Source: Candidatus Falkowbacteria bacterium RIFOXYA2_FULL_47_19 (GTDB taxonomy: Bacteria > Patescibacteriota > Patescibacteriia > Patescibacteriales > UBA12075). Taken from it: a stretch of 64,000 bases of DNA. The position numbers and the translations under genes were made by a program. Positions within the stretch are counted from its first letter, which is position 1, and each line of letters begins with the position of its first letter. The notes beneath the pieces are model-generated. The model did no database searches and was not told where the DNA came from. It saw only the letters and a list, made by a program, of their open reading frames with translations. This document shows positions 1-64,000 of the stretch, in pieces. The stretch lies in assembly GCA_001780275.1 (NCBI GenBank), contig MFGB01000023.1, positions 5,375-69,374 on the forward strand. The letters run 5' to 3'.

Positions 1-325
1 TAAAGTAGCGGACATGCTTCTTGATCTTACGGGGCAGAAGCCAATAGGAAAACTTGCTCCATCCGTGGTCCGGACCGATCCCGCCCAAGGCCACGGCCGC
101 CACTTTCTTGTCTTTAAGAATAGACCAATGCTTTTTAATGAAGCCTTTTAGAGGCATCCGTCCGGCATAGGTGCCGGAAATGACAGCAACAGAGTCCGCC
201 GCCGCCAGCGCTTCAGTCCCGGCCGCCTCAAAGGTCATAAGCGGCGCCTTAAGCGCTTCGGACAACCACTCGGCATATAACTTAGATCCGCCCAACCGGG
301 TCTTGTAAACGATGATAGTGTTCAT
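1..325 (-). CDS. flavodoxin-like domain protein, C-terminal part cut by window edge
   Basis: Own minus-strand translation from the ATG at 325: MNTIIVYKTRLGGSKLYAEWLSEALKAPLMTFEAAGTEALAAADSVAVISGTYAGRMPLKGFIKKHWSILKDKKVAAVALGGIGPDHGW... The beta/alpha pattern resembles flavodoxin-like (HemG/flavodoxin_5 type) proteins. The frame stays open to position 1, so it is absent from the ORF track. Confidence 0.55.
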   Translation of the reverse strand, partial: MNTIIVYKTRLGGSKLYAEWLSEALKAPLMTFEAAGTEALAAADSVAVISGTYAGRMPLKGFIKKHWSILKDKKVAAVALGGIGPDHGWSKFSYWLLPRKIKKHVRYF

Positions 326-409
326 ATACTTAATGATTAATTTCCATAGGTCTGGTTTTTTTATCCGGATAATGCGGGAGCACTTTGCATAGTCGAAACA
401 CCTTGTACA

Positions 410-437
410 GTGGGAGCACAAAATTTTGTGCTCCCAC
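410..437. terminator. palindromic hairpin, probable intrinsic terminator
   Basis: Perfect inverted repeat GTGGGAGCACAAAA/TTTTGTGCTCCCAC, located just 3' (minus sense) of the 471-626 small ORF. Confidence 0.55.
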
Positions 438-470
438 TATTCCCGTGCCCCCGCTATAATTCCCATTATC

Positions 471-626
471 CTAATTCCAGGGGCAATCTCCGGGTTCGAT
501 GCAGTTCTGGACAACCGACCCCTGGCCGTTTTCCCCGTGCACCTTGTCTCCGCCGGCATATACCGCGACGGCCGAAAGCGCCATTAAAGAAACTGCCATG
601 GCGAAAACTAATAAGGTTTTTTTCAT
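471..626 (-). CDS. small secreted peptide (51 aa), hypothetical
   Basis: Own translation, below the track cutoff: MKKTLLVFAMAVSLMALSAVAVYAGGDKVHGENGQGSVVQNCIEPGDCPWN. It has a classic signal peptide, two Cys in the mature part and the hairpin at 410-437 downstream. The overlapping plus-strand track ORFs are Pro/Arg-rich shadows. Confidence 0.45.
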   Translation of the reverse strand: MKKTLLVFAMAVSLMALSAVAVYAGGDKVHGENGQGSVVQNCIEPGDCPWN

Positions 627-913
627 AATTTTATATTATAAATTAATTAGCGCGCGTGCTTATCTTTTTTTATCAAAAAACATTCCCTGACACATGGGGA
701 TCAATTTGTCTTCGCCCGCCAGTTGACCTCGAAAGAAACGGAATATTTTCCCGGTATCCGCCACCGGGAGAACCGGAAGCAAAGCAGCTGAAATTTATTA
801 TCAGCAATCTTGCCGAAGCCGAATCTATTTAAAGTAAGTTCGATATCAATTACCATATTTTAATAATTCTAATACCTGGAAGAAATGATCGTATATCCGC
901 CTTATTGAATCAC

Positions 914-1303
914 TCAAATTAATTTTTTATCTCCAAGTCCTAAATGTTTTGGACACAGAATACCTATTGCCAGGGCCTCTGTTAAGGCGCGGCACCTTGA
1001 ATCTGGAATCACTAAATACCCATATAAACATTTATCCCGTAAACGATCTTTTTTCCCCTTCAAAAAAGTATGCACAAATGAAGACTGACCACGAAGATGA
1101 TTTTTAAGTCTTTGGCGTAAGCCATTTTTTGCCCTTAACGTTCTCCCTATATGCAAAACCGCACGATCTGGGCCATAAATTATATACACCCCCTGATCGC
1201 ATGACGCATTTACTGCATATCCTTCTTGCGGAAATACTTCCAATTTAGCTTTCAATAATTTGTTTACTAAATTTTTTGTCTTTACATATTCCCCAGATAG
1301 CAT
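914..1303 (-). CDS. GIY-YIG nuclease-superfamily protein
   Basis: 'GVYIIYGPDRAVLHIGRT' followed by 'LRQRLKNHL' and a later conserved Glu ('LTEALAI') fits the GIY-(x10)-YIG / Arg / Glu layout. It is the last gene of the co-directional defence cluster. Confidence 0.55.
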   Translation of the reverse strand: MLSGEYVKTKNLVNKLLKAKLEVFPQEGYAVNASCDQGVYIIYGPDRAVLHIGRTLRAKNGLRQRLKNHLRGQSSFVHTFLKGKKDRLRDKCLYGYLVIPDSRCRALTEALAIGILCPKHLGLGDKKLI

Positions 1304-1482
1304 AAAATAACTTAATTAGTATTAATAATCGAGTTATATATTTTTCCGAATGCATCATGAGTAGATCTTCTTGCTATTCTGGGCAGGGATGAGTCTTTTG
1401 CCTTTTTTGTTTGGTTTATGGAAAACTTTTTGGATAGATTATCTGGATGCCAAATGATAACCAAGTTCGAGGCGATATTGAT

Positions 1483-3279
1483 CTAAATTCGATATATTAC
1501 ATTCGCAATTTCAGCCAGGTCCGCCCCCCTCTTGTGAATTGCTTCTTCTGGATCAGTCAAAAAATTATCTCTGTACTTTCTTTCAATATCTTTATTCATT
1601 ATAAAAATATCATTTTTATAGGCCTCCATTTTTTTATCAGGGGAAGCATCATTTAATTTTCCGTTTTCGTTTTTATCAAATAAAGTAAGATTGCCAATAT
1701 TATTAACAAAGTTTTTCACATCGGCTTTTTTAAGGTTCCAATTTTTTGGGTCACGATCCAATATATGTTCTCGACTCACTTCGTCATAACCGTATTTAGA
1801 ATTTGTTTTATCCTGATGTTTACGGATATCATTTAACAGTATGGTTGTTAATTTGTTATCTTTACTATATTTAATGTCATCGCAAAAATTTTTTTTAAAC
1901 TCTTCGTCCGATTCAACCAATATTTTTAAATCCTTATAGAACTGATCGGATAATTTATTATAATCATTTCCCTGAAATTCTTTTATTTTTTTACATTGCG
2001 ATGCAAAACCTCTTTCATACTTAGACGGTATAACGCCTATTATTTTTGCTCGAAGAGCGAATATCCATAGTTTATCAAGTTCATTATTAAATATTTTTTC
2101 AGTTAAACTACTATCTGACAAATATCTATTTACCAACGACAACAGCACACCATAAACCTGATCTAGGCCAAGGTGTTGATACTTTTCAATCTTTTTAACC
2201 GACTCGATGCTGATTTTATTCTTAGAAATTTTTCTTAATTCATTTACCTGGTCGTTTCTTCTTAAAGCAAGGTATATTTTGGCGTTGTCAATAAGCTCCC
2301 CTATTAATATAGTGATGCCCCTTTCATCCTCATTTTCAACGGCTTGTTTTATACTTGAAAAAACCTCAGAACCTCTTATATATCCATTTTTTGATATCCA
2401 GTAATATCTCAAAAATTTTTCGAATAGCTTGTAATCGGTTTCTTCAAATAATGATTCCAGCTCATACCAAAGAGATTCTATCCTTTGTTCATATTTTGGG
2501 GTTTTGCAATAACTCATTACAACGTTTTTAACTAAATCGATTTGATTCAATGCCTGTCCAGTCGCGTTTAGACCTTCAAACATATTAAAAATGTCATTGT
2601 TCTTTTCGCAAACAATTAAAATAAACTGTGCGTTTACTATTTTTTCCTTAATTTCCTTAGCTTTTTTGAAGTATTTGGACGAATTTTCTTTGCTTAATTC
2701 TATCCTCTGATTGTTCGATATATGCTCATGTAAAAGCTTGAATACGTGTTTGTAAATATTAACTATATGTTTCTCATTATCATCTAAATTGTCCAAATCT
2801 GCCTTCGTTTTAAATTCTTCTTTCTTTAATATTATTTTTTCTAAAATATTATGGATATTCTCTTTGTGAATTTTTATTTTTATTTCTTGTGTATCAGTAT
2901 TACCACTTGGCAGATATTTCAGGTAATAACTATCAATATTCTTCGCATATTCCCTAATTTTGGTTGATAATATTTTATCACTTTTTTTTGCAATTTCAAT
3001 TAATACATTTCTTAAGGCTGATAAGCATAAAATTATAGTAATGATTCTTTGCTGCCCGTCAATAATTTCCACACTATCAGAGCTATTGATTTTCTGCGAA
3101 AGAATGTTGCCAATATAATAACCACTTTCATTTTCCATGATATTATTAAAAAGTTTTGTTACTTTATCCTTGGTCCACACATATGGTCTTTGGTTTTTGG
3201 GCAAACAAAAAAATTCAAATTTTTTTCTTAACTTTTCGAATGTTTTATTTCCTGTTGATTTTTCATCAAAACTCGCCAT
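1483..3279 (-). CDS. DUF262 + DUF1524 two-domain nuclease (GmrSD/BrxU/SspE-like architecture)
   Basis: The N-terminus has 'QRPYVW' and the hallmark 'IIDGQQRIITI' (DUF262/ParB-like NTPase). The C-terminus has 'REHILDRDP...NIGNLTLFDKNENGKLNDASPDKK' (His-Me/HNH-like DUF1524). Confidence 0.8.
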   Translation of the reverse strand: MASFDEKSTGNKTFEKLRKKFEFFCLPKNQRPYVWTKDKVTKLFNNIMENESGYYIGNILSQKINSSDSVEIIDGQQRIITIILCLSALRNVLIEIAKKSDKILSTKIREYAKNIDSYYLKYLPSGNTDTQEIKIKIHKENIHNILEKIILKKEEFKTKADLDNLDDNEKHIVNIYKHVFKLLHEHISNNQRIELSKENSSKYFKKAKEIKEKIVNAQFILIVCEKNNDIFNMFEGLNATGQALNQIDLVKNVVMSYCKTPKYEQRIESLWYELESLFEETDYKLFEKFLRYYWISKNGYIRGSEVFSSIKQAVENEDERGITILIGELIDNAKIYLALRRNDQVNELRKISKNKISIESVKKIEKYQHLGLDQVYGVLLSLVNRYLSDSSLTEKIFNNELDKLWIFALRAKIIGVIPSKYERGFASQCKKIKEFQGNDYNKLSDQFYKDLKILVESDEEFKKNFCDDIKYSKDNKLTTILLNDIRKHQDKTNSKYGYDEVSREHILDRDPKNWNLKKADVKNFVNNIGNLTLFDKNENGKLNDASPDKKMEAYKNDIFIMNKDIERKYRDNFLTDPEEAIHKRGADLAEIANVIYRI

Positions 3280-3286
3280 ATCTATC

Positions 3287-4147
3287 TCAATAATTCTTAA
3301 TTAAAAATTCTGGTATCGCCCCACGACTACTTGTCATTGAATTTATAGGTCGTGAAACCATAATTTCTATGATTTTATACTTGTCCTTTTTATACAACCT
3401 TCGAATTTCATCTAGGGCATTATTACTTAATATCATCTTTGTTTTTTTCACAGTTAAGCTTTCAACAAATTTAAATAATTTTTCACGATCGGAAAGATTA
3501 AATCTTTCTGGAGTGTAATTGGCAAAGCTTGTTTTTTTCAATGGATCATAACATGGATCCAAATACACCAAGTCATCTTCTTCTACTTTATCAATTATTT
3601 CTCTATAATCTTGCCTTACAATGTTTACACCCTTTAGCAGTTCGGATGCTTTAAGTAAATATTCTTTCTCAAAAATTGAAACACTTTTATTTCTCCCATA
3701 CGGAACATTAAACTCATTTTTAGAATTAACTCGATAAATACCGTTAAAACAAGTTTTGTTGATGTATATAAATGCTGCAGACCGATTAATTCCCCATATT
3801 CTTCCTTTATTATATTTATCTCTAATACCTAAATAAAAAGCCTTAGAATTTTGTTCACGATACTCTCGTAAATATTTCATTAATAAACCTACATTATCGC
3901 GCACAGCAATATATGCATCAATAAGATCTTTGTTTATATCAGAAATCAAACAAAACTTAGGGTTATATTTTTCTTTTACGTAAAAGAAAACTGCTCCTGC
4001 GCCAAGAAATGGTTCAAAGTAACGATTGATTTTATCTGGCAGCTCTTTGTCTATTTTATCCAAAATTCTTCTTTTTCCGCCTGCCCATTTTAGAAATACT
4101 GAAGTATTCATTATTTTTAATCTAACACTTAATCTTGTATTATTCAA
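3287..4147 (-). CDS. Dam-family (D12 class) N6-adenine DNA methyltransferase
   Basis: 'FLKWAGGKRRIL', 'FEPFLGAGAVFF' (SAM-binding motif) and 'YLDPCYDP' (DPPY-type motif IV). The real start is probably the Met at 4111 (MNTSVFLKWAGGK). Confidence 0.85.
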   Translation of the reverse strand: MNNTRLSVRLKIMNTSVFLKWAGGKRRILDKIDKELPDKINRYFEPFLGAGAVFFYVKEKYNPKFCLISDINKDLIDAYIAVRDNVGLLMKYLREYREQNSKAFYLGIRDKYNKGRIWGINRSAAFIYINKTCFNGIYRVNSKNEFNVPYGRNKSVSIFEKEYLLKASELLKGVNIVRQDYREIIDKVEEDDLVYLDPCYDPLKKTSFANYTPERFNLSDREKLFKFVESLTVKKTKMILSNNALDEIRRLYKKDKYKIIEIMVSRPINSMTSSRGAIPEFLIKNY

Positions 4148-4195
4148 ATGGTCAACTTGGTAAATATTCAGCAGCGCTATATATGTTCTACATAA

Positions 4196-5365
4196 TTAAC
4201 AATTAAAAGTTTTTTGCATCAAGACTTGAAATTGAGTTTCCAATTCGGCGGATTGGGCGAGCATTGATTGCGCTATTTTTTCAGATTTCTCTACTATTTC
4301 AGCAAATTTATTTTGAAGCTCGACAGGTGGCAACATTATGCTCAATCCCTTTAACGCAAAAATTTTTAACTCTGCGAATGTTGTGCCTGATGCAATGCTT
4401 TTATAATTATTTTTAAATTTTTCTTTTAGCGTATACTTGAGATATATATTATTTAGCGATTTCACCTTCACGTGTATCCATAAAACCCTTCCATCCTTAA
4501 AATAAAAAGGCAGTTCAGTATCAACTGACCAAATTCTTCCATCCGGACAAATAGAAGGCATCAATAAATCACCAACTGCAGGAACGCCAGTATGTTTTTT
4601 TAATTCCTGATAATGCTTATTTGTAATAAATAATTTTGGTTTAATAACTTCGCCGCAACTCAACATTCCAATTTCCGTGCCTCTGTAAAATGGAATTCCG
4701 TTTTCTGTAAGCTCATCTACAAAAACTCTTTTACTAGAACCAACATCGCACAAATCGTTTAATTTCTGGAACCCCCACCCCTTCTCATTCTTCACCGGAT
4801 CCCCAAACATCTTCAAAAACACCGACTTCAAATAATCATCCAAAAGCCCGATGGCTTGTTTTCTTTTTTGGCGAAGTGCGTCTGCCTTATCAAGAATTTT
4901 TACAATGCGTTTTTGGTCTTCAAGAGGTGGAAGTGGAATTTCAATATCTTCTATGTCTACGGAGCCAATGTTTTTTTGAGCTATTCCTTTTGCTTTTCTA
5001 ATCAATTTTGATTCAACAATCCCACTTTTTAAAAAATGAAATAAGTAATCCGGAAATACGTCTTTAGACTTAATAATTACTTTCCCAACTCGCTGGTTTA
5101 ATACGGCTGGCAAATTTTCTTTTTTTATTCGTCCTACTCTACCAACATTTCCAGTCAATGAAATTAAAATATCCCCGTCATTTAAAATAAACTTTTCCAG
5201 CAATTTATTATTTAACTTAATATATTTTCTATTGTCATTGGAGATATAGCCATTTTGAACATTTGTTATTCTAATGACTTGAAAACCATCATCAGAATAT
5301 TCATTGCTTTTAAATGCATAGCCATTAAATATTTTAGCTATATTTCCAATTTTTATTTTAGTCAT
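4196..5365 (-). CDS. hsdS: Type I restriction-modification specificity subunit
   Basis: Two target-recognition halves, each followed by a conserved helical spacer ('LPPLEDQKRIVKILDKADALRQKRKQ' and 'LPPVELQNKFAEIVEKSEKI'). It sits directly downstream of hsdM with a 2-nt gap. Confidence 0.85.
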   Translation of the reverse strand: MTKIKIGNIAKIFNGYAFKSNEYSDDGFQVIRITNVQNGYISNDNRKYIKLNNKLLEKFILNDGDILISLTGNVGRVGRIKKENLPAVLNQRVGKVIIKSKDVFPDYLFHFLKSGIVESKLIRKAKGIAQKNIGSVDIEDIEIPLPPLEDQKRIVKILDKADALRQKRKQAIGLLDDYLKSVFLKMFGDPVKNEKGWGFQKLNDLCDVGSSKRVFVDELTENGIPFYRGTEIGMLSCGEVIKPKLFITNKHYQELKKHTGVPAVGDLLMPSICPDGRIWSVDTELPFYFKDGRVLWIHVKVKSLNNIYLKYTLKEKFKNNYKSIASGTTFAELKIFALKGLSIMLPPVELQNKFAEIVEKSEKIAQSMLAQSAELETQFQVLMQKTFNC

Positions 5366-5367
5366 AA

Positions 5368-6885
5368 CTACAAGTTTTTTAAATTATTAAGTCCGGCCAC
5401 GATTTCCATTTCTAACGCCTCGATCTTCCCCAAAATCACTTTCGGATCTTCGTAAATCGCTTCTTCATAATCCGTCACTTTATAACGATTAATACTCAAA
5501 TCAAAATCCGCTTCTTCGATTTCTTTTTTTTCAACGTAGAAGAACTTGCTATTCCGTTTATTCTCCTCTTGGTCTTTTCGCTTTTTCCATTTCGCCACGA
5601 TATCCGGCAAATCGCCACCACCATTGATCTTGGTTCGCTTATCATCCAGCGAAAAGCCATCTGACTGCATGTCATAAAACCAAACCTTCTCCGTCTCCCC
5701 GCCTTTCACAAAAATCAAAATTGCGGTGCTTACTCCGGCGTAGGGCTTGAACACTCCGCTGGGCATTGAGATAACGCCTTGCAGTTCGCAATCATTGAGT
5801 AACATTTTGCGCGCCTGCTTATGCGCGTTACTGGATCCAAAAAGCACGCCGTCCGGCACAATCATACCGGCGCGGCCGCCGATTTTGAGTGATTTGATAA
5901 TCCGATTAATAAACAGGAGTTCGGTCTTGCTGGTATTGAGCGAAAGCGATTCGTTGATATCTCCTTTATCAATACTCCCCTTGAACGGCGGATTCGCCAT
6001 GATGCAATCGTAAAAATTATCCTCATCGTATTTTTTTGATAACGTGTCTTTCTGTTCAATATTAGGACTGCTGATGCCGTGCATCATCAAGTTCATGAGA
6101 CCAATCCGCACCATACTCTCATCCATATCATAGCCGTAAAAAGTTTTTTCCTTAAGATGAGTCCACTGTTTTTCACTTGTCAGTTTATCGCCCAAATGCC
6201 CGCGCGTCAAACCGTTCTCATCTGTCTTCTGATTTTCCTTGCTGGTATAGGCGGTTATAATATGCTGGTAGGCGCCAAGTAAAAAGCCCCCGGTACCGCA
6301 GGCTGGATCACAAATCGTGTCACCCAATTTAGGGTCAACTAGTTCGCAAATCAATTGAATAATATGACGTGGTGTGCGAAACTGGCCAAGCTTGCCGGCA
6401 CTCGTAATTTCTGAAAGTAAATATTCGTAGAGATCACCTTGCGTATCCTGAAAGCCCTGTCCTTCCGATTCCTGCTTGGAAATCTCTTCAAAAATTTCAT
6501 CTATAATGTTAACCGCTTCTACTAAGAGCGAGGGTTTGGAAATTATAAAAACCGCGTTGCCCATGTGCTTAGCGAAAGGACTTTCCTCCTTGCCGATCGT
6601 TTTGAGGAAAGGGAAAACTTTTATTTGAACGTGTGTAAGCATTTCGCCGCCCTCCATGTGCCGGAAATGACTCCAACGCAACTTTTCATTACCTTTAAAA
6701 AGCGATCGATAAGCCTCACCAGTAAACTCCGCGTCTTGTTTCTTTTTCGTATCCATCTCATCCAATCTTTTCATAAACAGCAAATAAGAAATCTGCTCAA
6801 TGGCAGTCAGTGGATTGGAAATGCCACCGCTCCAAAATTTATCCCAGAGCCGACCGATGGCTGATTTCAGTGTACTATTTAGCAT
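5368..6885 (-). CDS. hsdM: Type I restriction-modification methyltransferase subunit
   Basis: HsdM_N-like N-terminus ('LWDKFWSGGISNPLTAIEQISYLLFMKRL'), motif I 'DPACGTGGFL' and motif IV 'ANPPF'. It overlaps hsdR by 11 nt. Confidence 0.9.
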   Translation of the reverse strand: MLNSTLKSAIGRLWDKFWSGGISNPLTAIEQISYLLFMKRLDEMDTKKKQDAEFTGEAYRSLFKGNEKLRWSHFRHMEGGEMLTHVQIKVFPFLKTIGKEESPFAKHMGNAVFIISKPSLLVEAVNIIDEIFEEISKQESEGQGFQDTQGDLYEYLLSEITSAGKLGQFRTPRHIIQLICELVDPKLGDTICDPACGTGGFLLGAYQHIITAYTSKENQKTDENGLTRGHLGDKLTSEKQWTHLKEKTFYGYDMDESMVRIGLMNLMMHGISSPNIEQKDTLSKKYDEDNFYDCIMANPPFKGSIDKGDINESLSLNTSKTELLFINRIIKSLKIGGRAGMIVPDGVLFGSSNAHKQARKMLLNDCELQGVISMPSGVFKPYAGVSTAILIFVKGGETEKVWFYDMQSDGFSLDDKRTKINGGGDLPDIVAKWKKRKDQEENKRNSKFFYVEKKEIEEADFDLSINRYKVTDYEEAIYEDPKVILGKIEALEMEIVAGLNNLKNL

Positions 6886-9685
6886 AATTTAAAATTTTAT
6901 CCGTGAATTGAATTATTTCCTTTTGCATATTTATCGGGAAGACACCGAGGAAGCCGCGGGCATGGATCTTGGTGAACGGCTCGCTAACCAAATCTTTTTT
7001 GGCCAATTCGCCATTGTTTATAATAAAATCACGCAACACAATCAAAAACTGGATTTGCTTGGGAGCCAGTGTGTTGTGCTCGGCGATAAACTCTGCGAAG
7101 GCCTCGGATACTTTTTCGGAAAAAGTGACCAAACCGCCCAAACCCATGATGTATTTTATCAGATCCAAAAATTTCACTTGCCGGGCATCATAGGCTTTTT
7201 GCAAATTTTCCTCGGTCGGATAAGGCTCGTATTCAGCCAAGGTATCGGCCAACTCCTCAACTTCCTCCTGGCTTACCGCTTCACCCTGTTTTAGTTTTTG
7301 CAGCACTTCGTTTTCAGTTTCTAGCTTTTTGATTAACGACTCGACTTTTTCACGGTATTTTTGAATAGTAAGCCGTTCATGTTCCGGGCCGAACTTGATA
7401 TATTCTTTTTGACTCGTTATATCGCGCAGATCAAGCGAATCCTGATCAGGCTTAATCCCCTCATCCCGGTATTTCATCAAAGGGGCAATTTTTTGAATCA
7501 ATACTTCCAGCGCATTATCATCGGCTTTTTTTAAAAAATTGCCATGTAAAATTTCTTCGATTAGCTTTTTCTCCTTGGCAACAACGTTGACTGATAATGG
7601 CAAGTCCGAAACCATCTCAACAAGGGCTTCCCCTAAAACCTGTGCTCGCTTGTCTTGATTATCAAGTTTGGCAATAGAGTAATGCAGTACTTTCAATTCA
7701 AAGCTCATAGCTTTGAAATCTTCGCCCGTCCGCGTGCGCATCAAGGGCGCAATCTCTTTTTCTAAAAATATTTTTTTATCTTCATTTAGTCTTTGCCAAA
7801 AAGTCTCGTCCACTTTTTCCAGCTTGCTTTTGGCGTCCAGTATCACCACATTATTAGACGGCAACTTAGCAATATCTACTTTTAACTTCTGGGTTACGGA
7901 ATTGACCAACTCGGCATTGTTGTGCGAATCCACAATGTTCAATTTCAATAATTTTGCTTCAAAAATCCGAACCGGCAGCGGCTTAGTGGCTTTGTCAATT
8001 TTGCCGGTGGGATTCATTTGGAAATAGTCAAAATTCTCCCAACAATCAATGATAAGAAATTTATCCTTGGTCTTGCACCAGGGCTTAATTTTATTGACTT
8101 CAAGGAGACGAGTGCCGCGGCCGATCATCTGCCAAAATTTTGTATAGGAAAAAACTGGTTTTGCAAAAACCAAATTAACCAACTCACGGACATCGATGCC
8201 CGTATCAAGCATATCAACGCTAATTGCAATTCGCGGGAAGTCTTTATTAATAAATTGATCCAAGAGGCCACCCTTACCATAAACTCTGGCATCGTCAGAA
8301 ACAATCACCTTGGCGATATTGCCTTTGTGCTCCGGATAAAGGTCGTCAAAAACTTCTTGGAGTCGCCGGGCGTGTTTCATGGTCATGGCAAAGAAAATTG
8401 TTTTTCCCGGCAAAGTACCGCTTTCGTCTTTAATGCACTCCTCCATAAACTCCTGAACAATCAATGCGTTAGTACCACGGTTAGTCACTTTTTTTTCAAT
8501 TTCACTGCCTTCGTAATTAATTTCAGCCGGCTCCTTGCCATCAGCCAATAGTTTTTGCTGCTCACCAATTGAAATGGTATCTTTTCTGATGCCTTCTTTT
8601 TGAAATTTAGTTCTGACTTTTAAAACTTCGAAGTTGGAAAGATAGGGCGGTTTATTATTCACGGCTTCGTCAAATGAATAGGCATAAGTCGGAATACCGT
8701 CTGCGCAATCAAATAGCCCAAAAGTATTGTGTTCAACCACGTCCTTGGGCGTAGCTGTCAGCCCCAATTGAATCGTATCAAAATAATCAAAAATATTTCT
8801 ATAAACATTATAAATCGAGCGGTGACTTTCGTCCGCCACAACCATGTCAAAAAAATGCGGACTCAAAGGACAATCATTATTCTCAATGATATTGAGCATC
8901 GTCTGATAGGTAGCACAATATATTCTTCTATCGGTAACAATATCGTGCTCTCCGATTTTCGGCCAAACTGGGGCATTGGGTAAAAACTCCTTAAAAGCAT
9001 CAAGAGCCTGGTTTCTAAGAGCAATTCTGTCTACCAAAAATAAAACTTTTTGAACTCGATTAGTGCGCATTAAAACGTCTATCATGGACACGCATGTCCT
9101 GGTTTTGCCGGTACCTGTTGCCATGACCAGCAATGACTTCCTTTTCCCTTTATCCAGATTTTCAAATACCGATCGGATCGCTTCGATTTGATAAGGGCGA
9201 CCAGAAATATCCCGATTAATCAATTCTTGTGATAGCGGTTTTTCATTATTCCGTAAAAATAACATCCTTTCCAGGTCCTTTTTACTAGGAAAGCCGTAAA
9301 CTTTCCGCGGCGGATATTTTTCAGTTTCCCAAAAATAAATATCGTGTCCATTGGTATAAAAAACAAAGGGCATATCTTTGCCGGAATTTTTTTGAATATT
9401 TTCCGCATACTGGCGCGCCTGCTCCTGACCGATTCTAGCGTCTTTCGAAGTTTTCTTTGCCTCAACCACAGCTAGTGGATAACCATTGTCGCCAAGCAAG
9501 GCATAATCAGCGAACTGATGACCTTGATATTCGTTAAGCGGCTGTTCTTTTGTCATGCCCTCCGAACCCACCCAAATATCTAATTCCGTCGTTACCTGAG
9601 TTACATTACCAACATCCCAACCACCCTTAGATAGTCGCTTATCTATTATATTTCGCCTTGTTAAGGCTTCGTTTATTTTTGCCAT
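6875..9685 (-). CDS. hsdR: Type I restriction enzyme R subunit (SF2 helicase/nuclease)
   Basis: N-terminal nuclease region, Walker A 'MATGTGKT', DEAH-type 'VADESHRS', helicase C motifs and a long helical C-terminal extension as in EcoEI-type HsdR. Confidence 0.9.
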   Translation of the reverse strand: MAKINEALTRRNIIDKRLSKGGWDVGNVTQVTTELDIWVGSEGMTKEQPLNEYQGHQFADYALLGDNGYPLAVVEAKKTSKDARIGQEQARQYAENIQKNSGKDMPFVFYTNGHDIYFWETEKYPPRKVYGFPSKKDLERMLFLRNNEKPLSQELINRDISGRPYQIEAIRSVFENLDKGKRKSLLVMATGTGKTRTCVSMIDVLMRTNRVQKVLFLVDRIALRNQALDAFKEFLPNAPVWPKIGEHDIVTDRRIYCATYQTMLNIIENNDCPLSPHFFDMVVADESHRSIYNVYRNIFDYFDTIQLGLTATPKDVVEHNTFGLFDCADGIPTYAYSFDEAVNNKPPYLSNFEVLKVRTKFQKEGIRKDTISIGEQQKLLADGKEPAEINYEGSEIEKKVTNRGTNALIVQEFMEECIKDESGTLPGKTIFFAMTMKHARRLQEVFDDLYPEHKGNIAKVIVSDDARVYGKGGLLDQFINKDFPRIAISVDMLDTGIDVRELVNLVFAKPVFSYTKFWQMIGRGTRLLEVNKIKPWCKTKDKFLIIDCWENFDYFQMNPTGKIDKATKPLPVRIFEAKLLKLNIVDSHNNAELVNSVTQKLKVDIAKLPSNNVVILDAKSKLEKVDETFWQRLNEDKKIFLEKEIAPLMRTRTGEDFKAMSFELKVLHYSIAKLDNQDKRAQVLGEALVEMVSDLPLSVNVVAKEKKLIEEILHGNFLKKADDNALEVLIQKIAPLMKYRDEGIKPDQDSLDLRDITSQKEYIKFGPEHERLTIQKYREKVESLIKKLETENEVLQKLKQGEAVSQEEVEELADTLAEYEPYPTEENLQKAYDARQVKFLDLIKYIMGLGGLVTFSEKVSEAFAEFIAEHNTLAPKQIQFLIVLRDFIINNGELAKKDLVSEPFTKIHARGFLGVFPINMQKEIIQFTDKILNYAK

Positions 9686-9940
9686 ATTAAATCTATATTA
9701 ACTGTCTAAACCTTGATTTGCTTGATTAAAGGATTAGCTTGATCACGGGCTGCGCGGCGTCAATATGTCTTTTTGTATCTGCGTTCATAATTTTTTTAAT
9801 TTCTTTATAGAATTATTGCCAATAAGGGAACGCGTATAAATAATTGCAATTTATGTTTTTAATGTTATTGAATTCAATAATATCAAAATCTTCATCGCTT
9901 TATCAATTTTTCAAAGCTCCTCTAATACTAAATATTATCT

Positions 9941-9966
9941 ATGTTTTAATGACATCATTAAAACAT
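9941..9966. promoter_or_regulatory. perfect 12-bp inverted repeat (candidate operator) upstream of hsdR
   Basis: ATGTTTTAATGA-ca-TCATTAAAACAT, about 255 bp upstream of the hsdR start, inside a 590-bp AT-rich non-coding stretch. Confidence 0.3.
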
Positions 9967-10185
9967 CTGTGGATATGTCCAACTGATTTATTATAAAAAA
10001 TTAAACCCATGTTTAAATCTATATTAACCGTCATAACTAAACCCTCGACATCTGGCCCGAATTATCCATACTATAGTTTCGATATTTACTATATTTAAAT
10101 AATTTTTACAATTTAGCCTGAAATATTATATTAACCAATATTTAATAAAATAATAGTATATTCAAGGGGTATCTTAATATAAGCA

Positions 10186-10213
10186 TTGACAAATCACGCT
10201 AATGTGTTATATT
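10186..10213 (+). promoter_or_regulatory. sigma70-like promoter with extended -10
   Basis: TTGACA (10186-10191), a 16-nt spacer, then TGtTATATT (TG at 10205-10206, -10 at 10208-10213). It points at the hairpin pair downstream. Confidence 0.4.
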
Positions 10214-10220
10214 AAAGATA

Positions 10221-10283
10221 CAAATGGCCTTCGGGCTCCGAGACCCCATTTCTTCTTCGGAAGGGATGGGGATCGTCTTTTAT
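10221..10283 (+). ncRNA. candidate ~60-nt small RNA (two UUCG-capped hairpins + U-tract), convergent with the MazF-like gene
   Basis: Hairpin 1 is GGCC-UUCG-GGCU (10226-10237). Hairpin 2 is a 12-bp stem CCCCAUUUCUUC-UUCG-GAAGGGAUGGGG (10244-10271) whose two G.U pairs are valid only on the plus strand. It is followed by UCUUUUAU, a U-tract present only in plus sense. Confidence 0.35.
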
Positions 10284-10672
10284 AAGAGATCTTTTATTCT
10301 CTTTTTTGTTTCCTCAAATTCGTCCTCAGGCAAGTACCTCAACTTTCTGACCAATCTTTTGCTGCTTATTAGCCTTAGCTGTGATAACAAGATCGAATAA
10401 TCGAAATCGTCATAATTTACGACGTAATAAAATCTTCCCTCTTTCTTTTTACTGGACATCGGCACTCCCCAAAATACTTCCGGTCCGAATTTTCTAAGTA
10501 TTAAAACAGGCCTCTCGAATTTCGCGTTTTTACCATCCTGTTCAAATCCTATATTCGATCCTAAGCTGGCCCACCATATTTCCCGTTCCTTAAAATAGAC
10601 GATATCGTTTTCGTTTGATTCTATCCTGATCTTAAGTTTTGTCCACTCGATAATTCGTCTTAATTTTTCCAT
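10280..10672 (-). CDS. PemK/MazF-family endoribonuclease toxin, no adjacent antitoxin ORF
   Basis: 'REIWWASLGSNIGFEQDGKNAKFERPVLILR' and 'ILLSQLRLISSKRLVRKLRYL' align by eye with EndoA/MazF ('GDVYFADL..GSEQGGVRPVLVIQ', 'ILLEQIRTIDKQRL'). The upstream 280 bp contains no ORF longer than 30 aa on this strand. Confidence 0.8.
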   Translation of the reverse strand: MEKLRRIIEWTKLKIRIESNENDIVYFKEREIWWASLGSNIGFEQDGKNAKFERPVLILRKFGPEVFWGVPMSSKKKEGRFYYVVNYDDFDYSILLSQLRLISSKRLVRKLRYLPEDEFEETKKRIKDLL

Positions 10673-10958
10673 AAACTAATTTCATGATATAATATTTAAA
10701 TCATCAATTAGAAACATATATCATTGGTAATCCTGCCCGTGGATACGGGTCCGATATCCGCAAGTCTCGCCCAACAGCGGGATTTTTACATTTCGGCCAA
10801 TCTGCATTTTTACTATGATAATTATAGACTAGGCGGAAAATCCATATTTCCCCTAAACTATACCACCAAATCCCCACAAAATCAAGAAAAAGGACTAAAA
10901 ATAGCGCAGATATGAAATTTTCCTGGATTTTTTATAAAGAACAGATTAAATTACGTTT

Positions 10959-10987
10959 AAAAACCCGCGAAATGGTCGCGGGTTTTT
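10959..10987. terminator. bidirectional intrinsic terminator (copy 1 of a repeated module)
   Basis: AAACCCGCGA-aatgg-TCGCGGGTTT, with an A-run 5' and a T-run 3'. It lies just 3' of the 11016-13304 gene. Confidence 0.7.
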
Positions 10988-11015
10988 ATGAAAAAAATTA
11001 AAAATCTCTTCTGAA

Positions 11016-13304
11016 TCAAGGATTAATGGTATTAGGCAGGGTCACGGTCAGGCTGTCCGAGCTTATAATGCACTCCTCATAACCGTAAGAATAATCACAG
11101 CCGTCGATATACGCGCTTAAGCCCAGAGTGCCGCCGTAATAAAGCTTCCACCAGTCGTCGTACTGGTACTGCGGCCAGCCGTCGTGGTAAACGACCGTGG
11201 ACCAGCCGTGCATCGCCTCTTTATGCCCCGGCACCCAGTATTCGGCGGGAGTGAACACGATCGGGATAGCGATCATTTCCCCCGGTTCCAGGGGCGGAAC
11301 CGTGATAACGGTCGGTTCGAACATCTGGCCCTGGAGCGGCTCCGTTATCGCCACGCTTTCGCCGTAGGGCTCGATATTATGTATTGAACTGCCGACCGGC
11401 CCGGCGTTATGGGCGCCGTTGTAGAAATAAAGCCGATAGGGCGCTCCGGCCAGGCCGCCGCCCGGAAGATTATTCCTTTTTATCTCGAGCGTCACCTGGG
11501 CATTGCGGTGGGTGGCTAAAGGATCCGGATGCGCCTTGACCCCGGGAGGCAGGCACAAGGGCTCGATCCCCTGCCTATGGGCCTCTTCCGCGCCTAAGCA
11601 GGCCGGGTTCGTGTTCTTCTGGCTGTCCAAAACCTGCCTTAGCTTATCCTTGATCAACTCTTTGCAGGCGACATCGGGGCAGCCGGCCTGGGCCGCGATC
11701 TCGCTCGCCAGATAATCGAAGCCGCCGTCCACGAGCTCGTCGAAATTCGGGATCGTCGGCGGAATGCCCATGGCCGCCAAACCGATATCGAGGCCGGCGC
11801 TGATTGCCATCTTGCAGGCCGGGTCTCCGCCGCAGACCGCGCCCGCGACCGCGTCCACGACGGCGGATTTTAAGGCGTTATAGGCCTCCGATATCCAGTT
11901 CAGGCCGCTTTTGGCGAAATCCCAGAACAACTCGTACCATGCCTGTTCGCCGACCCCCTGATAGGTCGCCGGGCAGACGCGGTCGCCCGCCTTCTTGTTG
12001 ACACCCATACCGACCCAGTCGGTATCGAGGATCACGGCGCCGGTGCAGACGCCGGGCGCGGGCGCGCGGATCGGCTCGAAATCCCTGATCTTCACTTCGT
12101 ATATCTTGGCCGGCGCGTAAAACTCAAGGTCTGACTGCTCTTCTGGCTCGGTCAGCGTGATCTTTGCCTCGTTCGTGGCCGCGCCGACGACCCGGCCGTT
12201 CTTGGTCGGTACGACCCGCAGGTAGTATTCGTTATGGGGAATCTCTAGATTGGCGATCAGGCTTTCCTTATCCGCGGTCATTACCGGAGTCGATTTATAA
12301 AAAATTTTTGCCGCGAAACGGACCGGCGCCATGACCACGGCCTTGATCTTCGCGATGAGCCGATGCCAGAAACCGGTTCCGGCCTCTGCGGACGGCGCCG
12401 GACGGGCGCTTGCGGACGGCGGCGCCAGGGTATCGGAGTCCGCGTTATAGAAGGCGTTTGACGCGGCCACGGACAGTTTTCCGGACAATCCGGCCGAAAA
12501 ATCCTTGAGGGCCGCGGCTGACAGGCCCACCAGGCCGGCGTCGAAAGGCGATACGCCGGTAGAGATCGGCCGCGAATAAACTATACGCGGATCGTCGTTA
12601 TTTACGAAAGAATAATATGACACCTGCAAAAGACCCTCTTTAATATCGTCCCGGCCGGTGCTATAGCGGATATCCCGGTCCCGGTTATCCGACCGGACGG
12701 AAACCTCGCGCTGCCAATGCGTCATACCCATATCCCCCGAACAGCCGCTATCAAGGCCGCAGATATCGAGTAAGGCTCCGACGTCGACCTTGGAAAAATC
12801 CAGGGACAACGCGCCGGCCGGTTTCTCTTGGGCCCGCTCGATATCCGGCGCGATCACCGGCTTAAGCGGTCCCGCGCCGGTCGTTAGATCGTTCGAGGCG
12901 GACGGAGCGGACGGCGCTGCGGTCGGCGTAGGCGTTACGGACGGAAGCGGCGGCAGGACGGAGCCTGATTCCGCGGTACCGGTATCAGGTACAGTGTCGG
13001 ACGAATCGGTTTCGGCCGGAACGGCAGGCGCCGGCGCGGCCGCCGCGGCGCCGTCGGTCTCCGGTTCTTCGGCCGGAGGGGCATCTTCCGGAACCGGGAC
13101 AATGACGGTCGAGGTGGCTAAGAGCCCAGGCTCATCGGGCTCGGGCGTGACTATCGGCCGGACGGAAGGGGTTATAGCCGTGAATTCGAGATCGGTCGGA
13201 GCGACTATCGGCTTAACGGTCCTGAAATCCAGGGCCAGGGCCGGGCTTACGGACGAGAAGGCGAAAACCGCCACCAGGCAGACGACGATGTTCTTTTTAA
13301 GCAT
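11016..13304 (-). CDS. large secreted protein, Pro/Ala-rich N-terminal linker, function unknown
   Basis: Signal peptide MLKKNIVVCLVAVFAFSSVSPALA, a low-complexity P/A/T/S region, then a Cys-containing globular C-terminal part. I recognise no domain. Confidence 0.6.
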   Translation of the reverse strand: MLKKNIVVCLVAVFAFSSVSPALALDFRTVKPIVAPTDLEFTAITPSVRPIVTPEPDEPGLLATSTVIVPVPEDAPPAEEPETDGAAAAAPAPAVPAETDSSDTVPDTGTAESGSVLPPLPSVTPTPTAAPSAPSASNDLTTGAGPLKPVIAPDIERAQEKPAGALSLDFSKVDVGALLDICGLDSGCSGDMGMTHWQREVSVRSDNRDRDIRYSTGRDDIKEGLLQVSYYSFVNNDDPRIVYSRPISTGVSPFDAGLVGLSAAALKDFSAGLSGKLSVAASNAFYNADSDTLAPPSASARPAPSAEAGTGFWHRLIAKIKAVVMAPVRFAAKIFYKSTPVMTADKESLIANLEIPHNEYYLRVVPTKNGRVVGAATNEAKITLTEPEEQSDLEFYAPAKIYEVKIRDFEPIRAPAPGVCTGAVILDTDWVGMGVNKKAGDRVCPATYQGVGEQAWYELFWDFAKSGLNWISEAYNALKSAVVDAVAGAVCGGDPACKMAISAGLDIGLAAMGIPPTIPNFDELVDGGFDYLASEIAAQAGCPDVACKELIKDKLRQVLDSQKNTNPACLGAEEAHRQGIEPLCLPPGVKAHPDPLATHRNAQVTLEIKRNNLPGGGLAGAPYRLYFYNGAHNAGPVGSSIHNIEPYGESVAITEPLQGQMFEPTVITVPPLEPGEMIAIPIVFTPAEYWVPGHKEAMHGWSTVVYHDGWPQYQYDDWWKLYYGGTLGLSAYIDGCDYSYGYEECIISSDSLTVTLPNTINP

Positions 13305-13334
13305 AAAAAATAGTATTTATAGAGTTGATAAAAT

Positions 13335-13985
13335 TTATATTTCCTTAAACCCGTCTTTCGTAATCACTAAGTGATCCCTAAGCTCGATCCCCATAAGCCT
13401 GCCGGCGTCTTTGAGTCTTCGGGTAAGATCAATATCGGCCGCGGACGGCTCGACTCCCCCGGAGGGGTGGTTATGGGCGACTATTATCGAGGCCGCCAGG
13501 TGCTCGACCGCCGGATAGAAAACCTCCCGGGGATGGACAAGGTTCGCGTTTAAAGTGCCGATCGAGATCGTTTCCTTATGGATGAGCTGGTTCCGGGCGT
13601 TGAGGTAAAGGACCGCGAAATGTTCCTTTTTGGCCGCCCGCAGTTCCTGGAGCTGCGCCACCGCGTCCTTGGCGCACGAGATCGTCGGCAGATTATTATC
13701 CTCGTGCTCTATCGCCCGTTTCGTAAGCTCGAAGGCCGCCAAAAGCAGGCAGGCCTTGGCCGGGCCAATACCCTTTATCTTCGACAGGGTATTATAATCC
13801 AGGGACAAAAGCTTTTTCGTCGGGAATTTATTTAAAATATCCCGGGCGACGGCGAAAACGTCCCGGCCCTCGATTCCCGTCCCCAGGAGTATGGCCATAA
13901 GCTCGGCGTCGCGCAAATTGACCGCGCCTTTCCCGATCAATTTTTCCCTGGGCTGTTCGTGTTTGGCTAAATTTTTTATCGGCAT
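13335..13985 (-). CDS. radC: RadC-family JAB/MPN domain protein
   Basis: N-terminal HhH region ('[19 protein letters not shown]...IKGIGPAKA') and a C-terminal JAMM motif ('VAHNHPSGGVEPSAADIDLT'). Confidence 0.9.
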   Translation of the reverse strand: MPIKNLAKHEQPREKLIGKGAVNLRDAELMAILLGTGIEGRDVFAVARDILNKFPTKKLLSLDYNTLSKIKGIGPAKACLLLAAFELTKRAIEHEDNNLPTISCAKDAVAQLQELRAAKKEHFAVLYLNARNQLIHKETISIGTLNANLVHPREVFYPAVEHLAASIIVAHNHPSGGVEPSAADIDLTRRLKDAGRLMGIELRDHLVITKDGFKEI

Positions 13986-14000
13986 ATTTTCTTACTTTAA

Positions 14001-14029
14001 AATATACCACCAAACTCTCTTAAAATCAA
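14001..14029 (-). promoter_or_regulatory. radC promoter (TTGATT-N17-TGgTATATT)
   Basis: Minus-strand reading gives TTGATT (14029-14024), a 17-nt spacer and TATATT (14006-14001) preceded by TG. The ATG is at 13985. Confidence 0.5.
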
Positions 14030-14089
14030 TTAAAAAACCGACCAAAAAATAGTTATAAAATTTTTATGATGAAGAAAAAATCAATTTTA

Positions 14090-14114
14090 AAACCCGCGAA
14101 ATGATCGCGGGTTT
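14090..14114. terminator. copy 2 of the ACCCGCGA/TCGCGGGT terminator module
   Basis: AAACCCGCGA-aatga-TCGCGGGTTT. It is almost identical to 10959-10987 apart from one loop base. Confidence 0.6.
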
Positions 14115-14287
14115 ATATGAATAATAGAAAAAACATACTATTTCCTGATCATCCTGATAGTCATATATTATATAAAAGATTCTTTAAAAAATTCCAAGAG
14201 TAAGTCTTTGTCATCCTGGGTTCCGCCCGCGGCGGAAACCCGGGATCCAGGTATTAAAGCATTGTACAAATTATATGATATTATTGT

Positions 14288-14509
14288 TTAAAAATTTAAT
14301 ACATTGGGATAGAATATTTTATTAACGCTATTCATCCCTGGGACCGGAAATTTTCCCAGGATATCCCGGGCGACCGCGAATACGTCCCGGCCCTCGATCC
14401 CGGTTCCCAAAAGGATCGCCATGAGTTCGGCGTCGCGCAGATTTTCCGGACCGCGCTCGATAAGCTTTTCGCGTGGTTTTTCGTGCTTGGCTAAATCTTT
14501 TATGGACAT
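14288..14509 (-). pseudogene. truncated radC paralog (first ~54 codons only)
   Basis: [55 protein letters not shown] matches RadC residues 1-54, then diverges into unrelated sequence and stops. DNA homology runs about 14361-14571 versus 13838-14046. Confidence 0.7.
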
Positions 14510-14524
14510 ATTTTCTTACTTTAA

Positions 14525-14553
14525 AATATACCACCAAACTCCCTTAAAATCAA
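14525..14553 (-). promoter_or_regulatory. duplicated copy of the radC promoter
   Basis: The same TTGATT-N17-TATATT arrangement. The 66-bp upstream segment differs from the 13983-14046 copy at only 2 positions. Confidence 0.45.
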
Positions 14554-14682
14554 TTAAAAGACCGACAAAAAAACCGCCCTTTCGGTCGGTCTTTTTTCAA
14601 GCGTAAAAAATATTCTACCTGGCTCTTTCAAATTTCTCTTCGATTTCCCGGTCGTCCTTCTCTCCTCTCGCGGCCGTTCAGC

Positions 14683-15378
14683 TTAATTGATCCAGTGCCC
14701 GGCCGGCAAAGCGTTGCAAGCGGCGGCGGCGTAGGGCTGGACCTCGGCGGTATAAGGGTCGCCGCCGTAATCGTAGTGCCAGGTAACGATCTCGTCTGCG
14801 GTTTCGGCGCCTATGCGGCAGCCACCGATCGTCGGGCGCGGGCAGGGCGAAATCTTAAAAGCGCCGCCGCAATTCAAGGCCGCCCTATTGCCGGACCAGT
14901 TCGCGCCGATATATTCAACGCAGGTACTGCCGTCGCCGATCCGGTCGCATGACCCGCGGGCCTTGTTTTTGAGATCCTCGCTTAAAGTTATCTCCTCGCC
15001 CGAGTCGGGGCTCGTGGGCTCATCCGGGTCGATCTCTTCGCCGGAATCGGGACCGTCCGGACTCTCATCAACATCGATCTCTTCGCCCGAGTCCGGCCCT
15101 TCGTTAACATCGATCTCTTCGCCCGAGTCCGGTCCTTCGTTAACATCGATCTCTTCGCCCGAGTCCGGTCCATCCGGCTCTTTATCAAAATCAATTTCTT
15201 CGCCGGAATCGGGACCGTCCGGACTCTCATCAACATCGATCTCTTCGCCCGAGTCCGGCCCTTCGTTAACATCGATCTCTTCGCCGGAATCGGGACCGTC
15301 CGGCTGGAATGACAAGGCGCAGCCGGAAAAAAAGACCAGGGCCACGAGCATTAATAAAGTTAAATAAGTTTTTTTCAT
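14683..15378 (-). CDS. lipoprotein with acidic tandem repeats and a Cys-rich C-terminal domain
   Basis: Lipobox 'VFFSGC', at least 8 copies of 'GPDSGEEID(V/F/P)(N/D)E', and a C-terminal domain with 8 Cys. Confidence 0.7.
   Translation of the reverse strand: MKKTYLTLLMLVALVFFSGCALSFQPDGPDSGEEIDVNEGPDSGEEIDVDESPDGPDSGEEIDFDKEPDGPDSGEEIDVNEGPDSGEEIDVNEGPDSGEEIDVDESPDGPDSGEEIDPDEPTSPDSGEEITLSEDLKNKARGSCDRIGDGSTCVEYIGANWSGNRAALNCGGAFKISPCPRPTIGGCRIGAETADEIVTWHYDYGGDPYTAEVQPYAAAACNALPAGHWIN
14995..15305. repeat. in-frame tandem repeat (36-bp and 54-bp units; 162-bp higher-order copy)
   Basis: Reiterated atcgatctcttcgcccgagtccgg(c/t)ccttcgttaac units. The block around 15050-15120 recurs at around 15212-15280. 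Confidence 0.85.
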
Positions 15379-15409
15379 ACGATTTTTTTATAAACGCGGG
15401 CTCTCCGGC

Positions 15410-15892
15410 TTAACTCTGCACCTCGCCCGCGATCACGACATAATTATGCCCGTATTTTTTTTCGCATTTCGGGCAAGTCGTGTACCACATATACATTTTT
15501 TTGACGGCCATTCCCTTTTCTTTGGCATAATTCTCGAAGTCCTGGCACCATTTACCCGTGTCCTTGAAGGGACCCTCGTAAACTTTAAAAAGGAACTTTC
15601 CGCTTAAAGTCACGTTCTCCGCGCCCGGCACGTCCTTATCGACCGCAAGATAAAGATCCATGTTCCATTTCGAAGTATGGTCCGACAAACAAAGATTATC
15701 GGATGTTTTCGCCCCGGCCGCCTCCGTCTTGGCAACCATCCTTTTAATGACCGCGCCGAAGTTGATCGGCATATAGAACAAGGTAAAGACCTTGTCTTTG
15801 ATGAATTTTTTGCCTTCCCATTCGAATACCTTCCCGTCCCAGGGGGCGGGATCGAATTTAGGGCAGCATTCCTGGTTTTTTTCCTGATCCAT
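15410..15892 (-). CDS. conserved hypothetical cytoplasmic protein (CPKF...CPKC motifs)
   Basis: A clean 160-aa ORF with balanced composition. N-terminal 'CCPKFDPAPW' and C-terminal 'YTTCPKCEKKYGHNYVV'. I cannot name the family with confidence. Confidence 0.6.
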   Translation of the reverse strand: MDQEKNQECCPKFDPAPWDGKVFEWEGKKFIKDKVFTLFYMPINFGAVIKRMVAKTEAAGAKTSDNLCLSDHTSKWNMDLYLAVDKDVPGAENVTLSGKFLFKVYEGPFKDTGKWCQDFENYAKEKGMAVKKMYMWYTTCPKCEKKYGHNYVVIAGEVQS

Positions 15893-16024
15893 AAATTTAT
15901 AAATATAACTTAATTACTCCTTGATTTTACCACCTTATTCCGATATAAGCAAAAAAAATCGGCCCTTTTCGGACCGGGACGGAAAATTAAAAAGGCTCTT
16001 TATATAAGAGCCTTTTGTTTTGCT

Positions 16025-17062
16025 TTATTTACCGTCTTGGGCCACTTTTTGCAGGCCCATGACGTTCAGTAGTTCGTTAACGTTGGTGGTCTTGAGGTTC
16101 ATGCCTCCTTCGCCGCCGACGGGCAGGAGAAAGATCTTCTTTCCCTGGAGCGCCTCGGCCAGGCGGAGCTTAACGATCGCTTCGCCGCCGCTGCCGGAGA
16201 GGGCCTTGTTCATCTCGTCGATGGCTTTGGCTTCGGCAATGCCTTCGGCCCGGATAGCTTTGGCGATATTCGCCTGCTGATCGTAGTAGGCGTCAACCTC
16301 GATCTTGGCTTTGCGGAACTGGCCGTCAACTTCGGCCATCGCCTTGTTGACCTCGCCCTGCGCGTCCTCGACTTTCTTCTTGTAATCCTCGAAGGCCGCG
16401 TGCTGGGCGGACCGGTTTTTCCCCACTTCCTGATCGGCGATCTTTTTGTCTTCGATCGCCTTCTGGTATTCGGGATTGAATCGGTAATCCTTGGTAAGGA
16501 CCCGCTCGACGATGATACCCATCGGATCAAGGATCTCGTGCAGAGCGGCCCGGGCTTTCTCGGCCTGTTGGTCGCGCTTTTCGGCTACGTAGAATTCCTC
16601 GGTCGTAAGCTCGCCGAAAATATCGCGGGGCTTCGAGCGGGCGACCGCCCGGAAGATCTTCTGCCGGAGCGTCCGGTCGTTAGGGGCCACGTGTTGGCGG
16701 ATATAAGGCGCTTTAGCCGGATCGATCCGGTAAACTATGATCACATCAAGCCCGACATCGTTGCCGTCGATCGTTTTGAAGGGCAGGTCGTCGCGGCTGG
16801 CGCGATCGCCCTTGCCCTGCTCCAGCGTCATCTCGACGTTTTGGAGTTTCGCGTCGAAGGTGTCCCAGTCGTTCACGAAGGGGAGGAAAAAATAGGTCGA
16901 GCCAGGCGGATAGGCCTTGTCCTCGACGCCCTTGTCGCCGAAGATGGCGATTTTCCTGGTTCGGACACCGATTTCGGTTTCGCCGGTCGTGTGAGGCATG
17001 CACCCAAAGAAGACGGGCAGAAGGAATACGGCCGCCAAAAAAGACATCACGTGTTTTTTCAT
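16025..17062 (-). CDS. SPFH/band-7 domain lipoprotein (HflC/prohibitin-like)
   Basis: Lipobox 'VFFGC', an SPFH core ('GSTYFFLPFVNDWDTFDAKLQNVEMT...VIIVYRIDPAKAPYI') and a coiled-coil tail. Confidence 0.8.
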   Translation of the reverse strand: MKKHVMSFLAAVFLLPVFFGCMPHTTGETEIGVRTRKIAIFGDKGVEDKAYPPGSTYFFLPFVNDWDTFDAKLQNVEMTLEQGKGDRASRDDLPFKTIDGNDVGLDVIIVYRIDPAKAPYIRQHVAPNDRTLRQKIFRAVARSKPRDIFGELTTEEFYVAEKRDQQAEKARAALHEILDPMGIIVERVLTKDYRFNPEYQKAIEDKKIADQEVGKNRSAQHAAFEDYKKKVEDAQGEVNKAMAEVDGQFRKAKIEVDAYYDQQANIAKAIRAEGIAEAKAIDEMNKALSGSGGEAIVKLRLAEALQGKKIFLLPVGGEGGMNLKTTNVNELLNVMGLQKVAQDGK

Positions 17063-17063
17063 G

Positions 17064-18161
17064 CTATTTGCCCTCCCTGATGTCGAAGAGTTTAAGGTCC
17101 TTGTCGAGGTCGAGCGGATTTATTCCGTTCGCGCCGTCGCTCGGCAGAACTATGGTCTCGAGACCTTTATACACGTCGGCCATTTTAAGGCCGACCATGC
17201 GCTCCGCGCCGGCTCCCTGCAGGGCTTCGTTCCGGAGTTTGACCTTGCTTGCTTCGGCCAGCTGGACGAGAAGGTCCGCTTCCGCGCGCTTGGTGCGCCT
17301 GTACTGCGATATTTCGCCCATCTTGCGGGCGACATAAGCCTGGCCTTCTTCCAGCCTGACGGCGACATTGGCCCTGCCTTCCTCTTCCGTCTTTTTGACG
17401 AGCGCCGCTTCCTTCGCCGCCGCGGCCCGGGACTTGTTCGTGAAGACCAGCTGGTCTTTGAGTTTCTTCTCCTCGATATTCCTCTGGATCTCAGGGCTGT
17501 AGACGAAATACCGTACCAGCACCTGATCGACCTCGATCCCCTTGGCCGCCAATTCGGCGTTCAAGACTACCTTAGCCTCGTTGGCCTTGTCTACGCGCTT
17601 AAAGGGGTTATAGAAATCCTCGGTCGTAAGCTTGCCGAGAGTGGCTTTGAGAGCCGGTTCGGCTTTCGGGATGATGCCGTTGTCCTCGAAAAGCTTTCCC
17701 GGACCGATCTTGGTGAACGTCAGGTACGGGTCTTTAATGCGGTACAATATCGAAACGTCCACGTCCACGAAAAAGCCGTCCGAAGTCTGGATATGAGCGG
17801 CTTTCTCTATTCTGGCGCCCAGGGCGGCCGAATCGGAATACTTCGTCAGTTCCAGAACCTGCTGGTTCCGGGGAAGAGCGAACATCGATTGCGTACCGGG
17901 GATAACGGGGTGCAGGCCGGGCCCATAGACCTTTGTCTGGACGCCGCGATGCATCCCTATCTTGACCACCTTGATCCCGTATTCATCGGGTTCGATATAT
18001 ACTGTGCAGATAAAATAGGCGATCATGAGCAAAAAAAACGCTCCGGCCGCGATCTTTAGTTTCATTCCGGCGCCATGGAGCGCCTTAACGAGCACTCCTG
18101 CGGCTTTCTTGCCCTTGCTGGGCCGATCGTCATCATCCTCGTAATCACGTTTTCCGAACAT
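17064..18161 (-). CDS. SPFH/band-7 domain membrane protein (HflK-like partner)
   Basis: An N-terminal TM helix, then 'YIEPDEYGIKVVKIG...GPGLHPVIPGTQSMFALP...VSILYRIKDPY' and a coiled-coil. There is a 1-nt gap to the downstream SPFH gene. Confidence 0.8.
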   Translation of the reverse strand: MFGKRDYEDDDDRPSKGKKAAGVLVKALHGAGMKLKIAAGAFFLLMIAYFICTVYIEPDEYGIKVVKIGMHRGVQTKVYGPGLHPVIPGTQSMFALPRNQQVLELTKYSDSAALGARIEKAAHIQTSDGFFVDVDVSILYRIKDPYLTFTKIGPGKLFEDNGIIPKAEPALKATLGKLTTEDFYNPFKRVDKANEAKVVLNAELAAKGIEVDQVLVRYFVYSPEIQRNIEEKKLKDQLVFTNKSRAAAAKEAALVKKTEEEGRANVAVRLEEGQAYVARKMGEISQYRRTKRAEADLLVQLAEASKVKLRNEALQGAGAERMVGLKMADVYKGLETIVLPSDGANGINPLDLDKDLKLFDIREGK

Positions 18162-18488
18162 GCTTTTCTCCTTTCAGTTTCATCGTTTTTGAAAAAAACA
18201 AAAAAAGCCTTTTACACCTCCTTTCCCAGCGTGATAATATTTTCATTTTTAAAAGACCGTGAAACTTCATGATAAAGAAGTTCATGAAATATTAACAAAT
18301 AATTAAAATTTTGTCAATAGCTTGCCCTTAAAAATATTCTTTAAAAAATATTTAATATTAGATAAAAATAAAAAATAACTTTAAATACCGCTTGATTTTT
18401 TTTTAATTATGTGCTTATATAGTAAATAATATTCATTGATCGGTTCTTTTTTAAAAAGCCGCAAACCAACGAAAAGGAGAAAAAAAAC

Positions 18489-18872
18489 ATGAACGACAAG
18501 CTCGGTTCAAGATTATCGGCCTTGGCGATCAACCGCCTGTGGTTTTGGGTGTGCCTCGTCTTCGCCCTTTGCCTCCTGGACCCGCTGCCGATCGATCCCA
18601 TCCCGTTTTTCGGGGTACCGGGAGCCGCGGTCAGTTTGATCTTCTTTTGGATCTCCTATCACCTCCATTTCAACCGCCACAAGAGGCTGCGGATGTCCGC
18701 CATCGCCGCCCTGGCCGAAGAGGGTAACCTGACCGTAAACAAAGTCGCGGACACTCTTAAAATAAGAAAAGAAAAGGCGGAGAGCCTTCTGGAAGAAATG
18801 CTTGAACAGGATATGCTCACCCGAACCGGCGAAAAAAAGAAAAAAACCACCACCTATTCCTTGCGGCCGTAG
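18489..18872 (+). CDS. small membrane protein with a C-terminal wHTH-like tail, hypothetical
   Basis: AAGGAG-type RBS before the ATG, two TM segments and a C-terminal 'EEGNLTVNKVADTLKIRKEKAESLLEEMLEQDMLTR'. Confidence 0.5.
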   Translation: MNDKLGSRLSALAINRLWFWVCLVFALCLLDPLPIDPIPFFGVPGAAVSLIFFWISYHLHFNRHKRLRMSAIAALAEEGNLTVNKVADTLKIRKEKAESLLEEMLEQDMLTRTGEKKKKTTTYSLRP

Positions 18873-18975
18873 GACGTAAATAAAACGCAAAAAAATCTCC
18901 CGACTTAAAAAGCCGGGATTTTTATTGCTTAAAAATTTATGATTTTAAAACGGAGTATCCCGGGTCCCGCCTGTC

Positions 18976-19716
18976 TTAGATTGCTCCCGAGGTCGTGCTT
19001 GATCTTTTCGGCTTTTTTATGGGCAATGCGATCTTTCTCTCTTCTCTCGAATAAAATCTTTCCAGGAAATAAAGCTGCCAGGTAACCGCCGCGATATCAC
19101 AAAACATCTTAAGCCTTTGCCTTAAGCCTAGGGATAGTCCCCGCTTTTCTTCTTTCGTGACCTGGGTCAGATTCGGCATCAGGCTGAAGCTCATGGCGTG
19201 GCCGTTCTTTTTGGCGAAATAGTTCAGGGCGATCTCTATCTGGAAATCTTTTTTGTACCGCTCCGGCACCTGCCTCCAAAGTTCCCTGACAAGAACCCTT
19301 TCACCGCCCAAAAACGGAAAGAAATGCATGATCCTGTTAAGCGCCTCTATCCGGCGGTCGCGGATAGCGATATACATCCGGTACCGTCCCGAAAGGACCG
19401 GCCGGATCATCTTCTCCAGGGTATCCTTATCGAGCCCCTTAATATCGGCGTCAAGGAAACAGATGAATTCGTGGCGGGCAAGAGATACTCCCTCGCGCAT
19501 CGCCGCGCCCTTTCCCATGTTTTTTGTTAACCGATAAACTTCCGCCCCGGCTAAAAGTGCCCAGGAAGCCGTGTTGTCGGTCGAGCCGTCGTCGATCACG
19601 ATCACCTCCCCGACGGCCGGATGGCTTAACGCGGCTTTAACGACCCGGGCCACGGTCTTTTCTTCGTTAAAAGCCGGGATGATCACTGATACTTTTTTAA
19701 AAACCTCTTTAACCAT
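18976..19716 (-). CDS. family 2 glycosyltransferase
   Basis: 'VSVIIPAFNEEKTVARVV...VIVIDDGSTDNT...FLDADI' is the GT2 (GT-A fold, DxD) signature. Confidence 0.8.
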   Translation of the reverse strand: MVKEVFKKVSVIIPAFNEEKTVARVVKAALSHPAVGEVIVIDDGSTDNTASWALLAGAEVYRLTKNMGKGAAMREGVSLARHEFICFLDADIKGLDKDTLEKMIRPVLSGRYRMYIAIRDRRIEALNRIMHFFPFLGGERVLVRELWRQVPERYKKDFQIEIALNYFAKKNGHAMSFSLMPNLTQVTKEEKRGLSLGLRQRLKMFCDIAAVTWQLYFLERFYSREERKIALPIKKPKRSSTTSGAI

Positions 19717-20222
19717 AATAGCGCCAGGAATACCGCCAGGAAAGGAACTCCCAGGAGCAGCTGGTAGGCCAGGGGGGATAATTCGAACCTGCCGATCGCC
19801 CGTCCGAATACCGTCCCCACCAGGAAAAGGGTCGAGATCCAGGCGATTATTCCTAAAATATCGAATAAAAGATAGACGGGATAGCTGATCCTCTGGATGC
19901 CGGAAGCGATCTGCACGGCTATCCTCGTGCCGTATATGAATTTAGAAATCGGAATGTGCCATGGTTTGATCGTCCTTAGCCAGGCGGGCAGCTTCTCGAT
20001 GTTTTTTTTCCTAAGGAAGGGAAAGCGGGAAAATCTTTCCCTGGGGATGCTACGGCCGAGAAGATACCAAACGGAATCGGATATGGCCGTGGCGGAAAGC
20101 ACGAGGATCATCATCCGCCAAAAACCGAATTTCGAATCGATCACGAGGTATACGATCGGCATGGCGATCGTCTCTCCGCCCACAAGCAACAAAACGAACA
20201 GGAATAGATCGTTGATTCTCAT
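19683..20222 (-). CDS. DedA/VTT-family membrane protein (tentative)
   Basis: Polytopic membrane protein with 'GGETIAMP', 'SDSVWYLLGRS' and 'KFIYGTRIA', resembling DedA motifs. It overlaps the GT2 gene by 34 nt. Confidence 0.5.
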   Translation of the reverse strand: MRINDLFLFVLLLVGGETIAMPIVYLVIDSKFGFWRMMILVLSATAISDSVWYLLGRSIPRERFSRFPFLRKKNIEKLPAWLRTIKPWHIPISKFIYGTRIAVQIASGIQRISYPVYLLFDILGIIAWISTLFLVGTVFGRAIGRFELSPLAYQLLLGVPFLAVFLALLWLKRFLKKYQ

Positions 20223-20346
20223 ATCCGCGAGCCGTTAATTAAAGAATTGTTACAATATAGTTAACTATAATCCGCCGGCGTTAAAAATTCATTAAGAGGA
20301 AAAAACACGCCTGCCAGCGTGTTTCTTCGCTGTTTCGCGGAAAGGC

Positions 20347-21219
20347 TTATCTTGCGAAGATCTGCGTGAAAAAATATAACGATCCTTCCCGGGCCAGGCC
20401 GATGCCGGCGGCGGTATAATCACCCAGTATATTCCGGCGGTGTCCCTCGCTGTTTATCCATTGGTCCAGCGCTTTTTTCGCGGGATCGGCAGCGTTCGAA
20501 TTATAGGCGACGTTTTCCGCCATCGCCCTCGCGCCGGTCAACGGCGATAATTCCCCGAAACGCTCCGAAAAACCGTCATGCCCGAAAGAAACCCGGCCGG
20601 CGGCCATATTCGCGCTGTGGGCGCGGGCGACGGCGGCGATCCTGTCGTCCCATAGAAGGGCGGCGAGGCCGAGGCTTAAACGGTATTCGTTTACGGCGGC
20701 AAAAGCCTTCCGCTCTATGGCGGGGAGATCGATACCGGCTAAGCTATCCGGACCGGCCGGCCACTTCTGTCCGCCTGGTTCATTTTTCTGGATCGGTATC
20801 TTTTTTATGTCTTGATTACTGATCCCTAATCCGCGCTCGCGCATTATCTTTAACGCTTCTTCGGGGCGGCCAAGGCTGAAAAGGCGGCGGCTATCGGGAT
20901 CGACGTAATAGGCCTGCCCTTCCTTTTCGACCGCCAAAAGTATCCGGCCCGCCAGGCGTTTAGGGGCGAGGGCGTTAAAATTCACGAGGTCGCGGTTGGA
21001 GACCCCTAAGCCGCGTTCCCGCATGACCGCGAGCGCGTCTCCGGGCCCCCCCAGGTACGTTCGCGCTCCCGCCTGATCGACGTACCAGGCTTCGCCGTTC
21101 TCTTCGACCTGCAGGAGGATGCGGCCGGAAAGACGTCCGGTTTCGGCTCGGGCATTGGAAGGAAAAGATGTTAAGGATAACATAAAGAGCAGACTCGCTA
21201 TTGCCGTTTTTTTGAACAT
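20347..21219 (-). CDS. secreted CAP/SCP domain protein with two N-terminal 'GRILLQVE..GEAWYV' repeats
   Basis: Signal peptide, two ~50-aa repeats and a C-terminal CAP motif region ('NEYRLSLGL..LLWDDRIAAVARAHSANMA...GHRRNILGDYTAAGIG'). Confidence 0.8.
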   Translation of the reverse strand: MFKKTAIASLLFMLSLTSFPSNARAETGRLSGRILLQVEENGEAWYVDQAGARTYLGGPGDALAVMRERGLGVSNRDLVNFNALAPKRLAGRILLAVEKEGQAYYVDPDSRRLFSLGRPEEALKIMRERGLGISNQDIKKIPIQKNEPGGQKWPAGPDSLAGIDLPAIERKAFAAVNEYRLSLGLAALLWDDRIAAVARAHSANMAAGRVSFGHDGFSERFGELSPLTGARAMAENVAYNSNAADPAKKALDQWINSEGHRRNILGDYTAAGIGLAREGSLYFFTQIFAR

Positions 21220-21574
21220 AACGAAGAATTAATAGTAAGCCCTCCGTTATCAAAGGATCCGCGGCCGCCTTACCCGTTCGACCGGCTCGATCTTTGATCG
21301 AAGGTAAGTGTTATTATACCAGGGGCGGATTAAATTTTAAAAGAGGACGGACGAGCCGGCCGAAAGTTAGAAATAAAAAACGGTTTCTTCTTAAAACTTT
21401 TTAATTCCGCTATAATCCCGCAGCATAAGCGCTTTTGGAACCTGTGGATAACTTAAATTAACACAATCTAATTTTATTGCCATCGATCGATAATTTTTTT
21501 ATAATCACGCGTTAATGACATAATAAACGCGCGCCGGGCCGCGCTCTTTTATTTTTAAATACGTCCGCTGCCGA

Positions 21575-22018
21575 TCAATTCCCGTCCGTCTCTATGCTCT
21601 TCTGCAAAGCCTCCAGCGCGTTCTGCAGGCTTTGTATGGAACCGACGCTTTCGCTCCGAAGGTCGTCCCGAAGCGCTTCGAAATTACCGTCTATTTCCCG
21701 CCAGCGCTCTTGCGCAGCCAGAGAGGCCTCGCCATAAGCCTCCTTTAAATTCTCCCTTACCTCCTCGGCTTCTTGCGCGATCTGGCTATAATCCTCTCCG
21801 GACATGATCCTGGTCTTAAGCGAAAGCAGGTGGCTTCTCGCGTCCAGGTCCGCTTTCTCCGTTTTTATTTCCTGCCGTATTTCATTTATCTCTTCCGCCG
21901 CTGCGTCATTATTCCGGTACCCGCTGAAACTCAGCCAGGAAAAACCCAAAGCGGACAGCGCGGCGATCAAAGCCAGGACGCTTAAGGCGTTTACGGTTGT
22001 GATTTTTCCTCGTTCCAT
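21575..22018 (-). CDS. membrane-anchored coiled-coil protein, hypothetical
   Basis: An N-terminal TM helix followed by a charged helical region. A hairpin with T/A tracts lies at about 21525-21550 downstream. Confidence 0.5.
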   Translation of the reverse strand: MERGKITTVNALSVLALIAALSALGFSWLSFSGYRNNDAAAEEINEIRQEIKTEKADLDARSHLLSLKTRIMSGEDYSQIAQEAEEVRENLKEAYGEASLAAQERWREIDGNFEALRDDLRSESVGSIQSLQNALEALQKSIETDGN

Positions 22019-22230
22019 AAATTCCGTTTTTTATTTTAAAAATTTTAATATTTAAGAATTTACCACGCGCAATTTAATGGTGGATTAAATTGGACCATTT
22101 TTTTCTTAAGTATTTTTAATAAAATTTTAATTTATTATCCATAAAATGATCATTAATCAATGAACATATGATAAAATACGGTTCTTTGTAAACACGCGCG
22201 TTCACCGTCAGGAAAAAAGGAGAGAGTTTA

Positions 22231-23850
22231 ATGAAAAAAACGTCTTCGGTGTTTTTATTTTTTTTAACTTTAGCGTTCCTGCTGATCGGATGCTCGGGCG
22301 GGGGCGGAGCGGGAGGCGAGAGCGGGGCGGATGATCCCGGGAATCATGATAACGGAGGAATACCTTTACCCTTGGCTCCGACCGCCGCGATCTGGGCTTC
22401 AAGCGAGGCTATCAATGAAGGAGAAAGCGTACTGATCAGCTGGGAAACGGCGAACGGAACCGCGGAACTCTCTCCGCCTGTAGTTTATGACGCGCCGGCC
22501 GCGGGCAGTATCGACGTGATCCCCGCGGCTACGACCACTTATACGGTAACATGCCGGACTCCGGACGGACGGACCGAATCGGCCGGCGTAACCGTAAAAG
22601 TCAATCCGGCCCCGGTAAGGTCCTGTAGGGCGCCGGAAATCCCTTATTTCGAGCTCCTGCCCGAACGGATATTGACGCCCGGAAGCGGTCTCGTTACTCT
22701 TGCGTTTAAGACGGCGGAAAACGCGGACAGGATCGAGATCGACCTTGAAAACGGGGAAACGATCCCTCTGGTGAGGGTTTGCGAAGCGAATTGGAGCGTT
22801 TCCGTGGATTCGGAAAAACTGCTCTTAAATTACGTACCGGAAGAACCGCGGGTGGTCGTCGGCTACCTTGACGCGTATTCGGGGCCAGACCGTATCAGCC
22901 GGCGCAATCTTATCCTCCCGGTACGGACCGCCGCTATGCCGGATACGGATATGCGGATCATCGATCATAGCCGGCAAAGAAGCGGCCGCGTGCTGAATAT
23001 CCGCTATGACGGGGAAATATTTCTCGGCGGACAAAGCAGTACGTACGACCCGGTCTGGAGGGCGATAGAAAATACCGTTAAGAACGAACTAGGCGAGCGG
23101 GATATTTACGTTTTGATCGGCCAGGTCGAGGCGTTCGCGAATCGGACCGGAGGAGGAAAGGTCATTTCTTTTCCCAACCTCTTTTTCTTCGATCTCGCGA
23201 GTCGGGGAACGATACATGAGATCGGCCATTGCCTGGGATTGGCTTATTCCAGCCACCCTTCGCTGCGTGATCCGGCCGCCGGCGGCCATTGGGCTCCGGG
23301 AAACGCGGCTCTGGGTATTATGGGCTGGTCGCTTCCCGGGGGCGCGGGAGCGACATTCCCTTATCGCCTGGAAGCCGGGGATGATCCCGACACGACCGGA
23401 CTATGGGTAACGCCGATCGCCATGGAGTTTAACGATCTTGAACTCTATAAAATGGGCGCGCTTCCGAAGGAGCGGGTCGCGCCGATAACGCAATTTACCG
23501 ATCCGGCCGCGGCCATCTCCTGGTTTAATAATCCTTATCCGCTTCCGTCCTGCGGCGAAAGCTGCCAGCGGCTCGATGTTCCGTCCCGGCCGGTTTCGAT
23601 AGATGAAATAATCGCGGCGGACGGCGAAACGCCGCCGGCGGCCAAAACCGGGCTTACCCTGGGAACGGTCGTCCTGACCAGGGGAAGGCTTCTTAGTCCC
23701 GATGAAATGTCCTTTATCGAATATATGGCCAAACGCGGCGAAAGCGAAGATCCGTCGATCGGCGTCCACGAAGGGTTGTGGAGTTACGCGGGGAAACCGT
23801 TCCGGGCGGCCACCCGGGGACTTTTTACCATAAGCGCTTCAATCGATTAA
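22231..23850 (+). CDS. lipoprotein with zincin-type HExxH motif (putative metalloprotease)
   Basis: Lipobox 'LLIGCSGGGG', 'GTIHEIGHCLGL' (HExxH) and a GGAGAG RBS upstream. Confidence 0.6.
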   Translation: MKKTSSVFLFFLTLAFLLIGCSGGGGAGGESGADDPGNHDNGGIPLPLAPTAAIWASSEAINEGESVLISWETANGTAELSPPVVYDAPAAGSIDVIPAATTTYTVTCRTPDGRTESAGVTVKVNPAPVRSCRAPEIPYFELLPERILTPGSGLVTLAFKTAENADRIEIDLENGETIPLVRVCEANWSVSVDSEKLLLNYVPEEPRVVVGYLDAYSGPDRISRRNLILPVRTAAMPDTDMRIIDHSRQRSGRVLNIRYDGEIFLGGQSSTYDPVWRAIENTVKNELGERDIYVLIGQVEAFANRTGGGKVISFPNLFFFDLASRGTIHEIGHCLGLAYSSHPSLRDPAAGGHWAPGNAALGIMGWSLPGGAGATFPYRLEAGDDPDTTGLWVTPIAMEFNDLELYKMGALPKERVAPITQFTDPAAAISWFNNPYPLPSCGESCQRLDVPSRPVSIDEIIAADGETPPAAKTGLTLGTVVLTRGRLLSPDEMSFIEYMAKRGESEDPSIGVHEGLWSYAGKPFRAATRGLFTISASID

Positions 23851-23900
23851 GACCGTTCCTTTAAGGTTTAATTAAAATAGTACTTTATTTAAAAAAATAC

Positions 23901-23933
23901 AACCGGACGAAATTGTCCGGTTTTTTTATTTTT
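23901..23933 (+). terminator. intrinsic terminator (copy 1 of the AACCGGAC/GTCCGGTT module)
   Basis: AACCGGAC-gaaatt-GTCCGGTT followed by T7ATTTTT. It lies 50 nt after the 22231-23850 stop. Confidence 0.75.
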
Positions 23934-24537
23934 CCCGATATTTATCCATGGGTAAAAACACGGCTAACGCCGGAGTTTCTCTTTAATATTACCGCCGCGA
24001 TAATTAAAGTTTAATTAAGTTTTAATTTTATCTGTTTTATTATCCGTTCTAATCGGACTTTAACCTGCCAAATCTAAAATAGATTATGAATTAATGAACA
24101 TATAATTAATTCATCGATTTTTTGTAATTTGAAAAATAAATAAAAACTGATCTATGCGGACACAAGGGTCAGCGGAAAAACGGTTACGGGCTATTTATTT
24201 TTATGGAGTACGCGTTCCTCTGGAATGCGGGGAGGGGGTGGGAGCGGATTCGATGGTTACGGTATAATTAAGTACCCTTGTTCAATGAAGCGATTGCGGC
24301 TTTCCCGGCAAATGGCGTCCGAGGAAATTATAAGATCTATGCGTTTAAGCGCGTGAGACAATCGAACACGATCGATCTCCGCGCTTACGGCCGAAAATTC
24401 CGGGCCGGATTGCCGCTCGATCGAGCTTATTCCGGCTCCGGCAAAATCGTCCAGCGCGGAAAGGATTTCCCGCGCGCGGTCAAATTTGTCTTCCGGGTAT
24501 TTACGGAAAAAACAAGCGTTTCCTGGAGTCGCGCCAA

Positions 24538-24933
24538 GACCGCTCCGGAATCGCGCGCTCAACATCCTAAATATTCATCTACCGTCCGGGAATAAAGATC
24601 ATCGGCCGTACAAGAAAGATACGACCCGAGCCGTTTAACGGTAAGCCGGCCGATACGCGTACGCGCGTATTTAAAATAGACGGCGAAGAAGCGGCCCGCG
24701 CCCGAACTTCACTTTGCGGGCAATATCCCGCGGGTAAAGAGCGCGCGCGTCCGGTCCGAAAGCGGCCAATAAAACAGTGAGGGAAAAACCGGCGGACGGG
24801 ATTATTGCGCTTCGGAGGGTTTTGAGTCCGCGAACGGAAGCGAGCAGAGTGCTCATCGGCCTTCCCGACCGGCTTTAAACAGAACCGGCTTATTAGGGTC
24901 AGGCATTTGTAGTAAGCTCCTCCGGAAGCGGAC
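24538..24933 (+). ncRNA. candidate RNase P RNA-like structured RNA (tentative)
   Basis: ACAGAACCGGCTTAT (24879-24893) nearly equals the bacterial CR-V sequence ACAGAACCCGGCTTA. Upstream, in the E. coli order, lie GTCCGGG (24584-24590, about 295 nt before CR-V as in M1 RNA), a GCCCGC...GCGGGC hairpin (about 24694-24722), GGTAAAGAGCGCGC (24733-24746) and GGCCAATAAA (24764-24773). The termini pair (GACCGCUCCGGA 24538-24549 with UCCGGAAGCGGAC 24921-24933). The weaknesses are that the canonical GGAAAGUCC is not intact and P2/P3 are unresolved. Confidence 0.35.
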
Positions 24934-25429
24934 AATCGGCGATACCGAGCCTTTTTATGGACATCGTCGCGGCATTCTTATCGCCCGCAAGACGAAGGTA
25001 TTTCTGGGTATAACGTACCCCGGCGACGATCGCTATGGGCGTTTCCAGATCAAAGCCGCGCGGGTACTTTATCTGCGCCCCTGGTTCGCGGCCGCTCCCC
25101 GGATTAACGGAACCTATCCATTTCCGTCTGCTATCCGTCCTGGTGGGTTACGCCTGGACAAAATAAACGGCGAGCGGCGAAACTTACTGCCGCGAAGACG
25201 GTTTGCCGGGATAAATCCTCTTCAGGGGAGCTTCCGAAAGGCAGCGAACGGCCTTTACCGGCACACCGAAGACGCTGATCGACTCAAGAGCGGACATAAG
25301 AGACTGGTATAAAACTGGAGAAAAAAAACAGTTGATCCGTAAGCCGGTTTTGACTTGAGCGCATACGAAAAAACTTCAAAGCGGATGCGCGGGATTTATA
25401 AGCTAGCTTTGATCCATTAAATTCGTAGA

Positions 25430-26215
25430 TACGAATACGGTTAAACACGAAAAATAAAAAAGGCCGAAGCCTGGGCCGACCAAGGTTAGCGGTAAAAAAG
25501 AAAGAAAAGGAAAAAATCGGAAGTCCGCGGGCATCAAAAAATTACGCGGAAAAACCGCGCGATCGATCAGAAAACCCCGCGGCCGAATACGGCCAAACAC
25601 GGAAGACCAAAAAGACCGAAAATGGGCCGATCATGGCCAGCGGCGAAAACGAAAGAAAAGAAAAAAAACGGAAGTCCGCGGGCATCAAAAAATTACGCGG
25701 AAAAACCGCGCGATCGATCAGAAAACCCCGCGGCCGAATACGGCCAAACACGGAAGATAAAAAGAGCCGAAGCCTGGACCGACCAAGGTCAGCGGTAAAA
25801 AAGAAAGAAAAGAAAAAAAGAAAGAAAAGAAAAAAAGAAAGAAAAGAAAAAAAGATAGAAAAGAAAAAAAGAAAGAAAAGAAAAAAAGAAAGAAAAGAAA
25901 AAAAATAAAAAAATAAAAAATCGGAAGTCCGCGGGCATCAAAAAATTACGCGAAAAAACCACGCGATCGATCAGAAAACTCCGCGGCCGGATACGGCAAA
26001 CACGGAAGATGAAAAGAGCCGAAGCCTGGGCCGACCAAGGTCAGCGGTAAAAAAGAAAGAAAAGAAAAAAAAGAAAGAAAAAAATAAAAAATCGGAAGTC
26101 CGCGGGCATCAAAAAATTACGCGGAAAAACCGCGAGCGATCAGAAAGCCCCGCGGCCGGATACGGCCAAACACGAAAAATAAAAAAGGCCGAAGCCTGGG
26201 CTGATCAGAGTCAGT
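25430..26215. repeat. tandem array: 4 full units plus 1 partial unit of a hairpin-dense GC-rich core with A/G-rich linkers
   Basis: Units start at 25518, 25669, 25922 and 26093 with CGGAAGTCCGCGGGCATCAAAAAATTACGCGGAAAAACCGCGCGATCGATCAGAAAACCCCGCGGCCGAATACGGCCAAACACGG. A partial unit at 25430-25517 matches the 3' half. Periods are 151, 253 and 171 nt because of linker length. Confidence 0.9.
25803..25905. repeat. 17-nt all-purine microsatellite (GAAAGAAAAGAAAAAAA) x6
   Basis: Six head-to-tail copies, one with an A-to-T change at 25856, lie inside the linker of unit 2. The other linkers hold only 1-2 copies. Confidence 0.9.
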
Positions 26216-26540
26216 GAAAAACGCGGATCGAAGTAAATCACGAAATTACGGTAAACCCATAAAAAAGATGTTAACTAGGGGGGGGCGCGCCGCTAAACAG
26301 GCACGGAAACGCAATATAACCGTTATCGGTATAAATACGAGGATAGTAAAATTCTATTCTTCATAAGGTAGTTATCATTTACCGTTACGATCAAGATTAT
26401 ATTTCCCAGGAGGGCGAGCGGTTGCAAGCCGTCAGGCAACAAAAACCAGCAGGCTAACGCTGTCGGAACGATACGGGACGGCCGGATCTTCCGGCTTGAT
26501 CATAAAATAGTTCTTTATCCAATCAAACATAAAAAAATAT

Positions 26541-26570
26541 AACCGGACAAAAAGTCCGGTTTTTTATTTT
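26541..26570. terminator. bidirectional terminator (copy 2 of the AACCGGAC/GTCCGGTT module)
   Basis: AACCGGAC-aaaaa-GTCCGGTT with an A-run before and T5ATTTT after. The flanks match 23891-23936. It lies 3' of the M23 gene and at the end of the ORF-poor block. Confidence 0.7.
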
Positions 26571-26606
26571 CCGCCGTCAATAAAAACCCGACGGATCATT
26601 CGGATT

Positions 26607-27599
26607 TTATATGTCTTGGCCGATTTTATAATCGAAAAAAAACGAATCGGGCAGGTCGTCGACCTTTTTTTTCCAATCATCGCCGTAAAGCGCGGCGGCG
26701 GTTTCGGCTGAACGGATCCAGCGCAACTCGCCGCCGCGGGCGACCGCGTAGACCCGGGGATCGGTTTGCACCTTGACCATCCTCGTTCCCGGCCGGTAAG
26801 TGGCATTTCCGCCCAAAGGGATAGAGGCCATCTGGTCGACGCTTATTTCCGTCACATCGCCAAAACCGCCGTACCAGGAAAAATAGATCTTTTCGTTCGG
26901 AAAAACGTAACGCCGTCCGTCGGCTCCGCAATAATAAACGGCCGGCAGTCCGGATAATTTGACGAGCGAGCCGGAAACGCAGGCCGAAGCCGCTTTCGCG
27001 GAGAGTCCTTTGTCGGCGTTTATATCCGGAGAAAGAAGCCCGGCTTCCTTAATATCATAATCTATGACCGGATTAAGGGCGGCCGCGAGGCTCGGATAAG
27101 GATCGATCGGTGTTTTATCCGGCTGGCGGATCTCGAAGTGAAGATGCGGCCCGGCCGCTTCGGCGTTGCCGCTGTCCCCCATCCAGCCGATCAGATCGCC
27201 CCGGGATACTTCGGTCCCCTCCTTTATCCCGGGAGCGTAAGCGTGCCCGGTACCGCCCCGGCCGTCATCCGTACCTGGAGTGTCGTTATTGACGTGAAGA
27301 TAGTGGTAGGTAAAACCGTCCGCGTCCTTAAGCGTAATAGCGTAGCCCCAGGAAGATTCCGGATCGACCAGATCCGCGACCCGCCCGTCTACGGCGGCAT
27401 ATAGCGGCATCATCCGCTCGCCCATGATATCCTCGCCTTCGTGCGCGTGTCCCGAGCGGGGGTCGCCGAAGCTCTCCGTCAGTACGGCCCGGCGTTCGGT
27501 CGGAAAAAAGATCGGCCGGATTTCGGACGCCCGAACGGGAAAGATTATAATAAAATTAAAAATTGATAATAGAACAATGAACACTCCGGTCTTTTTCAT
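26607..27599 (-). CDS. secreted M23 (LytM-type) metallopeptidase
   Basis: Signal peptide, 'HAHEGEDI' (HxxxD), 'GDSGNAEAAGPHLHFEI' (HxH) and an additional C-terminal domain. Confidence 0.85.
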   Translation of the reverse strand: MKKTGVFIVLLSIFNFIIIFPVRASEIRPIFFPTERRAVLTESFGDPRSGHAHEGEDIMGERMMPLYAAVDGRVADLVDPESSWGYAITLKDADGFTYHYLHVNNDTPGTDDGRGGTGHAYAPGIKEGTEVSRGDLIGWMGDSGNAEAAGPHLHFEIRQPDKTPIDPYPSLAAALNPVIDYDIKEAGLLSPDINADKGLSAKAASACVSGSLVKLSGLPAVYYCGADGRRYVFPNEKIYFSWYGGFGDVTEISVDQMASIPLGGNATYRPGTRMVKVQTDPRVYAVARGGELRWIRSAETAAALYGDDWKKKVDDLPDSFFFDYKIGQDI

Positions 27600-27629
27600 G
27601 AAATTAAAATTTAATTTTAAACTCCATTA

Positions 27630-27638
27630 ATTATAGCA
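27630..27638 (-). promoter_or_regulatory. extended -10 element TGCTATAAT
   Basis: Minus-strand TGCTATAAT lies 31 nt upstream of the ATG at 27599. The same 16-mer TTTCTGCTATAATTAA recurs at 44764-44779. Confidence 0.45.
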
Positions 27639-27788
27639 GAAAAACGCCTCCGGGGCTAGAGGCTATTTCCAGAGCTTCACGAAAGCGAAACCGGGATATT
27701 CTTACCGAGAGGCCGGTTTCGGGGTTGACAAAAATTTTAATTTGATATATACTTGAAATATCAATTATTAATCAAATAAATTAGGCTT

Positions 27789-28214
27789 ATGAAAAAAATC
27801 AACCCTAAGATCAAATTCTGCCTGGACATCGCGAAATTCCAGACCGAACTCTCCCGCCGCCTGGACAGCCGCCTGGGCGGCTTGGGATGGAACGAATTCA
27901 TCATCCTTTACCGCTTAAGCCGGGAGGACGGGCAAAAGATGCGCCGGATCGACCTGGCGGAAGCCGTGGGGCTGACCGCCTCCGGGATCACCCGCCTGCT
28001 TCTTCCGATGGAGAAGATCGGACTGGTCAAAAAGGAGGCGAACGCGCGGGACGCCCGCGTGAGCCTAGTAGCCTTGGCGCCGGGCGGCCGGACTAAGCTA
28101 AGCGAAGGCCTGGAGCGGATGGAAATATTCTGTGATGATCTCATTCCGTCCGGCAAAACGAAAAAGGCGGAAGAGCTATCGGACTTGCTGACCGATCTTA
28201 ACAAGAATATATAA
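27789..28214 (+). CDS. MarR-family transcriptional regulator
   Basis: 'WNEFIILYRLSREDGQKMRRIDLAEAVGLTASGITRLLLPMEKIGLVKKEANARDARV' is a winged-HTH of MarR type. Confidence 0.85.
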   Translation: MKKINPKIKFCLDIAKFQTELSRRLDSRLGGLGWNEFIILYRLSREDGQKMRRIDLAEAVGLTASGITRLLLPMEKIGLVKKEANARDARVSLVALAPGGRTKLSEGLERMEIFCDDLIPSGKTKKAEELSDLLTDLNKNI

Positions 28215-28226
28215 TTTTAAAACCAT

Positions 28227-28802
28227 ATGAAAAAGATCATTCTCGCCTCAACTTCGCCGCGCCGGAAAAAACTACTCGATCAGATCGGCCTGCGCTTTAA
28301 AGCCGTCGCTTCGGGTTACGAGGAAAATATGGACCTGAAGATGAAGCCCGCCGATCTGGCTAGATATCTTTCATCGGGCAAGGCCAGGGCGGTGGCTAAA
28401 AAATACCGGAACGCGATCATAATCGCGGCCGATACTTTCATTGCCTTAAAAAACGAGATATTGGGAAAGCCCGGGACCGATAAACAAGCCCGAATAACCT
28501 TAAAAAAAATCAGCGGCCGGACCCTGGAGGTGATCACCGGCCTGACGGTTATCGACACCGCCGCGGATAAAGAGGTTTCCCGGGCCGTGATCACGAAAGT
28601 GTCCGTGAAAAAACTCGGAAAGGACGAAATCGACGCTTACGTAAGAACCGGCGAACCCCTGGATAAAGCGGGCGCTTTCGGCATCCAGGAAAAAGGGGCC
28701 GTTTTCATAAAAAAGATCGATGGCGATTACAGCAACGTGGTCGGCCTGCCTTTGGGCGAGCTTTTCTCGATATTAAAAAAAATGAACCGCAAAATATATT
28801 GA
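28227..28802 (+). CDS. maf: Maf-family nucleoside triphosphate pyrophosphatase
   Basis: 'IILASTSPRRKKLLDQIGL', 'IIAADT' and 'DKAGAFGIQ' are Maf motifs. Confidence 0.9.
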   Translation: MKKIILASTSPRRKKLLDQIGLRFKAVASGYEENMDLKMKPADLARYLSSGKARAVAKKYRNAIIIAADTFIALKNEILGKPGTDKQARITLKKISGRTLEVITGLTVIDTAADKEVSRAVITKVSVKKLGKDEIDAYVRTGEPLDKAGAFGIQEKGAVFIKKIDGDYSNVVGLPLGELFSILKKMNRKIY

Positions 28803-28931
28803 TCCGGTTCACGCGAAATCATCCCTGACGGCTTCGTCCGGCCTTTTATCTTCGCGCCGGTTTCGGTTTCCTTATCGCATTTTAAAGATCATGTTATATA
28901 CTTTAAAGAGGCTAATTATTTAACGAAAAAT

Positions 28932-29810
28932 ATGGAAAATCCAAAGATCGGCTTTATCGGCCTCGGCACGATGGGGAGGGGCATGGCCGATAACCTTAAA
29001 AAAACCTATCCGTTATGCGTGTATAACCGCACCCGCTCCCGGGCCGAAGCGCTGGCGGCGGCGGAGATAGCGGGCAGTCCCAGGGAGGCGGCCGAGCGCT
29101 CGGAGATCATTTTTACCTGCGTTTCAGACGACCGCGCCCTGGAAGAGATCCTGTCCGGATCAGGCGGACTTTTCGAGGCGGATCTGACCGGCAAGATCCT
29201 GGTCGACTCCGGTACGACCTCCCTCGGTCTCACGGAAAAGATCGCGCGGGAAGCAAAGCGAAAGGACTTTGAATTTTTAGACGCACCGGTCACGGGAAGC
29301 AAATCAGGAGCCGAGGAGGGAAAGCTCATGTTCATGGTCGGCGGAAAAAAAGAGGTTTTCGACCGGATCGTCCCGGTCCTTAAAACCATGGGCGAACGCT
29401 TCGTTTACTGCGGGCGTACCCCGAACGGCCAAAGCGCCAAGCACGCCCTGAATCTCACGTTGTCGCTCGTACTCGAAAGCTATCTTGAGGGCCTCGCCTT
29501 CGGCCTCAAAGCCGGTGTGCCCCTTAAGGCGATGGAGGAGATCTTCGGCAACTCGGGCGCGAAAAACGGCATCGCGTCCTTCAAGATGCCTTATATAAAA
29601 AAACGCGACTTCGCGCCGCACTTTATGCTCAGGCTCATGAATAAGGATCTGAAGCTGGCGGCCGAAGACCGCGCGCGGTTCGGCGTTTACGCTCCTTTAG
29701 CCGATGAAATAATCAAAATATTCGATCAGGCCCTCTCCCGCGGCAACGAAGACGTTTCCACGATCGCCAAAACCCTGGAAAAAGCGAACGGCGTCTCGTT
29801 CTCGGAGTAA
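28932..29810 (+). CDS. NAD(P)-dependent beta-hydroxyacid dehydrogenase family oxidoreductase
   Basis: Rossmann motif 'IGFIGLGTMGRGMA', 'DAPVTGS' and a C-terminal 6PGDH-like helical domain. Confidence 0.85.
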   Translation: MENPKIGFIGLGTMGRGMADNLKKTYPLCVYNRTRSRAEALAAAEIAGSPREAAERSEIIFTCVSDDRALEEILSGSGGLFEADLTGKILVDSGTTSLGLTEKIAREAKRKDFEFLDAPVTGSKSGAEEGKLMFMVGGKKEVFDRIVPVLKTMGERFVYCGRTPNGQSAKHALNLTLSLVLESYLEGLAFGLKAGVPLKAMEEIFGNSGAKNGIASFKMPYIKKRDFAPHFMLRLMNKDLKLAAEDRARFGVYAPLADEIIKIFDQALSRGNEDVSTIAKTLEKANGVSFSE

Positions 29811-29870
29811 ATCCGCCGATATCAAATAAAGAGGCTTAAAGCCTCTTTATTTTATTATCCCGATTTAAAC

Positions 29871-30584
29871 TTAATTACCTTTTTTGCATTCTCCGCGGAA
29901 GAACGCCCACTCATCGCATTCGCTGCCGTCCGTGAATTTACATACTCCGTACTGCCCGCCGTCGGCATCCGTCCTTATTTGGGTCTCTCCGCCCTCACTG
30001 ACGCAGTGGGCCGAAGCGGGATTGGGAAGCTCTACCCTATCCTGCGCGCCGGACTCGCGCTCCGCGCAATCCGGGGTCATTTCGGCCGGAAAACCGAACC
30101 GCGCGATTTCGGCGCAGTCATATAGTCCGTTGCCGTCAAAAGCGATCTGCCAGACGCCGTTTTCTTCGTAAGCGAAAAAGATGCCGCCCGGGCCGAATCC
30201 TCCCTCCATGGCGAATTTGACGCCGCCCCGCGCGTGATCGCCGTCGAACCGGTCGATCGTTATCCGGATCTCTTCCGCGCTTTTCCCGTATTTGGCGATA
30301 AAAGCCTGCCGGATACTTTCAATATCGGCTTCCGACGCTTCGGCCGATTCCGGGACGCAGGGCTCTTCCCATGCCCGCAAGCACTTTTCCCTGGCCTCGC
30401 ACCAGGAGTAACCGGCCGCGACGAGACAGCCATGCTCGTCTTTTTGTCCGCCGATAAGGCCGCTCTCGTTATCCGCTCTCCCCGGTTCCGCCGGCCGTCC
30501 GTAATAGGCGTAAACCCCGGCGATAACCAATCCCGAGACCGCCGCAACGGCCAAAATTATGGTTAAAAAACTCTTTTTGCCCAT
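29871..30584 (-). CDS. membrane-anchored protein with a C-terminal DUF333-like domain
   Basis: An N-terminal TM helix and a C-terminal 'NPASAHCVSEGGETQIRTDADGGQYGVCKFTDGSECDEWAFFRGEC', typical of DUF333. Confidence 0.6.
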   Translation of the reverse strand: MGKKSFLTIILAVAAVSGLVIAGVYAYYGRPAEPGRADNESGLIGGQKDEHGCLVAAGYSWCEAREKCLRAWEEPCVPESAEASEADIESIRQAFIAKYGKSAEEIRITIDRFDGDHARGGVKFAMEGGFGPGGIFFAYEENGVWQIAFDGNGLYDCAEIARFGFPAEMTPDCAERESGAQDRVELPNPASAHCVSEGGETQIRTDADGGQYGVCKFTDGSECDEWAFFRGECKKGN

Positions 30585-30715
30585 ATTTTTGTAAAAATAA
30601 AAACGCTATTAAAATCAATATGTGAACCCATCTTAATTTATATACGAATATAAAGTAAAAGGGTAACAACGCTTATATTTTTATCTTTCTTCCTCCCCGA
30701 AATTAACCGGCTTCC

Positions 30716-31357
30716 CTACTTTTTGCCTTTTTTATGGGCGGCTTTCTTCGGGGTTATCGCCTTTTTGATCTTCTTCAGGATCTCTTTCTTTTTGGGCTTG
30801 ATCTTTTTTCCGTTTTTTTTCTCAGCGATCTTTTCGATCACATGGGTAACCGGTTTTTCCTTAACGGTTTTTTCCGCGGAAAAATTCAATGACAATATTT
30901 TTATTATACTATCGAGTTTATTGTTCAACGCTTCAAACTGTTTTTTGTATTGGTCCGCTCCGGCCTGGCCGCCGCTACCGCCGGCCTTTTCGCTTTTGCC
31001 GAAACAATCGCTGCAGTAAACCGGCTTATCGCCCGTGGGCCGAAAAGGCACTTCGCAGTCCCGATGGCACTTATCGCAAACGGCTTTGAACATCTGTTTG
31101 TTGCCGAAGCCTGAACGCCCGGAATCTTTCCTTTCAAAACGGCCTCCGCCCGAATTATCTTTTTTGCCGAAACAATCGCTGCAGTAGACCGGCTTGTCGC
31201 CGGACGGCCTGAACGGCACCTCGCATTGCCGGCCGCATTCGGCGCAGATAGCATCATGCATTTGCGGCCTTTCCCTGTTGTTCCCCCCTCTAAAACCGTG
31301 ATCGCCGTCGAATCGCTTTTTTCCGCCGAATTTTTCTCCTTTATTGAACTTACCCAT
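30716..31357 (-). CDS. protein with two CxxC-x17-CxxC zinc-ribbon repeats and a Lys-rich tail
   Basis: 'CAECGRQCEVPFRPSGDKPVYCSDCF' and 'CDKCHRDCEVPFRPTGDKPVYCSDCF'. The spacing was counted as C-x2-C-x17-C-x2-C. Confidence 0.7.
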   Translation of the reverse strand: MGKFNKGEKFGGKKRFDGDHGFRGGNNRERPQMHDAICAECGRQCEVPFRPSGDKPVYCSDCFGKKDNSGGGRFERKDSGRSGFGNKQMFKAVCDKCHRDCEVPFRPTGDKPVYCSDCFGKSEKAGGSGGQAGADQYKKQFEALNNKLDSIIKILSLNFSAEKTVKEKPVTHVIEKIAEKKNGKKIKPKKKEILKKIKKAITPKKAAHKKGKK

Positions 31358-31636
31358 AATTTTTGCGTTATTTACTTATGCTTTATTAATTATAGGTCTT
31401 ATTCGCTTTTACTGCAACAAAAAAAGCAAGGATAACCCCGCTTTCAATTATTCCCCTGTCATTTTAATATTGGGCCGGGGGAGTAAAATTTTTACACGAT
31501 AGTTTTAGTTGAGATCCTTTGGCAATTAAAAAATAAAAAAGGCTCCTCAGAGAGAGCCTTGAATTGCTTAAATTTTTTATATCATATTTTCTCGTTCATA
31601 ATTTTTTAAAAAATATTTATTCTTAACATGAACATA

Positions 31637-31939
31637 TTATAGGCGGGTTATGCTGATCGCTTTGCCGTTGACGATAGCGTCGCTGATTTTCTTATAAGCG
31701 GAAGAAAGAATGCGCTGAAAGGTGGTTTGGGATGTTTTCATTTTTTTTGCGCACTCGTTCTGGTCTAAATTCTCGATATTTTTAAGGCGCAGCGCCTCTC
31801 CCTCCTCAACCGTTAATTCAATTAATTCCAAATCAGCCATCGGTATTCCCCTGGGTTTAAAATAGTCTGCTTTCGGATTAAAATTTACATTGCGATGCAA
31901 GCATGGCCTGCCCGGGCCGCGCCCGAATCTGTTTGCCAT
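31637..31939 (-). CDS. DUF134 (UPF0251) predicted DNA-binding protein
   Basis: 'YFKPRGIPMADLELIELTVEEGEALRLKNIENLDQNECAKKMKTSQTTFQRILSSAYKKISDAIVNGKAI' matches the DUF134 pattern. Confidence 0.75.
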   Translation of the reverse strand: MANRFGRGPGRPCLHRNVNFNPKADYFKPRGIPMADLELIELTVEEGEALRLKNIENLDQNECAKKMKTSQTTFQRILSSAYKKISDAIVNGKAISITRL

Positions 31940-32040
31940 ATTTTTATCGGTTTAATAATAACGGATAGCGGATAGCCCCGCCCCATGCGGGGTCATCGGT
32001 CATCGGTCATCTCCGGACGCTGTTCTTGCGCCGGCTCCTT

Positions 32041-32238
32041 TTATTTATCGGCTGGAGCGGCGCTTCCGGTTTGTCTGGCCCGAAAACCAAATCCGCGCGC
32101 CCGTCCTCCCTGAACGCCTCGCCCTTGTCCGGCACCCCCGGGAACGCCCCGGGCCGCACCGCAGGGACCCATGCCCCGGCCCGTAGCCGGACCATTACCC
32201 TGAGGACCGGTTCCATCTTTAAGTGGCATATTTATCAC
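32041..32238 (-). CDS. DUF5320-like small Gly-rich protein
   Basis: 'MPLKDGTGPQGNGPATGRGMGPCG' resembles the DUF5320 N-terminus (MPRGDGTGPMG..GRG.G.C), and this family is a frequent neighbour of DUF134. The likely start is the Met at 32229. Confidence 0.55.
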   Translation of the reverse strand: MINMPLKDGTGPQGNGPATGRGMGPCGAARGVPGGAGQGRGVQGGRARGFGFRARQTGSAAPADK

Positions 32239-32283
32239 CCCCTTTCTATTAACGATTATAAGGAATAAACGTTATAATCATAT

Positions 32284-32309
32284 TAAATATGAATATATAT
32301 TCATATTTA
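32284..32309. promoter_or_regulatory. 26-bp perfect palindrome (candidate operator) upstream of the DUF5320-DUF134 pair
   Basis: TAAATATGAATAT/ATATTCATATTTA, checked base by base. It lies about 50-70 nt upstream of the DUF5320 start. Confidence 0.4.
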
Positions 32310-32426
32310 TTTTAAATATATACCCATATTTATCCCTTGTCAAGAGGGGCGTTTTTGCGCCCCGATAACCAAAAATCGCGGCCGGAAAGCCGCGATTAAG
32401 TTAAGCGAAAAAAATTAAAAAATCGC

Positions 32427-33581
32427 CTAGGGTAATTCGCGGAACTGTCTATCGGCTTCAGTCGCATTCTTTAATGCCGCCTCAAGATCCGCATCACTCT
32501 CAGCTAAAACACCCTTGAAATATTCGTAAAGATCGCAATTCAACTTGATATACTCATGCGGCGCAAGCTTCTTCTCTGTCTCCGCCGGTTCGCCTGTCTG
32601 ATAATTATATAGCCGCTGCAGGGCATCACCGGCGTAATCTGTGGCTGCCCCGGCTAAATTCTTCACGTGTTCGGCCGCCAGCCCAGCGGCCTTTTCCGCG
32701 GCCGAAGCGGTCATGGCGGCGATATCAGGGATGCCCCCGGCCAGAACCGAAGCGATGCGGGTGGAAAACTCTATAATAGCCACATTCGTCATATCGGCGA
32801 TGCCATTGATGCAATTCTTATTAGCATCCATCATGGCCGTCCGGATATTGTCGCGCGCAGCGTTCGTTTCCTTAACCGCATCAGACCACATCTTCTTTTC
32901 CGCGGCTAATTCTTGTTTCCGGGCCGCTATCGCCTCTTCATTCCGGACGCAAGTGCCGTTTTGACAGGTTTTCATTATCTGCTGGCTTCCGAAAATTTCC
33001 GGGTCAGACGCGCAATCGGTGTCAAAGGTTTTTTCACAAATATTGCCGCGCGGATTGCAGCCCATCTTCCACATCACGTCCCCCTCGCAGATTGGTTCAC
33101 AGTCACTGTCGTATTTACACTGACCCTGATCGACTACTTCATCGTTCGCTTCTTCGGTGCCCTCATCCTCCTTGACCGCTTCCGCGCTTCTGTCGGCGCA
33201 GGTGTCGTCCCCGGCGATTTCATCGCCTCCGCATTTAAAACAGGCTTTGCCCTTTATATAACCGTTGTCCGCCCGACAGCCGTTTTTAAACTTATCAAAC
33301 TCAGTCTCAACCCATTTTTCGTATTTTTCATTCACGTATTTTTTCGCCTCCCCCCGCTTCATGCCGATCTTGTCGCAAAAATCGTTATGAAAAGCACATT
33401 TGCAGTATTGAAAATTCAAATGCGCACCGCAAAAATCATCCCTGATGTCCCCCGGTTTGAATTTAATGGACTGGGTACAGCCGCCCAAAATCGCTGTCAA
33501 AAAAAACACGCCCAGCCCTCCGATAATAATACGCAAAAAATTCTTTTTATCCATACTTTTCGATTTATTTATAATAGACAT
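32427..33581 (-). CDS. Cys-rich lipoprotein, function unknown
   Basis: Lipobox 'AILGGC', many paired Cys in the N-terminal half and a helical Ala-rich C-terminal half. Two hairpins follow at about 32343-32398. Confidence 0.6.
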   Translation of the reverse strand: MSIINKSKSMDKKNFLRIIIGGLGVFFLTAILGGCTQSIKFKPGDIRDDFCGAHLNFQYCKCAFHNDFCDKIGMKRGEAKKYVNEKYEKWVETEFDKFKNGCRADNGYIKGKACFKCGGDEIAGDDTCADRSAEAVKEDEGTEEANDEVVDQGQCKYDSDCEPICEGDVMWKMGCNPRGNICEKTFDTDCASDPEIFGSQQIMKTCQNGTCVRNEEAIAARKQELAAEKKMWSDAVKETNAARDNIRTAMMDANKNCINGIADMTNVAIIEFSTRIASVLAGGIPDIAAMTASAAEKAAGLAAEHVKNLAGAATDYAGDALQRLYNYQTGEPAETEKKLAPHEYIKLNCDLYEYFKGVLAESDADLEAALKNATEADRQFRELP

Positions 33582-33657
33582 GGTCTTTAATTTTATTATA
33601 ATCTTACATTAAAATTTTGTAAATAAATATTAAAAAACCGGCAAAAACCGATAACAA

Positions 33658-34905
33658 TCAAAACGACACGCTGTCTCCCGCCGTATAACCGGTGCTCCAG
33701 CAGATCTGCAGGTTATAGCCGCCGGAGGGGCCGTCCAGGTCCAGGGCCTCGCCGGCGAAAAACAAATTCGGATAAAACCGGGAACGCATGGTCTTCGGGT
33801 CAACCTCGAAGGTCGCGACGCCGCCGGCGGTGATCATCGCCCGATCAAAACCCTTTAAGCCCTTAACTTCGAGAATAAATCCCTTCAGAGCTCCGGTCAG
33901 CCGGACGCGCTCTTCTTTTTTAATATCGCTGACCGCCCGAGCGCCGTTTAAGCCGCTTATTTCCAGGATAACCGGCGCGAGCCGAGGCGACGTTAAACGG
34001 ACAAGATAATTTTTAAGCTGCTTATTATTACTCTCGTGAAAATCCTGCCGTATCTTTTTATCGAGCTCGCTCTTTTCGCTATCCGGAAAAAGGTCGATTT
34101 CAAGCTTTAACGCCCCCGCGGACAGGAGTGATCCGATCCGGCCGCTTAGGTCGATCACGGCCGGCCCGCTCAGGCCGTCAGACGTAAAAACCATATCGCC
34201 GCGGCAGCGCGCCACTATTTTTTTGCCGGCCAAAACGTTAAGGCCGGCGTCTTTCAGGCTCAGGCCCTCGAGTTTTTTAACGATTTTTTCCTTGACGACG
34301 ACAGGTGTCAGGGCCGGCCGGGGCGTATTAACGGTGTGGCCTAAAGAAGCGAGCCAGCCGTAAGCGTCGCCCGTTGAACCCGTTGACGGGTAAGACCGGC
34401 CGCCGGTGGCAATCACGAAATTTTTGCTTAAAATCTCTCCGCCGCCTCTAAGCCTCGCTCCCCGGATCGCGTTTTCACGGGCGACCAGCCCGCTCACGGC
34501 GGCGCCGTGCCTGATCTCGACTTTATATTTCTCAAGATATTTAAGAAGCGCCTGCCGGATATCCTCCGCGCGGCCGCTCTTCGGAAAAACCCGGCCTTTG
34601 TCCCCGGCTTCCGTGGTCACGCCTAAATCCGCGAAAAAACGCAAAACGCTTTTCACTCCGAATCTGTGAAAAGCGGAAAATAAAAATTTATGGTTTCGGC
34701 CGTAAACCGCCATCGCCCCCTTATCGTCGGCCGTGAGGTTGGTAAAATTACACCGGCCGCCGCCGCTTAAAAGCAATTTTATTCCCAAAGAATCGTTCTT
34801 TTCCAGGAGGATAACGCGCGCGCCCCGTTCGCCCGCCCGTCCGGCCGCCATCATTCCGGCCGGCCCGCCGCCCACTACCGCTAGATCGTAGATCATAAAA
34901 TTCAC
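33658..34905 (-). CDS. HI0933/BaiN-family NAD(P)/FAD-dependent oxidoreductase
   Basis: 'YDLAVVGGGPAGMMAA', 'LLSGGGRCNFTN' and a C-terminal 'FAGEALDLDGPSGGYNLQ'. Confidence 0.85.
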   Translation of the reverse strand: MNFMIYDLAVVGGGPAGMMAAGRAGERGARVILLEKNDSLGIKLLLSGGGRCNFTNLTADDKGAMAVYGRNHKFLFSAFHRFGVKSVLRFFADLGVTTEAGDKGRVFPKSGRAEDIRQALLKYLEKYKVEIRHGAAVSGLVARENAIRGARLRGGGEILSKNFVIATGGRSYPSTGSTGDAYGWLASLGHTVNTPRPALTPVVVKEKIVKKLEGLSLKDAGLNVLAGKKIVARCRGDMVFTSDGLSGPAVIDLSGRIGSLLSAGALKLEIDLFPDSEKSELDKKIRQDFHESNNKQLKNYLVRLTSPRLAPVILEISGLNGARAVSDIKKEERVRLTGALKGFILEVKGLKGFDRAMITAGGVATFEVDPKTMRSRFYPNLFFAGEALDLDGPSGGYNLQICWSTGYTAGDSVSF

Positions 34906-35014
34906 GATTAAACCCCTGGCGCTAAATATCGTATTTAGCGCGCTTAATAATACGACGATATGACAAATCTCCCATAAAAACGGTGCTGGTTTTTCTCATG
35001 GCTCGGGACATAAT

Positions 35015-35491
35015 TCAAATATTCAAACGCCAGATATAAAAATTAAGTATGGCGGCGAAACTTACCCAGGCCCAATACGGCAAGAGAAGATAAGCGGACG
35101 CTTTTTTTATCGGCCGGAATTCACGTATCGTGAGGCCGATCATGAGCCAAAGAATTATGATATTGAGGAACGCCCAGGCCGGACTCTTGAGGCCGAAAAA
35201 TATAATAGACCACGAGGCATTAAATAACAGGTGGATCGAAAAAATCATCATGGCCCGCCTGATTTGTGTCTGCCTGCCCTGTTTCCAGACCAAATAAAGC
35301 GCTACGCCCATAAGCGTATACAAGATGGTCCAGGCCGGACCGAATATCCAGCCGGGCGGATTGAACGCGGGTTTAACAAGCCCGGCATACCAGCCGGAAA
35401 TGGCCGGGGCTGTGAAAACCGTGCCGATGAGGCCGGCCGCCTGGCAGACCGCGATCGACAATATCAATTTTACAGCATTGGCTTTTTTCAT
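35015..35491 (-). CDS. tspO: TspO/MBR family tryptophan-rich sensory protein
   Basis: Five TM segments, with 'WYAGLVKPAFNPPGWIFGPAWTILYTLMGVA' and 'LLLPYWAWVSFAAILN'. Confidence 0.85.
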   Translation of the reverse strand: MKKANAVKLILSIAVCQAAGLIGTVFTAPAISGWYAGLVKPAFNPPGWIFGPAWTILYTLMGVALYLVWKQGRQTQIRRAMMIFSIHLLFNASWSIIFFGLKSPAWAFLNIIILWLMIGLTIREFRPIKKASAYLLLPYWAWVSFAAILNFYIWRLNI

Positions 35492-35569
35492 AGATAGTCG
35501 AAAATAATTTAAGCTGGATTATCTTTTTTGTTTCCTTGTCTTATCGCTTCCGATCCTTCCGTCCCGCGG

Positions 35570-36100
35570 TCAGTCCGTGATCGTGATCTCGATCGTCGTG
35601 CCGATATCCGGAACGCCGGCCTCGTCGAAAACGACCGCCACCGGGGCGCCAACGACTGTCCGCCGCCGATCATCCGAATAGCCGATGGCGCCGACCTCGG
35701 CCGGACCCTTGCCCTTCATCTCCTCGAAGGAGAAACCGGTGCGGTAATCGCAGCCGGAACGGGCCAAGCGCCTATTAGAAAAGATCGGGGAGAAGAAAAA
35801 ACCGGTCTCGTACGAGATATCCCTCTCGACCCCGGGCGCGAAATTGACCTTGACGATAATGTCCGATTTGTCTACCCAGTCGCAGAGCCCGCTCCCCGGC
35901 CGGCCGGCCTGGTCCGCCGCGGTCTGGCCGAGATACGGCCCGGACTCGTCCGGCGCTTCAATGGCCGATTCCGCCGCCGCCTCCCCCGCTGCCCGCTCCC
36001 CGGCCGGCGCCTGTGTCCTCGCGGCATCAGGACGTCCGCAACCGCTGCTCATTATGATCGCCAGGAAAGCGGTCAGAACCAGAAAAATATTTTTCTTCAT
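35570..36100 (-). CDS. lipoprotein, function unknown
   Basis: Lipobox 'IMSSGC'. This strand is preferred over the antisense 35528-36124 ORF, which is Arg/Pro-rich. Confidence 0.6.
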   Translation of the reverse strand: MKKNIFLVLTAFLAIIMSSGCGRPDAARTQAPAGERAAGEAAAESAIEAPDESGPYLGQTAADQAGRPGSGLCDWVDKSDIIVKVNFAPGVERDISYETGFFFSPIFSNRRLARSGCDYRTGFSFEEMKGKGPAEVGAIGYSDDRRRTVVGAPVAVVFDEAGVPDIGTTIEITITD

Positions 36101-36136
36101 AATATTTTTTCTTATTATATTTAGAGAACCGAAATT

Positions 36137-36418
36137 CTAAATCCCGTAAGCGCTCTTGAAAAAATCGGCCGGCTTGACTTCGGTAAAAGCCGTTAGACCG
36201 CCGCCGGATGCATCCCAAGTCTCCTGATAATCTTCGTTCCAGCCGAAAGCGGATTCGGCGATTTTTTTATAGTCCTCCAAAGTATAGAAGCTAAAGCGCA
36301 CGCTGCCGCTGTTGCCGCTGGAATATTCGACCAGATCAAAATAAACATAAACGGTACGCCCGTTTTTATCCGTCGTGCTGAAATCAGGTTCGTCGAATAA
36401 TTTTTTCACCTGAGCCAT
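36137..36418 (-). CDS. hypothetical 93-aa protein (possibly the C-terminal part of the upstream lipoprotein)
   Basis: Its ATG is 5 nt after the stop of 36424-37605. One extra G in the G8 tract (36428-36435) would fuse the two ORFs in frame. Confidence 0.5.
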   Translation of the reverse strand: MAQVKKLFDEPDFSTTDKNGRTVYVYFDLVEYSSGNSGSVRFSFYTLEDYKKIAESAFGWNEDYQETWDASGGGLTAFTEVKPADFFKSAYGI

Positions 36419-36423
36419 GGTTT

Positions 36424-37605
36424 TTAACCCCCCCCATCACTAAGGTCATTGAACTCGGAAAACGGCATTCTCGGCTGGGTTGACTCGGTTTTTACTTCTT
36501 CTTTTACTTCTTTATCTTCCGCTTTCTGTGGCGCGGACTTTTCGTCTTGTTCGGCTTTTCGGTCAATTTTATCATTAATTCCTAAAATCTTTTCCACTTC
36601 CGCGACTGATTCGCCCGGCGTTTCTTTCCCGTTTTCTTTTAGCCATTCCCCTACTTCCTCTGGTTTCATAACGGCAACGCTTATCGGACTGTCTTTTGTT
36701 TCCCCCGTATAGACAGGTAAATTGATACCTAGGATATTGCCATCCTGGGCCGCGCTCCTGAATTGGTCCAAACCGGCCATAACCGCGTTGAATTTATCAA
36801 ATCCGGAACTAAGATTATTGGGTATGTCCGTTATCGTCAGGACCGTGGCGATAGGTCCGCTTACTTTTCTGGCTTCGCCGACAATGGCCGAAACCTTGTT
36901 GTCATTTCCCAGCGCGATATTAGCTCCGTCCTCCGTCACTTCCAGGACTAAATCCGCGCCGCTCACTATGACGGCCGCTTTTGTTAAGACCGAGCCGGCC
37001 ATGATCGCCGAAGTGCCGCCGCTTAAGACGACGCCCCCCACGAAGCCCGCGACCTTGCAGCCGTCTTTGACCACGATCGCACTTTTTTCCATGGTTTCGT
37101 AAGTATCCCCTTCTCCGCCCCAGATCTCGCTCGAAACCATGGCTTGATCCTGATTAAGGATCAGCTGGGCTCTTTTCGCGTCGACTCCGAGATGCTTGGC
37201 CAGGGTCATTATTTTTTTCCCCATTGGCGCCTTGTCAACGATCCGGGATATCTCCTCTTTATCATAAGCCAGGGCTTCTCTCGTGAATTTAAACCCTGTT
37301 TTTTCCCGCGCCATTTCTTCGGCAGATTTTTCCAAAACGGCCGCGCTTTCTTCCAGGCTTTTCCATCCCTTTATGATCGCCGTCATTTCACTGTTCCAGC
37401 CCTCATAATCCGGATATTGTTCGGCGTTTATTAAAACATTATCGGTTCGATAGCGCAGGGCGACGTAATTTTTCGAAATATTATAGGTTTGCTCATAAAC
37501 GGCTTGTTCGCCGCTTAAAACCGCGTTTTGCGGCGCTGCCTTATCCCGGGCGCAGGCCGACAGGAAAAAGACGGAAATAAGGGGGATTATAAAGATTTTT
37601 TTCAT
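36424..37605 (-). CDS. lipoprotein, function unknown
   Basis: Lipobox 'FLSAC'. The ORF ends '...SDGGG*', encoded by a G8 homopolymer. Confidence 0.6.
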   Translation of the reverse strand: MKKIFIIPLISVFFLSACARDKAAPQNAVLSGEQAVYEQTYNISKNYVALRYRTDNVLINAEQYPDYEGWNSEMTAIIKGWKSLEESAAVLEKSAEEMAREKTGFKFTREALAYDKEEISRIVDKAPMGKKIMTLAKHLGVDAKRAQLILNQDQAMVSSEIWGGEGDTYETMEKSAIVVKDGCKVAGFVGGVVLSGGTSAIMAGSVLTKAAVIVSGADLVLEVTEDGANIALGNDNKVSAIVGEARKVSGPIATVLTITDIPNNLSSGFDKFNAVMAGLDQFRSAAQDGNILGINLPVYTGETKDSPISVAVMKPEEVGEWLKENGKETPGESVAEVEKILGINDKIDRKAEQDEKSAPQKAEDKEVKEEVKTESTQPRMPFSEFNDLSDGGG

Positions 37606-37777
37606 GCTGTTTATAATTTAATTATTATTTTTCTTTTACGCATAATTAATTGTATAGAGAAAATCAAATTTTGACAAATGCCTGCCGTGATTAAATATTT
37701 TTTATATTTTTATTTTAGCGTTTTTTACATAACCCCAGGCAGGGCTATAATAAAATAATGTTTAAATTTTAAAAAAA

Positions 37778-37808
37778 GCCGGTTGCACGCATTTGAAATG
37801 CAACCGGC
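37778..37808 (-). terminator. intrinsic terminator of the rSAM-peptide unit
   Basis: A 10-bp stem GCCGGTTGCA/TGCAACCGGC followed, in minus sense, by a T7 run (37771-37777). Confidence 0.7.
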
Positions 37809-37891
37809 GATAATAATACTACCGCGACAATGGACGGCTTGTTATATTTCGGGGGCACAGAGACTCAAGCCGCCACGATTATTTGCCGCGA

Positions 37892-38092
37892 CTAGTACAG
37901 CGGACAGCAGTCTCCTTGTGGGCTGCCGGAGTCGAAACAGCACTGGCAAACTTGATATTCCTGGCCGATAGCGCGTCCTACCGAGGAAATATTGGTCCCC
38001 AGGAAACATTCCTCGAACAGTCTGCTGGCCAGACTGGAAGTATTGTCCGATTGGCCCGATGATCCTTTGATGTCTTGATTGCGGTTAATCAT
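37892..38092 (-). CDS. Cys-rich 66-aa peptide, candidate RiPP precursor
   Basis: MINRNQDIKGSSGQSDNTSSLASRLFEECFLGTNISSVGRAIGQEYQVCQCCFDSGSPQGDCCPLY. It has 6 Cys, five of them in the last 19 residues. Its ATG overlaps the rSAM stop (ATGA at 38089-38092). Confidence 0.5.
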   Translation of the reverse strand: MINRNQDIKGSSGQSDNTSSLASRLFEECFLGTNISSVGRAIGQEYQVCQCCFDSGSPQGDCCPLY

Positions 38093-39132
38093 GCGGTTAC
38101 TCCTTTCTTAATATATCGCTGTGGATGGAAATAGAACCATTTTATTGGACAGCCCCCGAAGCAATTTACCCAATCCGCGCACTCAATGCAGTCGGCAGAC
38201 GGATAATTATTCATCATTCGCCTGAAATTCAGGCATTTGTCTCCGTACCAGAACGCTTTGAACGAGCCGATATCGGTAAAATCCGCGCCATAACTTCCCA
38301 AAGCATAATCAGTGAATTGATGGCATGGTATGACCTCGCCCTCGGGAGAAAATATCAATCCCGATCCGACTCTGGCATAGCAGGTCCCGGTAAGCATTTT
38401 TCTTTTTATGGCTATCGCTTTAATGTCGGGATCCAGCAAGCAGAGAGGTATTGAGGGCGCCAGAAACATATCCTTATCGATACTGGGAATTTTCCTGATG
38501 ATCCGGGTATACGCGTCCGCGATCTGAACAGGGTCAGGCGCGTCCATGTCACGCGCTTTACCGTCTATAATGACGGGATTAGCGAAGTTCATGGCGATAG
38601 AATTCGCCTCCAAAGAGGAGAGAAATTCAAGAGTCTTATCGATATGACCAAGAGCGGTTCTGCCGAAGGTAAAAAAAAGGCTGGGAGACAATCCTTCTGC
38701 CGCGAGATTCTTTATCCCTTGGCACACGTCGTCGAAGCCGTCGGCATTCGTCTGCCGCATATATTGTTCCCGATCTATTCCTTTTAAGGAAATGCTGATA
38801 TTTTGGAATTTATACTTGGCCATTTTCCTGGAAAAACGTATATCCGAGAACCTCCGGCCATTACTAGTGATCATAATTCCCATGCCGTTTTGCGATATCA
38901 GATCAAGAACGTAAAATAGATCCCGATACAGGTTCGGCTCTCCCCCAATGAGAGAAACGGTTTTTATCCCCAAATCAGCCATAAAGTTAACCAGCGACTC
39001 CGCCTTTTCTCTTGACATTGATGATGCCGGATCGAATCCTGCCCCCTGGGCATAGCACCAGCTGCATCTGTTCTCACACGCCCGATTCACGGTAAGCCAA
39101 CCCATACTTATGTTTTTTTGCACGTCCATCAT
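38089..39132 (-). CDS. radical SAM enzyme with a C-terminal SPASM-type auxiliary cluster domain
   Basis: 'CENRCSWC' (CX3CX2C) near the N-terminus and 'CIECADWVNCFGGCP' near the C-terminus. I place the start at MMDVQ (39132), preceded by AAGGGGGA. The track ORF extends to 39189. Confidence 0.85.
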   Translation of the reverse strand: MMDVQKNISMGWLTVNRACENRCSWCYAQGAGFDPASSMSREKAESLVNFMADLGIKTVSLIGGEPNLYRDLFYVLDLISQNGMGIMITSNGRRFSDIRFSRKMAKYKFQNISISLKGIDREQYMRQTNADGFDDVCQGIKNLAAEGLSPSLFFTFGRTALGHIDKTLEFLSSLEANSIAMNFANPVIIDGKARDMDAPDPVQIADAYTRIIRKIPSIDKDMFLAPSIPLCLLDPDIKAIAIKRKMLTGTCYARVGSGLIFSPEGEVIPCHQFTDYALGSYGADFTDIGSFKAFWYGDKCLNFRRMMNNYPSADCIECADWVNCFGGCPIKWFYFHPQRYIKKGVTA

Positions 39133-39300
39133 TCCCCCTTTTATTTGATTTGCAAAGAACGTTGCACTGGAGCTTCCGCTCCTCTTCAAAATGAGCAGTT
39201 TTTATTTTTCCCGATGATTCATTGGCGAATTCGCCCAATTTAACTATGCAATATAAAAATTAATATGGTATTAATGCCGACAGGGGCCTGCGGAACCCGA

Positions 39301-39330
39301 AAAAAAAGAGGGGCAGGATTGTCCGCCCCT
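39301..39330 (-). terminator. intrinsic terminator after the 39340-39852 gene
   Basis: In minus sense, an AGGGGC..GCCCCT stem is followed by a T8 run. This separates the upstream two-gene unit from the rSAM unit. Confidence 0.7.
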
Positions 39331-39339
39331 TACTATGCG

Positions 39340-39852
39340 TTAAGCGATCGCCTTTTTCCCCAGCTCCCCCATGGTCCGACTGCCGCCGCACTCGCTCCAG
39401 ATGATCCTGATCCCGGTAAGGCGAAGCATATCCACCTTCTGGGCTGACCGGCAGTGGCAGGCTACTAAGGTAGTCGGTTTGCCGCTCGCCTTCCGTAGCG
39501 ACCTGGCGATATGAATCGCCTGCTCAAAGGCGTAGAGCCCGGCATAGACGAAGTACTCCTTCACGCTCTTCACCGGCACCGCTCCGTGGTAATACTGTCC
39601 CGAGATACTGTGCATGACACTCCCCGCGCGCTCGTTATCGCTCCAACCCTCGCCGGTGTTGCTCCCCCGGCCGGCATCGTTGGCGCAAACAAAGAGCCTT
39701 TTCTGGCCGTGCCAGCCGGACTCAAACCCCTCCACCCGGTTGTAAGAGATAAGGACAGTGGTTCTGTCGTTGTTCTTCCTCATGGTTCCCTCCTTGGTTG
39801 TGGTTGTGGTGGTGGTCATGGTTCCCTCGTTGCCTCTGGTTCTCCTGGTCAA
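39340..39852 (-). CDS. hypothetical protein (probable start at 39783)
   Basis: The ORF is open from 39852, but the best SD (AAGGAGGGAACC-ATG) precedes the Met at 39783. Upstream lies a run of 7 Thr codons. I recognise no domain. Confidence 0.5.
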   Translation of the reverse strand: MTRRTRGNEGTMTTTTTTTKEGTMRKNNDRTTVLISYNRVEGFESGWHGQKRLFVCANDAGRGSNTGEGWSDNERAGSVMHSISGQYYHGAVPVKSVKEYFVYAGLYAFEQAIHIARSLRKASGKPTTLVACHCRSAQKVDMLRLTGIRIIWSECGGSRTMGELGKKAIA

Positions 39853-39876
39853 TCCCCTCCTTTCATCCTGGGTTGT

Positions 39877-40263
39877 TTATAATTCACGGATCCGTACTCC
39901 CTGCCGCGGGCCGATCTTTACCTCGTACCGGGCGCCCTCAAACTCCCCTAAAAGACTGTCTCCCGGCTGCTTAAGACCGTTCGCGGCGAGCAAATCCCTG
40001 GCCCATTGCTTCCTCCGCTGGAAATAATCTATCATCGTGTCCCTCCGTCCCACCCAGGTCTCGAGCCGGCCCGGCGAAGCGATGAACCGGTGTCCGTTTG
40101 CGCATTTCATCTGGTACTTGCCGCCGACGACGATCTCCACCTTGGCCGCTGACCCGCAGCGGAGGCAAATTCTCCGGATGGTCGGATCCCAGTTGCCCAC
40201 TATACTATGCGGTCCCTTCATATCCGTCCTCCCTTTCGTTTGGGTTAAGTGCTGGGTTTTCAA
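39877..40263 (-). CDS. hypothetical zinc-ribbon protein (probable start at 40221)
   Basis: 'CLRCGS...x17...CANGH' pattern. An AGGGAGGA SD precedes the Met at 40221. Confidence 0.5.
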   Translation of the reverse strand: MKTQHLTQTKGRTDMKGPHSIVGNWDPTIRRICLRCGSAAKVEIVVGGKYQMKCANGHRFIASPGRLETWVGRRDTMIDYFQRRKQWARDLLAANGLKQPGDSLLGEFEGARYEVKIGPRQGVRIREL

Positions 40264-40465
40264 AGTGCTTTATCGGTAATTCTGAGTATAGCCCATGTCA
40301 AAAAAATTTGCCGGAAAAAAATAAACAAAATCAGAAAAAATATTCATTATTGATAAAATGCCCGATATTAAAAGAAAATTTCCGCTTAATTATCCCCCGA
40401 TGTTGACCAAAAAAGTGGACAGTCGCGGCCCGGGATGATATAATAAAGCAATAAAGCACAAAAAT

Positions 40466-41197
40466 ATGTCTATAAACAAAGCCCTGGGGAGCGTCGGACT
40501 GGACGAGAAAAGCCGCAAAACCTATCTCGCGCTCCTCAAACTCGGCGACGCTACGGCCGCCAACGTGGCCCAGCGGGCCGGACTGCCGCGGACCACTACT
40601 TATCACCACCTGCGGAACCTGGTCAACCTCGGATTGGCCAGCAAATACCAGAGCAGGAAGATCACGCGTTACGCCGCCGAAAACGCCGACCGCCTCAAAG
40701 GCGTCATAGAGGGCAAATTGGCCTTATTGGAAAAATATCTGCCCGATATCCGGAAACTTTCGTCCACGGAACGCCACATAAACCTGCGCCTGTTCGAGGG
40801 TTCGGAAGGCGTCCAGCAGATCGCCCAGGAAGAGCTTGAATGCCGCGAAAAGATCGTCCGCTCGATCGGTTCCCACGCTGATCTGCGCAAGGCCTCGAAC
40901 GGCCGGATCACTTTTACTTCGCGGCGCGTTGAAAAAAAGATCTTTTCCCGGTGTTTGCGCCCGCGGAAAGACGAGTTTAAAAAAGGCTGGCTGGAAAACC
41001 AGCAAAAGGACCTCCGCGAGGTCAGATTCCTGCCGGACGGACTCGCGGTGCCGGGCATGATATTCATTTACGACAATAAGGTCGCGATCATCACCCCGGA
41101 AGAAGAGGGCCTCGGTTTTATCGTCACGAGCAGGACCTTCTCTCAAAGCCTCAAAAATATTTTTGACGGCCTGTGGGCGATCAGTTCCAGGACCTGA
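40466..41197 (+). CDS. TrmB-family transcriptional regulator
   Basis: N-terminal 'LGSVGLDEKSRKTYLALLKLGDATAANVAQRAGLPRTTTYHHLRNLVNLGLA' is a TrmB-type wHTH. It is divergent from the zinc-ribbon gene. Confidence 0.8.
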   Translation: MSINKALGSVGLDEKSRKTYLALLKLGDATAANVAQRAGLPRTTTYHHLRNLVNLGLASKYQSRKITRYAAENADRLKGVIEGKLALLEKYLPDIRKLSSTERHINLRLFEGSEGVQQIAQEELECREKIVRSIGSHADLRKASNGRITFTSRRVEKKIFSRCLRPRKDEFKKGWLENQQKDLREVRFLPDGLAVPGMIFIYDNKVAIITPEEEGLGFIVTSRTFSQSLKNIFDGLWAISSRT

Positions 41198-41312
41198 AAT
41201 ACTCTCTTATTTACGCTACACAAAAACAGTCCCGGAAGTACGGGGCTGTTTTTTTCACACAGTCCAAAATTTTATATCCAGCCGTAGGAACACGAAACTT
41301 CGTGTTCCCGCT

Positions 41313-42221
41313 TTAATTAAAAAATTTTCCGGTTAATTCCTGAATCGGCGCGAGGAAATAACCAGTGACATAGCTCGTGGTACTGTCGATATCCTCTTTG
41401 CCCGCGAGCCGGGCTGAATTCGAATTATTAAGAAGGGTGAATTCCGCCCCCTTAAGCTCGCCGTATTTCATGAGAGCGTAAAGCGAGGGCGGCGAATCGA
41501 TATCGAGAGCGTAAACGGCGCCGAAATCCGCTTCGGCGAGCGCGGCGATCGCGGCCCGGTCATGGGCGGCGGCGGTTGGGCCGTCCTGATAATGGGAAAA
41601 ATCTATGCTCGCGATCACGAACGTCTTCCGTTTACGCGCGAGCGACTCGAGCGCGGCGGCCAAACGGGCGGCCTCATCCGCTTTGACCTCCGATTTAAGC
41701 ATTATGGGCACGAATCCAGCCTTGGGAAAGGTCTTTTTTATGAATCCGGCCTGGCTTGTCATCGAGTGGTCGGCGTTCACTGCCTCCGGATCGATCCCCG
41801 CCCCCAAAGCCTCCTTAAGTTCGGCTAAAGCCGACCGGTCGCATTTTAGCGTTCCGAAAGGCGTGTCCCAACCGTAATCCGAACTGATAAACACGCTTTC
41901 GCCCGCGCCGTAATGGTTCGGCCCGATCAATACGACAAGATCCGGTTCTTCCCCGGCCAGATTGGAATAAAATTCGGCGATCAGGTCGCCGGCCAGAAGA
42001 TGGTGCGGCACCACTCCGGCCAGAGCGGACCGGCCGCCAAGATCGGCCGTCTTCTTTTTAAAACTATAGACGGTATCGTAGAATTCCCGGTCATAAGGCG
42101 CGGCCCGGTGCGTTCCCTCCGCTCCGGCGCTGTCGTCAACCGTATAAGAAGAGCGGAACAGGCCCGCTGTTGCCAGGCCGGCTAATATCAAAATGAAAAT
42201 TAGAACCGTCTTTTTATCCAT
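41313..42221 (-). CDS. Memo-like (AmmeMemoRadiSam system protein B family) protein with an N-terminal TM anchor
   Basis: 'GVVPHHLLAG', 'VVLIGPNHYG', 'DHSMTSQAGFIKKTFP' and 'ASIDFSHY' parallel the Memo/LigB-superfamily motifs. Confidence 0.65.
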   Translation of the reverse strand: MDKKTVLIFILILAGLATAGLFRSSYTVDDSAGAEGTHRAAPYDREFYDTVYSFKKKTADLGGRSALAGVVPHHLLAGDLIAEFYSNLAGEEPDLVVLIGPNHYGAGESVFISSDYGWDTPFGTLKCDRSALAELKEALGAGIDPEAVNADHSMTSQAGFIKKTFPKAGFVPIMLKSEVKADEAARLAAALESLARKRKTFVIASIDFSHYQDGPTAAAHDRAAIAALAEADFGAVYALDIDSPPSLYALMKYGELKGAEFTLLNNSNSARLAGKEDIDSTTSYVTGYFLAPIQELTGKFFN

Positions 42222-42223
42222 CT

Positions 42224-44734
42224 TTATTTCATGAGCTCACGGCTCCAGGCGTCCGCGGCCGGCAGATCTCCCTTCCCGTCGTAAACCCTCTCCTGCCAGT
42301 CTTCGTCAGCGTAGCGTTCGGTCAATGGTCCCGTCAGTTCGTAGTGGTTGAAAACGGCTCCGCGGGTCAGGCGCGCGCCGTTGGCATCCTCTACGGCCGC
42401 GTAGATTATATAGGGCTTGCCGGTGGCTTCGTAGAGGATCCGGCCGGAAACCGCGTCCGTATGGATATCGGCGATAATGCCGGCCCGGCGCTCTTTGTCG
42501 GAAAGTTCTTCCCCAGGCAGGGGCGCGGCCAGGTCTTCGAAGATGAAACCGCTTACCCTTAATTTCTCGAAATCTTCTTCGCTGATCACTTCGTCCTTAA
42601 GCTCTTTTTCGGCCAGGCCGGCGAAGAATCCGCAGATATCGGCAAAAGTCTTATACCGGACGCCGAAATATTCCGGCATGAGCCCCCGTTCCGTTAATCC
42701 ATTGTCCGTCATCCTGGCCAATGCCTTGATCCGCGACCAGAACGCCGGATCGGCCTCGACGTAACCCTTCGGTACGGGCGGAAGCTTGGACGGATTATCG
42801 CCGCCGCCGCCTCTTTCGGCGTACGACTGCTTGGCGTAAAGGAGGGTATCGTGCTTGAGCTCGGCATAGGAACCGAGAACCGTGCCCAGATTCTTCTTCT
42901 GCCACTCGCCGGTCGTCATGAAATACGGATAGCCGGGGCCGTAGCCGGAAAGGAGGGAGCGGTAGGAATCGAGCCAGCTCCAATAGATATTCTGGGTCCA
43001 GACCGCTTCATCAAAAGCCGCGAATTCCTCCCTTAATTCCCGGGTCTTCTTCGCTATGATCCGATCGGAAGCGGACGCCTCGGCCGCCACCCAGACGTCG
43101 ACGTATTTCCCGACCGTCGCGTTGCCCGGAGCTATGATATTTACGGGCATCAGGGCGGTCGTCATGGAGGGGAGGTTCTGGCCCGTTTCCGGATCGGGCG
43201 CTCCCACTCCCTGGGTCAGCTGATTCAATATATAAGCGTCGGGCGTGAAACGCTGGCCCATGAAGCGGAACTGCATCAATTGCCGCAAAAGCGCGTCCCG
43301 TTCTCCCCCGTTGTCGTAAAGATCGACCGCCTCGGAAACTATCCGCGGCCTGGGCAATTTTTCTATGGCGGCGCCTATGAAGGCGCGCAGGGCGCTATCG
43401 TCGGCCAGACGCTCCGCTGCCACGGTCTCGCCGTAAACCTCCCGGATAAGACCGGTGTATTCGTAAGGCGTCAGGTCATCGACCTGGCCCACGAAGAATT
43501 CGATCGCGCCCGCCATGTCGGCGTAGATTTCGGCCACGGCCCGGCCGCCGGCCTTAAGGCTGTTCACCTGGCCGGTGATCATGATCGCGTCCCGGGTAAG
43601 TTCGGGGGAATCGAGGGAAAAGCCCATCCGGCCGTACCACATCATGGCGATGAAATAGCTTTTGAGCGCGTCGTTTTTGGTATAATGGGACCGCGGCTTG
43701 AACTGGGAATAATCGTTTTGAAGATACGGCCGGTAAGGCGTGAAAAGTGGCGACGGGGCGAGACCCTTCGCCTCGCGGATCAGTTCAAGCTCGGCTTGCG
43801 CCGGAGAAAAGATATCGCCGCCAAGCTCGCGGCCGTTGTAGCGCGGTTCATCCAGGGAAAAATCCAGCCCGGCCCGGCTGATCTCCTCGTCCCTCGCCTC
43901 TTTGGCGGCGAGAAATTGCGCGTAAGTATCGAAATCCTCCGGTTTTAATTCGGTCCGGCCGCGATCGGCCGCGTCCAGGACGACCAAGGGCACGAGATAA
44001 AAAACGGCCAAGCGCCCATAACTGTCTTTGAGCGCCGGATCGGACGCTGTTTCGTAATTACGGAGCGAATCCTCGAAAAGAGCCCTGGTTATTTCCTTGA
44101 GCATCGGCTGAAATTTTATCTCTTCGATCTTCTGGAAACTGCGGTCGACCAATATGTGGTAAAGATGGAGCGCTACGTCGCTCGTTATAAAAAGAGCGTT
44201 ATCGGCCTGCCGGTAATACTTGTTCGAGCTGCCGCTAAAAGCCTCGTAAATATCGGCGAAATCGTCATTCCCCGATCTTTGCTCCCCGACCATATCTTCG
44301 TCGGAGAGAAAAAAACCGGCGGCGGAGAGGGCTTCAAGTTCGCTCTCCGAAAATTCCCGCTTGAAATCGTCCAGGTTCTTAAGTTCATCCGCCGTCGGTT
44401 TATACGCGGGCAGGGACGGTATGACCGCCGCCGTCCCGGCATCATCCGATAGCGCGAACACCGGTTTGACCAGGGAAAATACGAACGGAACGGATCCCTC
44501 TTTCGGGAGCGCATCTTCTCCGGCCGTTGCGTAACCGCCCTCGTCCGCCGGAGCGACGGAAGTATCGGGCGCGGGCACGGACGGTTTCGGCCGGCTCGTA
44601 TAATAAGCCGCGCCGGCGCCGATCGAAAGCGCCAGGAATAATAACACGATCATTTTCCGGACGTACGATCGGCCGGGGTTATGCGGCCAACCGGCGCCTT
44701 CATTATTAATTTCCGATTTTATTTCTTCCGGCAT
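42224..44734 (-). CDS. large membrane-anchored extracytoplasmic protein, DUF3160-like (from memory)
   Basis: An N-terminal TM helix, and 'FKPRSHYTKNDALKSYFIAMMWYGRMGF', which resembles the DUF3160 signature as I recall it. Confidence 0.5.
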   Translation of the reverse strand: MPEEIKSEINNEGAGWPHNPGRSYVRKMIVLLFLALSIGAGAAYYTSRPKPSVPAPDTSVAPADEGGYATAGEDALPKEGSVPFVFSLVKPVFALSDDAGTAAVIPSLPAYKPTADELKNLDDFKREFSESELEALSAAGFFLSDEDMVGEQRSGNDDFADIYEAFSGSSNKYYRQADNALFITSDVALHLYHILVDRSFQKIEEIKFQPMLKEITRALFEDSLRNYETASDPALKDSYGRLAVFYLVPLVVLDAADRGRTELKPEDFDTYAQFLAAKEARDEEISRAGLDFSLDEPRYNGRELGGDIFSPAQAELELIREAKGLAPSPLFTPYRPYLQNDYSQFKPRSHYTKNDALKSYFIAMMWYGRMGFSLDSPELTRDAIMITGQVNSLKAGGRAVAEIYADMAGAIEFFVGQVDDLTPYEYTGLIREVYGETVAAERLADDSALRAFIGAAIEKLPRPRIVSEAVDLYDNGGERDALLRQLMQFRFMGQRFTPDAYILNQLTQGVGAPDPETGQNLPSMTTALMPVNIIAPGNATVGKYVDVWVAAEASASDRIIAKKTRELREEFAAFDEAVWTQNIYWSWLDSYRSLLSGYGPGYPYFMTTGEWQKKNLGTVLGSYAELKHDTLLYAKQSYAERGGGGDNPSKLPPVPKGYVEADPAFWSRIKALARMTDNGLTERGLMPEYFGVRYKTFADICGFFAGLAEKELKDEVISEEDFEKLRVSGFIFEDLAAPLPGEELSDKERRAGIIADIHTDAVSGRILYEATGKPYIIYAAVEDANGARLTRGAVFNHYELTGPLTERYADEDWQERVYDGKGDLPAADAWSRELMK

Positions 44735-44766
44735 AAATATTGTTTTATTTAATAAACGATAACTTA

Positions 44767-44775
44767 ATTATAGCA
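44767..44775 (-). promoter_or_regulatory. extended -10 element TGCTATAAT
   Basis: Minus-strand TGCTATAAT lies 33 nt upstream of the ATG at 44734. The flanks are identical to those of the element at 27630-27638. Confidence 0.45.
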
Positions 44776-45044
44776 GAAATCCTCCTTTTTTAAAAAACAC
44801 TAAAAATTAATATAATTCACGATTACAGCTATTTTGTTTTAGTTCGGGCGAAGGCCCGCGCACAAGCGTTGCGCGTTCTGCGGTTTAAAAATTCCGCCTC
44901 GTCCTCTTCGTTCCCCCGGGTCGCGTTCAGACAGAATAAAACCCCTGAACACATTGAACGCTCAGGGGCGCCAGGAATCTTTGATAAACCAGTCAATTGC
45001 GGCTTATTTCAATGCAGGCTTGAACTTAATTTATTATCATAGCA

Positions 45045-45461
45045 TTACTGCCCCAAACAGCTTCTTGTCTTAAATATCTCCATTGCACTGGGCGTGGCCC
45101 CACCGACAATCTCATCCGCTCTTTTTTGCCCCAGCTTTTCAATGAAACACTCTCCCATTCCAGGCGTGATGCTTGAAGGCAGCTGACTAACATCCACGCC
45201 ATAGTTTTCCAAGGTTTTTTCCTGCTCTTCGTTCAACAAGGGGTGTTTATCTGCGGATGATTCGTTGTTTTCTATAACAGTGCCACCGCCTGAATTACTG
45301 TCAAGCGGAGAATAATTCTCAATCGTACCGCTTAAATAACTATTAATCATGCTGCTGATAAACTTTGTCCTTAAGTCGAAAGGATTAAAAACAAATACAA
45401 CAATCATAGAAATAACCGAAACCAGGATAATGATCAATAAAATTTGTATTGCTTTTTTCAT
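45045..45461 (-). CDS. membrane-anchored hypothetical protein
   Basis: N-terminal TM helix. No recognisable domain. Confidence 0.5.
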   Translation of the reverse strand: MKKAIQILLIIILVSVISMIVVFVFNPFDLRTKFISSMINSYLSGTIENYSPLDSNSGGGTVIENNESSADKHPLLNEEQEKTLENYGVDVSQLPSSITPGMGECFIEKLGQKRADEIVGGATPSAMEIFKTRSCLGQ

Positions 45462-45472
45462 GTATCTGAAAT

Positions 45473-46195
45473 TTATTTCGACAGCAATTTATTCAACCAG
45501 CCGAACAGACCGAACCCCCTGCCTTCTTCCTTGATTTCTCCCGCTAACTCCGTCTTGGCCTGCTCCATGATTTCAATCTGTTCATCCAAAATTTCCGCAT
45601 CAGCTTCATTCGTTATTTGAGAGGCCAATTCTTTTAGTTCTTCCAGTTTTTCCGCGTGAGCTGCCAATTTGTTCTCTGCCATATAGATATATTTGTTCGG
45701 ACCAAAGAAAAACCTCCATACCGCATTTCCCCTGTTATTCTTTGCATGTTCCAATGTTGTTTCTATTTCCTTTTGGTTCTGATCTTGATTCTGGGCGATG
45801 GTCCTGATTTGCTGCCCGACGCCATGGTTACGTTCCGCCACTTGAAGCATCTGTTCAACAGCATTGGCCACCCTGCTTCGTCTTTGAGCAGCCCTATCAT
45901 TGAGCTGGCCTCCCTTGCCATTCCCGTTAATTGATTTTTTACCAGCCTGGGCGTTCTGTTGCAATTCAACTTGATTCTGCTGTTCTTCTCCCTGGTTTTG
46001 TAAACTGGTGGCGTTCTGGGCTTCCAGTCCTTGACCAATTCCCTGTCCAGCTTCTTCGAGCTCGGGATTTTCAATCCCAGTACCAGCTTCTTGGACTCCT
46101 TTCTGTCCGCTTTGATTTCCCTGAGCAAAAGATAAAAATGGGACAAGCATTAAAGACAAAACCATAATGCTTGTTATAGTTTTAAAGTGTTTCAT
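45473..46195 (-). CDS. secreted Gln/Glu-rich coiled-coil protein, hypothetical
   Basis: Signal peptide 'LMLVPFLSFAQG', a low-complexity Q/N/G region and a helical C-terminal half. Confidence 0.5.
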   Translation of the reverse strand: MKHFKTITSIMVLSLMLVPFLSFAQGNQSGQKGVQEAGTGIENPELEEAGQGIGQGLEAQNATSLQNQGEEQQNQVELQQNAQAGKKSINGNGKGGQLNDRAAQRRSRVANAVEQMLQVAERNHGVGQQIRTIAQNQDQNQKEIETTLEHAKNNRGNAVWRFFFGPNKYIYMAENKLAAHAEKLEELKELASQITNEADAEILDEQIEIMEQAKTELAGEIKEEGRGFGLFGWLNKLLSK

Positions 46196-46209
46196 AGATT
46201 TAGTTTAAA

Positions 46210-46785
46210 ATGATATTATGCCTTTATTATAACATTTTTAGCGCCTTAATTAAAGTTATGCCATATAACTACATCCGAAAAAATGCTATCATAAAAAATA
46301 AGAGAAAACCAATGGACAAAACCAGTATCAATCAAAAACTCAAAACCGTTTTCTGGATAACATTTATTATCTATTTTTTGGTTTTAATAAAACTGATATT
46401 TTTCAAGCTCCCCCTGCCAGCTGTTTTAATGATCATAACCGGCGATGATATAAACTACGCCCATTCAGTAAACATAATCCCATTCAAAACCATCATTTTT
46501 TATTTACATGGCAATCCATTACCGCACATCGCCTTTAAAAATCTTCTGGGGAATATTTTGTTTTTTATCCCGTTTGGTTTTTTGCTTCCTGTGCTTTTGT
46601 CCAAAATCAACTCTGCCAAAAACATCTTAATCGCCTCCGCAACTTTCTCGCTTCTACTGGAATTATTACAAATATTTCTTCATCTCGGCTCTTTTGATAT
46701 TGACGATATATTTTTAAACACCGTTGGAGCTTTGATCGGGTATTTGGTTGCCTTGAAAATCTTTACTCCAAAGAAACAGACTTGA
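46210..46785 (+). CDS. VanZ-like family membrane protein
   Basis: 'VNIIPFKTI', 'GNILFFIPFGFLLP', 'LLLELLQIF' and 'DIDDIFLNTVGALIGY'. The likely start is the internal Met (MDKTSINQ). Confidence 0.75.
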   Translation: MILCLYYNIFSALIKVMPYNYIRKNAIIKNKRKPMDKTSINQKLKTVFWITFIIYFLVLIKLIFFKLPLPAVLMIITGDDINYAHSVNIIPFKTIIFYLHGNPLPHIAFKNLLGNILFFIPFGFLLPVLLSKINSAKNILIASATFSLLLELLQIFLHLGSFDIDDIFLNTVGALIGYLVALKIFTPKKQT

Positions 46786-48772
46786 AGGCATTCCACCATT
46801 TGGAACAATCTTCACAGCGAGCGTAGATGGTAAATAATTTACCGTCTTTAAAAAACGCCGCTGTTTTTTCATACTCGTACGCTTCCGTGTCGCTCTCCTG
46901 ATATACAACTATTGCCTCATTGCCATCGATATCTATTCTGTCATCAACTACCGTCCGCAGATAATGTCCGCCCCCGTCTTCATACATTTTAGCTAGCTGT
47001 TCATTCTTTTTGACGAACCATTCATCCAAAGTGTTAACATCGGGATTGTCTAATATACTAATTGAGGCTAAACCTGGTCCTCCGTTTGGCACAACAAAAG
47101 TAACAACCTTATCGATCAACTCTTCTCCGCCACCCATTCTTTCCGAATATTTTCTTATATCATCATTTATTATTCTCACTTTCAAATTTGACGGATAATC
47201 CATGGTAAAGCCATATTCATCGTCCTTGTATTGCCAATAAATATTTTCGCCCGCTTCAATCGGCCTGAAACTTTTATCATCCATTTTTAGATCAGCTAAA
47301 ACTTCGTCTATACCGTAATATATCAAACCGTAGTCTTCCCTAGACGGCATCTCGCCCTCTGCCACGGTGATTATGTAATCATCGGTCTGGTATATCGGCC
47401 GTTGGTTGTCCTGGCTATAAATTTTATCAAGCCCGAAAGAACGCGGATAAAAAGAAAGCGAAAATAAAAACTTTATATCACCGCCGTTAACATGATCAAA
47501 CTGTAAACTTTTTTTATCCTCGTCCTCTACGTGTCTGATATTTACATTTTCAGACCACGCTGGCGGGTAATTAATTTCAAGACCGCTTAAAGCGTCTTTA
47601 AAATAACCCTGCCTACTTCTTCGCTCATCGCAGACAGCGGTGCATATGCCGTTATCACACCTGGTGGTCGGACATTTCATGCAACTGTAAACACAGGTTG
47701 AGTCAAATGAATCGACGAGCCCCCCGATTCTCTCCGCTTCATCCTTGTTAACGAAGGCATGGCACCCGAACGGGCACTGGCCGCCCGTGCCCGCAAAAGC
47801 GTCCTGGCAATCCGAATCAATCTGGCAATAATTGGCTTTTCTGATTTCCTTTATGATGTAGGCGGCTTTGATTTTATCCCTTATTAAAAATGCCGATATC
47901 AAAACAAGAAGAAGGGCTATCAGTGATACTTTAAAAATAGTTTTACCCTTAGGTCTTCTGAATATATTTTTAAATAAAAAAGATAGAGCGATAAAACCAA
48001 GAAGCCCGAGTCCCAGGATCACGACATAGGGAGCAACCGCAATATAACTAAAATACAAATACATTTCGTCTTGAAAAAATACTCTGACCGCTTCGGCGTT
48101 GGATAAAAACACGAGTGAAAAAAGCAGATTATACACCCAGATAAAATAATTGTATTTTGAATCTTTAATTTGGCTTTTTGCGTAAGAAAAAAACAATACC
48201 AGATAAAGAGCCAAGAAAAGGCTGGTAACCGGCAATTCCAGTTTCCAGCGTCCATGACGAGGAAAACCGATCGCAAAAACAAAATAAAAATTAGCAGCCA
48301 GCAAAAAAAACGCTCCTAGGGCAAATGATTTTAGAAACGATATTTCCAAATTGATTTTGAATTTTCTTTCTGGGAAAAATACCAGATTTACCCCCCTGAC
48401 CACGAGCCCGATAAGCCCACCAGAAAAATAAATGCCCGCTAAACCGAGATGCCCCACCATCTCGTCAAAGTCTTTGAACGGATTGAAATAATCAAATATC
48501 GGAGCATTTACATTGTCACCAAAATAGACAAAGAGTTTTACTAAAAATATAGTCGCTAAACTGAAAACGAAAGCACTCGCAATTAATTTAGGCAGATACT
48601 TGTAGCTCCTGTCTTCGTCTTGCAAAAGAACCGCCAGTGCTCCCGCCAATACAGGAAACAAAGCAAAAACTGGAGCCCAATTCCAAGTATAAGCTAAAAG
48701 ATTGTCGACATTCAAAAATAAAAGAAATCCGATTATAGTGGTAGATAGATTTAATGTTATAAGTTTTTTCAT
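46763..48772 (-). CDS. polytopic membrane protein with a Cys-rich and beta-rich extracytoplasmic C-terminal region
   Basis: About 9-10 TM segments, a Cys cluster ('CQIDSDCQDAF...CPFGCHAF...CVYSCMKCPTTRCDNGICTAVC') and two 'F.(M/I).YP' type domains. Confidence 0.6.
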   Translation of the reverse strand: MKKLITLNLSTTIIGFLLFLNVDNLLAYTWNWAPVFALFPVLAGALAVLLQDEDRSYKYLPKLIASAFVFSLATIFLVKLFVYFGDNVNAPIFDYFNPFKDFDEMVGHLGLAGIYFSGGLIGLVVRGVNLVFFPERKFKINLEISFLKSFALGAFFLLAANFYFVFAIGFPRHGRWKLELPVTSLFLALYLVLFFSYAKSQIKDSKYNYFIWVYNLLFSLVFLSNAEAVRVFFQDEMYLYFSYIAVAPYVVILGLGLLGFIALSFLFKNIFRRPKGKTIFKVSLIALLLVLISAFLIRDKIKAAYIIKEIRKANYCQIDSDCQDAFAGTGGQCPFGCHAFVNKDEAERIGGLVDSFDSTCVYSCMKCPTTRCDNGICTAVCDERRSRQGYFKDALSGLEINYPPAWSENVNIRHVEDEDKKSLQFDHVNGGDIKFLFSLSFYPRSFGLDKIYSQDNQRPIYQTDDYIITVAEGEMPSREDYGLIYYGIDEVLADLKMDDKSFRPIEAGENIYWQYKDDEYGFTMDYPSNLKVRIINDDIRKYSERMGGGEELIDKVVTFVVPNGGPGLASISILDNPDVNTLDEWFVKKNEQLAKMYEDGGGHYLRTVVDDRIDIDGNEAIVVYQESDTEAYEYEKTAAFFKDGKLFTIYARCEDCSKWWNAFKSVSLE

Positions 48773-49152
48773 GATAATTTTTTATCAACATCTTGTTTCT
48801 TAAACTCCTTTCGCTTATTAATCTTTTTCTTAAAAAACAAAACTAAACGGCCCAGCAAATAGCCGATAAAAAAATACTGCAAGATGCCAACGATAAAAAG
48901 AAAAATAGTCTGCGGGACTATGGAATCGCTCGTTAAAAAAGGCGACAAAATAAAACTCCCTAAGGTAGGCAAAAGAATTGAGGACGGCATATGAAGTATC
49001 ATCAAGCCCAAAAGCCCTTCTTCAAATATTCCTGGACGATAATTCAATAACCCGTAAGCAACAAACCAAACCCAAAGCCCCAAATCAAGCAGCGCCGTAA
49101 TGAGACCGAAAAACACCGGGAGAGATATTTTGTTTTTTATTTTTTTAAACAT
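48769..49152 (-). CDS. small 4-TM membrane protein
   Basis: Hydrophobic throughout. A 4-nt overlap with the downstream gene suggests co-translation. Confidence 0.5.
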   Translation of the reverse strand: MFKKIKNKISLPVFFGLITALLDLGLWVWFVAYGLLNYRPGIFEEGLLGLMILHMPSSILLPTLGSFILSPFLTSDSIVPQTIFLFIVGILQYFFIGYLLGRLVLFFKKKINKRKEFKKQDVDKKLS

Positions 49153-49167
49153 AAATTTTTATTTTTT

Positions 49168-50340
49168 TTACAGCAAAACAATATCATCAACGATATTTTT
49201 ATATAGCTTTTCAAATGGTGTGTCAGAAAAATAAAAAATATTAACAATATAACCTTGATTCTCTACGTATATATTATTACCGATACCGCCGGAAAACGGG
49301 TCGCTAATCTTGATTAGCAGGGCCGGTTTTTCGTCTACAAGTATTTCGTGCTGAGAATAGACAGGATACATCTCTTTGTCAGTTGTCTTTTGTTCGATAT
49401 CATTCATTACTCTTTCATATTCTTCCTGAGTTATTCTTTCAATTCTTAGCGATGAAAAAATTCTACCTGATGGGTCTTGATTTGCAACTTCAAGCGGCGT
49501 TATCATGATGCGGTTTTGCGAGTCAATTTCTTCGATAGAAAAATTATCGAGATACGGGAAACTGACTCCCAGATCTTTATTCTTGTATTTGTTTTGTTCT
49601 ATTTTTTTATAACCCCGCACCGTCCAAACCTGTCCGTCCGAATCCCAATAAGAAACAAGATAAATTTCCGCATTGTTCTTTTTATTTTCCAAGAGCACCG
49701 TAGCCTGAGAAAAACCGGTATCTTCATCACTGCTGGATGCAATCAAAGTCAGCCTGTCAAAAGCTCCCATGCTCAAATACTTTAAATCGCCTTTCTCAAG
49801 TTCATAATCGGCTACGGCCATAGGATTGGTTCTCCATTCCAAAACACCCTCATAATAGAGCGACTGGTATATTTTCTGGACTTCTTTTTCCAGTCTGGGG
49901 GTAACTTTAACCATATTATCGTCATACATTTCATCAATCTGCTGTTGCCGTAAAAACCTTATATCATGTTCCATTACAGAGGCTTTCATGGGAAGATAAA
50001 AAATTACAAAGGCCAGAAGAATAGATAATACGGTATTTATGAATCCCGCTCTTCCCGCTTTCTTATCCTTACGATAGAATATCCAAACAAATATCGAGAA
50101 AAGCAATATCACCCCCAATATTGGCAAGAACGGCATTAGAAAAAAAGTTATATAATTGAAATCAAAAAATTTTACCATGCCACTGCCGAAATTATCATTA
50201 AATGTCCGCCCCGACATGCAGCCAAGCCATAATAACTTTGGCACCGCAAACATTACATAAACTAAAAATGACAAAAAAATTAATAAAACCGACAAAAAAT
50301 AGACAAAAATTTTATTAATTACCAATAACCCCTTTTTCAT
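49168..50340 (-). CDS. membrane protein with an extracytoplasmic C-terminal domain
   Basis: About 4 N-terminal TM segments, then a soluble domain. No recognisable motif. Confidence 0.55.
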   Translation of the reverse strand: MKKGLLVINKIFVYFLSVLLIFLSFLVYVMFAVPKLLWLGCMSGRTFNDNFGSGMVKFFDFNYITFFLMPFLPILGVILLFSIFVWIFYRKDKKAGRAGFINTVLSILLAFVIFYLPMKASVMEHDIRFLRQQQIDEMYDDNMVKVTPRLEKEVQKIYQSLYYEGVLEWRTNPMAVADYELEKGDLKYLSMGAFDRLTLIASSSDEDTGFSQATVLLENKKNNAEIYLVSYWDSDGQVWTVRGYKKIEQNKYKNKDLGVSFPYLDNFSIEEIDSQNRIMITPLEVANQDPSGRIFSSLRIERITQEEYERVMNDIEQKTTDKEMYPVYSQHEILVDEKPALLIKISDPFSGGIGNNIYVENQGYIVNIFYFSDTPFEKLYKNIVDDIVLL

Positions 50341-50412
50341 AAATAATTTTAATTAATTTCTTGTATATTCTTAATTATAGTCTTTTCAATTCAATTCCGC
50401 AACCTTTCAATC

Positions 50413-50443
50413 AAAAAATACAGCTAACGTTGGCTGTATTTTT
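50413..50443. terminator. bidirectional hairpin terminator
   Basis: AAAAATACAGC-taacgttg-GCTGTATTTTT. Confidence 0.6.
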
Positions 50444-50499
50444 ACGAACACGGGGCGGGCGGCGTTCGAACCAGTAATCGCATTTAGCCACCCTTAACT

Positions 50500-51951
50500 T
50501 TATTTTTTATTTTGAAGCAGGGCAACAAAACTATTATTACTCACAACCAGTTCCCATCCGTATTTACCGAAAAGTTTTTTAAGTTGATCAAAATTTACTT
50601 CCTTGTTTTCTATATCTTCTTCCTCTGAAAAGGTTCCTCGCCAGATGGTTCCGATCCGCGAAACCCTTGTAATTTCCTGAAAATATTCTTCAATCTTTTT
50701 TAGCGTAGACGGCAAAAACGCCGGAAAAGATTCCACGCTCAAAAGACGATTAAAACTATCGGTTTTAAAAGAAAGCGCGCCAAAATCGCCTGACACCAAA
50801 TTAGATATTTTTTCGTCTGGTTGCTGATAGGCTAACCTGTGGTCAAGGCCTACGCAGCTAATATTTTTCTCTTTGTATTTATTATTAATTTCTTCAGTTA
50901 CTTTACCCAACCCGGATCCAAGATCCAATATCTTTGCCCCTTTTTCAAAAAAACCATCCAAACCACCAAATAAATTTTTCTCTGGCCAATCCCATTCAAA
51001 ATTAATTGACTTATTTCTTTCCCCTCCCTGTTTTGCCGGCAAATAATGCTCGAGCGTATGATAATATTTTTTATACCCAAATCTCTCATACGCTTTCGAC
51101 GGATCTTCTGGTCTTTTATTCAACCACTTGTAATGCTCTGCTTCTGGAGAATCCTTAAAAATCATTTCTTTATAATCTTTTAACATCCTCATGTTATAAG
51201 CATGCCACCCAGCATCATCATACCCATCGGGTCTGGGAATGTCAGGAACCCCGAATCTCTTTGCCGGTTGTATTTTTTCCTTAGTGATTTTTACATCACA
51301 ATATTCAATGCCACCCCCTTCATACTCTCTTAAAAATTTAACCTGAAAATCACGGCTAAGCACCTTTAATTCGCTCTTCTTTAAACTCGTAATATAAGCC
51401 GAGCCCCCTGGTCGCAATAAATCGCAGATTGAACTTAAATTTTCTTCCCTGCTTTTTTCATCGTTCAAATAACGCATTGAAGCTACACAATCGATAATAA
51501 TATCAAAAGATCCCGGCCCAAAAGGCAATTGCGGCGCTAAAGCCGCCACGCTATTTGAACCGCTCTCTTTTATCTTTTTCAACCTCTTACTTTGAAATTC
51601 ATCAGGATTTTTTACAGTCATATCCTTGCCCCATTTCATTTTGGGCTGCCCCCTCTCTTTATACTGGGCAATTGAATTACCGAGCTTTTCTATATACCAA
51701 TCTCCACTCGCCAAATCTTTGAAATCCATTCCGAGAGTAGGGTCAATCGACACGATCTTCAAATCACCTCTTTTGCCCCTTAGTTCTTCTTCGAACTTTT
51801 GATAAAGTCCGCTGCCTATATTCAAAACCATGCCATCTTTGGGAAATTTATCGATTTCGCTTTCTTCAATTCCCATATCTTCAAGTACTTGCTCTAAGCC
51901 CCTGTCTGTCACTGATAATTCCCCTATTTTTTCTAAATTGATTTTTTCCAT
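50500..51951 (-). CDS. protein with two class I SAM-methyltransferase-like domains
   Basis: Two motif-I-like segments ('MVLNIGSGLYQ', 'AKILDLGSGLGKV'), each followed by acidic motif-II-like strands. Confidence 0.55.
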   Translation of the reverse strand: MEKINLEKIGELSVTDRGLEQVLEDMGIEESEIDKFPKDGMVLNIGSGLYQKFEEELRGKRGDLKIVSIDPTLGMDFKDLASGDWYIEKLGNSIAQYKERGQPKMKWGKDMTVKNPDEFQSKRLKKIKESGSNSVAALAPQLPFGPGSFDIIIDCVASMRYLNDEKSREENLSSICDLLRPGGSAYITSLKKSELKVLSRDFQVKFLREYEGGGIEYCDVKITKEKIQPAKRFGVPDIPRPDGYDDAGWHAYNMRMLKDYKEMIFKDSPEAEHYKWLNKRPEDPSKAYERFGYKKYYHTLEHYLPAKQGGERNKSINFEWDWPEKNLFGGLDGFFEKGAKILDLGSGLGKVTEEINNKYKEKNISCVGLDHRLAYQQPDEKISNLVSGDFGALSFKTDSFNRLLSVESFPAFLPSTLKKIEEYFQEITRVSRIGTIWRGTFSEEEDIENKEVNFDQLKKLFGKYGWELVVSNNSFVALLQNKK

Positions 51952-52001
51952 TTATTTTAAACTAAACGTATTATATATAACAATATCACAAAAGTGTTCC
52001 A

Positions 52002-52369
52002 TTGTCATCTGTTTCAAACGAAAAAAATCCGCCGATGTCAACAGAGCATTTTATCGCGATCTACCTGAGCGCCCGGCACGGCGTAATCAAAACGGAATTA
52101 GTCAGTCTCGGCACTCTCACTGCCAGCATCGTCCACCCGCACGAGGTTTTCCGGCCGGCTATCATGAGCCGGGCCTCAAGCATCATCGCTCTCCATAATC
52201 ATCCCTCGGGCGATGTCTCCCCCTCTGAATCGGATATTGAACTGACTAAGCGATTAAAAAATGCCGGGCCTGTCCTGAGTTTATCGAAGGGCAACTCGCC
52301 GGCATTGAAGTTTTGGATCATGTGATATTTTGCGCGGGAAAAAAATTTTATTCTATCGACGGCAAATAA
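52002..52369 (+). pseudogene. JAB-only RadC-like gene disrupted by a 23-nt insertion
   Basis: 'EHFIAIYLSARHGVIKTELVSLGTLTASIVHPHEVFRPAI...ALHNHPSGDVSPSESDIELTKRLKNAGPVL', then a frame break. The expected continuation GIEVLDHVIFCAGKKFYSIDGK* is in another frame from 52301. Removing 52278-52300 restores '..AGPVLGIEVLDH..'. Confidence 0.65.
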
Positions 52370-52485
52370 ATATCTCAATAAAAATTACTTATACTTCTAT
52401 ATTGTTTCAATCACCTTTTTCAAATTTTCCTCCGCCCCGGGGGTATTCTAAAAAACCATTTTTACCATAAACGGTATTTTATTAA

Positions 52486-53184
52486 TTAAGTTTCCAGAAC
52501 GCATTGTCTAATATTTTCACACCCGTTATTATCTTTATACTTAATAAAATAATCTATCTCTTCAGATTTCACATTACTTGATTTGATAAACTCGATTAAC
52601 TTTCTGGTCCATTCATTCCCCATTTGGTCATTAGTATATTTGACATCAACTACCTGAAAATCACCACCTCTTAAAAATACTGTTGCTCCATTATCAACAA
52701 TTGAATCAGTCTTAGAATTGTAAAATTTTACTTGAGGCAAAAAACTAAATTCTGAATTTTTTATACTTAATACTAATAAAGGTTTTTCTATGCTACCACT
52801 GCAAGAAGATTTATTAAAAATTTTAAAAGAAAGATAGAAGTCATAATCTTGATTTATTAATATACTGATAGGACCCTTCTTAATTCTTGTTAAAGCGCTC
52901 TCTCCATTTTCGTATTTACGGTTAAAACAACTAACCAGATTTATATCAGACATTTTTAAATCAGACTTCATTTGATATGCTGTCATTTTGGCCATCTCCC
53001 TTGTTTGATGAGCATAAAAACCAGTGATAATAACAAGAACTAAAGTAATAATTGCAAGTAAAAAATTAGAATAATCATTTAAAGTGTCAATATAAATATA
53101 TGCCAAACGACCAGATGTAAATAACACAATCAATAGTCCTGCTATTAACAAATTTTTTCTAGAAAATATTTTTTTCATATACAT
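52486..53184 (-). CDS. 2-TM membrane protein with a beta-rich C-terminal domain; likely operon partner of the giant protein
   Basis: There is a 9-nt gap to the stop of 53194-57012. Two N-terminal TM helices. Confidence 0.5.
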   Translation of the reverse strand: MYMKKIFSRKNLLIAGLLIVLFTSGRLAYIYIDTLNDYSNFLLAIITLVLVIITGFYAHQTREMAKMTAYQMKSDLKMSDINLVSCFNRKYENGESALTRIKKGPISILINQDYDFYLSFKIFNKSSCSGSIEKPLLVLSIKNSEFSFLPQVKFYNSKTDSIVDNGATVFLRGGDFQVVDVKYTNDQMGNEWTRKLIEFIKSSNVKSEEIDYFIKYKDNNGCENIRQCVLET

Positions 53185-53193
53185 AGATTATTG

Positions 53194-56100
53194 TTAATCC
53201 TTTCTTTTGGTAATATACCCATATACCCTATTTTCAAGAATTTTATATCGTATATCTATATTTACTTGATGTATCAAAGCAGAATGATTAATCTTGTATC
53301 TACAAATTGATAAAAATTTATTCCCCCACTCTATTTTATTTCTTTTATTCAATATTGGTATATATAATTTAGGAAATATTATCTCTAATTGATTATCGGT
53401 TACACTAAAATTCTTTAATAGATACAAAACAACATCAGAGGCAACATTTATAACTGAATTTATATTTGTTCCGTATTCTTCGGACCATATTAAGTTTAAA
53501 TTCAGTTTATCAATGTTCTTCGGATTTATAATTAGATTATTTTCAGTACCAACAAACATACATTTGATAATTTCTTCGGCACTTGTTGGTAGAAATCTTT
53601 CCCTATAAACAGTCAGCCAATGAAATGTTTCCAAATATTCATCCCAGGTAATCTTATTTGAATCAAGAAGAACACGAATTATAACCCATAAAGAAAAATA
53701 TATCGGTTGATTTTTGCCTGTTAGCCGGGAATTATAAGTTAAATATGAAAAATCTTCAGTCATCACAATCACATCGCCATCTTTTTGTTGCGCTTTTATG
53801 CAAGCATCTGATACTGATGGTAAAATTCTTTTTTCAATTTCGTTTTCATTTCTTTCACTATCAGCAACGCCAAAAATTTTTGCGTTTTTATTAATATAAT
53901 CATTAAATCCACACAATACTTCCTTAATTTTTTCTGAGCTTTCTTGGTCGTATTGCGAAAAATGAACATCACTTCCTCTCATACCAATTTGCATTGATCC
54001 TCTTTTAGGTACATTAGAAAACTTTTCTATCAGCCTCTTGTATTCCAACATAGCTGAAAATGGAACGTAATAATCTGGTAAATTAGATAAAACTTTCTTA
54101 TAGCTGCCGGACTCTAACAACATAAATAATGAAGTTCCATCTATAAAAACTTTTCTTCCCTGAATTGCCATAATAGCTTTTTCCTTTTGACTGTTTATGT
54201 CTTCCTGACTAAAATTAATATTAACAAATCCTTTTTTGTTAAATCTTATTTTTGAAAAAGCTTCTCCTATATTACCAACCAAAGATATATAAAAACTAAA
54301 AGGCAGTTTATTATTGACATACATCTTATAACATTCATTTTCTTTACCCATAAACTTCAACATCGATTCTTTTATTGATTCAGGTGTAGTACCAACTTCA
54401 ATCATTTTCATATAAGGACTTCCAGCTTTGCCCATTTTCTCCATAAGTTTAAAACCTTGAAATCCGATATAGTCTTCGATTATTCTTATATCTTCTACTT
54501 TTCTTTTTATTTTAACCATCCTACCATCGTCTCCGGCCCATTCAATTTTATCTCCAAGTTTTACATTTATTAAAGCCTTGTACCTTCTATCATTTTTGTT
54601 ATTAAGCTGAACTGCATTTAGAGGACTTCCTTCTCCCATAAAAAACCAATCTTCAATTTTTTCTAATTTTACAAAAACACCATCACTAATAATTTTAGGT
54701 CGTTCAAACTCAAAATCAAAAATATTTTGTATGATCATAAGCTGATAAGAAACAGCACCCAAACACTGATCATCAATCTTCTCAACACTTTTTATTGCAT
54801 TAACTGCAGCTTCAATTGACTCTTTTTTTAATTTCTTTGCTAAATATATTTCAGATTCCTTTATATATAGGCGGAAATCTTTTTTTACATCACTATATTG
54901 TTTGGATAAATTAAATGCATCGTTTCCATTACCGTCAGATAACAAAATATCCAAACAAATAAATAATATATAACTCTGGCCAGAGGGACTAATCTTATCT
55001 TTATTTTCTAAAACTTTTTTTCCATTTGATAAAGCGTCCGGAAATTCCCCTAAATTATATTGTGCGATAACCAAATTTGCTAAAAACGAAAATTCTTCTT
55101 GAGGATAAGCCCCCAACATCAATAATCTCTGTAGAGTATCTCTCTCAATGTTTGGATATATGCCAATGAACTTTGCTACTTCAAATGCTAACCGACAAAT
55201 TATTGGATCAGCCTTCTTGATGTTTATTTTTTTTACTACCTCAATTGCAGCATCATATTCTTTGTTGTCATACAGCAATCCGAGTTGCACTCTATGCAAC
55301 AAAGATTTCCAATCATTTCCTATCTTATTAATAAAACTATTAATTAAATCGATTTTAAATTCAAATTCCTTGATACTTATTATAATTTTGACTTTTTTAT
55401 TATCTTCAAATTTACTGATCTTCTCTTTTATTGTTTGCTTATTGCCCGATTCGATTGCTTCAAGCAATTCCTTTTCCTCGTAAGCTTTGCCAATTTTGCA
55501 TAGTTTTTTCAGCCTCGAATAATCATTAAAATAAGTAATCCCATTTACCGCCAAAATAAATAATAAATTCTTAGATGGTTTTTTTCTGGAATTTTCTATA
55601 TATACCAATATATTTTCAATAACATCTTTTGACAGCAAAGATTGCGCGCCATCCAAAATCTCGCATAATACATTGTCGTTATATGAATCAAAATATGACC
55701 CCAAAATGTAAGATAGTAATGTTTTTAAATTTTGACGAATTTTATTCTCATCAGCATTCGGATGTTGTAAAAAGAAAAAATTCATTTTCAAACGTTCAAT
55801 TTCTAACTTTCTTTTAACTACATCATCTTTGACTGTATAATTCTCTAAACTCTCAATCTCTTTCTGTAATATAATTGCCTCAGAAAAAAAATCAAAATCA
55901 CTATTTTCATTTTTCAATGCTAATAAGTCAAAAATTTTAAATCCAACTTTTTGAATCTTGTAATGTATATAACTAGAGTCTGTTTCTATGGCCTTCTCAA
56001 GATAGCTATCCCTTTTATCTTTATCCTGTTGTAATGAAATTGAATGTATATAATAACAATGTGCTCTCTCCCAGGTACCATCTTCCCCCCAAATTTCATC

Positions 56101-57012
56101 ATCTGGAATTTCTATTTTCTTTTCGGTTTTTAATCTTTTTACATACTTTAAATTGTAAATTACAGGGTGATCTGGAGTTATCTCTTTGGCCTTTTTGTAA
56201 TAGCGACCAAATGAATCATAATTATCTACTTGCAAATAAATATCAGCTAAATATAAATATGGCCTAATTTCTTTTGAAAATTCTTTAATAATTTCTTTAT
56301 TTTTAATTATTGCTTCTTCAATTTTTTCAGCCTCTTGATAGGCCTTTGCCTCAAGAGTTAAAAAGTCTATATATACATCTTGTTCATTATTGATAGAAAT
56401 AAAGTGCTTTAATTGATTCAGAATATCTATCACTCTGTTCGGTTGACCGTTCCTTGCATATTTTCTGCAACGCTTTATTATCTTTTTTAAGCCTTTTGAA
56501 ATTATCTTTTGATCGCTTTCATTTAAATTCTTTTTATTTTTAATATCATCTAAAACTAATAATATTTCTTCGGTATTTTTTTTAGTTAGTTTTATATCCT
56601 CCAAATCATTATTTTGAAGCGAATTTTTGTCAATTTGATATTTTATTAAAAATAAAAATATTAATATTAATACGAAGTCAGTAAATACAACTAATTGGCT
56701 ACCTCCAAAAAATAAAACTAATATATCAATTAAAATTTCAATAAAAAAATTAAGACCGTATTCAAGTTTAATACGATATACAATTTCCAATATTTGATCA
56801 GATAAACCAAAAACACCTAACTGAGACAAAAAATGCACAATTAGAAAAAACAGAATTGTAGTCAAGGATTTTTGCCTTGAATAGACAATTTTTATAATTT
56901 CTAATATTTGATACAGAAATTCTTTCATATAATGTCTCCATTTTAAGCATGATGAAATACTTAATGTAACCCCTAAGTTGATGCTAATATTTGAGATTTT
57001 ATAGTAAGTCAA
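53194..57012 (-). CDS. giant protein: N-terminal TM region + TPR-like helical repeats + GreA/B C-terminal-like domain + PIN-like domain
   Basis: TM helices lie in the first ~130 aa, followed by long helical-repeat regions. 'GVFVKLEKIEDWFF...YKALINVKLGDKIEWAGDDGRMVKIKRKVEDIRII' parallels the GreA C-domain ('FGATVTV...[30 protein letters not shown]'). After that come the PIN-like acidic strands 'KVFIDGTSLFML', 'PSVSDACI' and 'VIVMTEDFSYL'. Confidence 0.55.
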   Translation of the reverse strand: MTYYKISNISINLGVTLSISSCLKWRHYMKEFLYQILEIIKIVYSRQKSLTTILFFLIVHFLSQLGVFGLSDQILEIVYRIKLEYGLNFFIEILIDILVLFFGGSQLVVFTDFVLILIFLFLIKYQIDKNSLQNNDLEDIKLTKKNTEEILLVLDDIKNKKNLNESDQKIISKGLKKIIKRCRKYARNGQPNRVIDILNQLKHFISINNEQDVYIDFLTLEAKAYQEAEKIEEAIIKNKEIIKEFSKEIRPYLYLADIYLQVDNYDSFGRYYKKAKEITPDHPVIYNLKYVKRLKTEKKIEIPDDEIWGEDGTWERAHCYYIHSISLQQDKDKRDSYLEKAIETDSSYIHYKIQKVGFKIFDLLALKNENSDFDFFSEAIILQKEIESLENYTVKDDVVKRKLEIERLKMNFFFLQHPNADENKIRQNLKTLLSYILGSYFDSYNDNVLCEILDGAQSLLSKDVIENILVYIENSRKKPSKNLLFILAVNGITYFNDYSRLKKLCKIGKAYEEKELLEAIESGNKQTIKEKISKFEDNKKVKIIISIKEFEFKIDLINSFINKIGNDWKSLLHRVQLGLLYDNKEYDAAIEVVKKINIKKADPIICRLAFEVAKFIGIYPNIERDTLQRLLMLGAYPQEEFSFLANLVIAQYNLGEFPDALSNGKKVLENKDKISPSGQSYILFICLDILLSDGNGNDAFNLSKQYSDVKKDFRLYIKESEIYLAKKLKKESIEAAVNAIKSVEKIDDQCLGAVSYQLMIIQNIFDFEFERPKIISDGVFVKLEKIEDWFFMGEGSPLNAVQLNNKNDRRYKALINVKLGDKIEWAGDDGRMVKIKRKVEDIRIIEDYIGFQGFKLMEKMGKAGSPYMKMIEVGTTPESIKESMLKFMGKENECYKMYVNNKLPFSFYISLVGNIGEAFSKIRFNKKGFVNINFSQEDINSQKEKAIMAIQGRKVFIDGTSLFMLLESGSYKKVLSNLPDYYVPFSAMLEYKRLIEKFSNVPKRGSMQIGMRGSDVHFSQYDQESSEKIKEVLCGFNDYINKNAKIFGVADSERNENEIEKRILPSVSDACIKAQQKDGDVIVMTEDFSYLTYNSRLTGKNQPIYFSLWVIIRVLLDSNKITWDEYLETFHWLTVYRERFLPTSAEEIIKCMFVGTENNLIINPKNIDKLNLNLIWSEEYGTNINSVINVASDVVLYLLKNFSVTDNQLEIIFPKLYIPILNKRNKIEWGNKFLSICRYKINHSALIHQVNIDIRYKILENRVYGYITKRKD

Positions 57013-57170
57013 AGCTACTTAAATCCGTTAACGCACCCGTTAACGTTTATAACCTTCATAATTTAACCTGTTTCATTAAATGCGATATACGCTCGGTAAT
57101 TACCACCTTGTTCTCTAGGTAATAGGATCTTGCTGAAAAAAATTTATCGAAGTATCCCCAAAATTCCACA

Positions 57171-57836
57171 TTATTTTTTCCTGTTAATTTTTTTTCTCAA
57201 CCATTCAAAGAATTTATCTTCACATACTTCAAACATATTTTTCCTTATAAATTTCTCACCCCTTTCCCTTAAAATCCAATCAAGGTATCTTTGCGTTCTG
57301 AAGTACCATGCAATAAAACCGAACAACATCAAGAAAAAACCAGCAATCAAACAAATTTTTGTTAACAACTCTGATTCTTTTTTATAGCGCTGACTAGACT
57401 GATCCATCTTACTAAATGCGTCTTCATAATATTCGCCTCCCTCATTTTTCACTTCTTCTAATGTGCTTATATAATCATCAAAAAATTCAATGGTTTTTTT
57501 CTGTTGATCATTACAAAACTGCATTTTTTCATTATACACCTGAACAAAATATTTGTTTTCTCCGCCCGCTAAATCCTTATAACATTTTTCAGTTATTTCT
57601 GAAATATTTTTTATATATTTATCTGCACTATTTATTGATCCAGTGATCGATTCTTCTCTAAATTTCATTTCACTCATTACTTCATTCCTATACTGCCACA
57701 TTTTTTTATTATAGCTATCCGGAATAAAAAAAGCGGTTACAAATAAAGCCAACCCAAAAATAGCAATAAACTTATATAGATTATCGGCTGGTAAACTTTT
57801 TTGAGGATTTAAGTCCATATTAAATTTTATTGACAC
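57171..57836 (-). CDS. membrane protein: two TM helices flanking a coiled-coil ectodomain
   Basis: TM helices at about aa 22-44 and 165-187, and a Lys/Arg-rich C-terminus. Confidence 0.5.
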   Translation of the reverse strand: MSIKFNMDLNPQKSLPADNLYKFIAIFGLALFVTAFFIPDSYNKKMWQYRNEVMSEMKFREESITGSINSADKYIKNISEITEKCYKDLAGGENKYFVQVYNEKMQFCNDQQKKTIEFFDDYISTLEEVKNEGGEYYEDAFSKMDQSSQRYKKESELLTKICLIAGFFLMLFGFIAWYFRTQRYLDWILRERGEKFIRKNMFEVCEDKFFEWLRKKINRKK

Positions 57837-57842
57837 GTACCA

Positions 57843-59318
57843 TTACTCCGCAATCCCAACTTTCCTAATATCATCATTCGCAATCCCAAGTCCCAACTCC
57901 CGCATAATAGTGTATGCCGCGCCGCCGTCTTTTAGGTAATGCGCATCACCGTCAAAATCGATGTAATAAGCCTGACCCCGGTCTTCGACTTGCAAAAAAA
58001 TTTTACCGCTGTGCTTTTTGGCAAAATCCTTATCCGATCTCATCTTGCTCAAATTCTCATTGGTTATTCCGACACCCAAATCCCTCATTATATTGTAAGC
58101 CTCGCTTCCGTCCGCCAGGTAATAACGCTTCTTGTCTTTGGGATTCACGTACCAGGCTTCGCCGCGGCCTTCGACCTGCAATAAAATTTTTCCCGTCAGG
58201 CGATCAGTCAATGCTTTGTCTGCCTTAGCTATCATTTTCCTTTCCTCCTCAATAAAAGATTTTATCTTTTCCATCCTATTTTCATTAGAAATACCCAAAA
58301 CTTCCACCTTTTTCTCGACGCATTTTGTCTGATCCGCGCTCCATTCATAACCGTCAACACAGGAACAGCTCGAGTTATTATTATCCCCTTTCACGCCGCT
58401 AACATTTACTCCGAAAGACTTCTCGCAATTCTTCGTATGCGAAATACATTCATTGCTCACCAAAATATATCCATCCGGACAGGTTTTTTGAACGCAATCA
58501 AAATTTTTGGGATCAGCATAATCCTCCCAAGTATACCCAGTATCGCAAACGCATTGACTATCGGTAGTAGAATATGAGTTTAATCCGCACTTATTGTTCG
58601 ACGCTTGAAGCAGCCGGTAAAGAGCATCGTAATCAACTTCGGTATCGCCGTCATCCACACATTCGTCGCCGTCAAAACGATATCCATGATCGCACTCACA
58701 CTCCTTGGATAAATTATCAAAGTTGGAATGGTAACCATATTTATTGTGGCAATACGTGCTACCGCTGACGCATATCAGATCGTCCAGAATACCTACGTCA
58801 AAAACATATCCATAACCGCATTCGCATTTGTCACTCAAAGAGTTGTGTCTAGCATTAAAACCGTATAAATTTTGACAATAAGTATCATATGAAATACACT
58901 GACCGCCGCTCATTATATAATTATAGTTACATTCGCAGGTATTACTCAAGCTGTTAAATCGAGAATTATATCCGTATTTACTCTGGCAGTATGAACTTCC
59001 CGATATACACCCGCTACCGCCGCTATTAGTAACATATCCCGAATTACATTTACAAGAATCGCTTAAATAGCTGTAGGTTGAATTTGAGGGGCAAGTCGGC
59101 GTACTATACGACGGGGAACTGTATGAAGGAGAACTATGCCCACCAGAACATTCAGGATAATAGGGAGCGCACGTTGCGGACAACGGCGTCCCGTCGCAAC
59201 AACCGCATCCACAAACGCCGCCGTGCCAAGAACAACAGCCACTTCTCGCCTCGGCAATATTCGGCATAAATACACCGACACCGAACACAATACAAAGAGT
59301 TGCAATAATTTTTTTCAT
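57843..59318 (-). CDS. secreted modular Cys-rich protein with two C-terminal 'GKILLQVE..GEAWYV' repeats
   Basis: Signal peptide, about 6 'YC..KYGY.S.F..LS..C.C..GY' modules, and the same ~50-aa repeat seen in 20347-21219. Confidence 0.65.
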   Translation of the reverse strand: MKKIIATLCIVFGVGVFMPNIAEARSGCCSWHGGVCGCGCCDGTPLSATCAPYYPECSGGHSSPSYSSPSYSTPTCPSNSTYSYLSDSCKCNSGYVTNSGGSGCISGSSYCQSKYGYNSRFNSLSNTCECNYNYIMSGGQCISYDTYCQNLYGFNARHNSLSDKCECGYGYVFDVGILDDLICVSGSTYCHNKYGYHSNFDNLSKECECDHGYRFDGDECVDDGDTEVDYDALYRLLQASNNKCGLNSYSTTDSQCVCDTGYTWEDYADPKNFDCVQKTCPDGYILVSNECISHTKNCEKSFGVNVSGVKGDNNNSSCSCVDGYEWSADQTKCVEKKVEVLGISNENRMEKIKSFIEEERKMIAKADKALTDRLTGKILLQVEGRGEAWYVNPKDKKRYYLADGSEAYNIMRDLGVGITNENLSKMRSDKDFAKKHSGKIFLQVEDRGQAYYIDFDGDAHYLKDGGAAYTIMRELGLGIANDDIRKVGIAE

Positions 59319-59615
59319 CCGATTAATTTACGCCAAGCACGCTATCGTAATTTATTTTTTAATAATGTTTATAGCCTCACCTTACCATATGTTAATCTTT
59401 TATTCAATAGATTTTATCGCTAAAAATAAAAAAAATCAGCCATTTTTGACAAGATCGTTAAAAATAATCATAGAAATAAAATTTTCATAAAAAAAATATA
59501 AAATTTTCCTGGAGAGGAGATTAAAAAACCGCCCCCTTAGGGCGATCTTCTGCCATCTGGACTTAAAACAATATCGTGGCCTTGCATGCGACCCAGAAGG
59601 TGTCCTGCCTAATCA

Positions 59616-59652
59616 AAAAGAAAAACAGTTCCCTCGGAACTGTTTTTCTTTT
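59616..59652. terminator. perfect 17-bp stem hairpin
   Basis: AAAAGAAAAACAGTTCC-ctc-GGAACTGTTTTTCTTTT. Confidence 0.6.
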
Positions 59653-59675
59653 TGGCACGGGTGGTAGGAATCGAA
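59653..59675 (-). other. tRNA 3'-end-like fragment (T-loop to CCA), candidate att remnant
   Basis: Minus strand reads TTCGATT-CCTAC-CACCCGT-G-CCA: T-loop, T-stem 3' strand, acceptor 3' strand, discriminator and CCA with correct lengths. The preceding bases (GCCCC) cannot pair with CCTAC, so it is not a whole tRNA. Confidence 0.35.
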
Positions 59676-59770
59676 GGGGCGAAAGCCCCACTCCATCATA
59701 TTTCACGGACGGTGCGGCTGAAGTTTAAAATATTAGTTTAAATATTCTATTTTATAAAAACGTATTATCA

Positions 59771-59880
59771 GGGTGGATTCTCTGCACACCGCCCACACAA
59801 ATTTAAAAGCTCTCCGAAAGGAGAGCCTTTAAATTTGCACGGGATCGTGGACAGTGTTAGAACCAAAATTGAACAATAAT
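59771..59880. repeat. bipartite intergenic repeat, copy 1 (with a 39-nt hairpin insertion)
   Basis: Part 1 is GGGTGGATTCTCTGCACACCGCCCACACAAATTTAAAA. Part 2 is TGGACAGTGTTAGAACCAAAATTGAACAATAAT. The parts are separated by the hairpin AAATTTAAAAGCTCTCC-gaaa-GGAGAGCCTTTAAATTT. Confidence 0.6.
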
Positions 59881-59975
59881 TTATAGATACAGAGATGTTT
59901 CTATCTAAACATTAAACTTTTTACACTACAAACAAAAGTCACAGTATATTGAACTGGAGATTTTTTTATTCATAT

Positions 59976-60866
59976 TTAGTTCTCAAATAGTGCGACTGTG
60001 TTGTTATACTGAAGCAATTTTCCGGCGCTTGAGATAAATAATCTTACGGTAGGTTTGGAATCGACGGCCGACCTGCCGACGAGTTCGTCCGAAAGCTTGT
60101 ATTTTTCATCTTGCCACTTCCATTGCCATCGACTCATGTCATCAACGGGGGTGACTGTAAGCGGTTGCGCAAGTCCAAGATTTTTAAGATACGTTTTTCC
60201 AACCTCTTTTATTTGGGCTTCCGAAACCTTAGGTAAGAATAGATCGCCTTTTGTGCATATACCTTGATAGTCCTCCGGGTAAACTACGCGAACCTCCACA
60301 ATATCGTGAGTCTTTGGATATACTTCATACTCATAGACCTGGCAGGTTTCTTCAATCTCTTTAGTTGCTCTGTAAATATTTACTATCCGCTTCCATGCCT
60401 GGGGTGTATCAATACGCTCATCACCTTGATCCGAAAGTTTTGTTAGCATCCCTACGTTAAAGTTTGCGGGGGATTGGCTACGGGAATATTCCACCACGAA
60501 ATTTGCGTCACCCATAAATTTCTTGATTGCATCTGTATCAGCCCGCATGGTTGCATCATCTGGCATTGTTAATGCCTTTACTGCAGCGTTATACCGAGCC
60601 TCGGCTACATCCACCTTTTTCTTTGATTCTCCACAAAAAACATCTTGGCCTCGTTCGTTCTTTTCCACGCAACCATGTTCAAATTCGTACTGAGCAATCT
60701 GACTCATTTCTTGTTGTAATTCTTCCACAGTTGGAATTTTGTCAGACAAAGGGATTTGTGTATCAATTTTTGTTTCATTACTTATAAGAATCGTAATGCC
60801 CGCTAATAATACGATACCAAAAATTCCTACGATTATTTTTATTTGTTGTGGTTTTGAAGTAAGCAT
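59976..60866 (-). CDS. membrane-anchored hypothetical protein
   Basis: N-terminal TM helix. No recognisable domain. Confidence 0.5.
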   Translation of the reverse strand: MLTSKPQQIKIIVGIFGIVLLAGITILISNETKIDTQIPLSDKIPTVEELQQEMSQIAQYEFEHGCVEKNERGQDVFCGESKKKVDVAEARYNAAVKALTMPDDATMRADTDAIKKFMGDANFVVEYSRSQSPANFNVGMLTKLSDQGDERIDTPQAWKRIVNIYRATKEIEETCQVYEYEVYPKTHDIVEVRVVYPEDYQGICTKGDLFLPKVSEAQIKEVGKTYLKNLGLAQPLTVTPVDDMSRWQWKWQDEKYKLSDELVGRSAVDSKPTVRLFISSAGKLLQYNNTVALFEN

Positions 60867-61046
60867 ATTAATTGCTTTAATTTTGACTTAATTTCAGTAT
60901 ACCTTATCAGTCCTGTTTTGTCGTGTTCAGTCTAGTGGTGAAAAGGAAAAAGGGTCAGACACCTTTTTCCCTAAAGTCATGGGGTCAAGTCTTGAATTTT
61001 GACTTTTTAGTTTGCTACGCCCTTAATGACCTGTTAATAGTCGAAT

Positions 61047-61125
61047 GGGGTAGGTTCTCTACACATCACTCACGCAAATCTAAAATCTTTCCTTGGACAG
61101 TGTTCGAACCAAATTGAACAATAAT
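61047..61125. repeat. bipartite intergenic repeat, copy 2
   Basis: GGGGTAGGTTCTCTACACATCACTCACGCAAATCTAAAA, an 8-nt spacer, then TGGACAGTGTTCGAACCAAATTGAACAATAAT. It abuts the stop codon of the ABC ATPase gene (61126). Confidence 0.6.
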
Positions 61126-62871
61126 CTATACTTCTCTATAAGATGTTTTTAATAACTGATCTTGTCTTGTTAATGTTAGTCTAACCTTGTCTTTATAATC
61201 AAAATCAAATTCATTAACAACAGAATCAAATTCATCTTTATTTACTGTTACAATATATTGAAAATTATTTCCCGACAGCTCTTGTTTGTATAAATAATTA
61301 AATGCTTTTACCATATCGTCTGTTCCGGCAGAAGCAAAAATATTATCATGTATTAAAAAACCAGGATGTTTTTTTGACGTATGTATATTGAGCATTAACA
61401 ATACATCGTAAATAAAGGTACGAGTTCGATTAACACCCGAACCACCATCCAAATTCACCCTATAATCGATATTAATATATTCTGCGCTCTCCTTTGTTTC
61501 AATATTAAAATGACACTCTTTATTTCCAGCTATAAATTCATGAATATTTTTTAAGTCGTTTTCAAAGTCACTAATTACATTTGATAATTCAAATATTTTA
61601 GAATCCAAATCGTCTAAAATTTCCCTGTTCTGCTTCTTAATTTTTTTTCTCTCATTTCTTTGTTCTTCTAAAATCTTATATTTTTCACTTAAATTTGCTA
61701 ACTCATTGTTTTTCTCCCTATGATTAATAATTGCTTCTCTTAAATTTTCAATTTTTTCTTTCGTATTATTAATTTGATAAATTTTTGATAATTTACTGTC
61801 TATATGTGCCCGGCTATCCTCGAGAAGCATTCTTTCTTCTTGGAGGCTTTTTAGCTTTCTTGACATTAAATTATTTTGAAAACTATCAATTTGTTTTTTA
61901 AATTCCATTACCTGATCAATAGACTTTTTCACTAAATCACCTAAGCCAAGCTTATATTGATTATAAATAATTTTAATATCGTTAGAATTTATTTGTTCGA
62001 TTTTCGGTAAATTTTTTATTCTTTGAATTGCATAATCTTTTGCACTCAGTTCTGTTAATACACGATCTAGCTCAATAGATAATTTGTTAAAATCATCATT
62101 GGTTTGTTTTGACCCCTCGCTTGGCTTCAGATCATCTATTGCTGAGCCCAACTTATTAACCTTGTCTTCAAGTTCGTTTAAATATGATTTTATTCTTTTG
62201 CTATCTGTACCAGCCATTTTAAAACTACTATTTATGGATGTGATAACTTTTTTTATTTGTTCCATTTTTCCATAATTTTTATTTAATTCATCAGCTTTCG
62301 AAATATCAAAATTAAATAGATACAAGTGAGGTTTAATTAAATAGGAATAATTTCTAACACCATGAAATGCCTTTACAATATCATCGTAATTTGTTTTTTC
62401 GTCACGTATAATAATTGATAAAATATTTCTCAAGGAAGGATGATTTTCTAAATCTGGATAAAACAAATATTCCAAATAATCCTTTGCGCTTTGCAGTGTA
62501 TTAAAAATTTTTTCTGATTGATCATCAATGATAAATATATCCTTCTTCTCATCTCTTGTTCTTTTTATTGTAACTATTTTAACATACTCTGTTGTTTCAA
62601 TTTCTAATTCTAAGCATACAAAAATGTCGTCATTAAAAGTGATAACTGGTATTTTATCAATTCTGCTTTCTTTTAAGTCCTTTAATAGACAAAAATTTAT
62701 CATTTCTGTCATCAATGATTTACCGACACTATTCATTTTTTTTCCTGTCACTTTATCGGAATCAACTTTTTCTCCAATAACAAAATTGAGGCCTTTTTTA
62801 AATTCAATCGGCTCAATAACTCGCGTGCTAAAATTATTTGGTTCAAAAAAAAGTTTTTTTATTCTTATCAT
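61126..62871 (-). CDS. DUF2326-like ABC ATPase with a coiled-coil insert (ABC-3C system ATPase)
   Basis: N-terminal 'FKKGLNFVIGEK...KKMNSVGKSLMTEMINFCLL' (interrupted P-loop as in DUF2326), about 250 aa of coiled-coil, and a C-terminal 'HPGFLIHDNIF' Walker B-like strand. Confidence 0.7.
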   Translation of the reverse strand: MIRIKKLFFEPNNFSTRVIEPIEFKKGLNFVIGEKVDSDKVTGKKMNSVGKSLMTEMINFCLLKDLKESRIDKIPVITFNDDIFVCLELEIETTEYVKIVTIKRTRDEKKDIFIIDDQSEKIFNTLQSAKDYLEYLFYPDLENHPSLRNILSIIIRDEKTNYDDIVKAFHGVRNYSYLIKPHLYLFNFDISKADELNKNYGKMEQIKKVITSINSSFKMAGTDSKRIKSYLNELEDKVNKLGSAIDDLKPSEGSKQTNDDFNKLSIELDRVLTELSAKDYAIQRIKNLPKIEQINSNDIKIIYNQYKLGLGDLVKKSIDQVMEFKKQIDSFQNNLMSRKLKSLQEERMLLEDSRAHIDSKLSKIYQINNTKEKIENLREAIINHREKNNELANLSEKYKILEEQRNERKKIKKQNREILDDLDSKIFELSNVISDFENDLKNIHEFIAGNKECHFNIETKESAEYINIDYRVNLDGGSGVNRTRTFIYDVLLMLNIHTSKKHPGFLIHDNIFASAGTDDMVKAFNYLYKQELSGNNFQYIVTVNKDEFDSVVNEFDFDYKDKVRLTLTRQDQLLKTSYREV

Positions 62872-63116
62872 TTTGATAATTTATAAACATATGGCTCACT
62901 AAAATCAATTAAACCAGTTATATATAAAAAAATAAGTGCTTGCATAGTGGAGGAATAATTAAATACATTGTTTTTGCTTTTTACTTCCGCATAAATATCA
63001 AAAATACTTACACGTTCCTTTTTCTTTAGAATTCTTAAAATTAAATATCCTACGTAAACAGAAGACAATTTCAGATCTTGTTCTGCACTTACTAAATTTT
63101 TTTTATCTATTCTCAT
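62868..63116 (-). CDS. 82-aa helical protein, ABC-3C middle-component-like
   Basis: The size, position between the CTD protein and the ATPase, and 4-nt (ATGA) and 14-nt overlaps fit the ABC-3C gene order. The assignment rests on context, not on a recognised motif. Confidence 0.5.
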   Translation of the reverse strand: MRIDKKNLVSAEQDLKLSSVYVGYLILRILKKKERVSIFDIYAEVKSKNNVFNYSSTMQALIFLYITGLIDFSEPYVYKLSK

Positions 63117-63669
63117 TGGAATTGTCTATTGGATTTGGAAAAATATTACAATTAATTAACTCTTTGAACAAATAAAATTCTACAGCTACATGATCGTAAC
63201 ATTGATCACAATCACACAAATTTTTATCTAATTCATCTGCAAAATATTTAACCAACTCTTTTAGCCCCAATAAAGGATTACCTCCATTTGCAGAAAGACA
63301 CTCCCTGCTTTTCTCCCTTAAAAAAAGTGCGATTTTGTCGGATATAATTTCTATGTTTTCAATATACTTTATTGCCTCTGTGTAACTTTGGCTATACACA
63401 TCAAGAAGTTCGGAGTATCGATTTTTTAAATCTTCTCTATATTTTAGAAATCTATCATCCAATTTTATTACTAAATCTTTTTCGCTATCCTCCCTTACTT
63501 GATTATTTGCTTTTTCACCTATTAGAATGATTAATTCCGTTATAGTTTTTATCTGAATACTTTTGTTTTTCGGATAATTAAAAACATTATCACCAAAATG
63601 ATTTTTTTCAGCTTGACCATTAATTACCGGGGAATTTTTGCCCTTTGTATTAGATGTATTATCTAACAT
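63103..63669 (-). CDS. ABC-3C effector/CTD-component-like protein (no recognisable enzymatic effector domain)
   Basis: A helical 188-aa protein encoded first in the overlapping trio, with a C-terminal 'CDCDQCYDH' cluster. The assignment is contextual. Confidence 0.45.
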   Translation of the reverse strand: MLDNTSNTKGKNSPVINGQAEKNHFGDNVFNYPKNKSIQIKTITELIILIGEKANNQVREDSEKDLVIKLDDRFLKYREDLKNRYSELLDVYSQSYTEAIKYIENIEIISDKIALFLREKSRECLSANGGNPLLGLKELVKYFADELDKNLCDCDQCYDHVAVEFYLFKELINCNIFPNPIDNSNENR

Positions 63670-63760
63670 TTAGTTATCACCAAAATGATTTTTTTCAGCT
63701 TGACCATTAATTACCGGGGAATTTTTGCCCTTTGTTTTAGATATATTTAAATATCTGTTA
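63587..63760. repeat. 87-bp-period tandem duplication spanning the micro-ORF/CTD gene junction
   Basis: 63587-63649 and 63674-63736 are identical over 63 nt (ttatcaccaaaatgatttttttcagcttgaccattaattaccggggaatttttgccctttgt). Similarity continues for about 11-30 nt more with mismatches. Confidence 0.9.
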
Positions 63761-63837
63761 GTAACAGCGTAGGAAGTAAATCCCCCTGCGATTATTCCTG
63801 AAATTATACTTACTATAAGATTTAATAATATTTCCAT
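63670..63837 (-). CDS. 55-aa single-TM micro-protein sharing 21 aa with the downstream protein
   Basis: Own translation: MEILLNLIVSIISGIIAGGFTSYAVTNRYLNISKTKGKNSPVINGQAEKNHFGDN*. Its TAA is immediately followed by the ATG at 63669 (TAAATG). Confidence 0.4.
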   Translation of the reverse strand: MEILLNLIVSIISGIIAGGFTSYAVTNRYLNISKTKGKNSPVINGQAEKNHFGDN

Positions 63838-63885
63838 AGTTTTAGTTTAGAATTAATAAGCTTATTTTTATATAAAAAAAGACAC

Positions 63886-64000
63886 TTAAAAATCAATTTC
63901 TATTTCGGAAATTCTGTCAAGTTCAAAATTAATTGAATTTTTAATGCCCTCAATTTTTTTATATTTTTCGGCTATTTCTTTTTGTTCATCTAAATCGTAA
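63886..64000 (-). CDS. C-terminal end of an unidentified ORF (5' part outside the window)
   Basis: Own translation: ...YDLDEQKEIAEKYKKIEGIKNSINFELDRISEIEIDF*, with the stop at 63886-63888. It is helical and charged. It has a weak resemblance to the conserved helices of R-M S subunits, which I do not trust. Confidence 0.35.
   Translation of the reverse strand, partial: YDLDEQKEIAEKYKKIEGIKNSINFELDRISEIEIDF

Follow-up and report, generated by a model that had tools for sequence, protein, structure and literature searches.

Between two terminator hairpins in a genome of Candidatus Falkowbacteria lie 2.6 kb of DNA without a credible open reading frame (ORF), which raises the question of what this block is and how it came to be there. 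We analysed it within a 64-kb window (the whole stretch of DNA under study), in which it separates a gene for a 539-amino-acid protein from a convergent gene for an M23 peptidase. The original prediction had proposed two explanations, namely an independent plus-strand non-coding transcription unit or an insertion that duplicated the terminator.

A GC-rich block without a credible ORF

The description of the block as ORF-poor and GC-rich was confirmed. At 24200-25300 its GC content is 0.50-0.59, near that of most flanking coding DNA (0.52-0.65); ordinary spacers in the window have values of 0.24-0.40. Stops occur in all six frames, and the longest start-to-stop ORFs between the terminator modules encode 118, 105 and 102 amino acids, none of which has a family match or a homologue. 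A longer open frame of 179 codons at 24773-25309 lacks a start and gave no match in a large protein search. Separate assemblies, at least four of them (ENA ANAN16-1 scaffold_72, JGI 3300025152, ENA k141_107845 and NCBI GCA_036846865.1), contain the block with 99.9-100% identity, and it is therefore no assembly chimera. All carriers belong to one strain-level population.

Two copies of one terminator, and a relative with a single copy

The hairpin pattern AACCGGAC-N3-7-GTCCGGTT occurs at exactly two sites in the 64-kb window, 23901-23922 and 26541-26561, with 0 expected from shuffled sequences. Each hairpin is preceded by an A-run and followed by a T-run, and a scan scored the two as terminator-like on both strands. 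They belong to the following modules:

23873-23936, unstranded: left terminator module, with the hairpin at 23901-23922 between its A-run and T-run; predicted terminator of the 539-amino-acid gene
26479-26575, unstranded: right terminator module, the duplicated copy, with the hairpin at 26541-26561 and a 10-nt insertion upstream

Over 41-42 nt the modules are 76% identical without gaps and, counted directly from the sequence, ~88% identical with two 1-nt gaps. Near-identical modules of ~43 bp had been reported at the two ends of the block; both are indeed present, and they are the only two in the window, but the similarity reaches ~30 nt farther upstream and the direct repeat thus measures ~65-70 nt. 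Transcription of the convergent M23 peptidase gene, on the minus strand at 26607-27599, is now predicted to end at the right module.

Comparison with a relative for presence or absence of the block had been suggested as a check. In a sister Candidatus Falkowbacteria genome (L012) synteny is kept on both sides, with the M23 peptidase 91% and the 539-amino-acid protein 86% identical, and the same convergent genes are separated by 114 nt that contain one terminator and no block. Upstream of its hairpin this single terminator looks like the left copy; its loop and what follows look like the right one. Searches with the 539-amino-acid protein for further relatives returned only L012 among genome contigs and none among metagenome contigs. 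More distant M23 homologues (63-67% identical) show no synteny and have no gene like that of the 539-amino-acid protein nearby; they consequently provide no outgroup, and the choice between loss in the relative and gain in the window is made by divergence arithmetic alone.

The block contains collinear relics of the upstream transcription unit

The transcription unit directly upstream, hereafter the parent, ends in the left terminator:

22040-23936, plus strand: parent unit, with a promoter region at ~22050-22200, the 539-amino-acid gene at 22231-23850 and a bidirectional terminator

Its protein has a lipobox signal peptide (LLIGC) and a zincin-like HExxH motif (HEIGH). No Pfam family scored above threshold, and a weak match to Peptidase_M10 (E 0.16) is confined to the HExxH motif. 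We searched the masked 64-kb window by nhmmer with a DNA profile of the parent unit that was built from the window and the L012 orthologue. Four matches fell into the block, all on the plus strand, in the order of the parent and directly downstream of it; the last of them coincides with the right terminator module:

23989-24256, plus strand: relic of the promoter, 5' untranslated region and first ~35 codons (model 20-296, 28.3 bits, E 7.8e-10)
24652-24872, plus strand: relic of parent codons ~238-318 (model 904-1143, 17.6 bits, E 1.3e-6)
25084-25199, plus strand: relic of parent codons ~426-473 (model 1467-1610, 5.0 bits, E 0.0086)
26479-26575, plus strand: terminator relic (model 1812-1902, 23.7 bits, E 1.9e-8)

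The best score elsewhere in the window was 4.6 bits and in 89 kb of related Candidate Phyla Radiation (CPR) loci 0.3 bits, while a reversed-block decoy gave no match at E<=20. The third island, weak by itself (5.0 bits), is collinear with the other three and reaches an E value of 3.7e-4 when the block alone is searched. Part of the ~500 nt at 24934-25430 that had been called completely unexplained is thereby accounted for.

The first relic covers the signal peptide and the Gly-rich linker of the parent, and blastn aligned it with 22142-22191 (77% over 53 nt) as well as with the L012 promoter (84% over 38 nt). It contains a -10-like TATAAT at 24101-24106, a closer match than the parent's own -10-like element, TATGAT. 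In the alignment the ribosome-binding site is deleted and the position of the ATG reads GCG (24172-24174). The island at 24652-24872 is 60% identical to the parent and interrupted by many frameshifting indels of 1-3 nt; its local alignment has a z score of 7.1, and none of 300 shuffles reached the same score. The island at 25084-25199 is 66% identical and carries a 25-nt deletion. The relic alignments as a whole hold multiple indels of 1-3 nt plus deletions of 13-25 nt, and these dense frameshifts explain why the homology is visible only at the level of the DNA profile, protein-level comparison of the block with the 539-amino-acid protein (tblastn, tblastx) having yielded noise only. Homology to the parent is detectable over ~700 of ~2640 nt. 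A decayed gene running across the block had been named as an outcome that would refute the prediction, and the four collinear islands, which derive from the adjacent 539-amino-acid gene unit, are such an outcome in part.

The block is 62% identical to the parent and 61% to the L012 orthologue, compared with 85% between the orthologues (80.5% at third codon positions). Where the orthologues differ, it sides with the window at 47 sites and with L012 at 34. Since the copy is far more diverged than the orthologues and about equally distant from both, the duplication most probably predates the split of the two species, as judged from these identities. The same difference, 62% versus 85%, favours an old duplication that was lost in the relative over a recent insertion.

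A tandem array and the stretches between the islands

The 3' part of the block is occupied by an array that the original prediction did not mention:

25432-26240, unstranded: non-coding tandem array (TRF period 151, 86% matches, score 609)

Alignment of the units gave four full ones (152, 151, 252 and 170 nt) and a partial fifth of ~50 nt, 4.3 units in all. The lengths are mostly not multiples of 3, which excludes a coding repeat. Each unit consists of a segment A (GCCGAAGCCTGGGCCGACCAAGGTCAGCGG), a variable polypurine linker and a segment B with a nested CCGCGG hairpin. Unit 3 additionally holds 7.3 copies of a 17-nt polypurine repeat, AAAAAAGAAAGAAAAGA, at 25797-25920, and two changes in this unit, read from the sequence, break the inner hairpin without compensating each other. 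The length of the array differs between assemblies: L006 lacks exactly one 171-nt unit, and L001 is ~30 nt shorter between two 100%-identical segments that join within unit 3; short-read assembly collapse is possible in both. Folding z scores of windows across the array are -2 to -4, and those of single units are -0.7 to -1.6, no better than shuffles.

Outside the array, neither the window nor the scanned public collections yielded a homologue of the unit. The array core GCGGGCATCAAAAAATTACGCG, used as an exact pattern, had 0 matches in collections of genome, metagenome and viral contigs, but these evidently lack this organism's contigs, so that the negative result carries little weight. Comparison of the unit with the parent, the window and L012 by nhmmer returned nothing significant. 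A 19-nt resemblance to the unit at 24162-24180 was considered as its source and rejected as being at chance level.

The three stretches that intervene between the islands gave no significant local alignment with the parent (Smith-Waterman with shuffles), and they could differ in origin from the parent unit. Two segments are characterised as follows:

24257-24651, unstranded: stretch without homology to the parent (Smith-Waterman against the corresponding gap in the parent, z 1.7, not significant)
26241-26478, unstranded: unique 240 nt that separate the array from the right terminator region (no similarity to the parent, z 0.4)

The first of these contains an orphan ORF of 102 amino acids on the minus strand (24257-24565), which matched only itself in a k-mer protein search. 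An exhaustive HMMER search with a 105-amino-acid stop-to-stop segment (24260-24574) likewise returned the segment itself, plus a weak 26-residue match to P0122. One codon phase of the stretch has the lowest GC, a pattern shared with the genes of the window, and a weak phase signal extends over 24140-24500. It also harbours a GC-rich hairpin cluster at 24300-24499 that is unusually stable, with folding z scores of -4.2 on the minus strand and -3.0 on the plus strand. The second stretch has no Rfam match and no ORF with homologues.

Searches for an RNA, a protein or mobile DNA

An Rfam search for a known RNA, suggested with the original prediction, found none: the whole window gave no match at gathering thresholds, and the block at E<=10 gave only terminator-driven look-alikes, far below gathering scores. 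Over most of the unique part of the block the folding z score is near 0. Pfam, PHROGs and NCBIfam returned nothing for the frame -1 read-through, the ORFs and ten stop-to-stop segments, and protein searches of 5.8 billion and 1.84 billion sequences revealed no other source for the block interior. No integrase, transposase or other protein family was found in any frame and no match to the block in phage and plasmid DNA; the window and related loci yielded no second copy of it. A link to viral contigs through the terminator pattern was dismissed, as its nine matches were generic and showed no further similarity to the block. A protein sponge of the CsrB/RsmZ type was also rejected; GGA motifs are depleted in the array (15 against 23.2 +/- 3.8 in shuffles), and the 64-kb window has no CsrA-like ORF.

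Discussion

Taken together, these results make it highly probable that the block is a pseudogene, the decayed second copy left after the entire transcription unit upstream was duplicated in tandem. The assignment is based on homology, collinearity, disabling lesions, repeat anatomy and the absence of the block from the relative; the order of events, a loss in the relative rather than a gain here, and the absence of a present function are what we infer. A tandem duplication of the promoter, the lipoprotein/HExxH gene and the bidirectional terminator would have produced the order P-gene-T-P'-gene'-T', which explains why the block is flanked on either side by the same terminator, and the coding-like GC content is explained by its past as coding DNA. 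The second copy would then have been disabled by deletion of the ribosome-binding site, loss of the ATG, frameshifts and several hundred bases of deletions, and would have drifted to ~62% identity, with four collinear islands still recognisable. A ~150-nt segment in its 3' part may have been amplified into the array, a minisatellite, by unequal recombination or slippage, and the 17-nt polypurine repeat may have expanded afterwards inside one unit. The sister species would have lost its copy through recombination between the two terminator repeats. Some residual function of the block is possible, given its perfect TATAAT and the well-folding segment 24300-24499.

The two explanations proposed at the outset each retain a part of their evidence. 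An independent non-coding unit has its TATAAT and its plus-orientation terminator, but both are inherited copies of the neighbour's signals, and evidence of a structured RNA is missing, with no Rfam match and folding z scores mostly near 0. The duplicate may nevertheless have been co-opted as the gene of a plus-strand non-coding RNA: from the relic promoter a transcript of ~2.4 kb would run to the right terminator, and its A-rich tandem hairpin modules would provide a scaffold or sequester a protein or small RNA in the manner of a sponge. We regard such recruitment as unlikely. The -10 element has been kept in a better form than the parent's, the right hairpin is intact, the two flanking terminators insulate the block, the array windows fold modestly better than shuffles, and 2.6 kb of non-coding DNA has persisted in a streamlined CPR genome. 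However, single units and most of the unique part do not share this stability, only generic terminator look-alikes emerged from Rfam, the hairpin-breaking changes of unit 3 are uncompensated, the GGA count speaks against a CsrA sponge, the right terminator is required by the M23 gene anyway and the sister species manages without the block. That the relic promoter still fires, and that the RNA of the dead gene serves as a lineage-specific regulatory or scaffold RNA in Candidatus Falkowbacteria, is a speculation to which we give little credence; if it were true, a ~2.4-kb RNA with expandable A-rich linkers and CCGCGG hairpin modules would be a non-coding RNA caught in the act of emerging from a pseudogene. 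The hairpin cluster at 24300-24499 could then belong to this RNA or be a separate antisense RNA.

As for an insertion with a duplicated terminator, the terminator is duplicated and the sister has one, but the duplication spans the whole upstream unit and is no insertion of other DNA. Were the block foreign or mobile, for instance a cassette or a cis-mobilisable element that integrated site-specifically at the terminator and left its two copies as attL and attR, this would account for direct repeats with a palindrome, for a single-copy empty site in the sister genome and for the part left-like, part right-like terminator of L012. We consider this very improbable: collinear relics of the adjacent promoter and coding sequence are not expected inside an unrelated element, neither an integrase or transposase nor any similarity to phage, plasmid or viral contigs was detected, no second copy was found in the window or related loci, and recombination between the copies, with loss of what lay between them, would leave a chimeric terminator just as well. 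Hardly conceivable, finally, is a live protein-coding gene masked by sequencing errors, programmed frameshifting or an alternative genetic code, to which the coding-like GC content, the 179-codon startless frame and the weak phase signal might point. The same sequence recurs in four separate assemblies, the neighbouring genes read normally in table 11 while the block has stops in all frames, the relic alignment requires many indels and a lost ribosome-binding site and ATG, and no open segment has a homologue.

With large structured non-coding RNAs such as OLE, GOLLD, ROOL and HEARO (Rfam) the block has only its size, the lack of ORFs and a GC-rich composition in an AT-rich intergenic background in common, the traits that first drew attention to it. 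It differs from them in matching no covariance model, in showing no excess folding stability over most of its length and in its clear descent from a protein-coding gene; homologues for covariation analysis were not found. The decayed tandem copy is, in contrast, similar to duplicated, non-processed pseudogenes of bacteria: it follows its parent directly and in the same orientation, with promoter and terminator copied along, and it shows a lost translation start, frameshifts, stops, net deletions and patchy nucleotide homology of ~60%. Among bacterial pseudogenes that persist, its age and erosion are unusual, about one quarter of it being alignable; it resides in a small CPR genome, where quick deletion of relics is expected, and it has gained a 0.8-kb repeat array. 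This array is comparable to bacterial VNTRs (minisatellites) in its head-to-tail units of 86-91% identity with a partial last unit, in lengths that are mostly not multiples of three, in the breaking of short-read contigs at the array and in a unit number and inner microsatellite length that differ between assemblies, although collapse is possible. Its units, of which no further copy was found in the window or the public collections scanned, are distinguished by being long (151-252 nt) and composite, with two hairpin segments and an expandable polypurine linker.

For annotation, the locus illustrates that a GC-rich, ORF-free block between identical terminators can mimic a large non-coding RNA or a mobile insert, and that a nucleotide profile of the neighbouring gene, which takes seconds to run, exposes a decayed tandem paralogue. 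Of minor biological interest are the duplication itself, the long life of a 2.6-kb relic and the growth of a minisatellite in streamlined CPR genomes, together with the probable deletion through terminator repeats in the sister species, also within small CPR genomes. The terminator is of the bidirectional intrinsic type found between convergent genes, a GC-rich hairpin of 8-9 bp flanked by an A-run and, on the opposite side, a T-run. The sister genome has one such site for both convergent genes, whereas here the site is duplicated and each gene has its own copy, 2.6 kb apart. Terminator-sized direct repeats that arise from duplication of a unit would offer a simple route to the clean loss of the extra copy.

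Organization of the Block

The ORF-poor block of ~2.6 kb at 23891-26573 lies between two convergent genes, those for a 539-aa protein, which matches no Pfam family above threshold, and for an M23 peptidase.

Features of the locus
22231-23850, plus strand: 539-aa gene with lipobox signal peptide and HEIGH motif
23901-23922: left hairpin, AACCGGAC-loop-GTCCGGTT, terminator-like on either strand
23940-24140: AT-rich stretch, part 1 of the inter-module sequence
24150-25430: GC-rich stretch with all frames broken, part 2
25432-26240: tandem array, part 3
26241-26478: unique 240 bases, part 4
26541-26561: right hairpin, AACCGGAC-loop-GTCCGGTT, terminator-like on either strand
26607-27599, minus strand: M23 peptidase gene, convergent with the 539-aa gene

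The hairpin pattern occurs only twice in 64 kb, with a chance expectation of 0, and a terminator scan predicted both copies as terminators in both directions. Together with the broken frames at 24150-25430, this confirmed the original prediction of a bracketed, ORF-poor block. The near-identical module claimed for its two ends is indeed repeated, but its length is ~65-70 nt, exceeding the original figure because similarity extends upstream of the A-run. The block has the same sequence in four separate assemblies and is therefore genuine rather than an assembly artefact. Repeats break up assemblies of this region; the short contigs L010, L011, L005, L007 and L008, from the same population as the window, have their ends within the array or relic or at its border (~24630, 25472, 26058 and 26172).

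Probable Relics of the Adjacent Gene Unit

The first clue to the origin of the block came from low-stringency blastn against the window, in which the best match paired 24075-24127 with 22142-22191 (77%), the promoter region of the 539-aa gene. Against L012, the corresponding locus of a sister Candidatus Falkowbacteria genome, the best match was the orthologous promoter (84%). Further alignments extended the similarity from the promoter across the 5'UTR into ~100 nt of coding sequence. A nucleotide profile covering the complete parent unit, i.e., promoter, 539-aa gene and terminator (window 22040-23940 plus the L012 orthologue), was then run against the window after masking of the parent. It gave four matches, all of them confined to the block, on the plus strand and ordered as in the parent.

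Matches of the parent-unit profile
23989-24256, plus strand: promoter, 5'UTR and first ~35 codons (profile 20-296; 28.3 bits, E 7.8e-10)
24652-24872, plus strand: parent codons ~238-318 (profile 904-1143; 17.6 bits, E 1.3e-6)
25084-25199, plus strand: parent codons ~426-473 (profile 1467-1610; 5.0 bits, E 0.0086)
26479-26575, plus strand: parent terminator (profile 1812-1902; 23.7 bits, E 1.9e-8)

Elsewhere in the window no score exceeded 4.6 bits. The reversed block yielded nothing at E<=20, and 89 kb of related CPR DNA reached a maximum of 0.3 bits. In the relic the ribosome-binding site is deleted and GCG occupies the start-codon position. The coding islands can be aligned only with numerous indels of 1-3 nt and some deletions of 13-25 nt. 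Homology to the parent is detectable over ~700 nt only; the stretches between islands show no significant residual similarity to it and are assigned to the relic from their position rather than from direct evidence.

We consider it very probable that the block is an ordinary decayed tandem paralogue of the adjacent gene unit, with a minisatellite. The promoter-gene-terminator unit would have been duplicated in tandem and its second copy would have decayed, which would explain why the two ends carry identical modules, why the GC content resembles that of coding DNA and why there is no ORF. A decayed gene was a finding that the original prediction had set against its own two readings, and the four collinear islands reveal one over part of the block. 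Those readings were nevertheless partly right. With regard to an insertion with duplication of the terminator, the duplication is real, but collinear relics of the adjacent gene contradict a foreign or mobile insert; nor did we find a recombinase, a second copy in the window or in related loci, or phage, plasmid or viral similarity for the block. A live gene hidden by sequencing errors or recoding is contradicted by the kind of lesions present and by assemblies that independently agree on the sequence.

As for an independent plus-strand non-coding unit, plus-strand transcription signals are present, but the block has no Rfam match and folding z scores are near 0 across most of its unique part. 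The same two results weigh against a non-coding RNA recruited from the dead gene, as do GGA motifs that are not enriched and the lack of a CsrA-like ORF in the window; despite a retained TATAAT (24101-24106) and the folding of 24300-24499 (z -4.2, minus strand), we regard such recruitment as highly improbable. The 24300-24499 segment is a GC-rich hairpin cluster, far more stable than shuffles (-86 kcal/mol on the minus strand; z -3.0 on the plus strand), that overlaps an orphan 102-aa minus-strand ORF and has no detectable homology to the parent.

An AT-rich imperfect palindrome is found in the common promoter region of relic (24069-24131; 27-nt arms, 70% complementary), parent (22142-22191) and L012 (12781-12817), and could be a candidate operator. 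A MarR-family regulator gene is located close by (27789-28214).

The Tandem Array

The array comprises four full units of 152, 151, 252 and 170 nt and a partial fifth of ~50 nt, each unit consisting of segment A (with a small hairpin), a polypurine linker and segment B (a nested CCGCGG/CGCGG hairpin). The linker of unit 3 (25797-25920) holds a 17-nt polypurine microsatellite, AAAAAAGAAAGAAAAGA, in 7.3 copies with 94% matches. The length of this inner repeat is not divisible by three, and neither are those of the full units other than the third (152, 151 and 170 nt); the frame therefore changes from one unit to the next, so that a protein repeat cannot be encoded here. Compared with shuffles, single units show no gain in folding stability (z -0.7 to -1.6), and two mutually non-compensating changes break the inner stem of unit 3. 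Unit lengths, folding scores and stem changes speak against the array coding for protein or acting as a structured RNA. In one assembly exactly one unit is missing, and the ANAN16-1 scaffold is ~30 nt shorter between its two 100%-identical segments joining within unit 3, which may reflect a shorter 17-nt tract. Short contigs also terminate at the array. Such behaviour is typical of a minisatellite, although the length differences may instead stem from assembly collapse. Searches of the parent gene, the window, L012 and the scanned collections yielded no detectable relative of the unit.

Comparison with the Sister Genome

L012 (GCA_043801965.1) belongs to the closest genome found, with M23 and 539-aa proteins 91% and 86% identical to those of the window and the same gene order on both flanks. 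Comparison with a relative, as the original prediction had suggested, found the block missing there: the convergent stop codons are only 114 nt apart, with just one such terminator between them, so the block is an indel that has a copy of the duplicated terminator on each side. More distant M23 homologues (63-67% identical) lie in non-syntenic surroundings that lack a 539-like gene, and therefore provide no outgroup.

Over the alignable islands the block shares 62% identity with the parent and 61% with the L012 orthologue, whereas the 539-aa gene orthologues are 85% identical (80.5% at third codon positions). Among sites that distinguish the orthologues, the block agrees with the window at 47 and with L012 at 34. 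Being far more diverged than the orthologues, the copy would be too old for duplication after the species split, and sequence divergence makes loss in L012 more likely than gain in the window lineage. The copy would be deleted if the two terminator repeats recombined, and one terminator would be left, as is seen in L012. Upstream of its hairpin the L012 terminator is more like the left copy, whereas from the loop on it is more like the right one, a mixture that would fit such a deletion, if thinly. Alternatively, an already diverged paralogue may have been imported.

Other Observations

A second indel between both species within 10 kb is a 450-aa gene (L012:7101-8453) between NAD-binding dehydrogenase and maf genes; its product has no Pfam match and no similarity to the block. 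In the window the two flanking genes are adjacent, with a 130-nt gap (28802-28932). Two long minus-strand ORFs, 53194-57012 (1272 aa) and 6875-9685 (936 aa), have GC contents by codon position of 0.37/0.24/0.23 and 0.50/0.30/0.43, both far below the ~0.6/0.45/0.65 of the other genes, which suggests that they are compositionally foreign.

Follow-up and report, generated by a model that had tools for sequence, protein, structure and literature searches.

Borg elements carry A-enriched, T-depleted tandem repeats with flanking partial repeats, which have been ascribed to polymerase slippage and for which a role as regulatory RNA has only been suggested (Schoelmerich et al. 2023, PMC9879509). The array analyzed here lies in a window of 64,000 nt (the whole stretch of DNA that was analyzed) from a Candidatus Falkowbacteria genome, and it resembles the Borg repeats in its head-to-tail arrangement, its A-rich and T-poor composition on one strand, the partial repeat at its flank, its non-coding units that are not divisible by three and its variation in copy number within populations. 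However, Borg repeats are perfect or near-perfect while the units of the array are 80-92% alike, and the array combines long units with a nested 17-nt repeat at a single CPR (candidate phyla radiation) locus, inside a pseudogene. The surroundings are those of a decayed tandem paralogue, with colinear homology to the neighbouring gene, a lost start, stops, frameshifts and deletions, a doubled terminator and absence from a sister genome. In contrast to such paralogues, the 3' end is here amplified from about 130 nt to about 1.2 kb, and the extreme purine bias of the array is unusual for a bacterial pseudogene.

Some RNA systems look similar as well. ToxI, CptI and TenpI also consist of tandem non-coding hairpin repeats, but the units of the array are 3-4 times longer, the linkers are variable, there is no toxin gene and no similarity in sequence or to an Rfam family. 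With LhrC1-4, PrrF1/2, CsrB/RsmZ and CrcZ the array shares repeated hairpin modules and GGA or A-rich motifs that could in principle bind proteins of the CsrA or Hfq type. Unlike these RNAs, its units do not have their own promoter and terminator on one strand, its GGA motifs (3-4 per unit) lie mostly outside the predicted loops, and neither a partner protein nor conservation was found. With the query sequences used, the ~90 kb examined, which is part of the genome, showed no CsrA or Hfq. Because the array lies in the tail of a dead gene copy, has no counterpart in the closest relative and differs among near-identical strains, we take it to be, most likely, a rapidly evolving side product of DNA slippage rather than a structured RNA of a new class.

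Layout and composition of the array

The array occupies positions 25432-26225 of the window on the + strand and consists of four full units of ~137 nt each and one unit truncated at its 5' end. It was detected in the sequence itself, by Tandem Repeats Finder (period 151, score 609, span 25432-25819) and by repeat search alike. A profile of the unit gave the same count as a preliminary description of this DNA, with the four full copies at E values of 1e-41 to 1e-43, the truncated copy at 6e-14 and no further copy over the whole 64 kb. From left to right these are u0, truncated and of the outer subtype (25432-25496), linker 1 (25497-25516), u1 (25517-25645, profile match 25513-25648), linker 2 (25646-25667), u2 (25668-25796, profile match 25664-25800), linker 3 (25797-25920), u3, the most degenerate unit (25921-26048, profile match 25917-26052), linker 4 (26049-26091) and u4, again of the outer subtype (26092-26225, profile match 26088-26222). 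The linkers are polypurine stretches of 20-124 nt; the first two were read from the sequence, and the last two were found by Tandem Repeats Finder. Linker 3 is made of 7.3 copies of a 17-nt repeat, (AAAAAAGAAAGAAAAGA), with 94% matches and a score of 213. The view that the linkers are expandable is supported. An invariant core, GGAAGTCCGCGGGC, begins at 25519, 25670, 25923 and 26094, that is, at spacings of 151, 253 and 171 nt.

The base content of the + strand is 48% A, 24% G, 19% C and 8% T. The preliminary description had spoken of GC-rich units; the region as a whole is not GC-rich, the unit cores having 55% G+C and 9% T and the linkers 84% A. This enrichment in A and depletion in T, together with the head-to-tail order and the flanking partial copy, are the marks of a minisatellite. 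Slippage alone leaves the extreme asymmetry between A and T unexplained.

The identity between units is 62-92% over the full period, so the repeats are neither perfect nor near-perfect, and the 5' 88 nt of the units are almost invariant, an observation that speaks against a minisatellite. In the unit alignment, the two outer copies share one subtype (..CACGAAAAATAAAAAAGGCCG..) and the three inner copies another (..CACGGAAGA..), as had been noticed before; this pattern fits homogenisation or expansion in the middle. The locus is not a CRISPR array, since it has long units, with low-complexity polypurine in the place of "spacers". Coding potential was also rightly denied: among the periods of 151, 253, 171 and 17 nt, 151, 253 and 17 are not divisible by 3, no frame runs across the array, and the + strand open reading frames over it are explained by the scarcity of T.

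The hairpins that had been listed as conserved are present to different degrees. All four CCGCG/CGCGG segments exist in u1, u2 and u4, and two of them are mutated in u3 (CGCGA, CCACG). The GGCCG hairpin occurs in all units in the form GGCCG-RAUA-CGGCC, weakened in u3, while the GGC-CGAA-GCC hairpin is absent from u1 and the GACC-AA-GGUC hairpin is found in u2 and u3 only.

A decayed tandem gene copy around the array

The array is located in a 2757-nt gap without genes between two convergent genes. The upstream one (22231-23850, + strand) is an intact open reading frame for a protein of 539 aa with a lipoprotein-like signal and a HEIGH motif; this protein matched no Pfam family, and only 9 homologues of it were found. 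On the other side lies an M23 peptidase gene (26607-27599, - strand; Pfam PF01551, E 5.7e-16), which served as the synteny anchor. Over its left 1.3 kb the gap consists of a degenerate copy of the 539-aa gene (nhmmer E=1e-14), hereafter called the pseudogene of this parent. Its main body (24628-25259, + strand) is a copy of parent positions 22921-23718 with ~62% identity, large deletions, stops and frameshifts, and it scored 40.4 bits (E 1.3e-14) with the parent and 27.4 bits (E 1e-10) with the orthologue from L011, the closest syntenic relative, against a best control of 14.8 bits. The region upstream of the parent (22051-22230, + strand) matches 23982-24263 on the same strand (blastn 64%, E 1.5e-8; nhmmer 18.3 bits, E 6e-8), for which the support is moderate because the control window came close. 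This copy retains a TATAAT-like box and has lost the ATG and the ribosome-binding site; the best conserved block of the pseudogene is a promoter-like one (24075-24127).

The terminator is doubled too. Copy 1, a two-way hairpin (AACCGGAC..GTCCGGTT) with T and A runs, lies at 23873-23930 according to repeat search and terminator prediction. Copy 2 lies, together with a copy of the parent's post-stop region, at 26480-26570 and directly borders the M23 gene at its 3' end (nhmmer E values of 5e-5 for the parent and 6.5e-6 for L011; blastn 76%). The two copies flank both ends of an extra segment of 2572 nt and occur nowhere else in the window. The L011 orthologue yields the same three matches in the gap as the parent (upstream region, body and terminator region). 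Thus the unit of upstream region, 539-aa gene and terminator has been tandemly doubled, and its second copy has decayed beyond translation: 23931-26570 shows colinear homology, loss of coding and absence from the syntenic relative. The longest stop-free stretch in the gap, of 179 aa, is out of register and the open reading frames there have no protein family or homologue, and tblastn of the parent protein against the gap gave a best E value of 0.13.

The array takes the place of the final ~130 nt of coding sequence in the dead copy. The parent alignment stops at 23718, and the unit aligns colinearly from exactly that point to parent 23718-23799, with a score equalled by only 20 of 2954 background windows (p 0.007); this alignment is weak (p about 0.01, for a region picked after inspection), with many indels and ~60-70% identity. 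Both in the parent and in L011, the unit profile hits the same pair of anchors (E 0.024). All 8 mismatches between unit and parent are changes to A in the unit, and five of the eight are G>A. The preliminary description had held that descent from a decayed repeat-protein gene would speak against its view; the array does lie in a decayed gene copy and probably derives from it, although the parent is not a repeat-protein gene.

The stretch between pseudogene body and array (25260-25431, + strand) and that between array and terminator copy 2 (26226-26479, + strand) match neither the unit profile nor the parent, which, like the weak and indel-rich homology of unit and parent, sits uneasily with a minisatellite. 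One promoter-like site is found in the latter stretch, at 26378-26351 on the - strand. Degenerate extra units seemed visible by eye in the flanks (25184-25431 and 26216-26502), but the unit profile gave no support for them, and a 19-nt match of 24162-24180 to the 3' end of the unit is at about chance level. CPR genomes are compact, so that 2.6 kb of kept junk is unexpected under a minisatellite.

Comparison with relatives

In L011, whose M23 protein is 91% identical and whose orthologue of the parent is 86% identical in amino acids and 88% in nucleotides, only 114 nt and a single terminator separate the same two genes, and the array is absent; the closest syntenic genome therefore has one copy and one terminator. 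The third-codon-position identity to L011 is 81%, compared with ~62% between pseudogene and parent. The pseudogene is thus much older than the split from L011, which counts against a minisatellite, and the region has either persisted for long or been acquired by transfer.

Where 2-6 kb of flanking sequence shows 0-1 SNP, assemblies still differ from one another, but in the array only: L006 is without u3, L004 has a variant unit, and four other contigs break inside the array. The comparison of copy number that the preliminary description had called for rests on short-read assemblies, and in these the unit number does differ; such variation in copy number and units among near-identical genomes is typical of a minisatellite. 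Two further homologues (P0123, 48% identical, and the M23 homologue P0004, 67% identical) lie in other gene neighbourhoods without an array. With the unit profile no copy was found in related loci, and a match in L013 is a chance hairpin. The core pattern TCCGCGGGC..ACGCGRAAAAACCRCG had 0 matches in the viral set, as had a scan for the motif of the GGCCG hairpin (P4), and in the genome and metagenome contig sets it had one chance match, the same in both, in an intergenic region of a high-GC Rhodanobacteraceae; these two large contig scans, each with one strict pattern and in sets that do not hold the source contig itself, are a weak negative. The entire 2572-nt segment had no blastn match among phages and plasmids. 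In these searches no conservation was found outside this population. Together with the position in a decayed gene copy, this largely answers to the findings that the preliminary description had named as refuting it.

As to RNA structure, Rfam gave no match at the gathering score in the window and none in the array even at E<=10, and searches for tRNA and tmRNA found none. Single units fold at +0.2 to -2.75 sd relative to dinucleotide shuffles, with similar values on both strands. Covariation among the 5 distinct units amounts to one double change and five G-U cells, values that 80 of 500 and 104 of 500 shuffles equal, and variable columns are equally frequent in predicted stems (9/44) and outside (24/94). 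The idea of a structured-RNA family, for which such a covariation check had been recommended, is not supported by these five units. Seven of the 10 changes in predicted stems keep the pairing on the + strand, among them the double compensatory one and the five G-U cells, which counts against a minisatellite.

A young functional non-coding RNA is an unlikely account. In this view the duplicated promoter would produce an RNA from the + strand that carries, in its 3' part, a series of ~110-nt modules with several helices each (P1 closing, P2 CCGCGGG/CCCGCGG, P3 a CGCG hairpin, P4 the GGCCG hairpin and P5 a hairpin) separated by unstructured A-rich linkers, and this RNA would serve an RNA-binding protein as multivalent scaffold or sponge, through A-rich/ARN-like linkers or GGA, or would be processed into unit-length RNAs. 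RNAalifold indeed gives one 5-helix fold for all five distinct units, with 107 of 109 pair cells paired on the + strand compared with 102 on the - strand; P5 shows GC, AU and GU pairs plus a CG>UA double change, and the indels of P3 are all in its loop. The + strand is also free of internal terminators and has a strong terminator after the array, whereas on the - strand every unit holds two terminator-like hairpins; the GGA motifs and the good preservation of the promoter-like block point the same way. Against this stand the covariation within shuffles, the stems as variable as the loops, the weak single-unit folds and the loss of two CCGCG segments in u3, and also the absence from L011, the polymorphic copy number, the lack of an Rfam family and of CsrA or Hfq within the DNA examined, and the lack of a sigma-70-like promoter among the sites scored on the + strand. 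The whole-array fold (z -8.2 on the + strand vs -3.9 on the - strand) speaks for such an RNA, but its z is inflated because the copies pair with each other. It is rather doubtful, too, that an RNA gene has been caught at birth, with the amplified 3' end of the decaying duplicate forming a + strand multi-module RNA with A-rich linkers whose helices are already selected; it may be transcribed from the duplicated promoter and work, for instance, as a scaffold or sponge that binds protein multivalently. A - strand antisense regulator of the parent, derived from the pseudogene, is a less likely variant. A - strand function is in general improbable, whether leftward transcription started at the promoter-like site at 26378-26351 or ran on from the M23 gene, and whether the array were a terminator stack insulating the convergent genes or gave antisense RNAs pairing with the parent mRNA at its 3' end. 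On this strand each unit reads CGCGG-UUUUU-CCGCG followed by UAAUUUUUU, and has a GGC-UUCG-GCC hairpin with a run of U behind it; 18 terminator-like sites are counted vs 7.7 +/- 2.6 in shuffles; the G>A changes would retain pairing with the parent mRNA through G-U, and the changes to A would be C>T and G>T on the - strand, as expected of an exposed non-template strand. But a strong terminator already cuts the M23 gene off from the array, five stem cells turn into A-C mismatches, the identity to the parent is low and broken by indels, the linkers hold no unit-level promoters, and L011 copes with one terminator.

An element acting at the DNA level, either an array of protein-binding sites (centromere- or iteron-like) or a mobile or integrative relic inserted at the terminator, appears very improbable. 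The units do contain the palindromes CCGCGG, CGATCGATCG and GGCC..GGCC, the 17-nt polypurine repeat has the size of an iteron and could adopt a triplex, and direct repeats of about 60-70 nt with 76% identity stand on either side of the extra 2572 nt. However, tandem gene duplication accounts for the flanking repeats, and insertion at the terminator was rejected in its favour because the gap DNA is homologous to the parent gene; no gene for an integrase, transposase, Rep or Par protein and no homologue-bearing open reading frame is present, searches of phages, plasmids and viral contigs gave no match, and the cumulative GC skew has no turning point here. The type III toxin-antitoxin layout, in which an antitoxin array stands beside a decayed toxin, and a DGR template repeat, an A-rich copy of its target's 3' end, are effectively refuted by the unit length, the lack of a toxin or reverse transcriptase gene and the indel-rich parent alignment. 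They had drawn on the tandem RNA-like repeats beside - strand frame-1 fragments at 24260-25147, which could be taken as a broken gene downstream of the array, and on the fact that every mismatch to the 3' end of the parent falls at a unit adenine. But these fragments match nothing in Pfam, NCBIfam or a search of 5.8 billion proteins, their DNA is homologous to the parent gene on the + strand (24628-25259), and the units measure 137-151 nt instead of about 34-45 nt. Moreover, no ToxN-like match was found in the available DNA with the query used, in keeping with the earlier remark that no toxin gene is adjacent, no reverse transcriptase is among the called genes within +/-10 kb, and the unit and parent are about 65% identical with many indels.

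Probable origin and significance

We give a probability of about 60% to the array being a lineage-specific, A-enriched minisatellite that arose by slippage and unequal crossing-over in pseudogene DNA. A piece of ~80-100 nt from the 3' end (equal to parent 23718-23800) would first have been partly duplicated within itself, and would then have been amplified head-to-tail through replication slippage and unequal crossing-over, with the purine run GAAAGCGAAGA as the probable seed of the (AAAAAAGAAAGAAAAGA)n linkers. Ongoing unequal exchange and gene conversion would homogenise the inner copies and shift the unit number in the population, and the copies at the edges would retain the older subtype. 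The hairpins would mostly be palindromic CCGCGG, GGCC and CGATCG words, in part a legacy of the coding sequence. Should the duplicated promoter still be active, transcription of the + strand would yield a ~2.4-kb non-coding RNA that ends at the terminator at 26541-26561 and has the array as its tail, and for this RNA no function need be assumed.

If the non-coding RNA reading were true, this would be a rare bacterial structured RNA born from a pseudogene and would bear on the origins of non-coding RNAs. As a minisatellite, the locus illustrates clearly that ordinary genome decay can give rise to a striking "hairpin-dense RNA array". It documents a 2.6-kb non-coding relic with a hypervariable minisatellite in Candidatus Falkowbacteria, a group with usually compact genomes, and this minisatellite could serve as a strain marker.

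Architecture and setting of the array

The array lies within a 2757-nt gene-free gap flanked by two convergent genes, one encoding a 539-aa protein of no known family (22231–23850, + strand; here referred to as the parent) and the other an M23 peptidase (26607–27599, − strand). The names carried by M23 homologues assign the organism to Candidatus Falkowbacteria, within the Patescibacteria or candidate phyla radiation (CPR). A near-identical segment of about 60–70 nt is present at both ends of the gap (23873–23930 and 26503–26570), each carrying a two-way terminator hairpin, AACCGGAC..GTCCGGTT, with no third occurrence within the window. Most genes of the window are on the − strand, and the cumulative GC skew drops steadily across most of it, with a slight rise at about 22–29 kb. 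The G+C content swings between 26–46% in 1–11000 and 45000–64000 and 42–61% in 11000–45000, and the AT-rich right end also holds an 87-nt direct repeat (1.9 copies, 97% identity, 63587–63747).

The repeats are visible on reading 24800–26900, and Tandem Repeats Finder detected an array of period 151 (score 609) in which a 17-nt repeat, AAAAAAGAAAGAAAAGA, is nested in 7.3 copies at 25797–25920. The invariant core word GGAAGTCCGCGGGC begins at 25519, 25670, 25923 and 26094, giving periods of 151, 253 and 171 nt, and a profile built from the unit recovered four full copies (u1–u4) and one 5'-truncated copy (u0, 25432–25496), with no further copies in the rest of the 64 kb. The feature noticed in the preliminary description is therefore real and accurately described, including one sequence subtype common to the two outer copies and another common to the three inner ones, as the unit alignment shows. 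Some details need correction. As a whole the region is not rich in G+C, its composition being A 48%, G 24%, C 19% and T 8%; the unit cores have 55% G+C and 9% T, and the linkers are 84% A. Four CCGCG/CGCGG words per unit were reported, but u3 has lost two of its four, and only one of the three small hairpins is present in every unit. A repeat-protein reading was excluded, since periods such as 151, 253 and 17 nt cannot be divided by three and the array is not crossed by any reading frame. Elsewhere, a 36-nt tandem repeat (5.5 copies, 72% matches, 15070–15285) within an ORF on the − strand (14683–15378) is probably an amino-acid repeat, its period being divisible by three.

Neither the core pattern nor a second unit motif had any viral match, and blastn found nothing among phages and plasmids. 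In genome and metagenome collections the sole match to the core pattern fell in a Rhodanobacteraceae intergenic region and is a chance one; the source contig was not returned there either, so this is weak evidence of absence.

A decayed duplicate of the 539-aa gene

The closest relative found, GCA_043801965.1 (a Falkowbacteria genome, here the sister genome), has an M23 protein 91% identical and an orthologue of the 539-aa protein 86% identical in protein and 88% in nucleotide sequence. Its whole gene order is kept, but just 114 nt, holding one terminator, separate the convergent genes, and the window therefore has 2572 extra bases, 23931–26502. Another presence/absence difference within the same neighbourhood is a 450-aa gene of no known family, located at 7101–8453 of the sister sequence between the NAD_binding_2 gene and maf and absent from the window. 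The 539-aa family is rare (nine proteins found), and a 48%-identical member lies in another neighbourhood with neither gap nor array.

We then compared the parent gene region (22000–23935) with the gap by blastn and nhmmer. The matches are colinear: 22059–22341 with 23989–24263 (18.3 bits, E 6e-8), 22921–23718 with 24628–25259 (40.4 bits, E 1.3e-14) and 23851–23932 with 26480–26570 (E 5e-5), and the sister orthologue as query gave the same three. Among the controls, namely the reversed gap and 22 other windows on both strands, the best reached 14.8 bits in an AT-rich upstream region, so the body match is solid and the upstream match only moderately supported. A 14.8-bit nhmmer match joins the upstream region and start of the NAD_binding_2 gene (28868–29149) to those of the 539-aa gene, reflecting either promoter-type sequence common to both or a bias of composition.

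Neither the start codon nor the ribosome-binding site survives in the gap copy, which also carries large deletions; it has no usable frame, and no protein-level similarity to anything was found. On this evidence the gap is a decayed tandem duplicate of the upstream region, 539-aa gene and terminator, with a pseudogene and its upstream region at 23931–25259. Copy and parent share about 62% identity, whereas parent and sister orthologue share 81% even at third codon positions. For this reason the duplication would have preceded the divergence of these genomes and been lost in the sister, plausibly via recombination between the terminator repeats, or the copy would have been acquired from a more distant relative. 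In the copied upstream region, a TATAAT-like box lies between the arms of an inverted repeat, GAATTAAT..ATTAATTC (24069–24131); this block is the best-conserved part among parent, sister and pseudogene and may be an operator or promoter.

Colinearity breaks off at 23718 in the parent, opposite 25259 in the gap, and is picked up again at 23851, opposite 26480. The last ~130 nt of the parent coding sequence are thus represented by 1.2 kb of the copy, mostly array; 25260–25431 and 26226–26479 match nothing. Read cyclically, the unit is colinear with parent 23718–23799 through the anchors CGAATAT..ATGGCCA..GCGGCGAAAGCGAA, TCCG.CG..GGC.TC and TTACGCGGGGAAACCG, and, so aligned, the polypurine linker grows from the parent's GAAAGCGAAGA. 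Background windows scored as high in 20 of 2954 cases (p 0.007), or in 5 of 496 under stricter scoring, and the unit profile matched the same two anchors in the parent and in the sister genome (E 0.024, in a restricted search space). Two unit parts align to overlapping parent parts, which suggests an internal duplication before higher-order amplification. All eight mismatches between the unit at 25617–25708 and parent 23718–23799 are changes to A in the unit (five G>A, two C>A, one T>A), equivalent to C>T and G>T on the − strand. Derivation of the unit from the parent 3' end is suggestive, not proven, as many indels are needed and the boundaries were chosen after the anchors had been seen. The results largely agree with the outcome that the preliminary description had set against its RNA reading, namely units that are fragments of a decayed gene (in that description a repeat-protein gene, which the parent is not) and no conservation outside the contig.

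Predicted folding of the units

Rfam gave no match in the array, even at E<=10. The whole array folds with z of −8.2 on the + strand and −3.9 on the − strand, values inflated by inter-copy pairing of palindromic CCGCGG words. Single units (z +0.2 to −2.0) and 109-nt cores (−0.5 to −2.75) fold much alike on both strands. From the five distinct units across all assemblies, RNAalifold predicted a consistent five-helix fold, in which helix P2 has two one-sided changes to G-U, helix P5 has three pair types at one position and a CG>UA double change, and three changes break terminal pairs. Covariation did not exceed controls, column shuffles reaching the observed values in 80 and 104 of 500 trials, and variable columns were equally common in stems (9/44) and elsewhere (24/94). 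Paired cells amounted to 107 of 109 on the + strand versus 102 on the − strand. As few and closely related sequences were compared, a shared fold is a candidate only, and if present it would be on the + strand. The proposed new structured-RNA array is not supported.

Variation and origin of the array

The M23 protein was found on 16 contigs. The gap is identical to that of the window in three assemblies and is 171 nt shorter in GCA_036846865.1, which lacks u3; one assembly stops at a variant unit, and four contigs are broken within the array. Outside the array, sequences of the same population differ from the window by 0–1 SNP across 2–6 kb, which makes the array the hypervariable stretch of this locus, bearing in mind that a repeat was assembled here from short reads.

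That CPR genomes are compact, that the 5' 88 nt hardly vary among units, that some changes preserve pairing and that the A/T asymmetry is extreme and unexplained would all fit a young + strand ncRNA; the + strand has no internal terminator-like sites and a strong terminator after the array (26541–26561). We consider such an RNA unlikely, though the most credible of the alternatives. The − strand, with two terminator-like hairpins per unit, might instead form a terminator stack or antisense RNA, which seems improbable, and a DNA-level or mobile-element role is more doubtful still. A type III antitoxin or DGR template is the least credible of all.

The best-supported account is a lineage-specific minisatellite within what remains of the 3' end of a dead gene duplicate, to which we give a probability of about 0.6. 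The repeats of Borg elements are likewise A-enriched, T-depleted and tandem, with flanking partial repeats, but they are perfect or near-perfect (PMC9879509), unlike those of the array. The minisatellite would have arisen in the remnant by replication slippage and unequal crossing-over, and nested expansion of purine runs would have produced the linkers. Continuing exchange would then homogenise the inner copies and shift the copy number in the population.

What the first reader, a model, noticed from the sequence alone, without database searches (positions are those of the whole stretch)
37892..39132. Radical SAM/SPASM enzyme translationally coupled to a C-terminally Cys-rich 66-aa peptide: candidate novel RiPP pair
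The rSAM gene (CX3CX2C plus a CxxCx5CxGGC SPASM signature) ends in ATGA, where the ATG starts a peptide whose last 19 residues are QVCQCCFDSGSPQGDCCPLY. The pair has its own upstream region, including a near-palindrome TTGGCGAATTCGCCCAA at about 39222-39238, and its own terminator (37778-37808). It is insulated from the upstream genes by the terminator at 39301-39330. Having the peptide downstream of the maturase, and this particular Cys pattern, does not match the SCIFF, sactipeptide or ranthipeptide precursors I know.
Basis: partly seen in the sequence, partly recalled or inferred. Interest (0 to 1): 0.6.

Follow-up and report, generated by a model that had tools for sequence, protein, structure and literature searches.

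The report
Uncharted radical-SAM enzyme plus Cys-rich peptide
A groundwater "candidate phyla radiation" bacterium carries a two-gene cassette, an iron-sulfur radical enzyme followed by a 66-residue peptide ending in the invariant sequence GDCCPLY, that looks like the kit for a chemically modified peptide of a family nobody has curated or characterised.

Summary
Window 38089-39129(-) encodes a 346-aa radical SAM enzyme with a SPASM-type C-terminal domain. Its TGA stop overlaps the ATG of a 66-aa ORF (37892-38092), and the pair lies between two intrinsic terminators.

The small ORF is a real gene. The same kind of peptide follows all four enzyme relatives at 54-68% identity. Residues LFxxxFLGTx[IV]SS and P[QK]GDCCPLY-stop are invariant, while the codons differ at synonymous positions.

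The enzyme reaches no NCBIfam cut-off (best 79 bits against 325). It lacks a peptide-recognition (RRE) domain, and its closest folds are anSME, SuiB and CteB. It belongs to a family of about 1,758 clusters at 50% identity, in Patescibacteria and gut Clostridia. In 65% of sampled loci a Cys/Asp-rich peptide follows the enzyme directly; control regions give 3-9%. A 'DC' dipeptide marks these cores.

Best reading: an enzyme-substrate pair of the RiPP type, most likely forming Cys thioether cross-links near the peptide's C-terminus. The pairing is well supported. The chemistry is inferred only. No protease, exporter or RRE gene is linked in the window. I rate it a new variant of a known kind and a good experimental lead.

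The parts
38089..39129 (-). Radical SAM/SPASM enzyme gene (346 aa; alternative ATG at 39132; the mechanical ORF extends to TTG 39189)
   Evidence: ORF. Pfam Radical_SAM scores 71 bits against a cut-off of 29.5. It is identical to database protein P0001. AF2 model: pLDDT 91, pTM 0.89. Foldseek matches to anSME, SuiB and CteB at TM about 0.7. GenBank names it 'hypothetical protein A2303_05680'.
39055..39078 (-). CX3CX2C motif (C18, C22, C25) for the SAM-binding [4Fe-4S] cluster
   Evidence: Read from the sequence. Invariant in 31 family members.
38131..38448 (-). SPASM-type auxiliary-cluster domain: C230, C250-X18-C269 (with GX4C) and C314-X2-C317-X5-C323-X3-C327. No Cys follows the last motif.
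   Evidence: Six of the seven Cys are invariant and C317 is nearly so in alignment A1. Pfam SPASM scores 17.2 bits, below its cut-off of 21.5. The profile aligns through the SPASM domains of SuiB, anSME and CteB.
38100..38103 (-). GGAG ribosome-binding site for the peptide gene, 7 nt before its ATG and inside the end of the enzyme gene
   Evidence: Read from the sequence.
37892..38092 (-). Precursor-peptide gene (66 aa plus stop). Its ATG overlaps the enzyme's TGA (ATGA).
   Evidence: The same peptide type follows all four close enzyme homologues. Profile searches find only five such peptides among 5.8 billion proteins. It is not annotated in GenBank.
37982..38020 (-). Conserved leader motif LFEECFLGTNISS (clade consensus LFxxxFLGTx[IV]SS)
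   Evidence: Invariant residues L25, F26, F30, L31, G32, T33, S36 and S37, with synonymous codon changes. It aligns in register with the 'YKGTxIxAP' motif of the wider family: hhalign P = 7e-4, probability 26%.
37895..37951 (-). Cys-rich core CQCCFDSGSPQGDCCPLY. The last nine residues, P[QK]GDCCPLY (37895-37921), are invariant in the clade.
   Evidence: The 'DC' dipeptide is the hallmark of cores in the wider family.
37771..37808 (-). Intrinsic terminator ending the two-gene unit (11-bp stem plus U7)
   Evidence: RNA fold.
39299..39330 (-). Intrinsic terminator of the upstream gene, which insulates the cassette
   Evidence: Terminator scan: 8-bp stem, 6 GC pairs, then a T-run.
39222..39238 (.). 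Near-palindrome TTGGCGAATTCGCCCAA in the 5' spacer. It may be an operator; function untested.
   Evidence: A single exact copy in the window. It is not conserved evidence.

Best explanation
This is a minimal two-gene cassette for a ribosomally made, post-translationally modified peptide (RiPP).

- The 66-aa product is the substrate of the radical SAM/SPASM enzyme encoded just upstream.
- The enzyme has no RRE domain. It probably recognises the conserved leader segment (LFxxxFLGTxISS) directly on its catalytic or SPASM body.
- It would use the 5'-deoxyadenosyl radical to abstract a hydrogen atom in the C-terminal core, then close one or more intramolecular Cys-sulfur-to-carbon (thioether) cross-links in or next to the invariant GDCCPLY end. 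The auxiliary Fe-S clusters would handle the thiolate and the electron.

Shown: gene structure, conservation and selection of the peptide, pairing of enzyme and peptide across the family, domain architecture, and absence from curated families.

Inferred: that the peptide is the substrate, that the reaction is thioether formation, which atoms are joined, and what the product does.
For: - Pairing: a peptide of the same type follows each of the four enzyme homologues at 54-68% identity, in otherwise unrelated neighbourhoods.
- Selection: the invariant leader and C-terminal residues show third-position codon changes at almost every codon.
- Family-wide rule: 54 of 83 loci have a small same-strand ORF with at least 4 Cys in 30 aa right after the enzyme. 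Controls give 6 of 83, 7 of 75 and 2 of 71 (sequences).
- Core composition: cores are 25% Cys and 19% Asp. An acidic residue precedes 49% of Cys (shuffles 23.5%, z = 14.8). The window's invariant GDCC fits this pattern.
- Enzyme: CX3CX2C plus seven conserved SPASM Cys. The closest solved relatives by sequence and fold are peptide- or protein-modifying SPASM enzymes: SuiB, SkfB, PqqE, anSME, CteB and ChlB.
- Precedent: Cys-to-Asp/Glu thioethers are made by PapB, which needs a carboxylate C-terminal to the Cys and can even link Cys to a C-terminal residue (PMC12373016, PMC9413430).
Against: - No chemistry was tested, and homology cannot assign the reaction. All NCBIfam hits are 37-79 bits against cut-offs of 180-855, among the 25 best hits shown.
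- The window core has no CX3D motif. Its conserved Asp61 lies N-terminal to Cys62/63, the wrong order for PapB-type chemistry.
- No protease, exporter or RRE gene is present near the cassette. No HExxH ORF of 80 aa or more occurs within about 4 kb of the window cassette or in the fetched flanks of its closest relatives, and no homologue of the relatives' HExxH proteins occurs anywhere in the 64-kb window.
- Leader homology with the wider family is weak. An HMM of 57 leaders scores the window peptide 5.3 bits, rank 5 of 1,430. hhalign gives only 26% probability.
- About 30% of family loci show no obvious peptide.
Confidence: 0.6

Rival explanations
1. Same enzyme-substrate pair, but different radical chemistry on the invariant C-terminus. 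Either the terminal Tyr is oxidatively decarboxylated and cross-linked, as MftC does on MftA (...GVY). Or a Cys is oxidised, as anSME does on C-x-P-x-R; here the sequence is C62-C63-P64-L65-Y66. Or a C-C or C-O cross-link forms to Tyr.
For: - The last nine residues, ending in Leu-Tyr-COOH, are invariant across enzymes only 54% identical. That resembles cofactor-type precursors more than variable antimicrobial cores.
- The MftC model scores 58 bits, similar to the PapB model at 56 bits.
- anSME is among the best structural matches and also lacks an RRE.
- C-x-P-x is present at residues 62-65 (read from the sequence).
Against: - The MftC and anSME cut-offs (265 and 349 bits) are far from met.
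- No Pfam match among the seven ORFs scanned within about 3.5 kb of the cassette identifies an MftB/D/E/F partner or a sulfatase.
- Cores in the wider family do not end in Tyr and lack CxPxR. They share Cys/Asp richness instead.
Confidence: 0.25
2. The enzyme works on something other than the peptide (a protein, cofactor or small molecule). The small Cys-rich protein is then a conserved accessory, for example a metal or Fe-S carrier, and not a substrate.
For: - The enzyme has no RRE, and no protease or exporter is linked.
- About 30% of family loci lack an obvious peptide, and some instead carry a GNAT and a TyrRS-like gene.
- Cys/Asp-rich sequences bind metals (general knowledge).
Against: - The order enzyme-then-peptide on the same strand is tightly conserved across distant phyla with no other shared neighbour.
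- The peptides have a leader-plus-core layout, with a conserved N-terminal motif and a hypervariable Cys-rich end.
- The nearest solved relatives modify peptides or proteins.
Confidence: 0.1
3. The 66-codon ORF is a chance open frame and only the enzyme is real.
For: - It is not annotated in the GenBank record.
- A single-sequence search found only the peptide itself.
Against: - Five variants share 17 invariant residues with synonymous codon drift.
- Each has its own Shine-Dalgarno sequence.
- All five were called as genes by other pipelines.
- A terminator follows the ORF, not the enzyme.
Confidence: 0.02

Closest known systems
PapB/PapA (freyrasin; ranthipeptides)
   Same: A radical SAM/SPASM enzyme acting on a Cys- and Asp-rich core. 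Clostridial relatives of the window enzyme are followed by CSSDD-type repeats that fit PapA's CX3D pattern. The PapB model aligns end to end (residues 13-329).
   Different: The score is 56 bits against a cut-off of 340. PapB has an RRE (PMC12715619), and this enzyme has none. The window core has no CX3D, and its conserved Asp precedes the Cys. Across the family the hallmark is 'DC'. The precursor lies downstream of the enzyme.
SCIFF / ScfB-CteB
   Same: A two-gene, transporter-less cassette of a SPASM enzyme plus a short Cys-rich peptide. CteB is a structural match (TM 0.67).
   Different: The peptide does not hit the SCIFF model. The ScfB-related model scores 38 bits against 855. CteB carries an N-terminal RRE, since the family profile aligns only to CteB residues 97-418. 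From my own knowledge, the SCIFF precursor gene is upstream of its maturase.
Anaerobic sulfatase-maturating enzyme (anSME)
   Same: About 370 aa, with no RRE and two auxiliary clusters. It is one of the best fold matches (TM 0.71). It recognises a short local motif, C/S-x-P-x-R; the window peptide has C-C-P-L-Y.
   Different: The sulfatase_rSAM model is not among the window enzyme's best 25 hits and scores 53 bits against 349 for a relative. No sulfatase is nearby. The partner is a dedicated small peptide.
MftC/MftA (mycofactocin) and PqqE/PqqA
   Same: SPASM enzymes that act on a short peptide with an invariant C-terminal motif containing Tyr (MftA ...GVY; here ...PLY).
   Different: Scores are 58 bits against 265 (MftC) and 39 against 381 (PqqE). 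No RRE chaperone (MftB/PqqD) or downstream pathway gene was found near the cassette.
Three-residue cyclophane synthases (ChlB, triceptides)
   Same: A compact SPASM maturase with a solved complex with its precursor's leader (9gm3; TM 0.71). That is a structural precedent for how a compact SPASM maturase binds its leader. Triceptide gene clusters are also associated with HExxH proteins (PMC12636437).
   Different: Identity is 14%. Triceptide cores carry aromatic-x-x motifs, not Cys/Asp. The HExxH partners of this family's relatives do not match the alpha-KG-HExxH model.

Membership tests
Radical SAM superfamily (PF04055) | CX3CX2C cluster motif and a model score above the cut-off | tested here: met
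   CENRCSWC is present. PF04055 scores 71.2 bits against 29.5. The motif is invariant in 31 homologues.
SPASM subfamily (PF13186 / TIGR04085) | C-terminal CX9-15GX4C ... CX2CX5CX3C ... C motif binding two auxiliary clusters | tested here: inconclusive
   An upstream Cys, a C-X18-C element with GX4C (longer than the canonical 9-15 spacing) and CX2CX5CX3C are all conserved. The fold and profile align through the SPASM domains of solved enzymes. However, Pfam SPASM scores 17.2 bits, below its cut-off of 21.5, and the final Cys of the canonical motif is absent in the family. Cluster content is not testable here.
RiPP biosynthetic pair (generic) | A short precursor gene adjacent to the modifying enzyme, with a conserved leader and a core | tested here: met
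RiPP biosynthetic pair (generic) | Enzyme-dependent covalent modification of the peptide | not testable with these tools
   Needs co-expression or in vitro assay with mass spectrometry.
RiPP biosynthetic pair (generic) | RRE domain, fused or discrete, for leader binding (common, not universal) | tested here: not met
   CX3CX2C starts at residue 18. The family profile aligns to SuiB residues 136-451 and CteB residues 97-418, that is, without their N-terminal RREs. Neighbouring ORFs have no PqqD-like Pfam hit.
Ranthipeptide, PapB family (NF047865) | Model score of at least 340 bits, and CX3D/E motifs in the core | tested here: not met
   The score is 56.3 bits. The window core has C-X1/X2/X4-D spacings and D-C, but no CX3D.
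SCIFF system (ScfA/ScfB) | Precursor matches the SCIFF model and the maturase matches the ScfB model | tested here: not met
   The peptide has no NCBIfam hit. Only the ScfB-related 'not_ScfB' model appears for the enzyme, at 38 bits against 855.
Sactipeptide maturases (e.g. StsB NF045574) | Model score above the cut-off, and a sulfur-to-alpha-carbon link | tested here: not met
   The score is 68.6 bits against 625, over the N-terminal half only. The link chemistry is not testable here.
Mycofactocin maturase MftC (TIGR03962) | Model score of at least 265 bits, an MftA-type ...GVY precursor, and MftB/D/E/F neighbours | tested here: not met
   The score is 58.1 bits. The peptide ends in PLY. No such neighbours were found.
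Anaerobic sulfatase maturase (TIGR03942) | Model score of at least 349 bits, and a sulfatase substrate gene | tested here: not met
   The model is not among the window enzyme's 25 best hits and scores 52.7 bits for a relative. No sulfatase was found among the neighbours scanned.
AmmeMemoRadiSam system radical SAM enzyme | Membership of the radical SAM family that partners Memo (TIGR04336) and AMMECR1 | tested here: not met
   A Memo gene lies at 41313-42221 (116.6 bits against 26). The partner model is not among the 25 best hits of the enzyme. Memo is absent from homologous loci. A terminator and an opposite-strand regulator lie between the two genes.

The most novel reading that the evidence does not exclude
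The roughly 1,700-cluster family of RRE-less enzymes and their 'DC'-rich peptides may be a new RiPP class with chemistry not yet described, for example a cross-link within or next to the Asp-Cys dipeptide. Within it, the rare Falkowbacteria/Moranbacteria clade would turn its invariant GDCCPLY end into a fixed small product, such as a redox cofactor, metal ligand or signal. That would follow the logic of PQQ or mycofactocin rather than of a variable antimicrobial, and it would sit in bacteria with minimal genomes that are usually reported to have almost no biosynthetic gene clusters.
Probability: 0.15. Interest if true: 0.8.

Novelty: new variant of a known kind. Interest (0 to 1): 0.6.

Why it matters
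Radical SAM-modified peptides have repeatedly yielded new enzyme chemistry and bioactive molecules.

The two large published catalogues of such enzymes were built by requiring either an RRE or a neighbouring ABC transporter (PMC10288494). A compact family with neither could fall outside both, although I did not test its members against either dataset. It has about 1,758 clusters at 50% identity, in Patescibacteria and in gut Clostridia and Bacilli. Its precursors are easy to recognise, and it has no curated model.

The window gives a clean minimal member: two genes, insulated by terminators, with an invariant nine-residue C-terminus. That makes it a tractable test case for the family's chemistry. 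It would also be one of the few predicted peptide natural-product pathways in CPR bacteria.

Tried and rejected
- Named families. NCBIfam and Pfam scans of the enzyme, the peptide, three distant enzyme relatives and four distant peptides gave nothing above any cut-off.
- Single-sequence search for the peptide found only the peptide itself. A profile search later found the four relatives and nothing more. A metagenome scan for P[QK]GDCCPL gave 52 pattern matches, but only 3 were confirmed, and all were known variants.
- Leader homology. An HMM of 57 wider-family leaders was run against all 1,430 six-frame segments of the window. The peptide scored 5.3 bits and ranked 5th, which is not significant. 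hhalign gave an in-register match at only 26% probability. I therefore do not claim proven leader homology.
- Linked protease. Three BLAST clusters of HExxH proteins follow the peptide in 29 related loci. The window has no homologue (best tblastn E = 0.013), and the clade loci have no HExxH ORF. These proteins match neither a curated peptidase family nor the alpha-KG-HExxH model, so 'leader peptidase' is only a guess for the relatives.
- AmmeMemoRadiSam link to the nearby Memo gene: rejected.
- My first Cys-count criterion (at least 3 Cys in the last 30 aa) gave 20-25% positives in controls. I replaced it with stricter thresholds and better controls.
- Literature. Eight full-text searches found no description of this family or of CDCDC-type precursors.
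Full report
**What is in the window**

On the minus strand, an ORF runs from 39189 (TTG) to 38089. The homologue alignment and the database entry P0001 place the real start at ATG 39129 (346 aa) or ATG 39132. The protein carries CENRCSWC (CX3CX2C) at residues 18-25 and CIECADWVNCFGGC (CX2CX5CX3C) at residues 314-327.

Its TGA stop (38091-38089) overlaps the ATG (38092-38090) of a 66-codon ORF that ends at 37892. A GGAG lies 7 nt upstream of that ATG. The peptide ends in QVCQCCFDSGSPQGDCCPLY.

An 11-bp hairpin followed by U7 sits at 37808-37771; the 136-nt stretch folded has z = -4.5, and none of 200 shuffles fold as well. The upstream gene ends in its own terminator at 39330-39299. The near-palindrome at 39222-39238 is present once, and nothing tested says what it does.

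**Source organism**

Exact matches of six window proteins show that the DNA comes from Candidatus Falkowbacteria bacterium RIFOXYB2_FULL_47_14, a Patescibacteria (CPR) MAG. The enzyme also occurs on metagenome contigs from JGI, ENA and Logan.

In GenBank the enzyme is 'hypothetical protein A2303_05680', called with a shortened start. The next locus tag, 05675, is the downstream lipoprotein. The peptide gene is therefore not annotated there.

**Is the small ORF a gene?**

Yes. A single-sequence search found only the peptide itself. I then fetched the contigs that carry the four closest enzyme homologues (54-68% identity). Each has a small ORF right after the enzyme, on the same strand.

The five peptides share 17 invariant positions. 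These fall in two blocks, LFxxxFLGTx[IV]SS and P[QK]GDCCPLY-stop. At the DNA level, nearly every invariant residue uses different synonymous codons in different variants: Pro CCA/CCT/CCG/CCC, Gly GGA/GGG/GGT, Cys TGC/TGT, Leu CTG/TTG, Tyr TAC/TAT. That is the signature of selection on the protein.

The surrounding genes differ in all five loci, so only the pair is conserved. A profile search of 5.8 billion proteins and a DNA-pattern scan of JGI metagenomes recovered only these five variants, each next to its enzyme. The ATGA overlap is unique to the window. The others have 4-63 nt gaps with their own Shine-Dalgarno sequences.

**What is the enzyme?**

- Pfam: Radical_SAM at 71 bits. SPASM scores 17.2 bits, just below its cut-off of 21.5.
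- NCBIfam: 69 weak hits, none near a cut-off. The best is archaeal MoaA at 79 bits against 325. The peptide maturases StsB, WgkB, MftC, PapB, PqqE and DynA score 38-69 bits against cut-offs of 265-650.
- Conserved Cys: an alignment of 31 family members shows the three radical SAM Cys plus C230, C250, C269, C314, (C317), C323 and C327. The GX4C element is present, and no Cys follows the last motif. By the usual SPASM assignment (my own knowledge, Grell et al. 2015), the first auxiliary cluster would be fully ligated. The second would have three Cys and an open or non-Cys site. This is inference only.
- PDB by sequence: a family profile hits SuiB best (91 bits). It aligns to SuiB residues 136-451 and CteB residues 97-418, that is, to everything except their N-terminal RRE domains.
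- Structure: a confident AF2 model (pLDDT 91, pTM 0.89) matches BlsE (best E-value, 2.8e-13; TM 0.64), anSME, SuiB, CteB and ChlB, mostly at TM about 0.7 and 14-19% identity.

It is therefore a compact, RRE-less radical SAM/SPASM enzyme of no curated family.

**The wider family**

They occur in many Patescibacteria lineages, in gut Clostridia, Lachnospiraceae, Ruminococcaceae and Bacilli MAGs, and in a few others. One cultured strain is included, Pumilibacter muris.

An exhaustive profile search of 1.84 billion cluster representatives found 1,758 at E <= 1e-30, almost all 330-365 aa.

In the fetched loci, a small same-strand ORF with at least 4 Cys in 30 aa lies just downstream of the enzyme in 54 of 83 cases. 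Controls give 6 of 83 on the antisense strand, 7 of 75 further downstream and 2 of 71 further upstream.

These peptides have an N-terminal motif such as L..YKGT.I.AP[IV]A.G[IV] and a hypervariable C-terminal part. That part is 25% Cys and 19% Asp. An acidic residue directly precedes 49% of the Cys, against 23.5% in shuffles (z = 14.8). The window's invariant GDCC carries the same 'DC' mark.

The leader link between the window clade and the rest is only suggestive:
- A leader HMM does not pick out the window peptide.
- hhalign aligns GT.I in register at P = 7e-4 but only 26% probability.

None of these relatives or their peptides reaches an NCBIfam cut-off either.

**Accessory genes**

In 29 related loci, mostly CPR, an unannotated 125-290-aa protein with an HExxH motif follows the peptide. 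It matches no curated peptidase family and not the alpha-KG-HExxH hydroxylase model. The only hints are faint SprT and M76 similarity. It may be a leader peptidase, but RiPP-associated HExxH proteins can also be oxygenases (PMC12636437).

Neither the window nor its four closest relatives has such a gene. The neighbours scanned also show no RRE, exporter, sulfatase or mycofactocin gene. The Memo-like gene 2 kb upstream is an AmmeMemoRadiSam protein B. The enzyme is not of that system's radical SAM family, and Memo is not conserved next to homologues.

**How it most likely works**

The conserved pairing, the leader-plus-core layout and the nearest relatives (all peptide- or protein-modifying SPASM enzymes) make an enzyme-substrate relationship the best reading. 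I put that at about 0.85.

The reaction cannot be read from homology. Cys/Asp-rich cores have characterised precedents in Cys-to-Asp/Glu thioethers:
- PapB (PMC9413430).
- QhpD (from my own knowledge).
- PapB needs a carboxylate C-terminal to the donor Cys and can use the C-terminal carboxylate itself (PMC12373016). In C62-C63-P-L-Y66-COOH, the only carboxylate C-terminal to the invariant Cys pair is the chain end, at CX3 spacing from C62.

I therefore favour thioether macrocyclisation at or next to GDCCPLY, at about 0.45-0.5 of the total. The rivals are MftC-like decarboxylation or cross-linking of the terminal Tyr, and anSME-like oxidation of a Cys in C-x-P-x. An unprecedented reaction at the Asp-Cys dipeptide is also not excluded.

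**Novelty and limits**

Eight full-text searches found no description of this family. The two large catalogues of RiPP radical SAM enzymes required an RRE or a neighbouring ABC transporter (PMC10288494), neither of which this cassette shows. Subscription-only papers were not searchable.

The kind of system, a radical SAM/SPASM enzyme plus a Cys-rich precursor, is well known. New here are the RRE-less compact enzyme family, its downstream 'DC'-rich precursors, the rare clade with an invariant GDCCPLY end, and its presence in CPR bacteria. No modification has been observed, so everything beyond gene structure, conservation and architecture is inference.

Noticed in passing
window 1-10000, 10000-46000, 46000-64000: The G+C content is a mosaic: 29-42% on the left, 47-59% in the centre (where the cassette lies) and 27-40% on the right. 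The low-GC left arm carries a GmrSD restriction enzyme (1483-3279) and a type I restriction R subunit (6875-9685). This suggests acquired defence islands or, less likely, a chimeric assembly.
   Followed up: partly
window 53194-57012 (-), 46763-48772 (-), 11016-13304 (-), 22231-23850 (+): Several large ORFs (539-1,272 aa) have no Pfam match at E <= 1e-5. One is a 1,272-aa protein in the low-GC right arm, next to a DUF2326 protein at 61126-62871.
   Followed up: no
window 1-64000: There are no tRNA genes and no Rfam family at gathering score anywhere in the 64 kb.
   Followed up: yes
window 41313-42221 (-) and 42224-44734 (-): An AmmeMemoRadiSam system protein B (Memo-like; TIGR04336, 116.6 bits) is nearly contiguous with an 836-aa DUF3160 protein. 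No AMMECR1 or matching radical SAM partner was seen among the ORFs scanned.
   Followed up: partly
window 37820-37895 (-): Directly after the peptide's stop codon, before the terminator, the RNA is predicted to form a long imperfect hairpin (first 77 nt of the fold). Its role is unknown.
   Followed up: no
L015 4323-5009, L060 4255-4863, L014 4260-4673 and 26 other loci: Three BLAST clusters of unannotated HExxH proteins (125-290 aa) lie just downstream of the Cys-rich peptide in 29 related loci, mostly Patescibacteria. They match no curated peptidase or alpha-KG-HExxH model.
   Followed up: partly
P0014; L011 4202-4729; L026 2146-2622 and four similar loci: GNAT acetyltransferases recur with the enzyme family. 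One is fused to the enzyme (516 aa), one follows the peptide, and five lie upstream in Clostridia loci where I found no peptide; four of those five also have a TyrRS-like gene downstream. This may be a subfamily with another substrate.
   Followed up: no
L005/L006 4493-7029; L010 1-1001; L027 4356-6734 and four similar loci: TraG/VirD4-like coupling-ATPase genes lie near the cassette in L005/L006 and L010 (Pfam). A recurrent roughly 790-aa P-loop (GSGKT) protein, which I did not scan against Pfam, lies near it in five Clostridia loci. This hints that some cassettes ride on mobile or secretion-related islands.
   Followed up: no
P0067, P0092, P0094, P0111: Four proteins of 1,028-1,318 aa match the family profile in 3-4 separate stretches. 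They are either tandem fusions of the enzyme or gene calls that run through tandem copies.
   Followed up: no
L010 1292-2547 and 3001-4065; L070 (two peptides); L067 1740-3059 (two HExxH genes): Some genomes carry tandem duplicates of the cassette or its parts. Examples are two enzyme genes in a row with a peptide after the first, two different Cys-rich peptides, and two HExxH genes.
   Followed up: no
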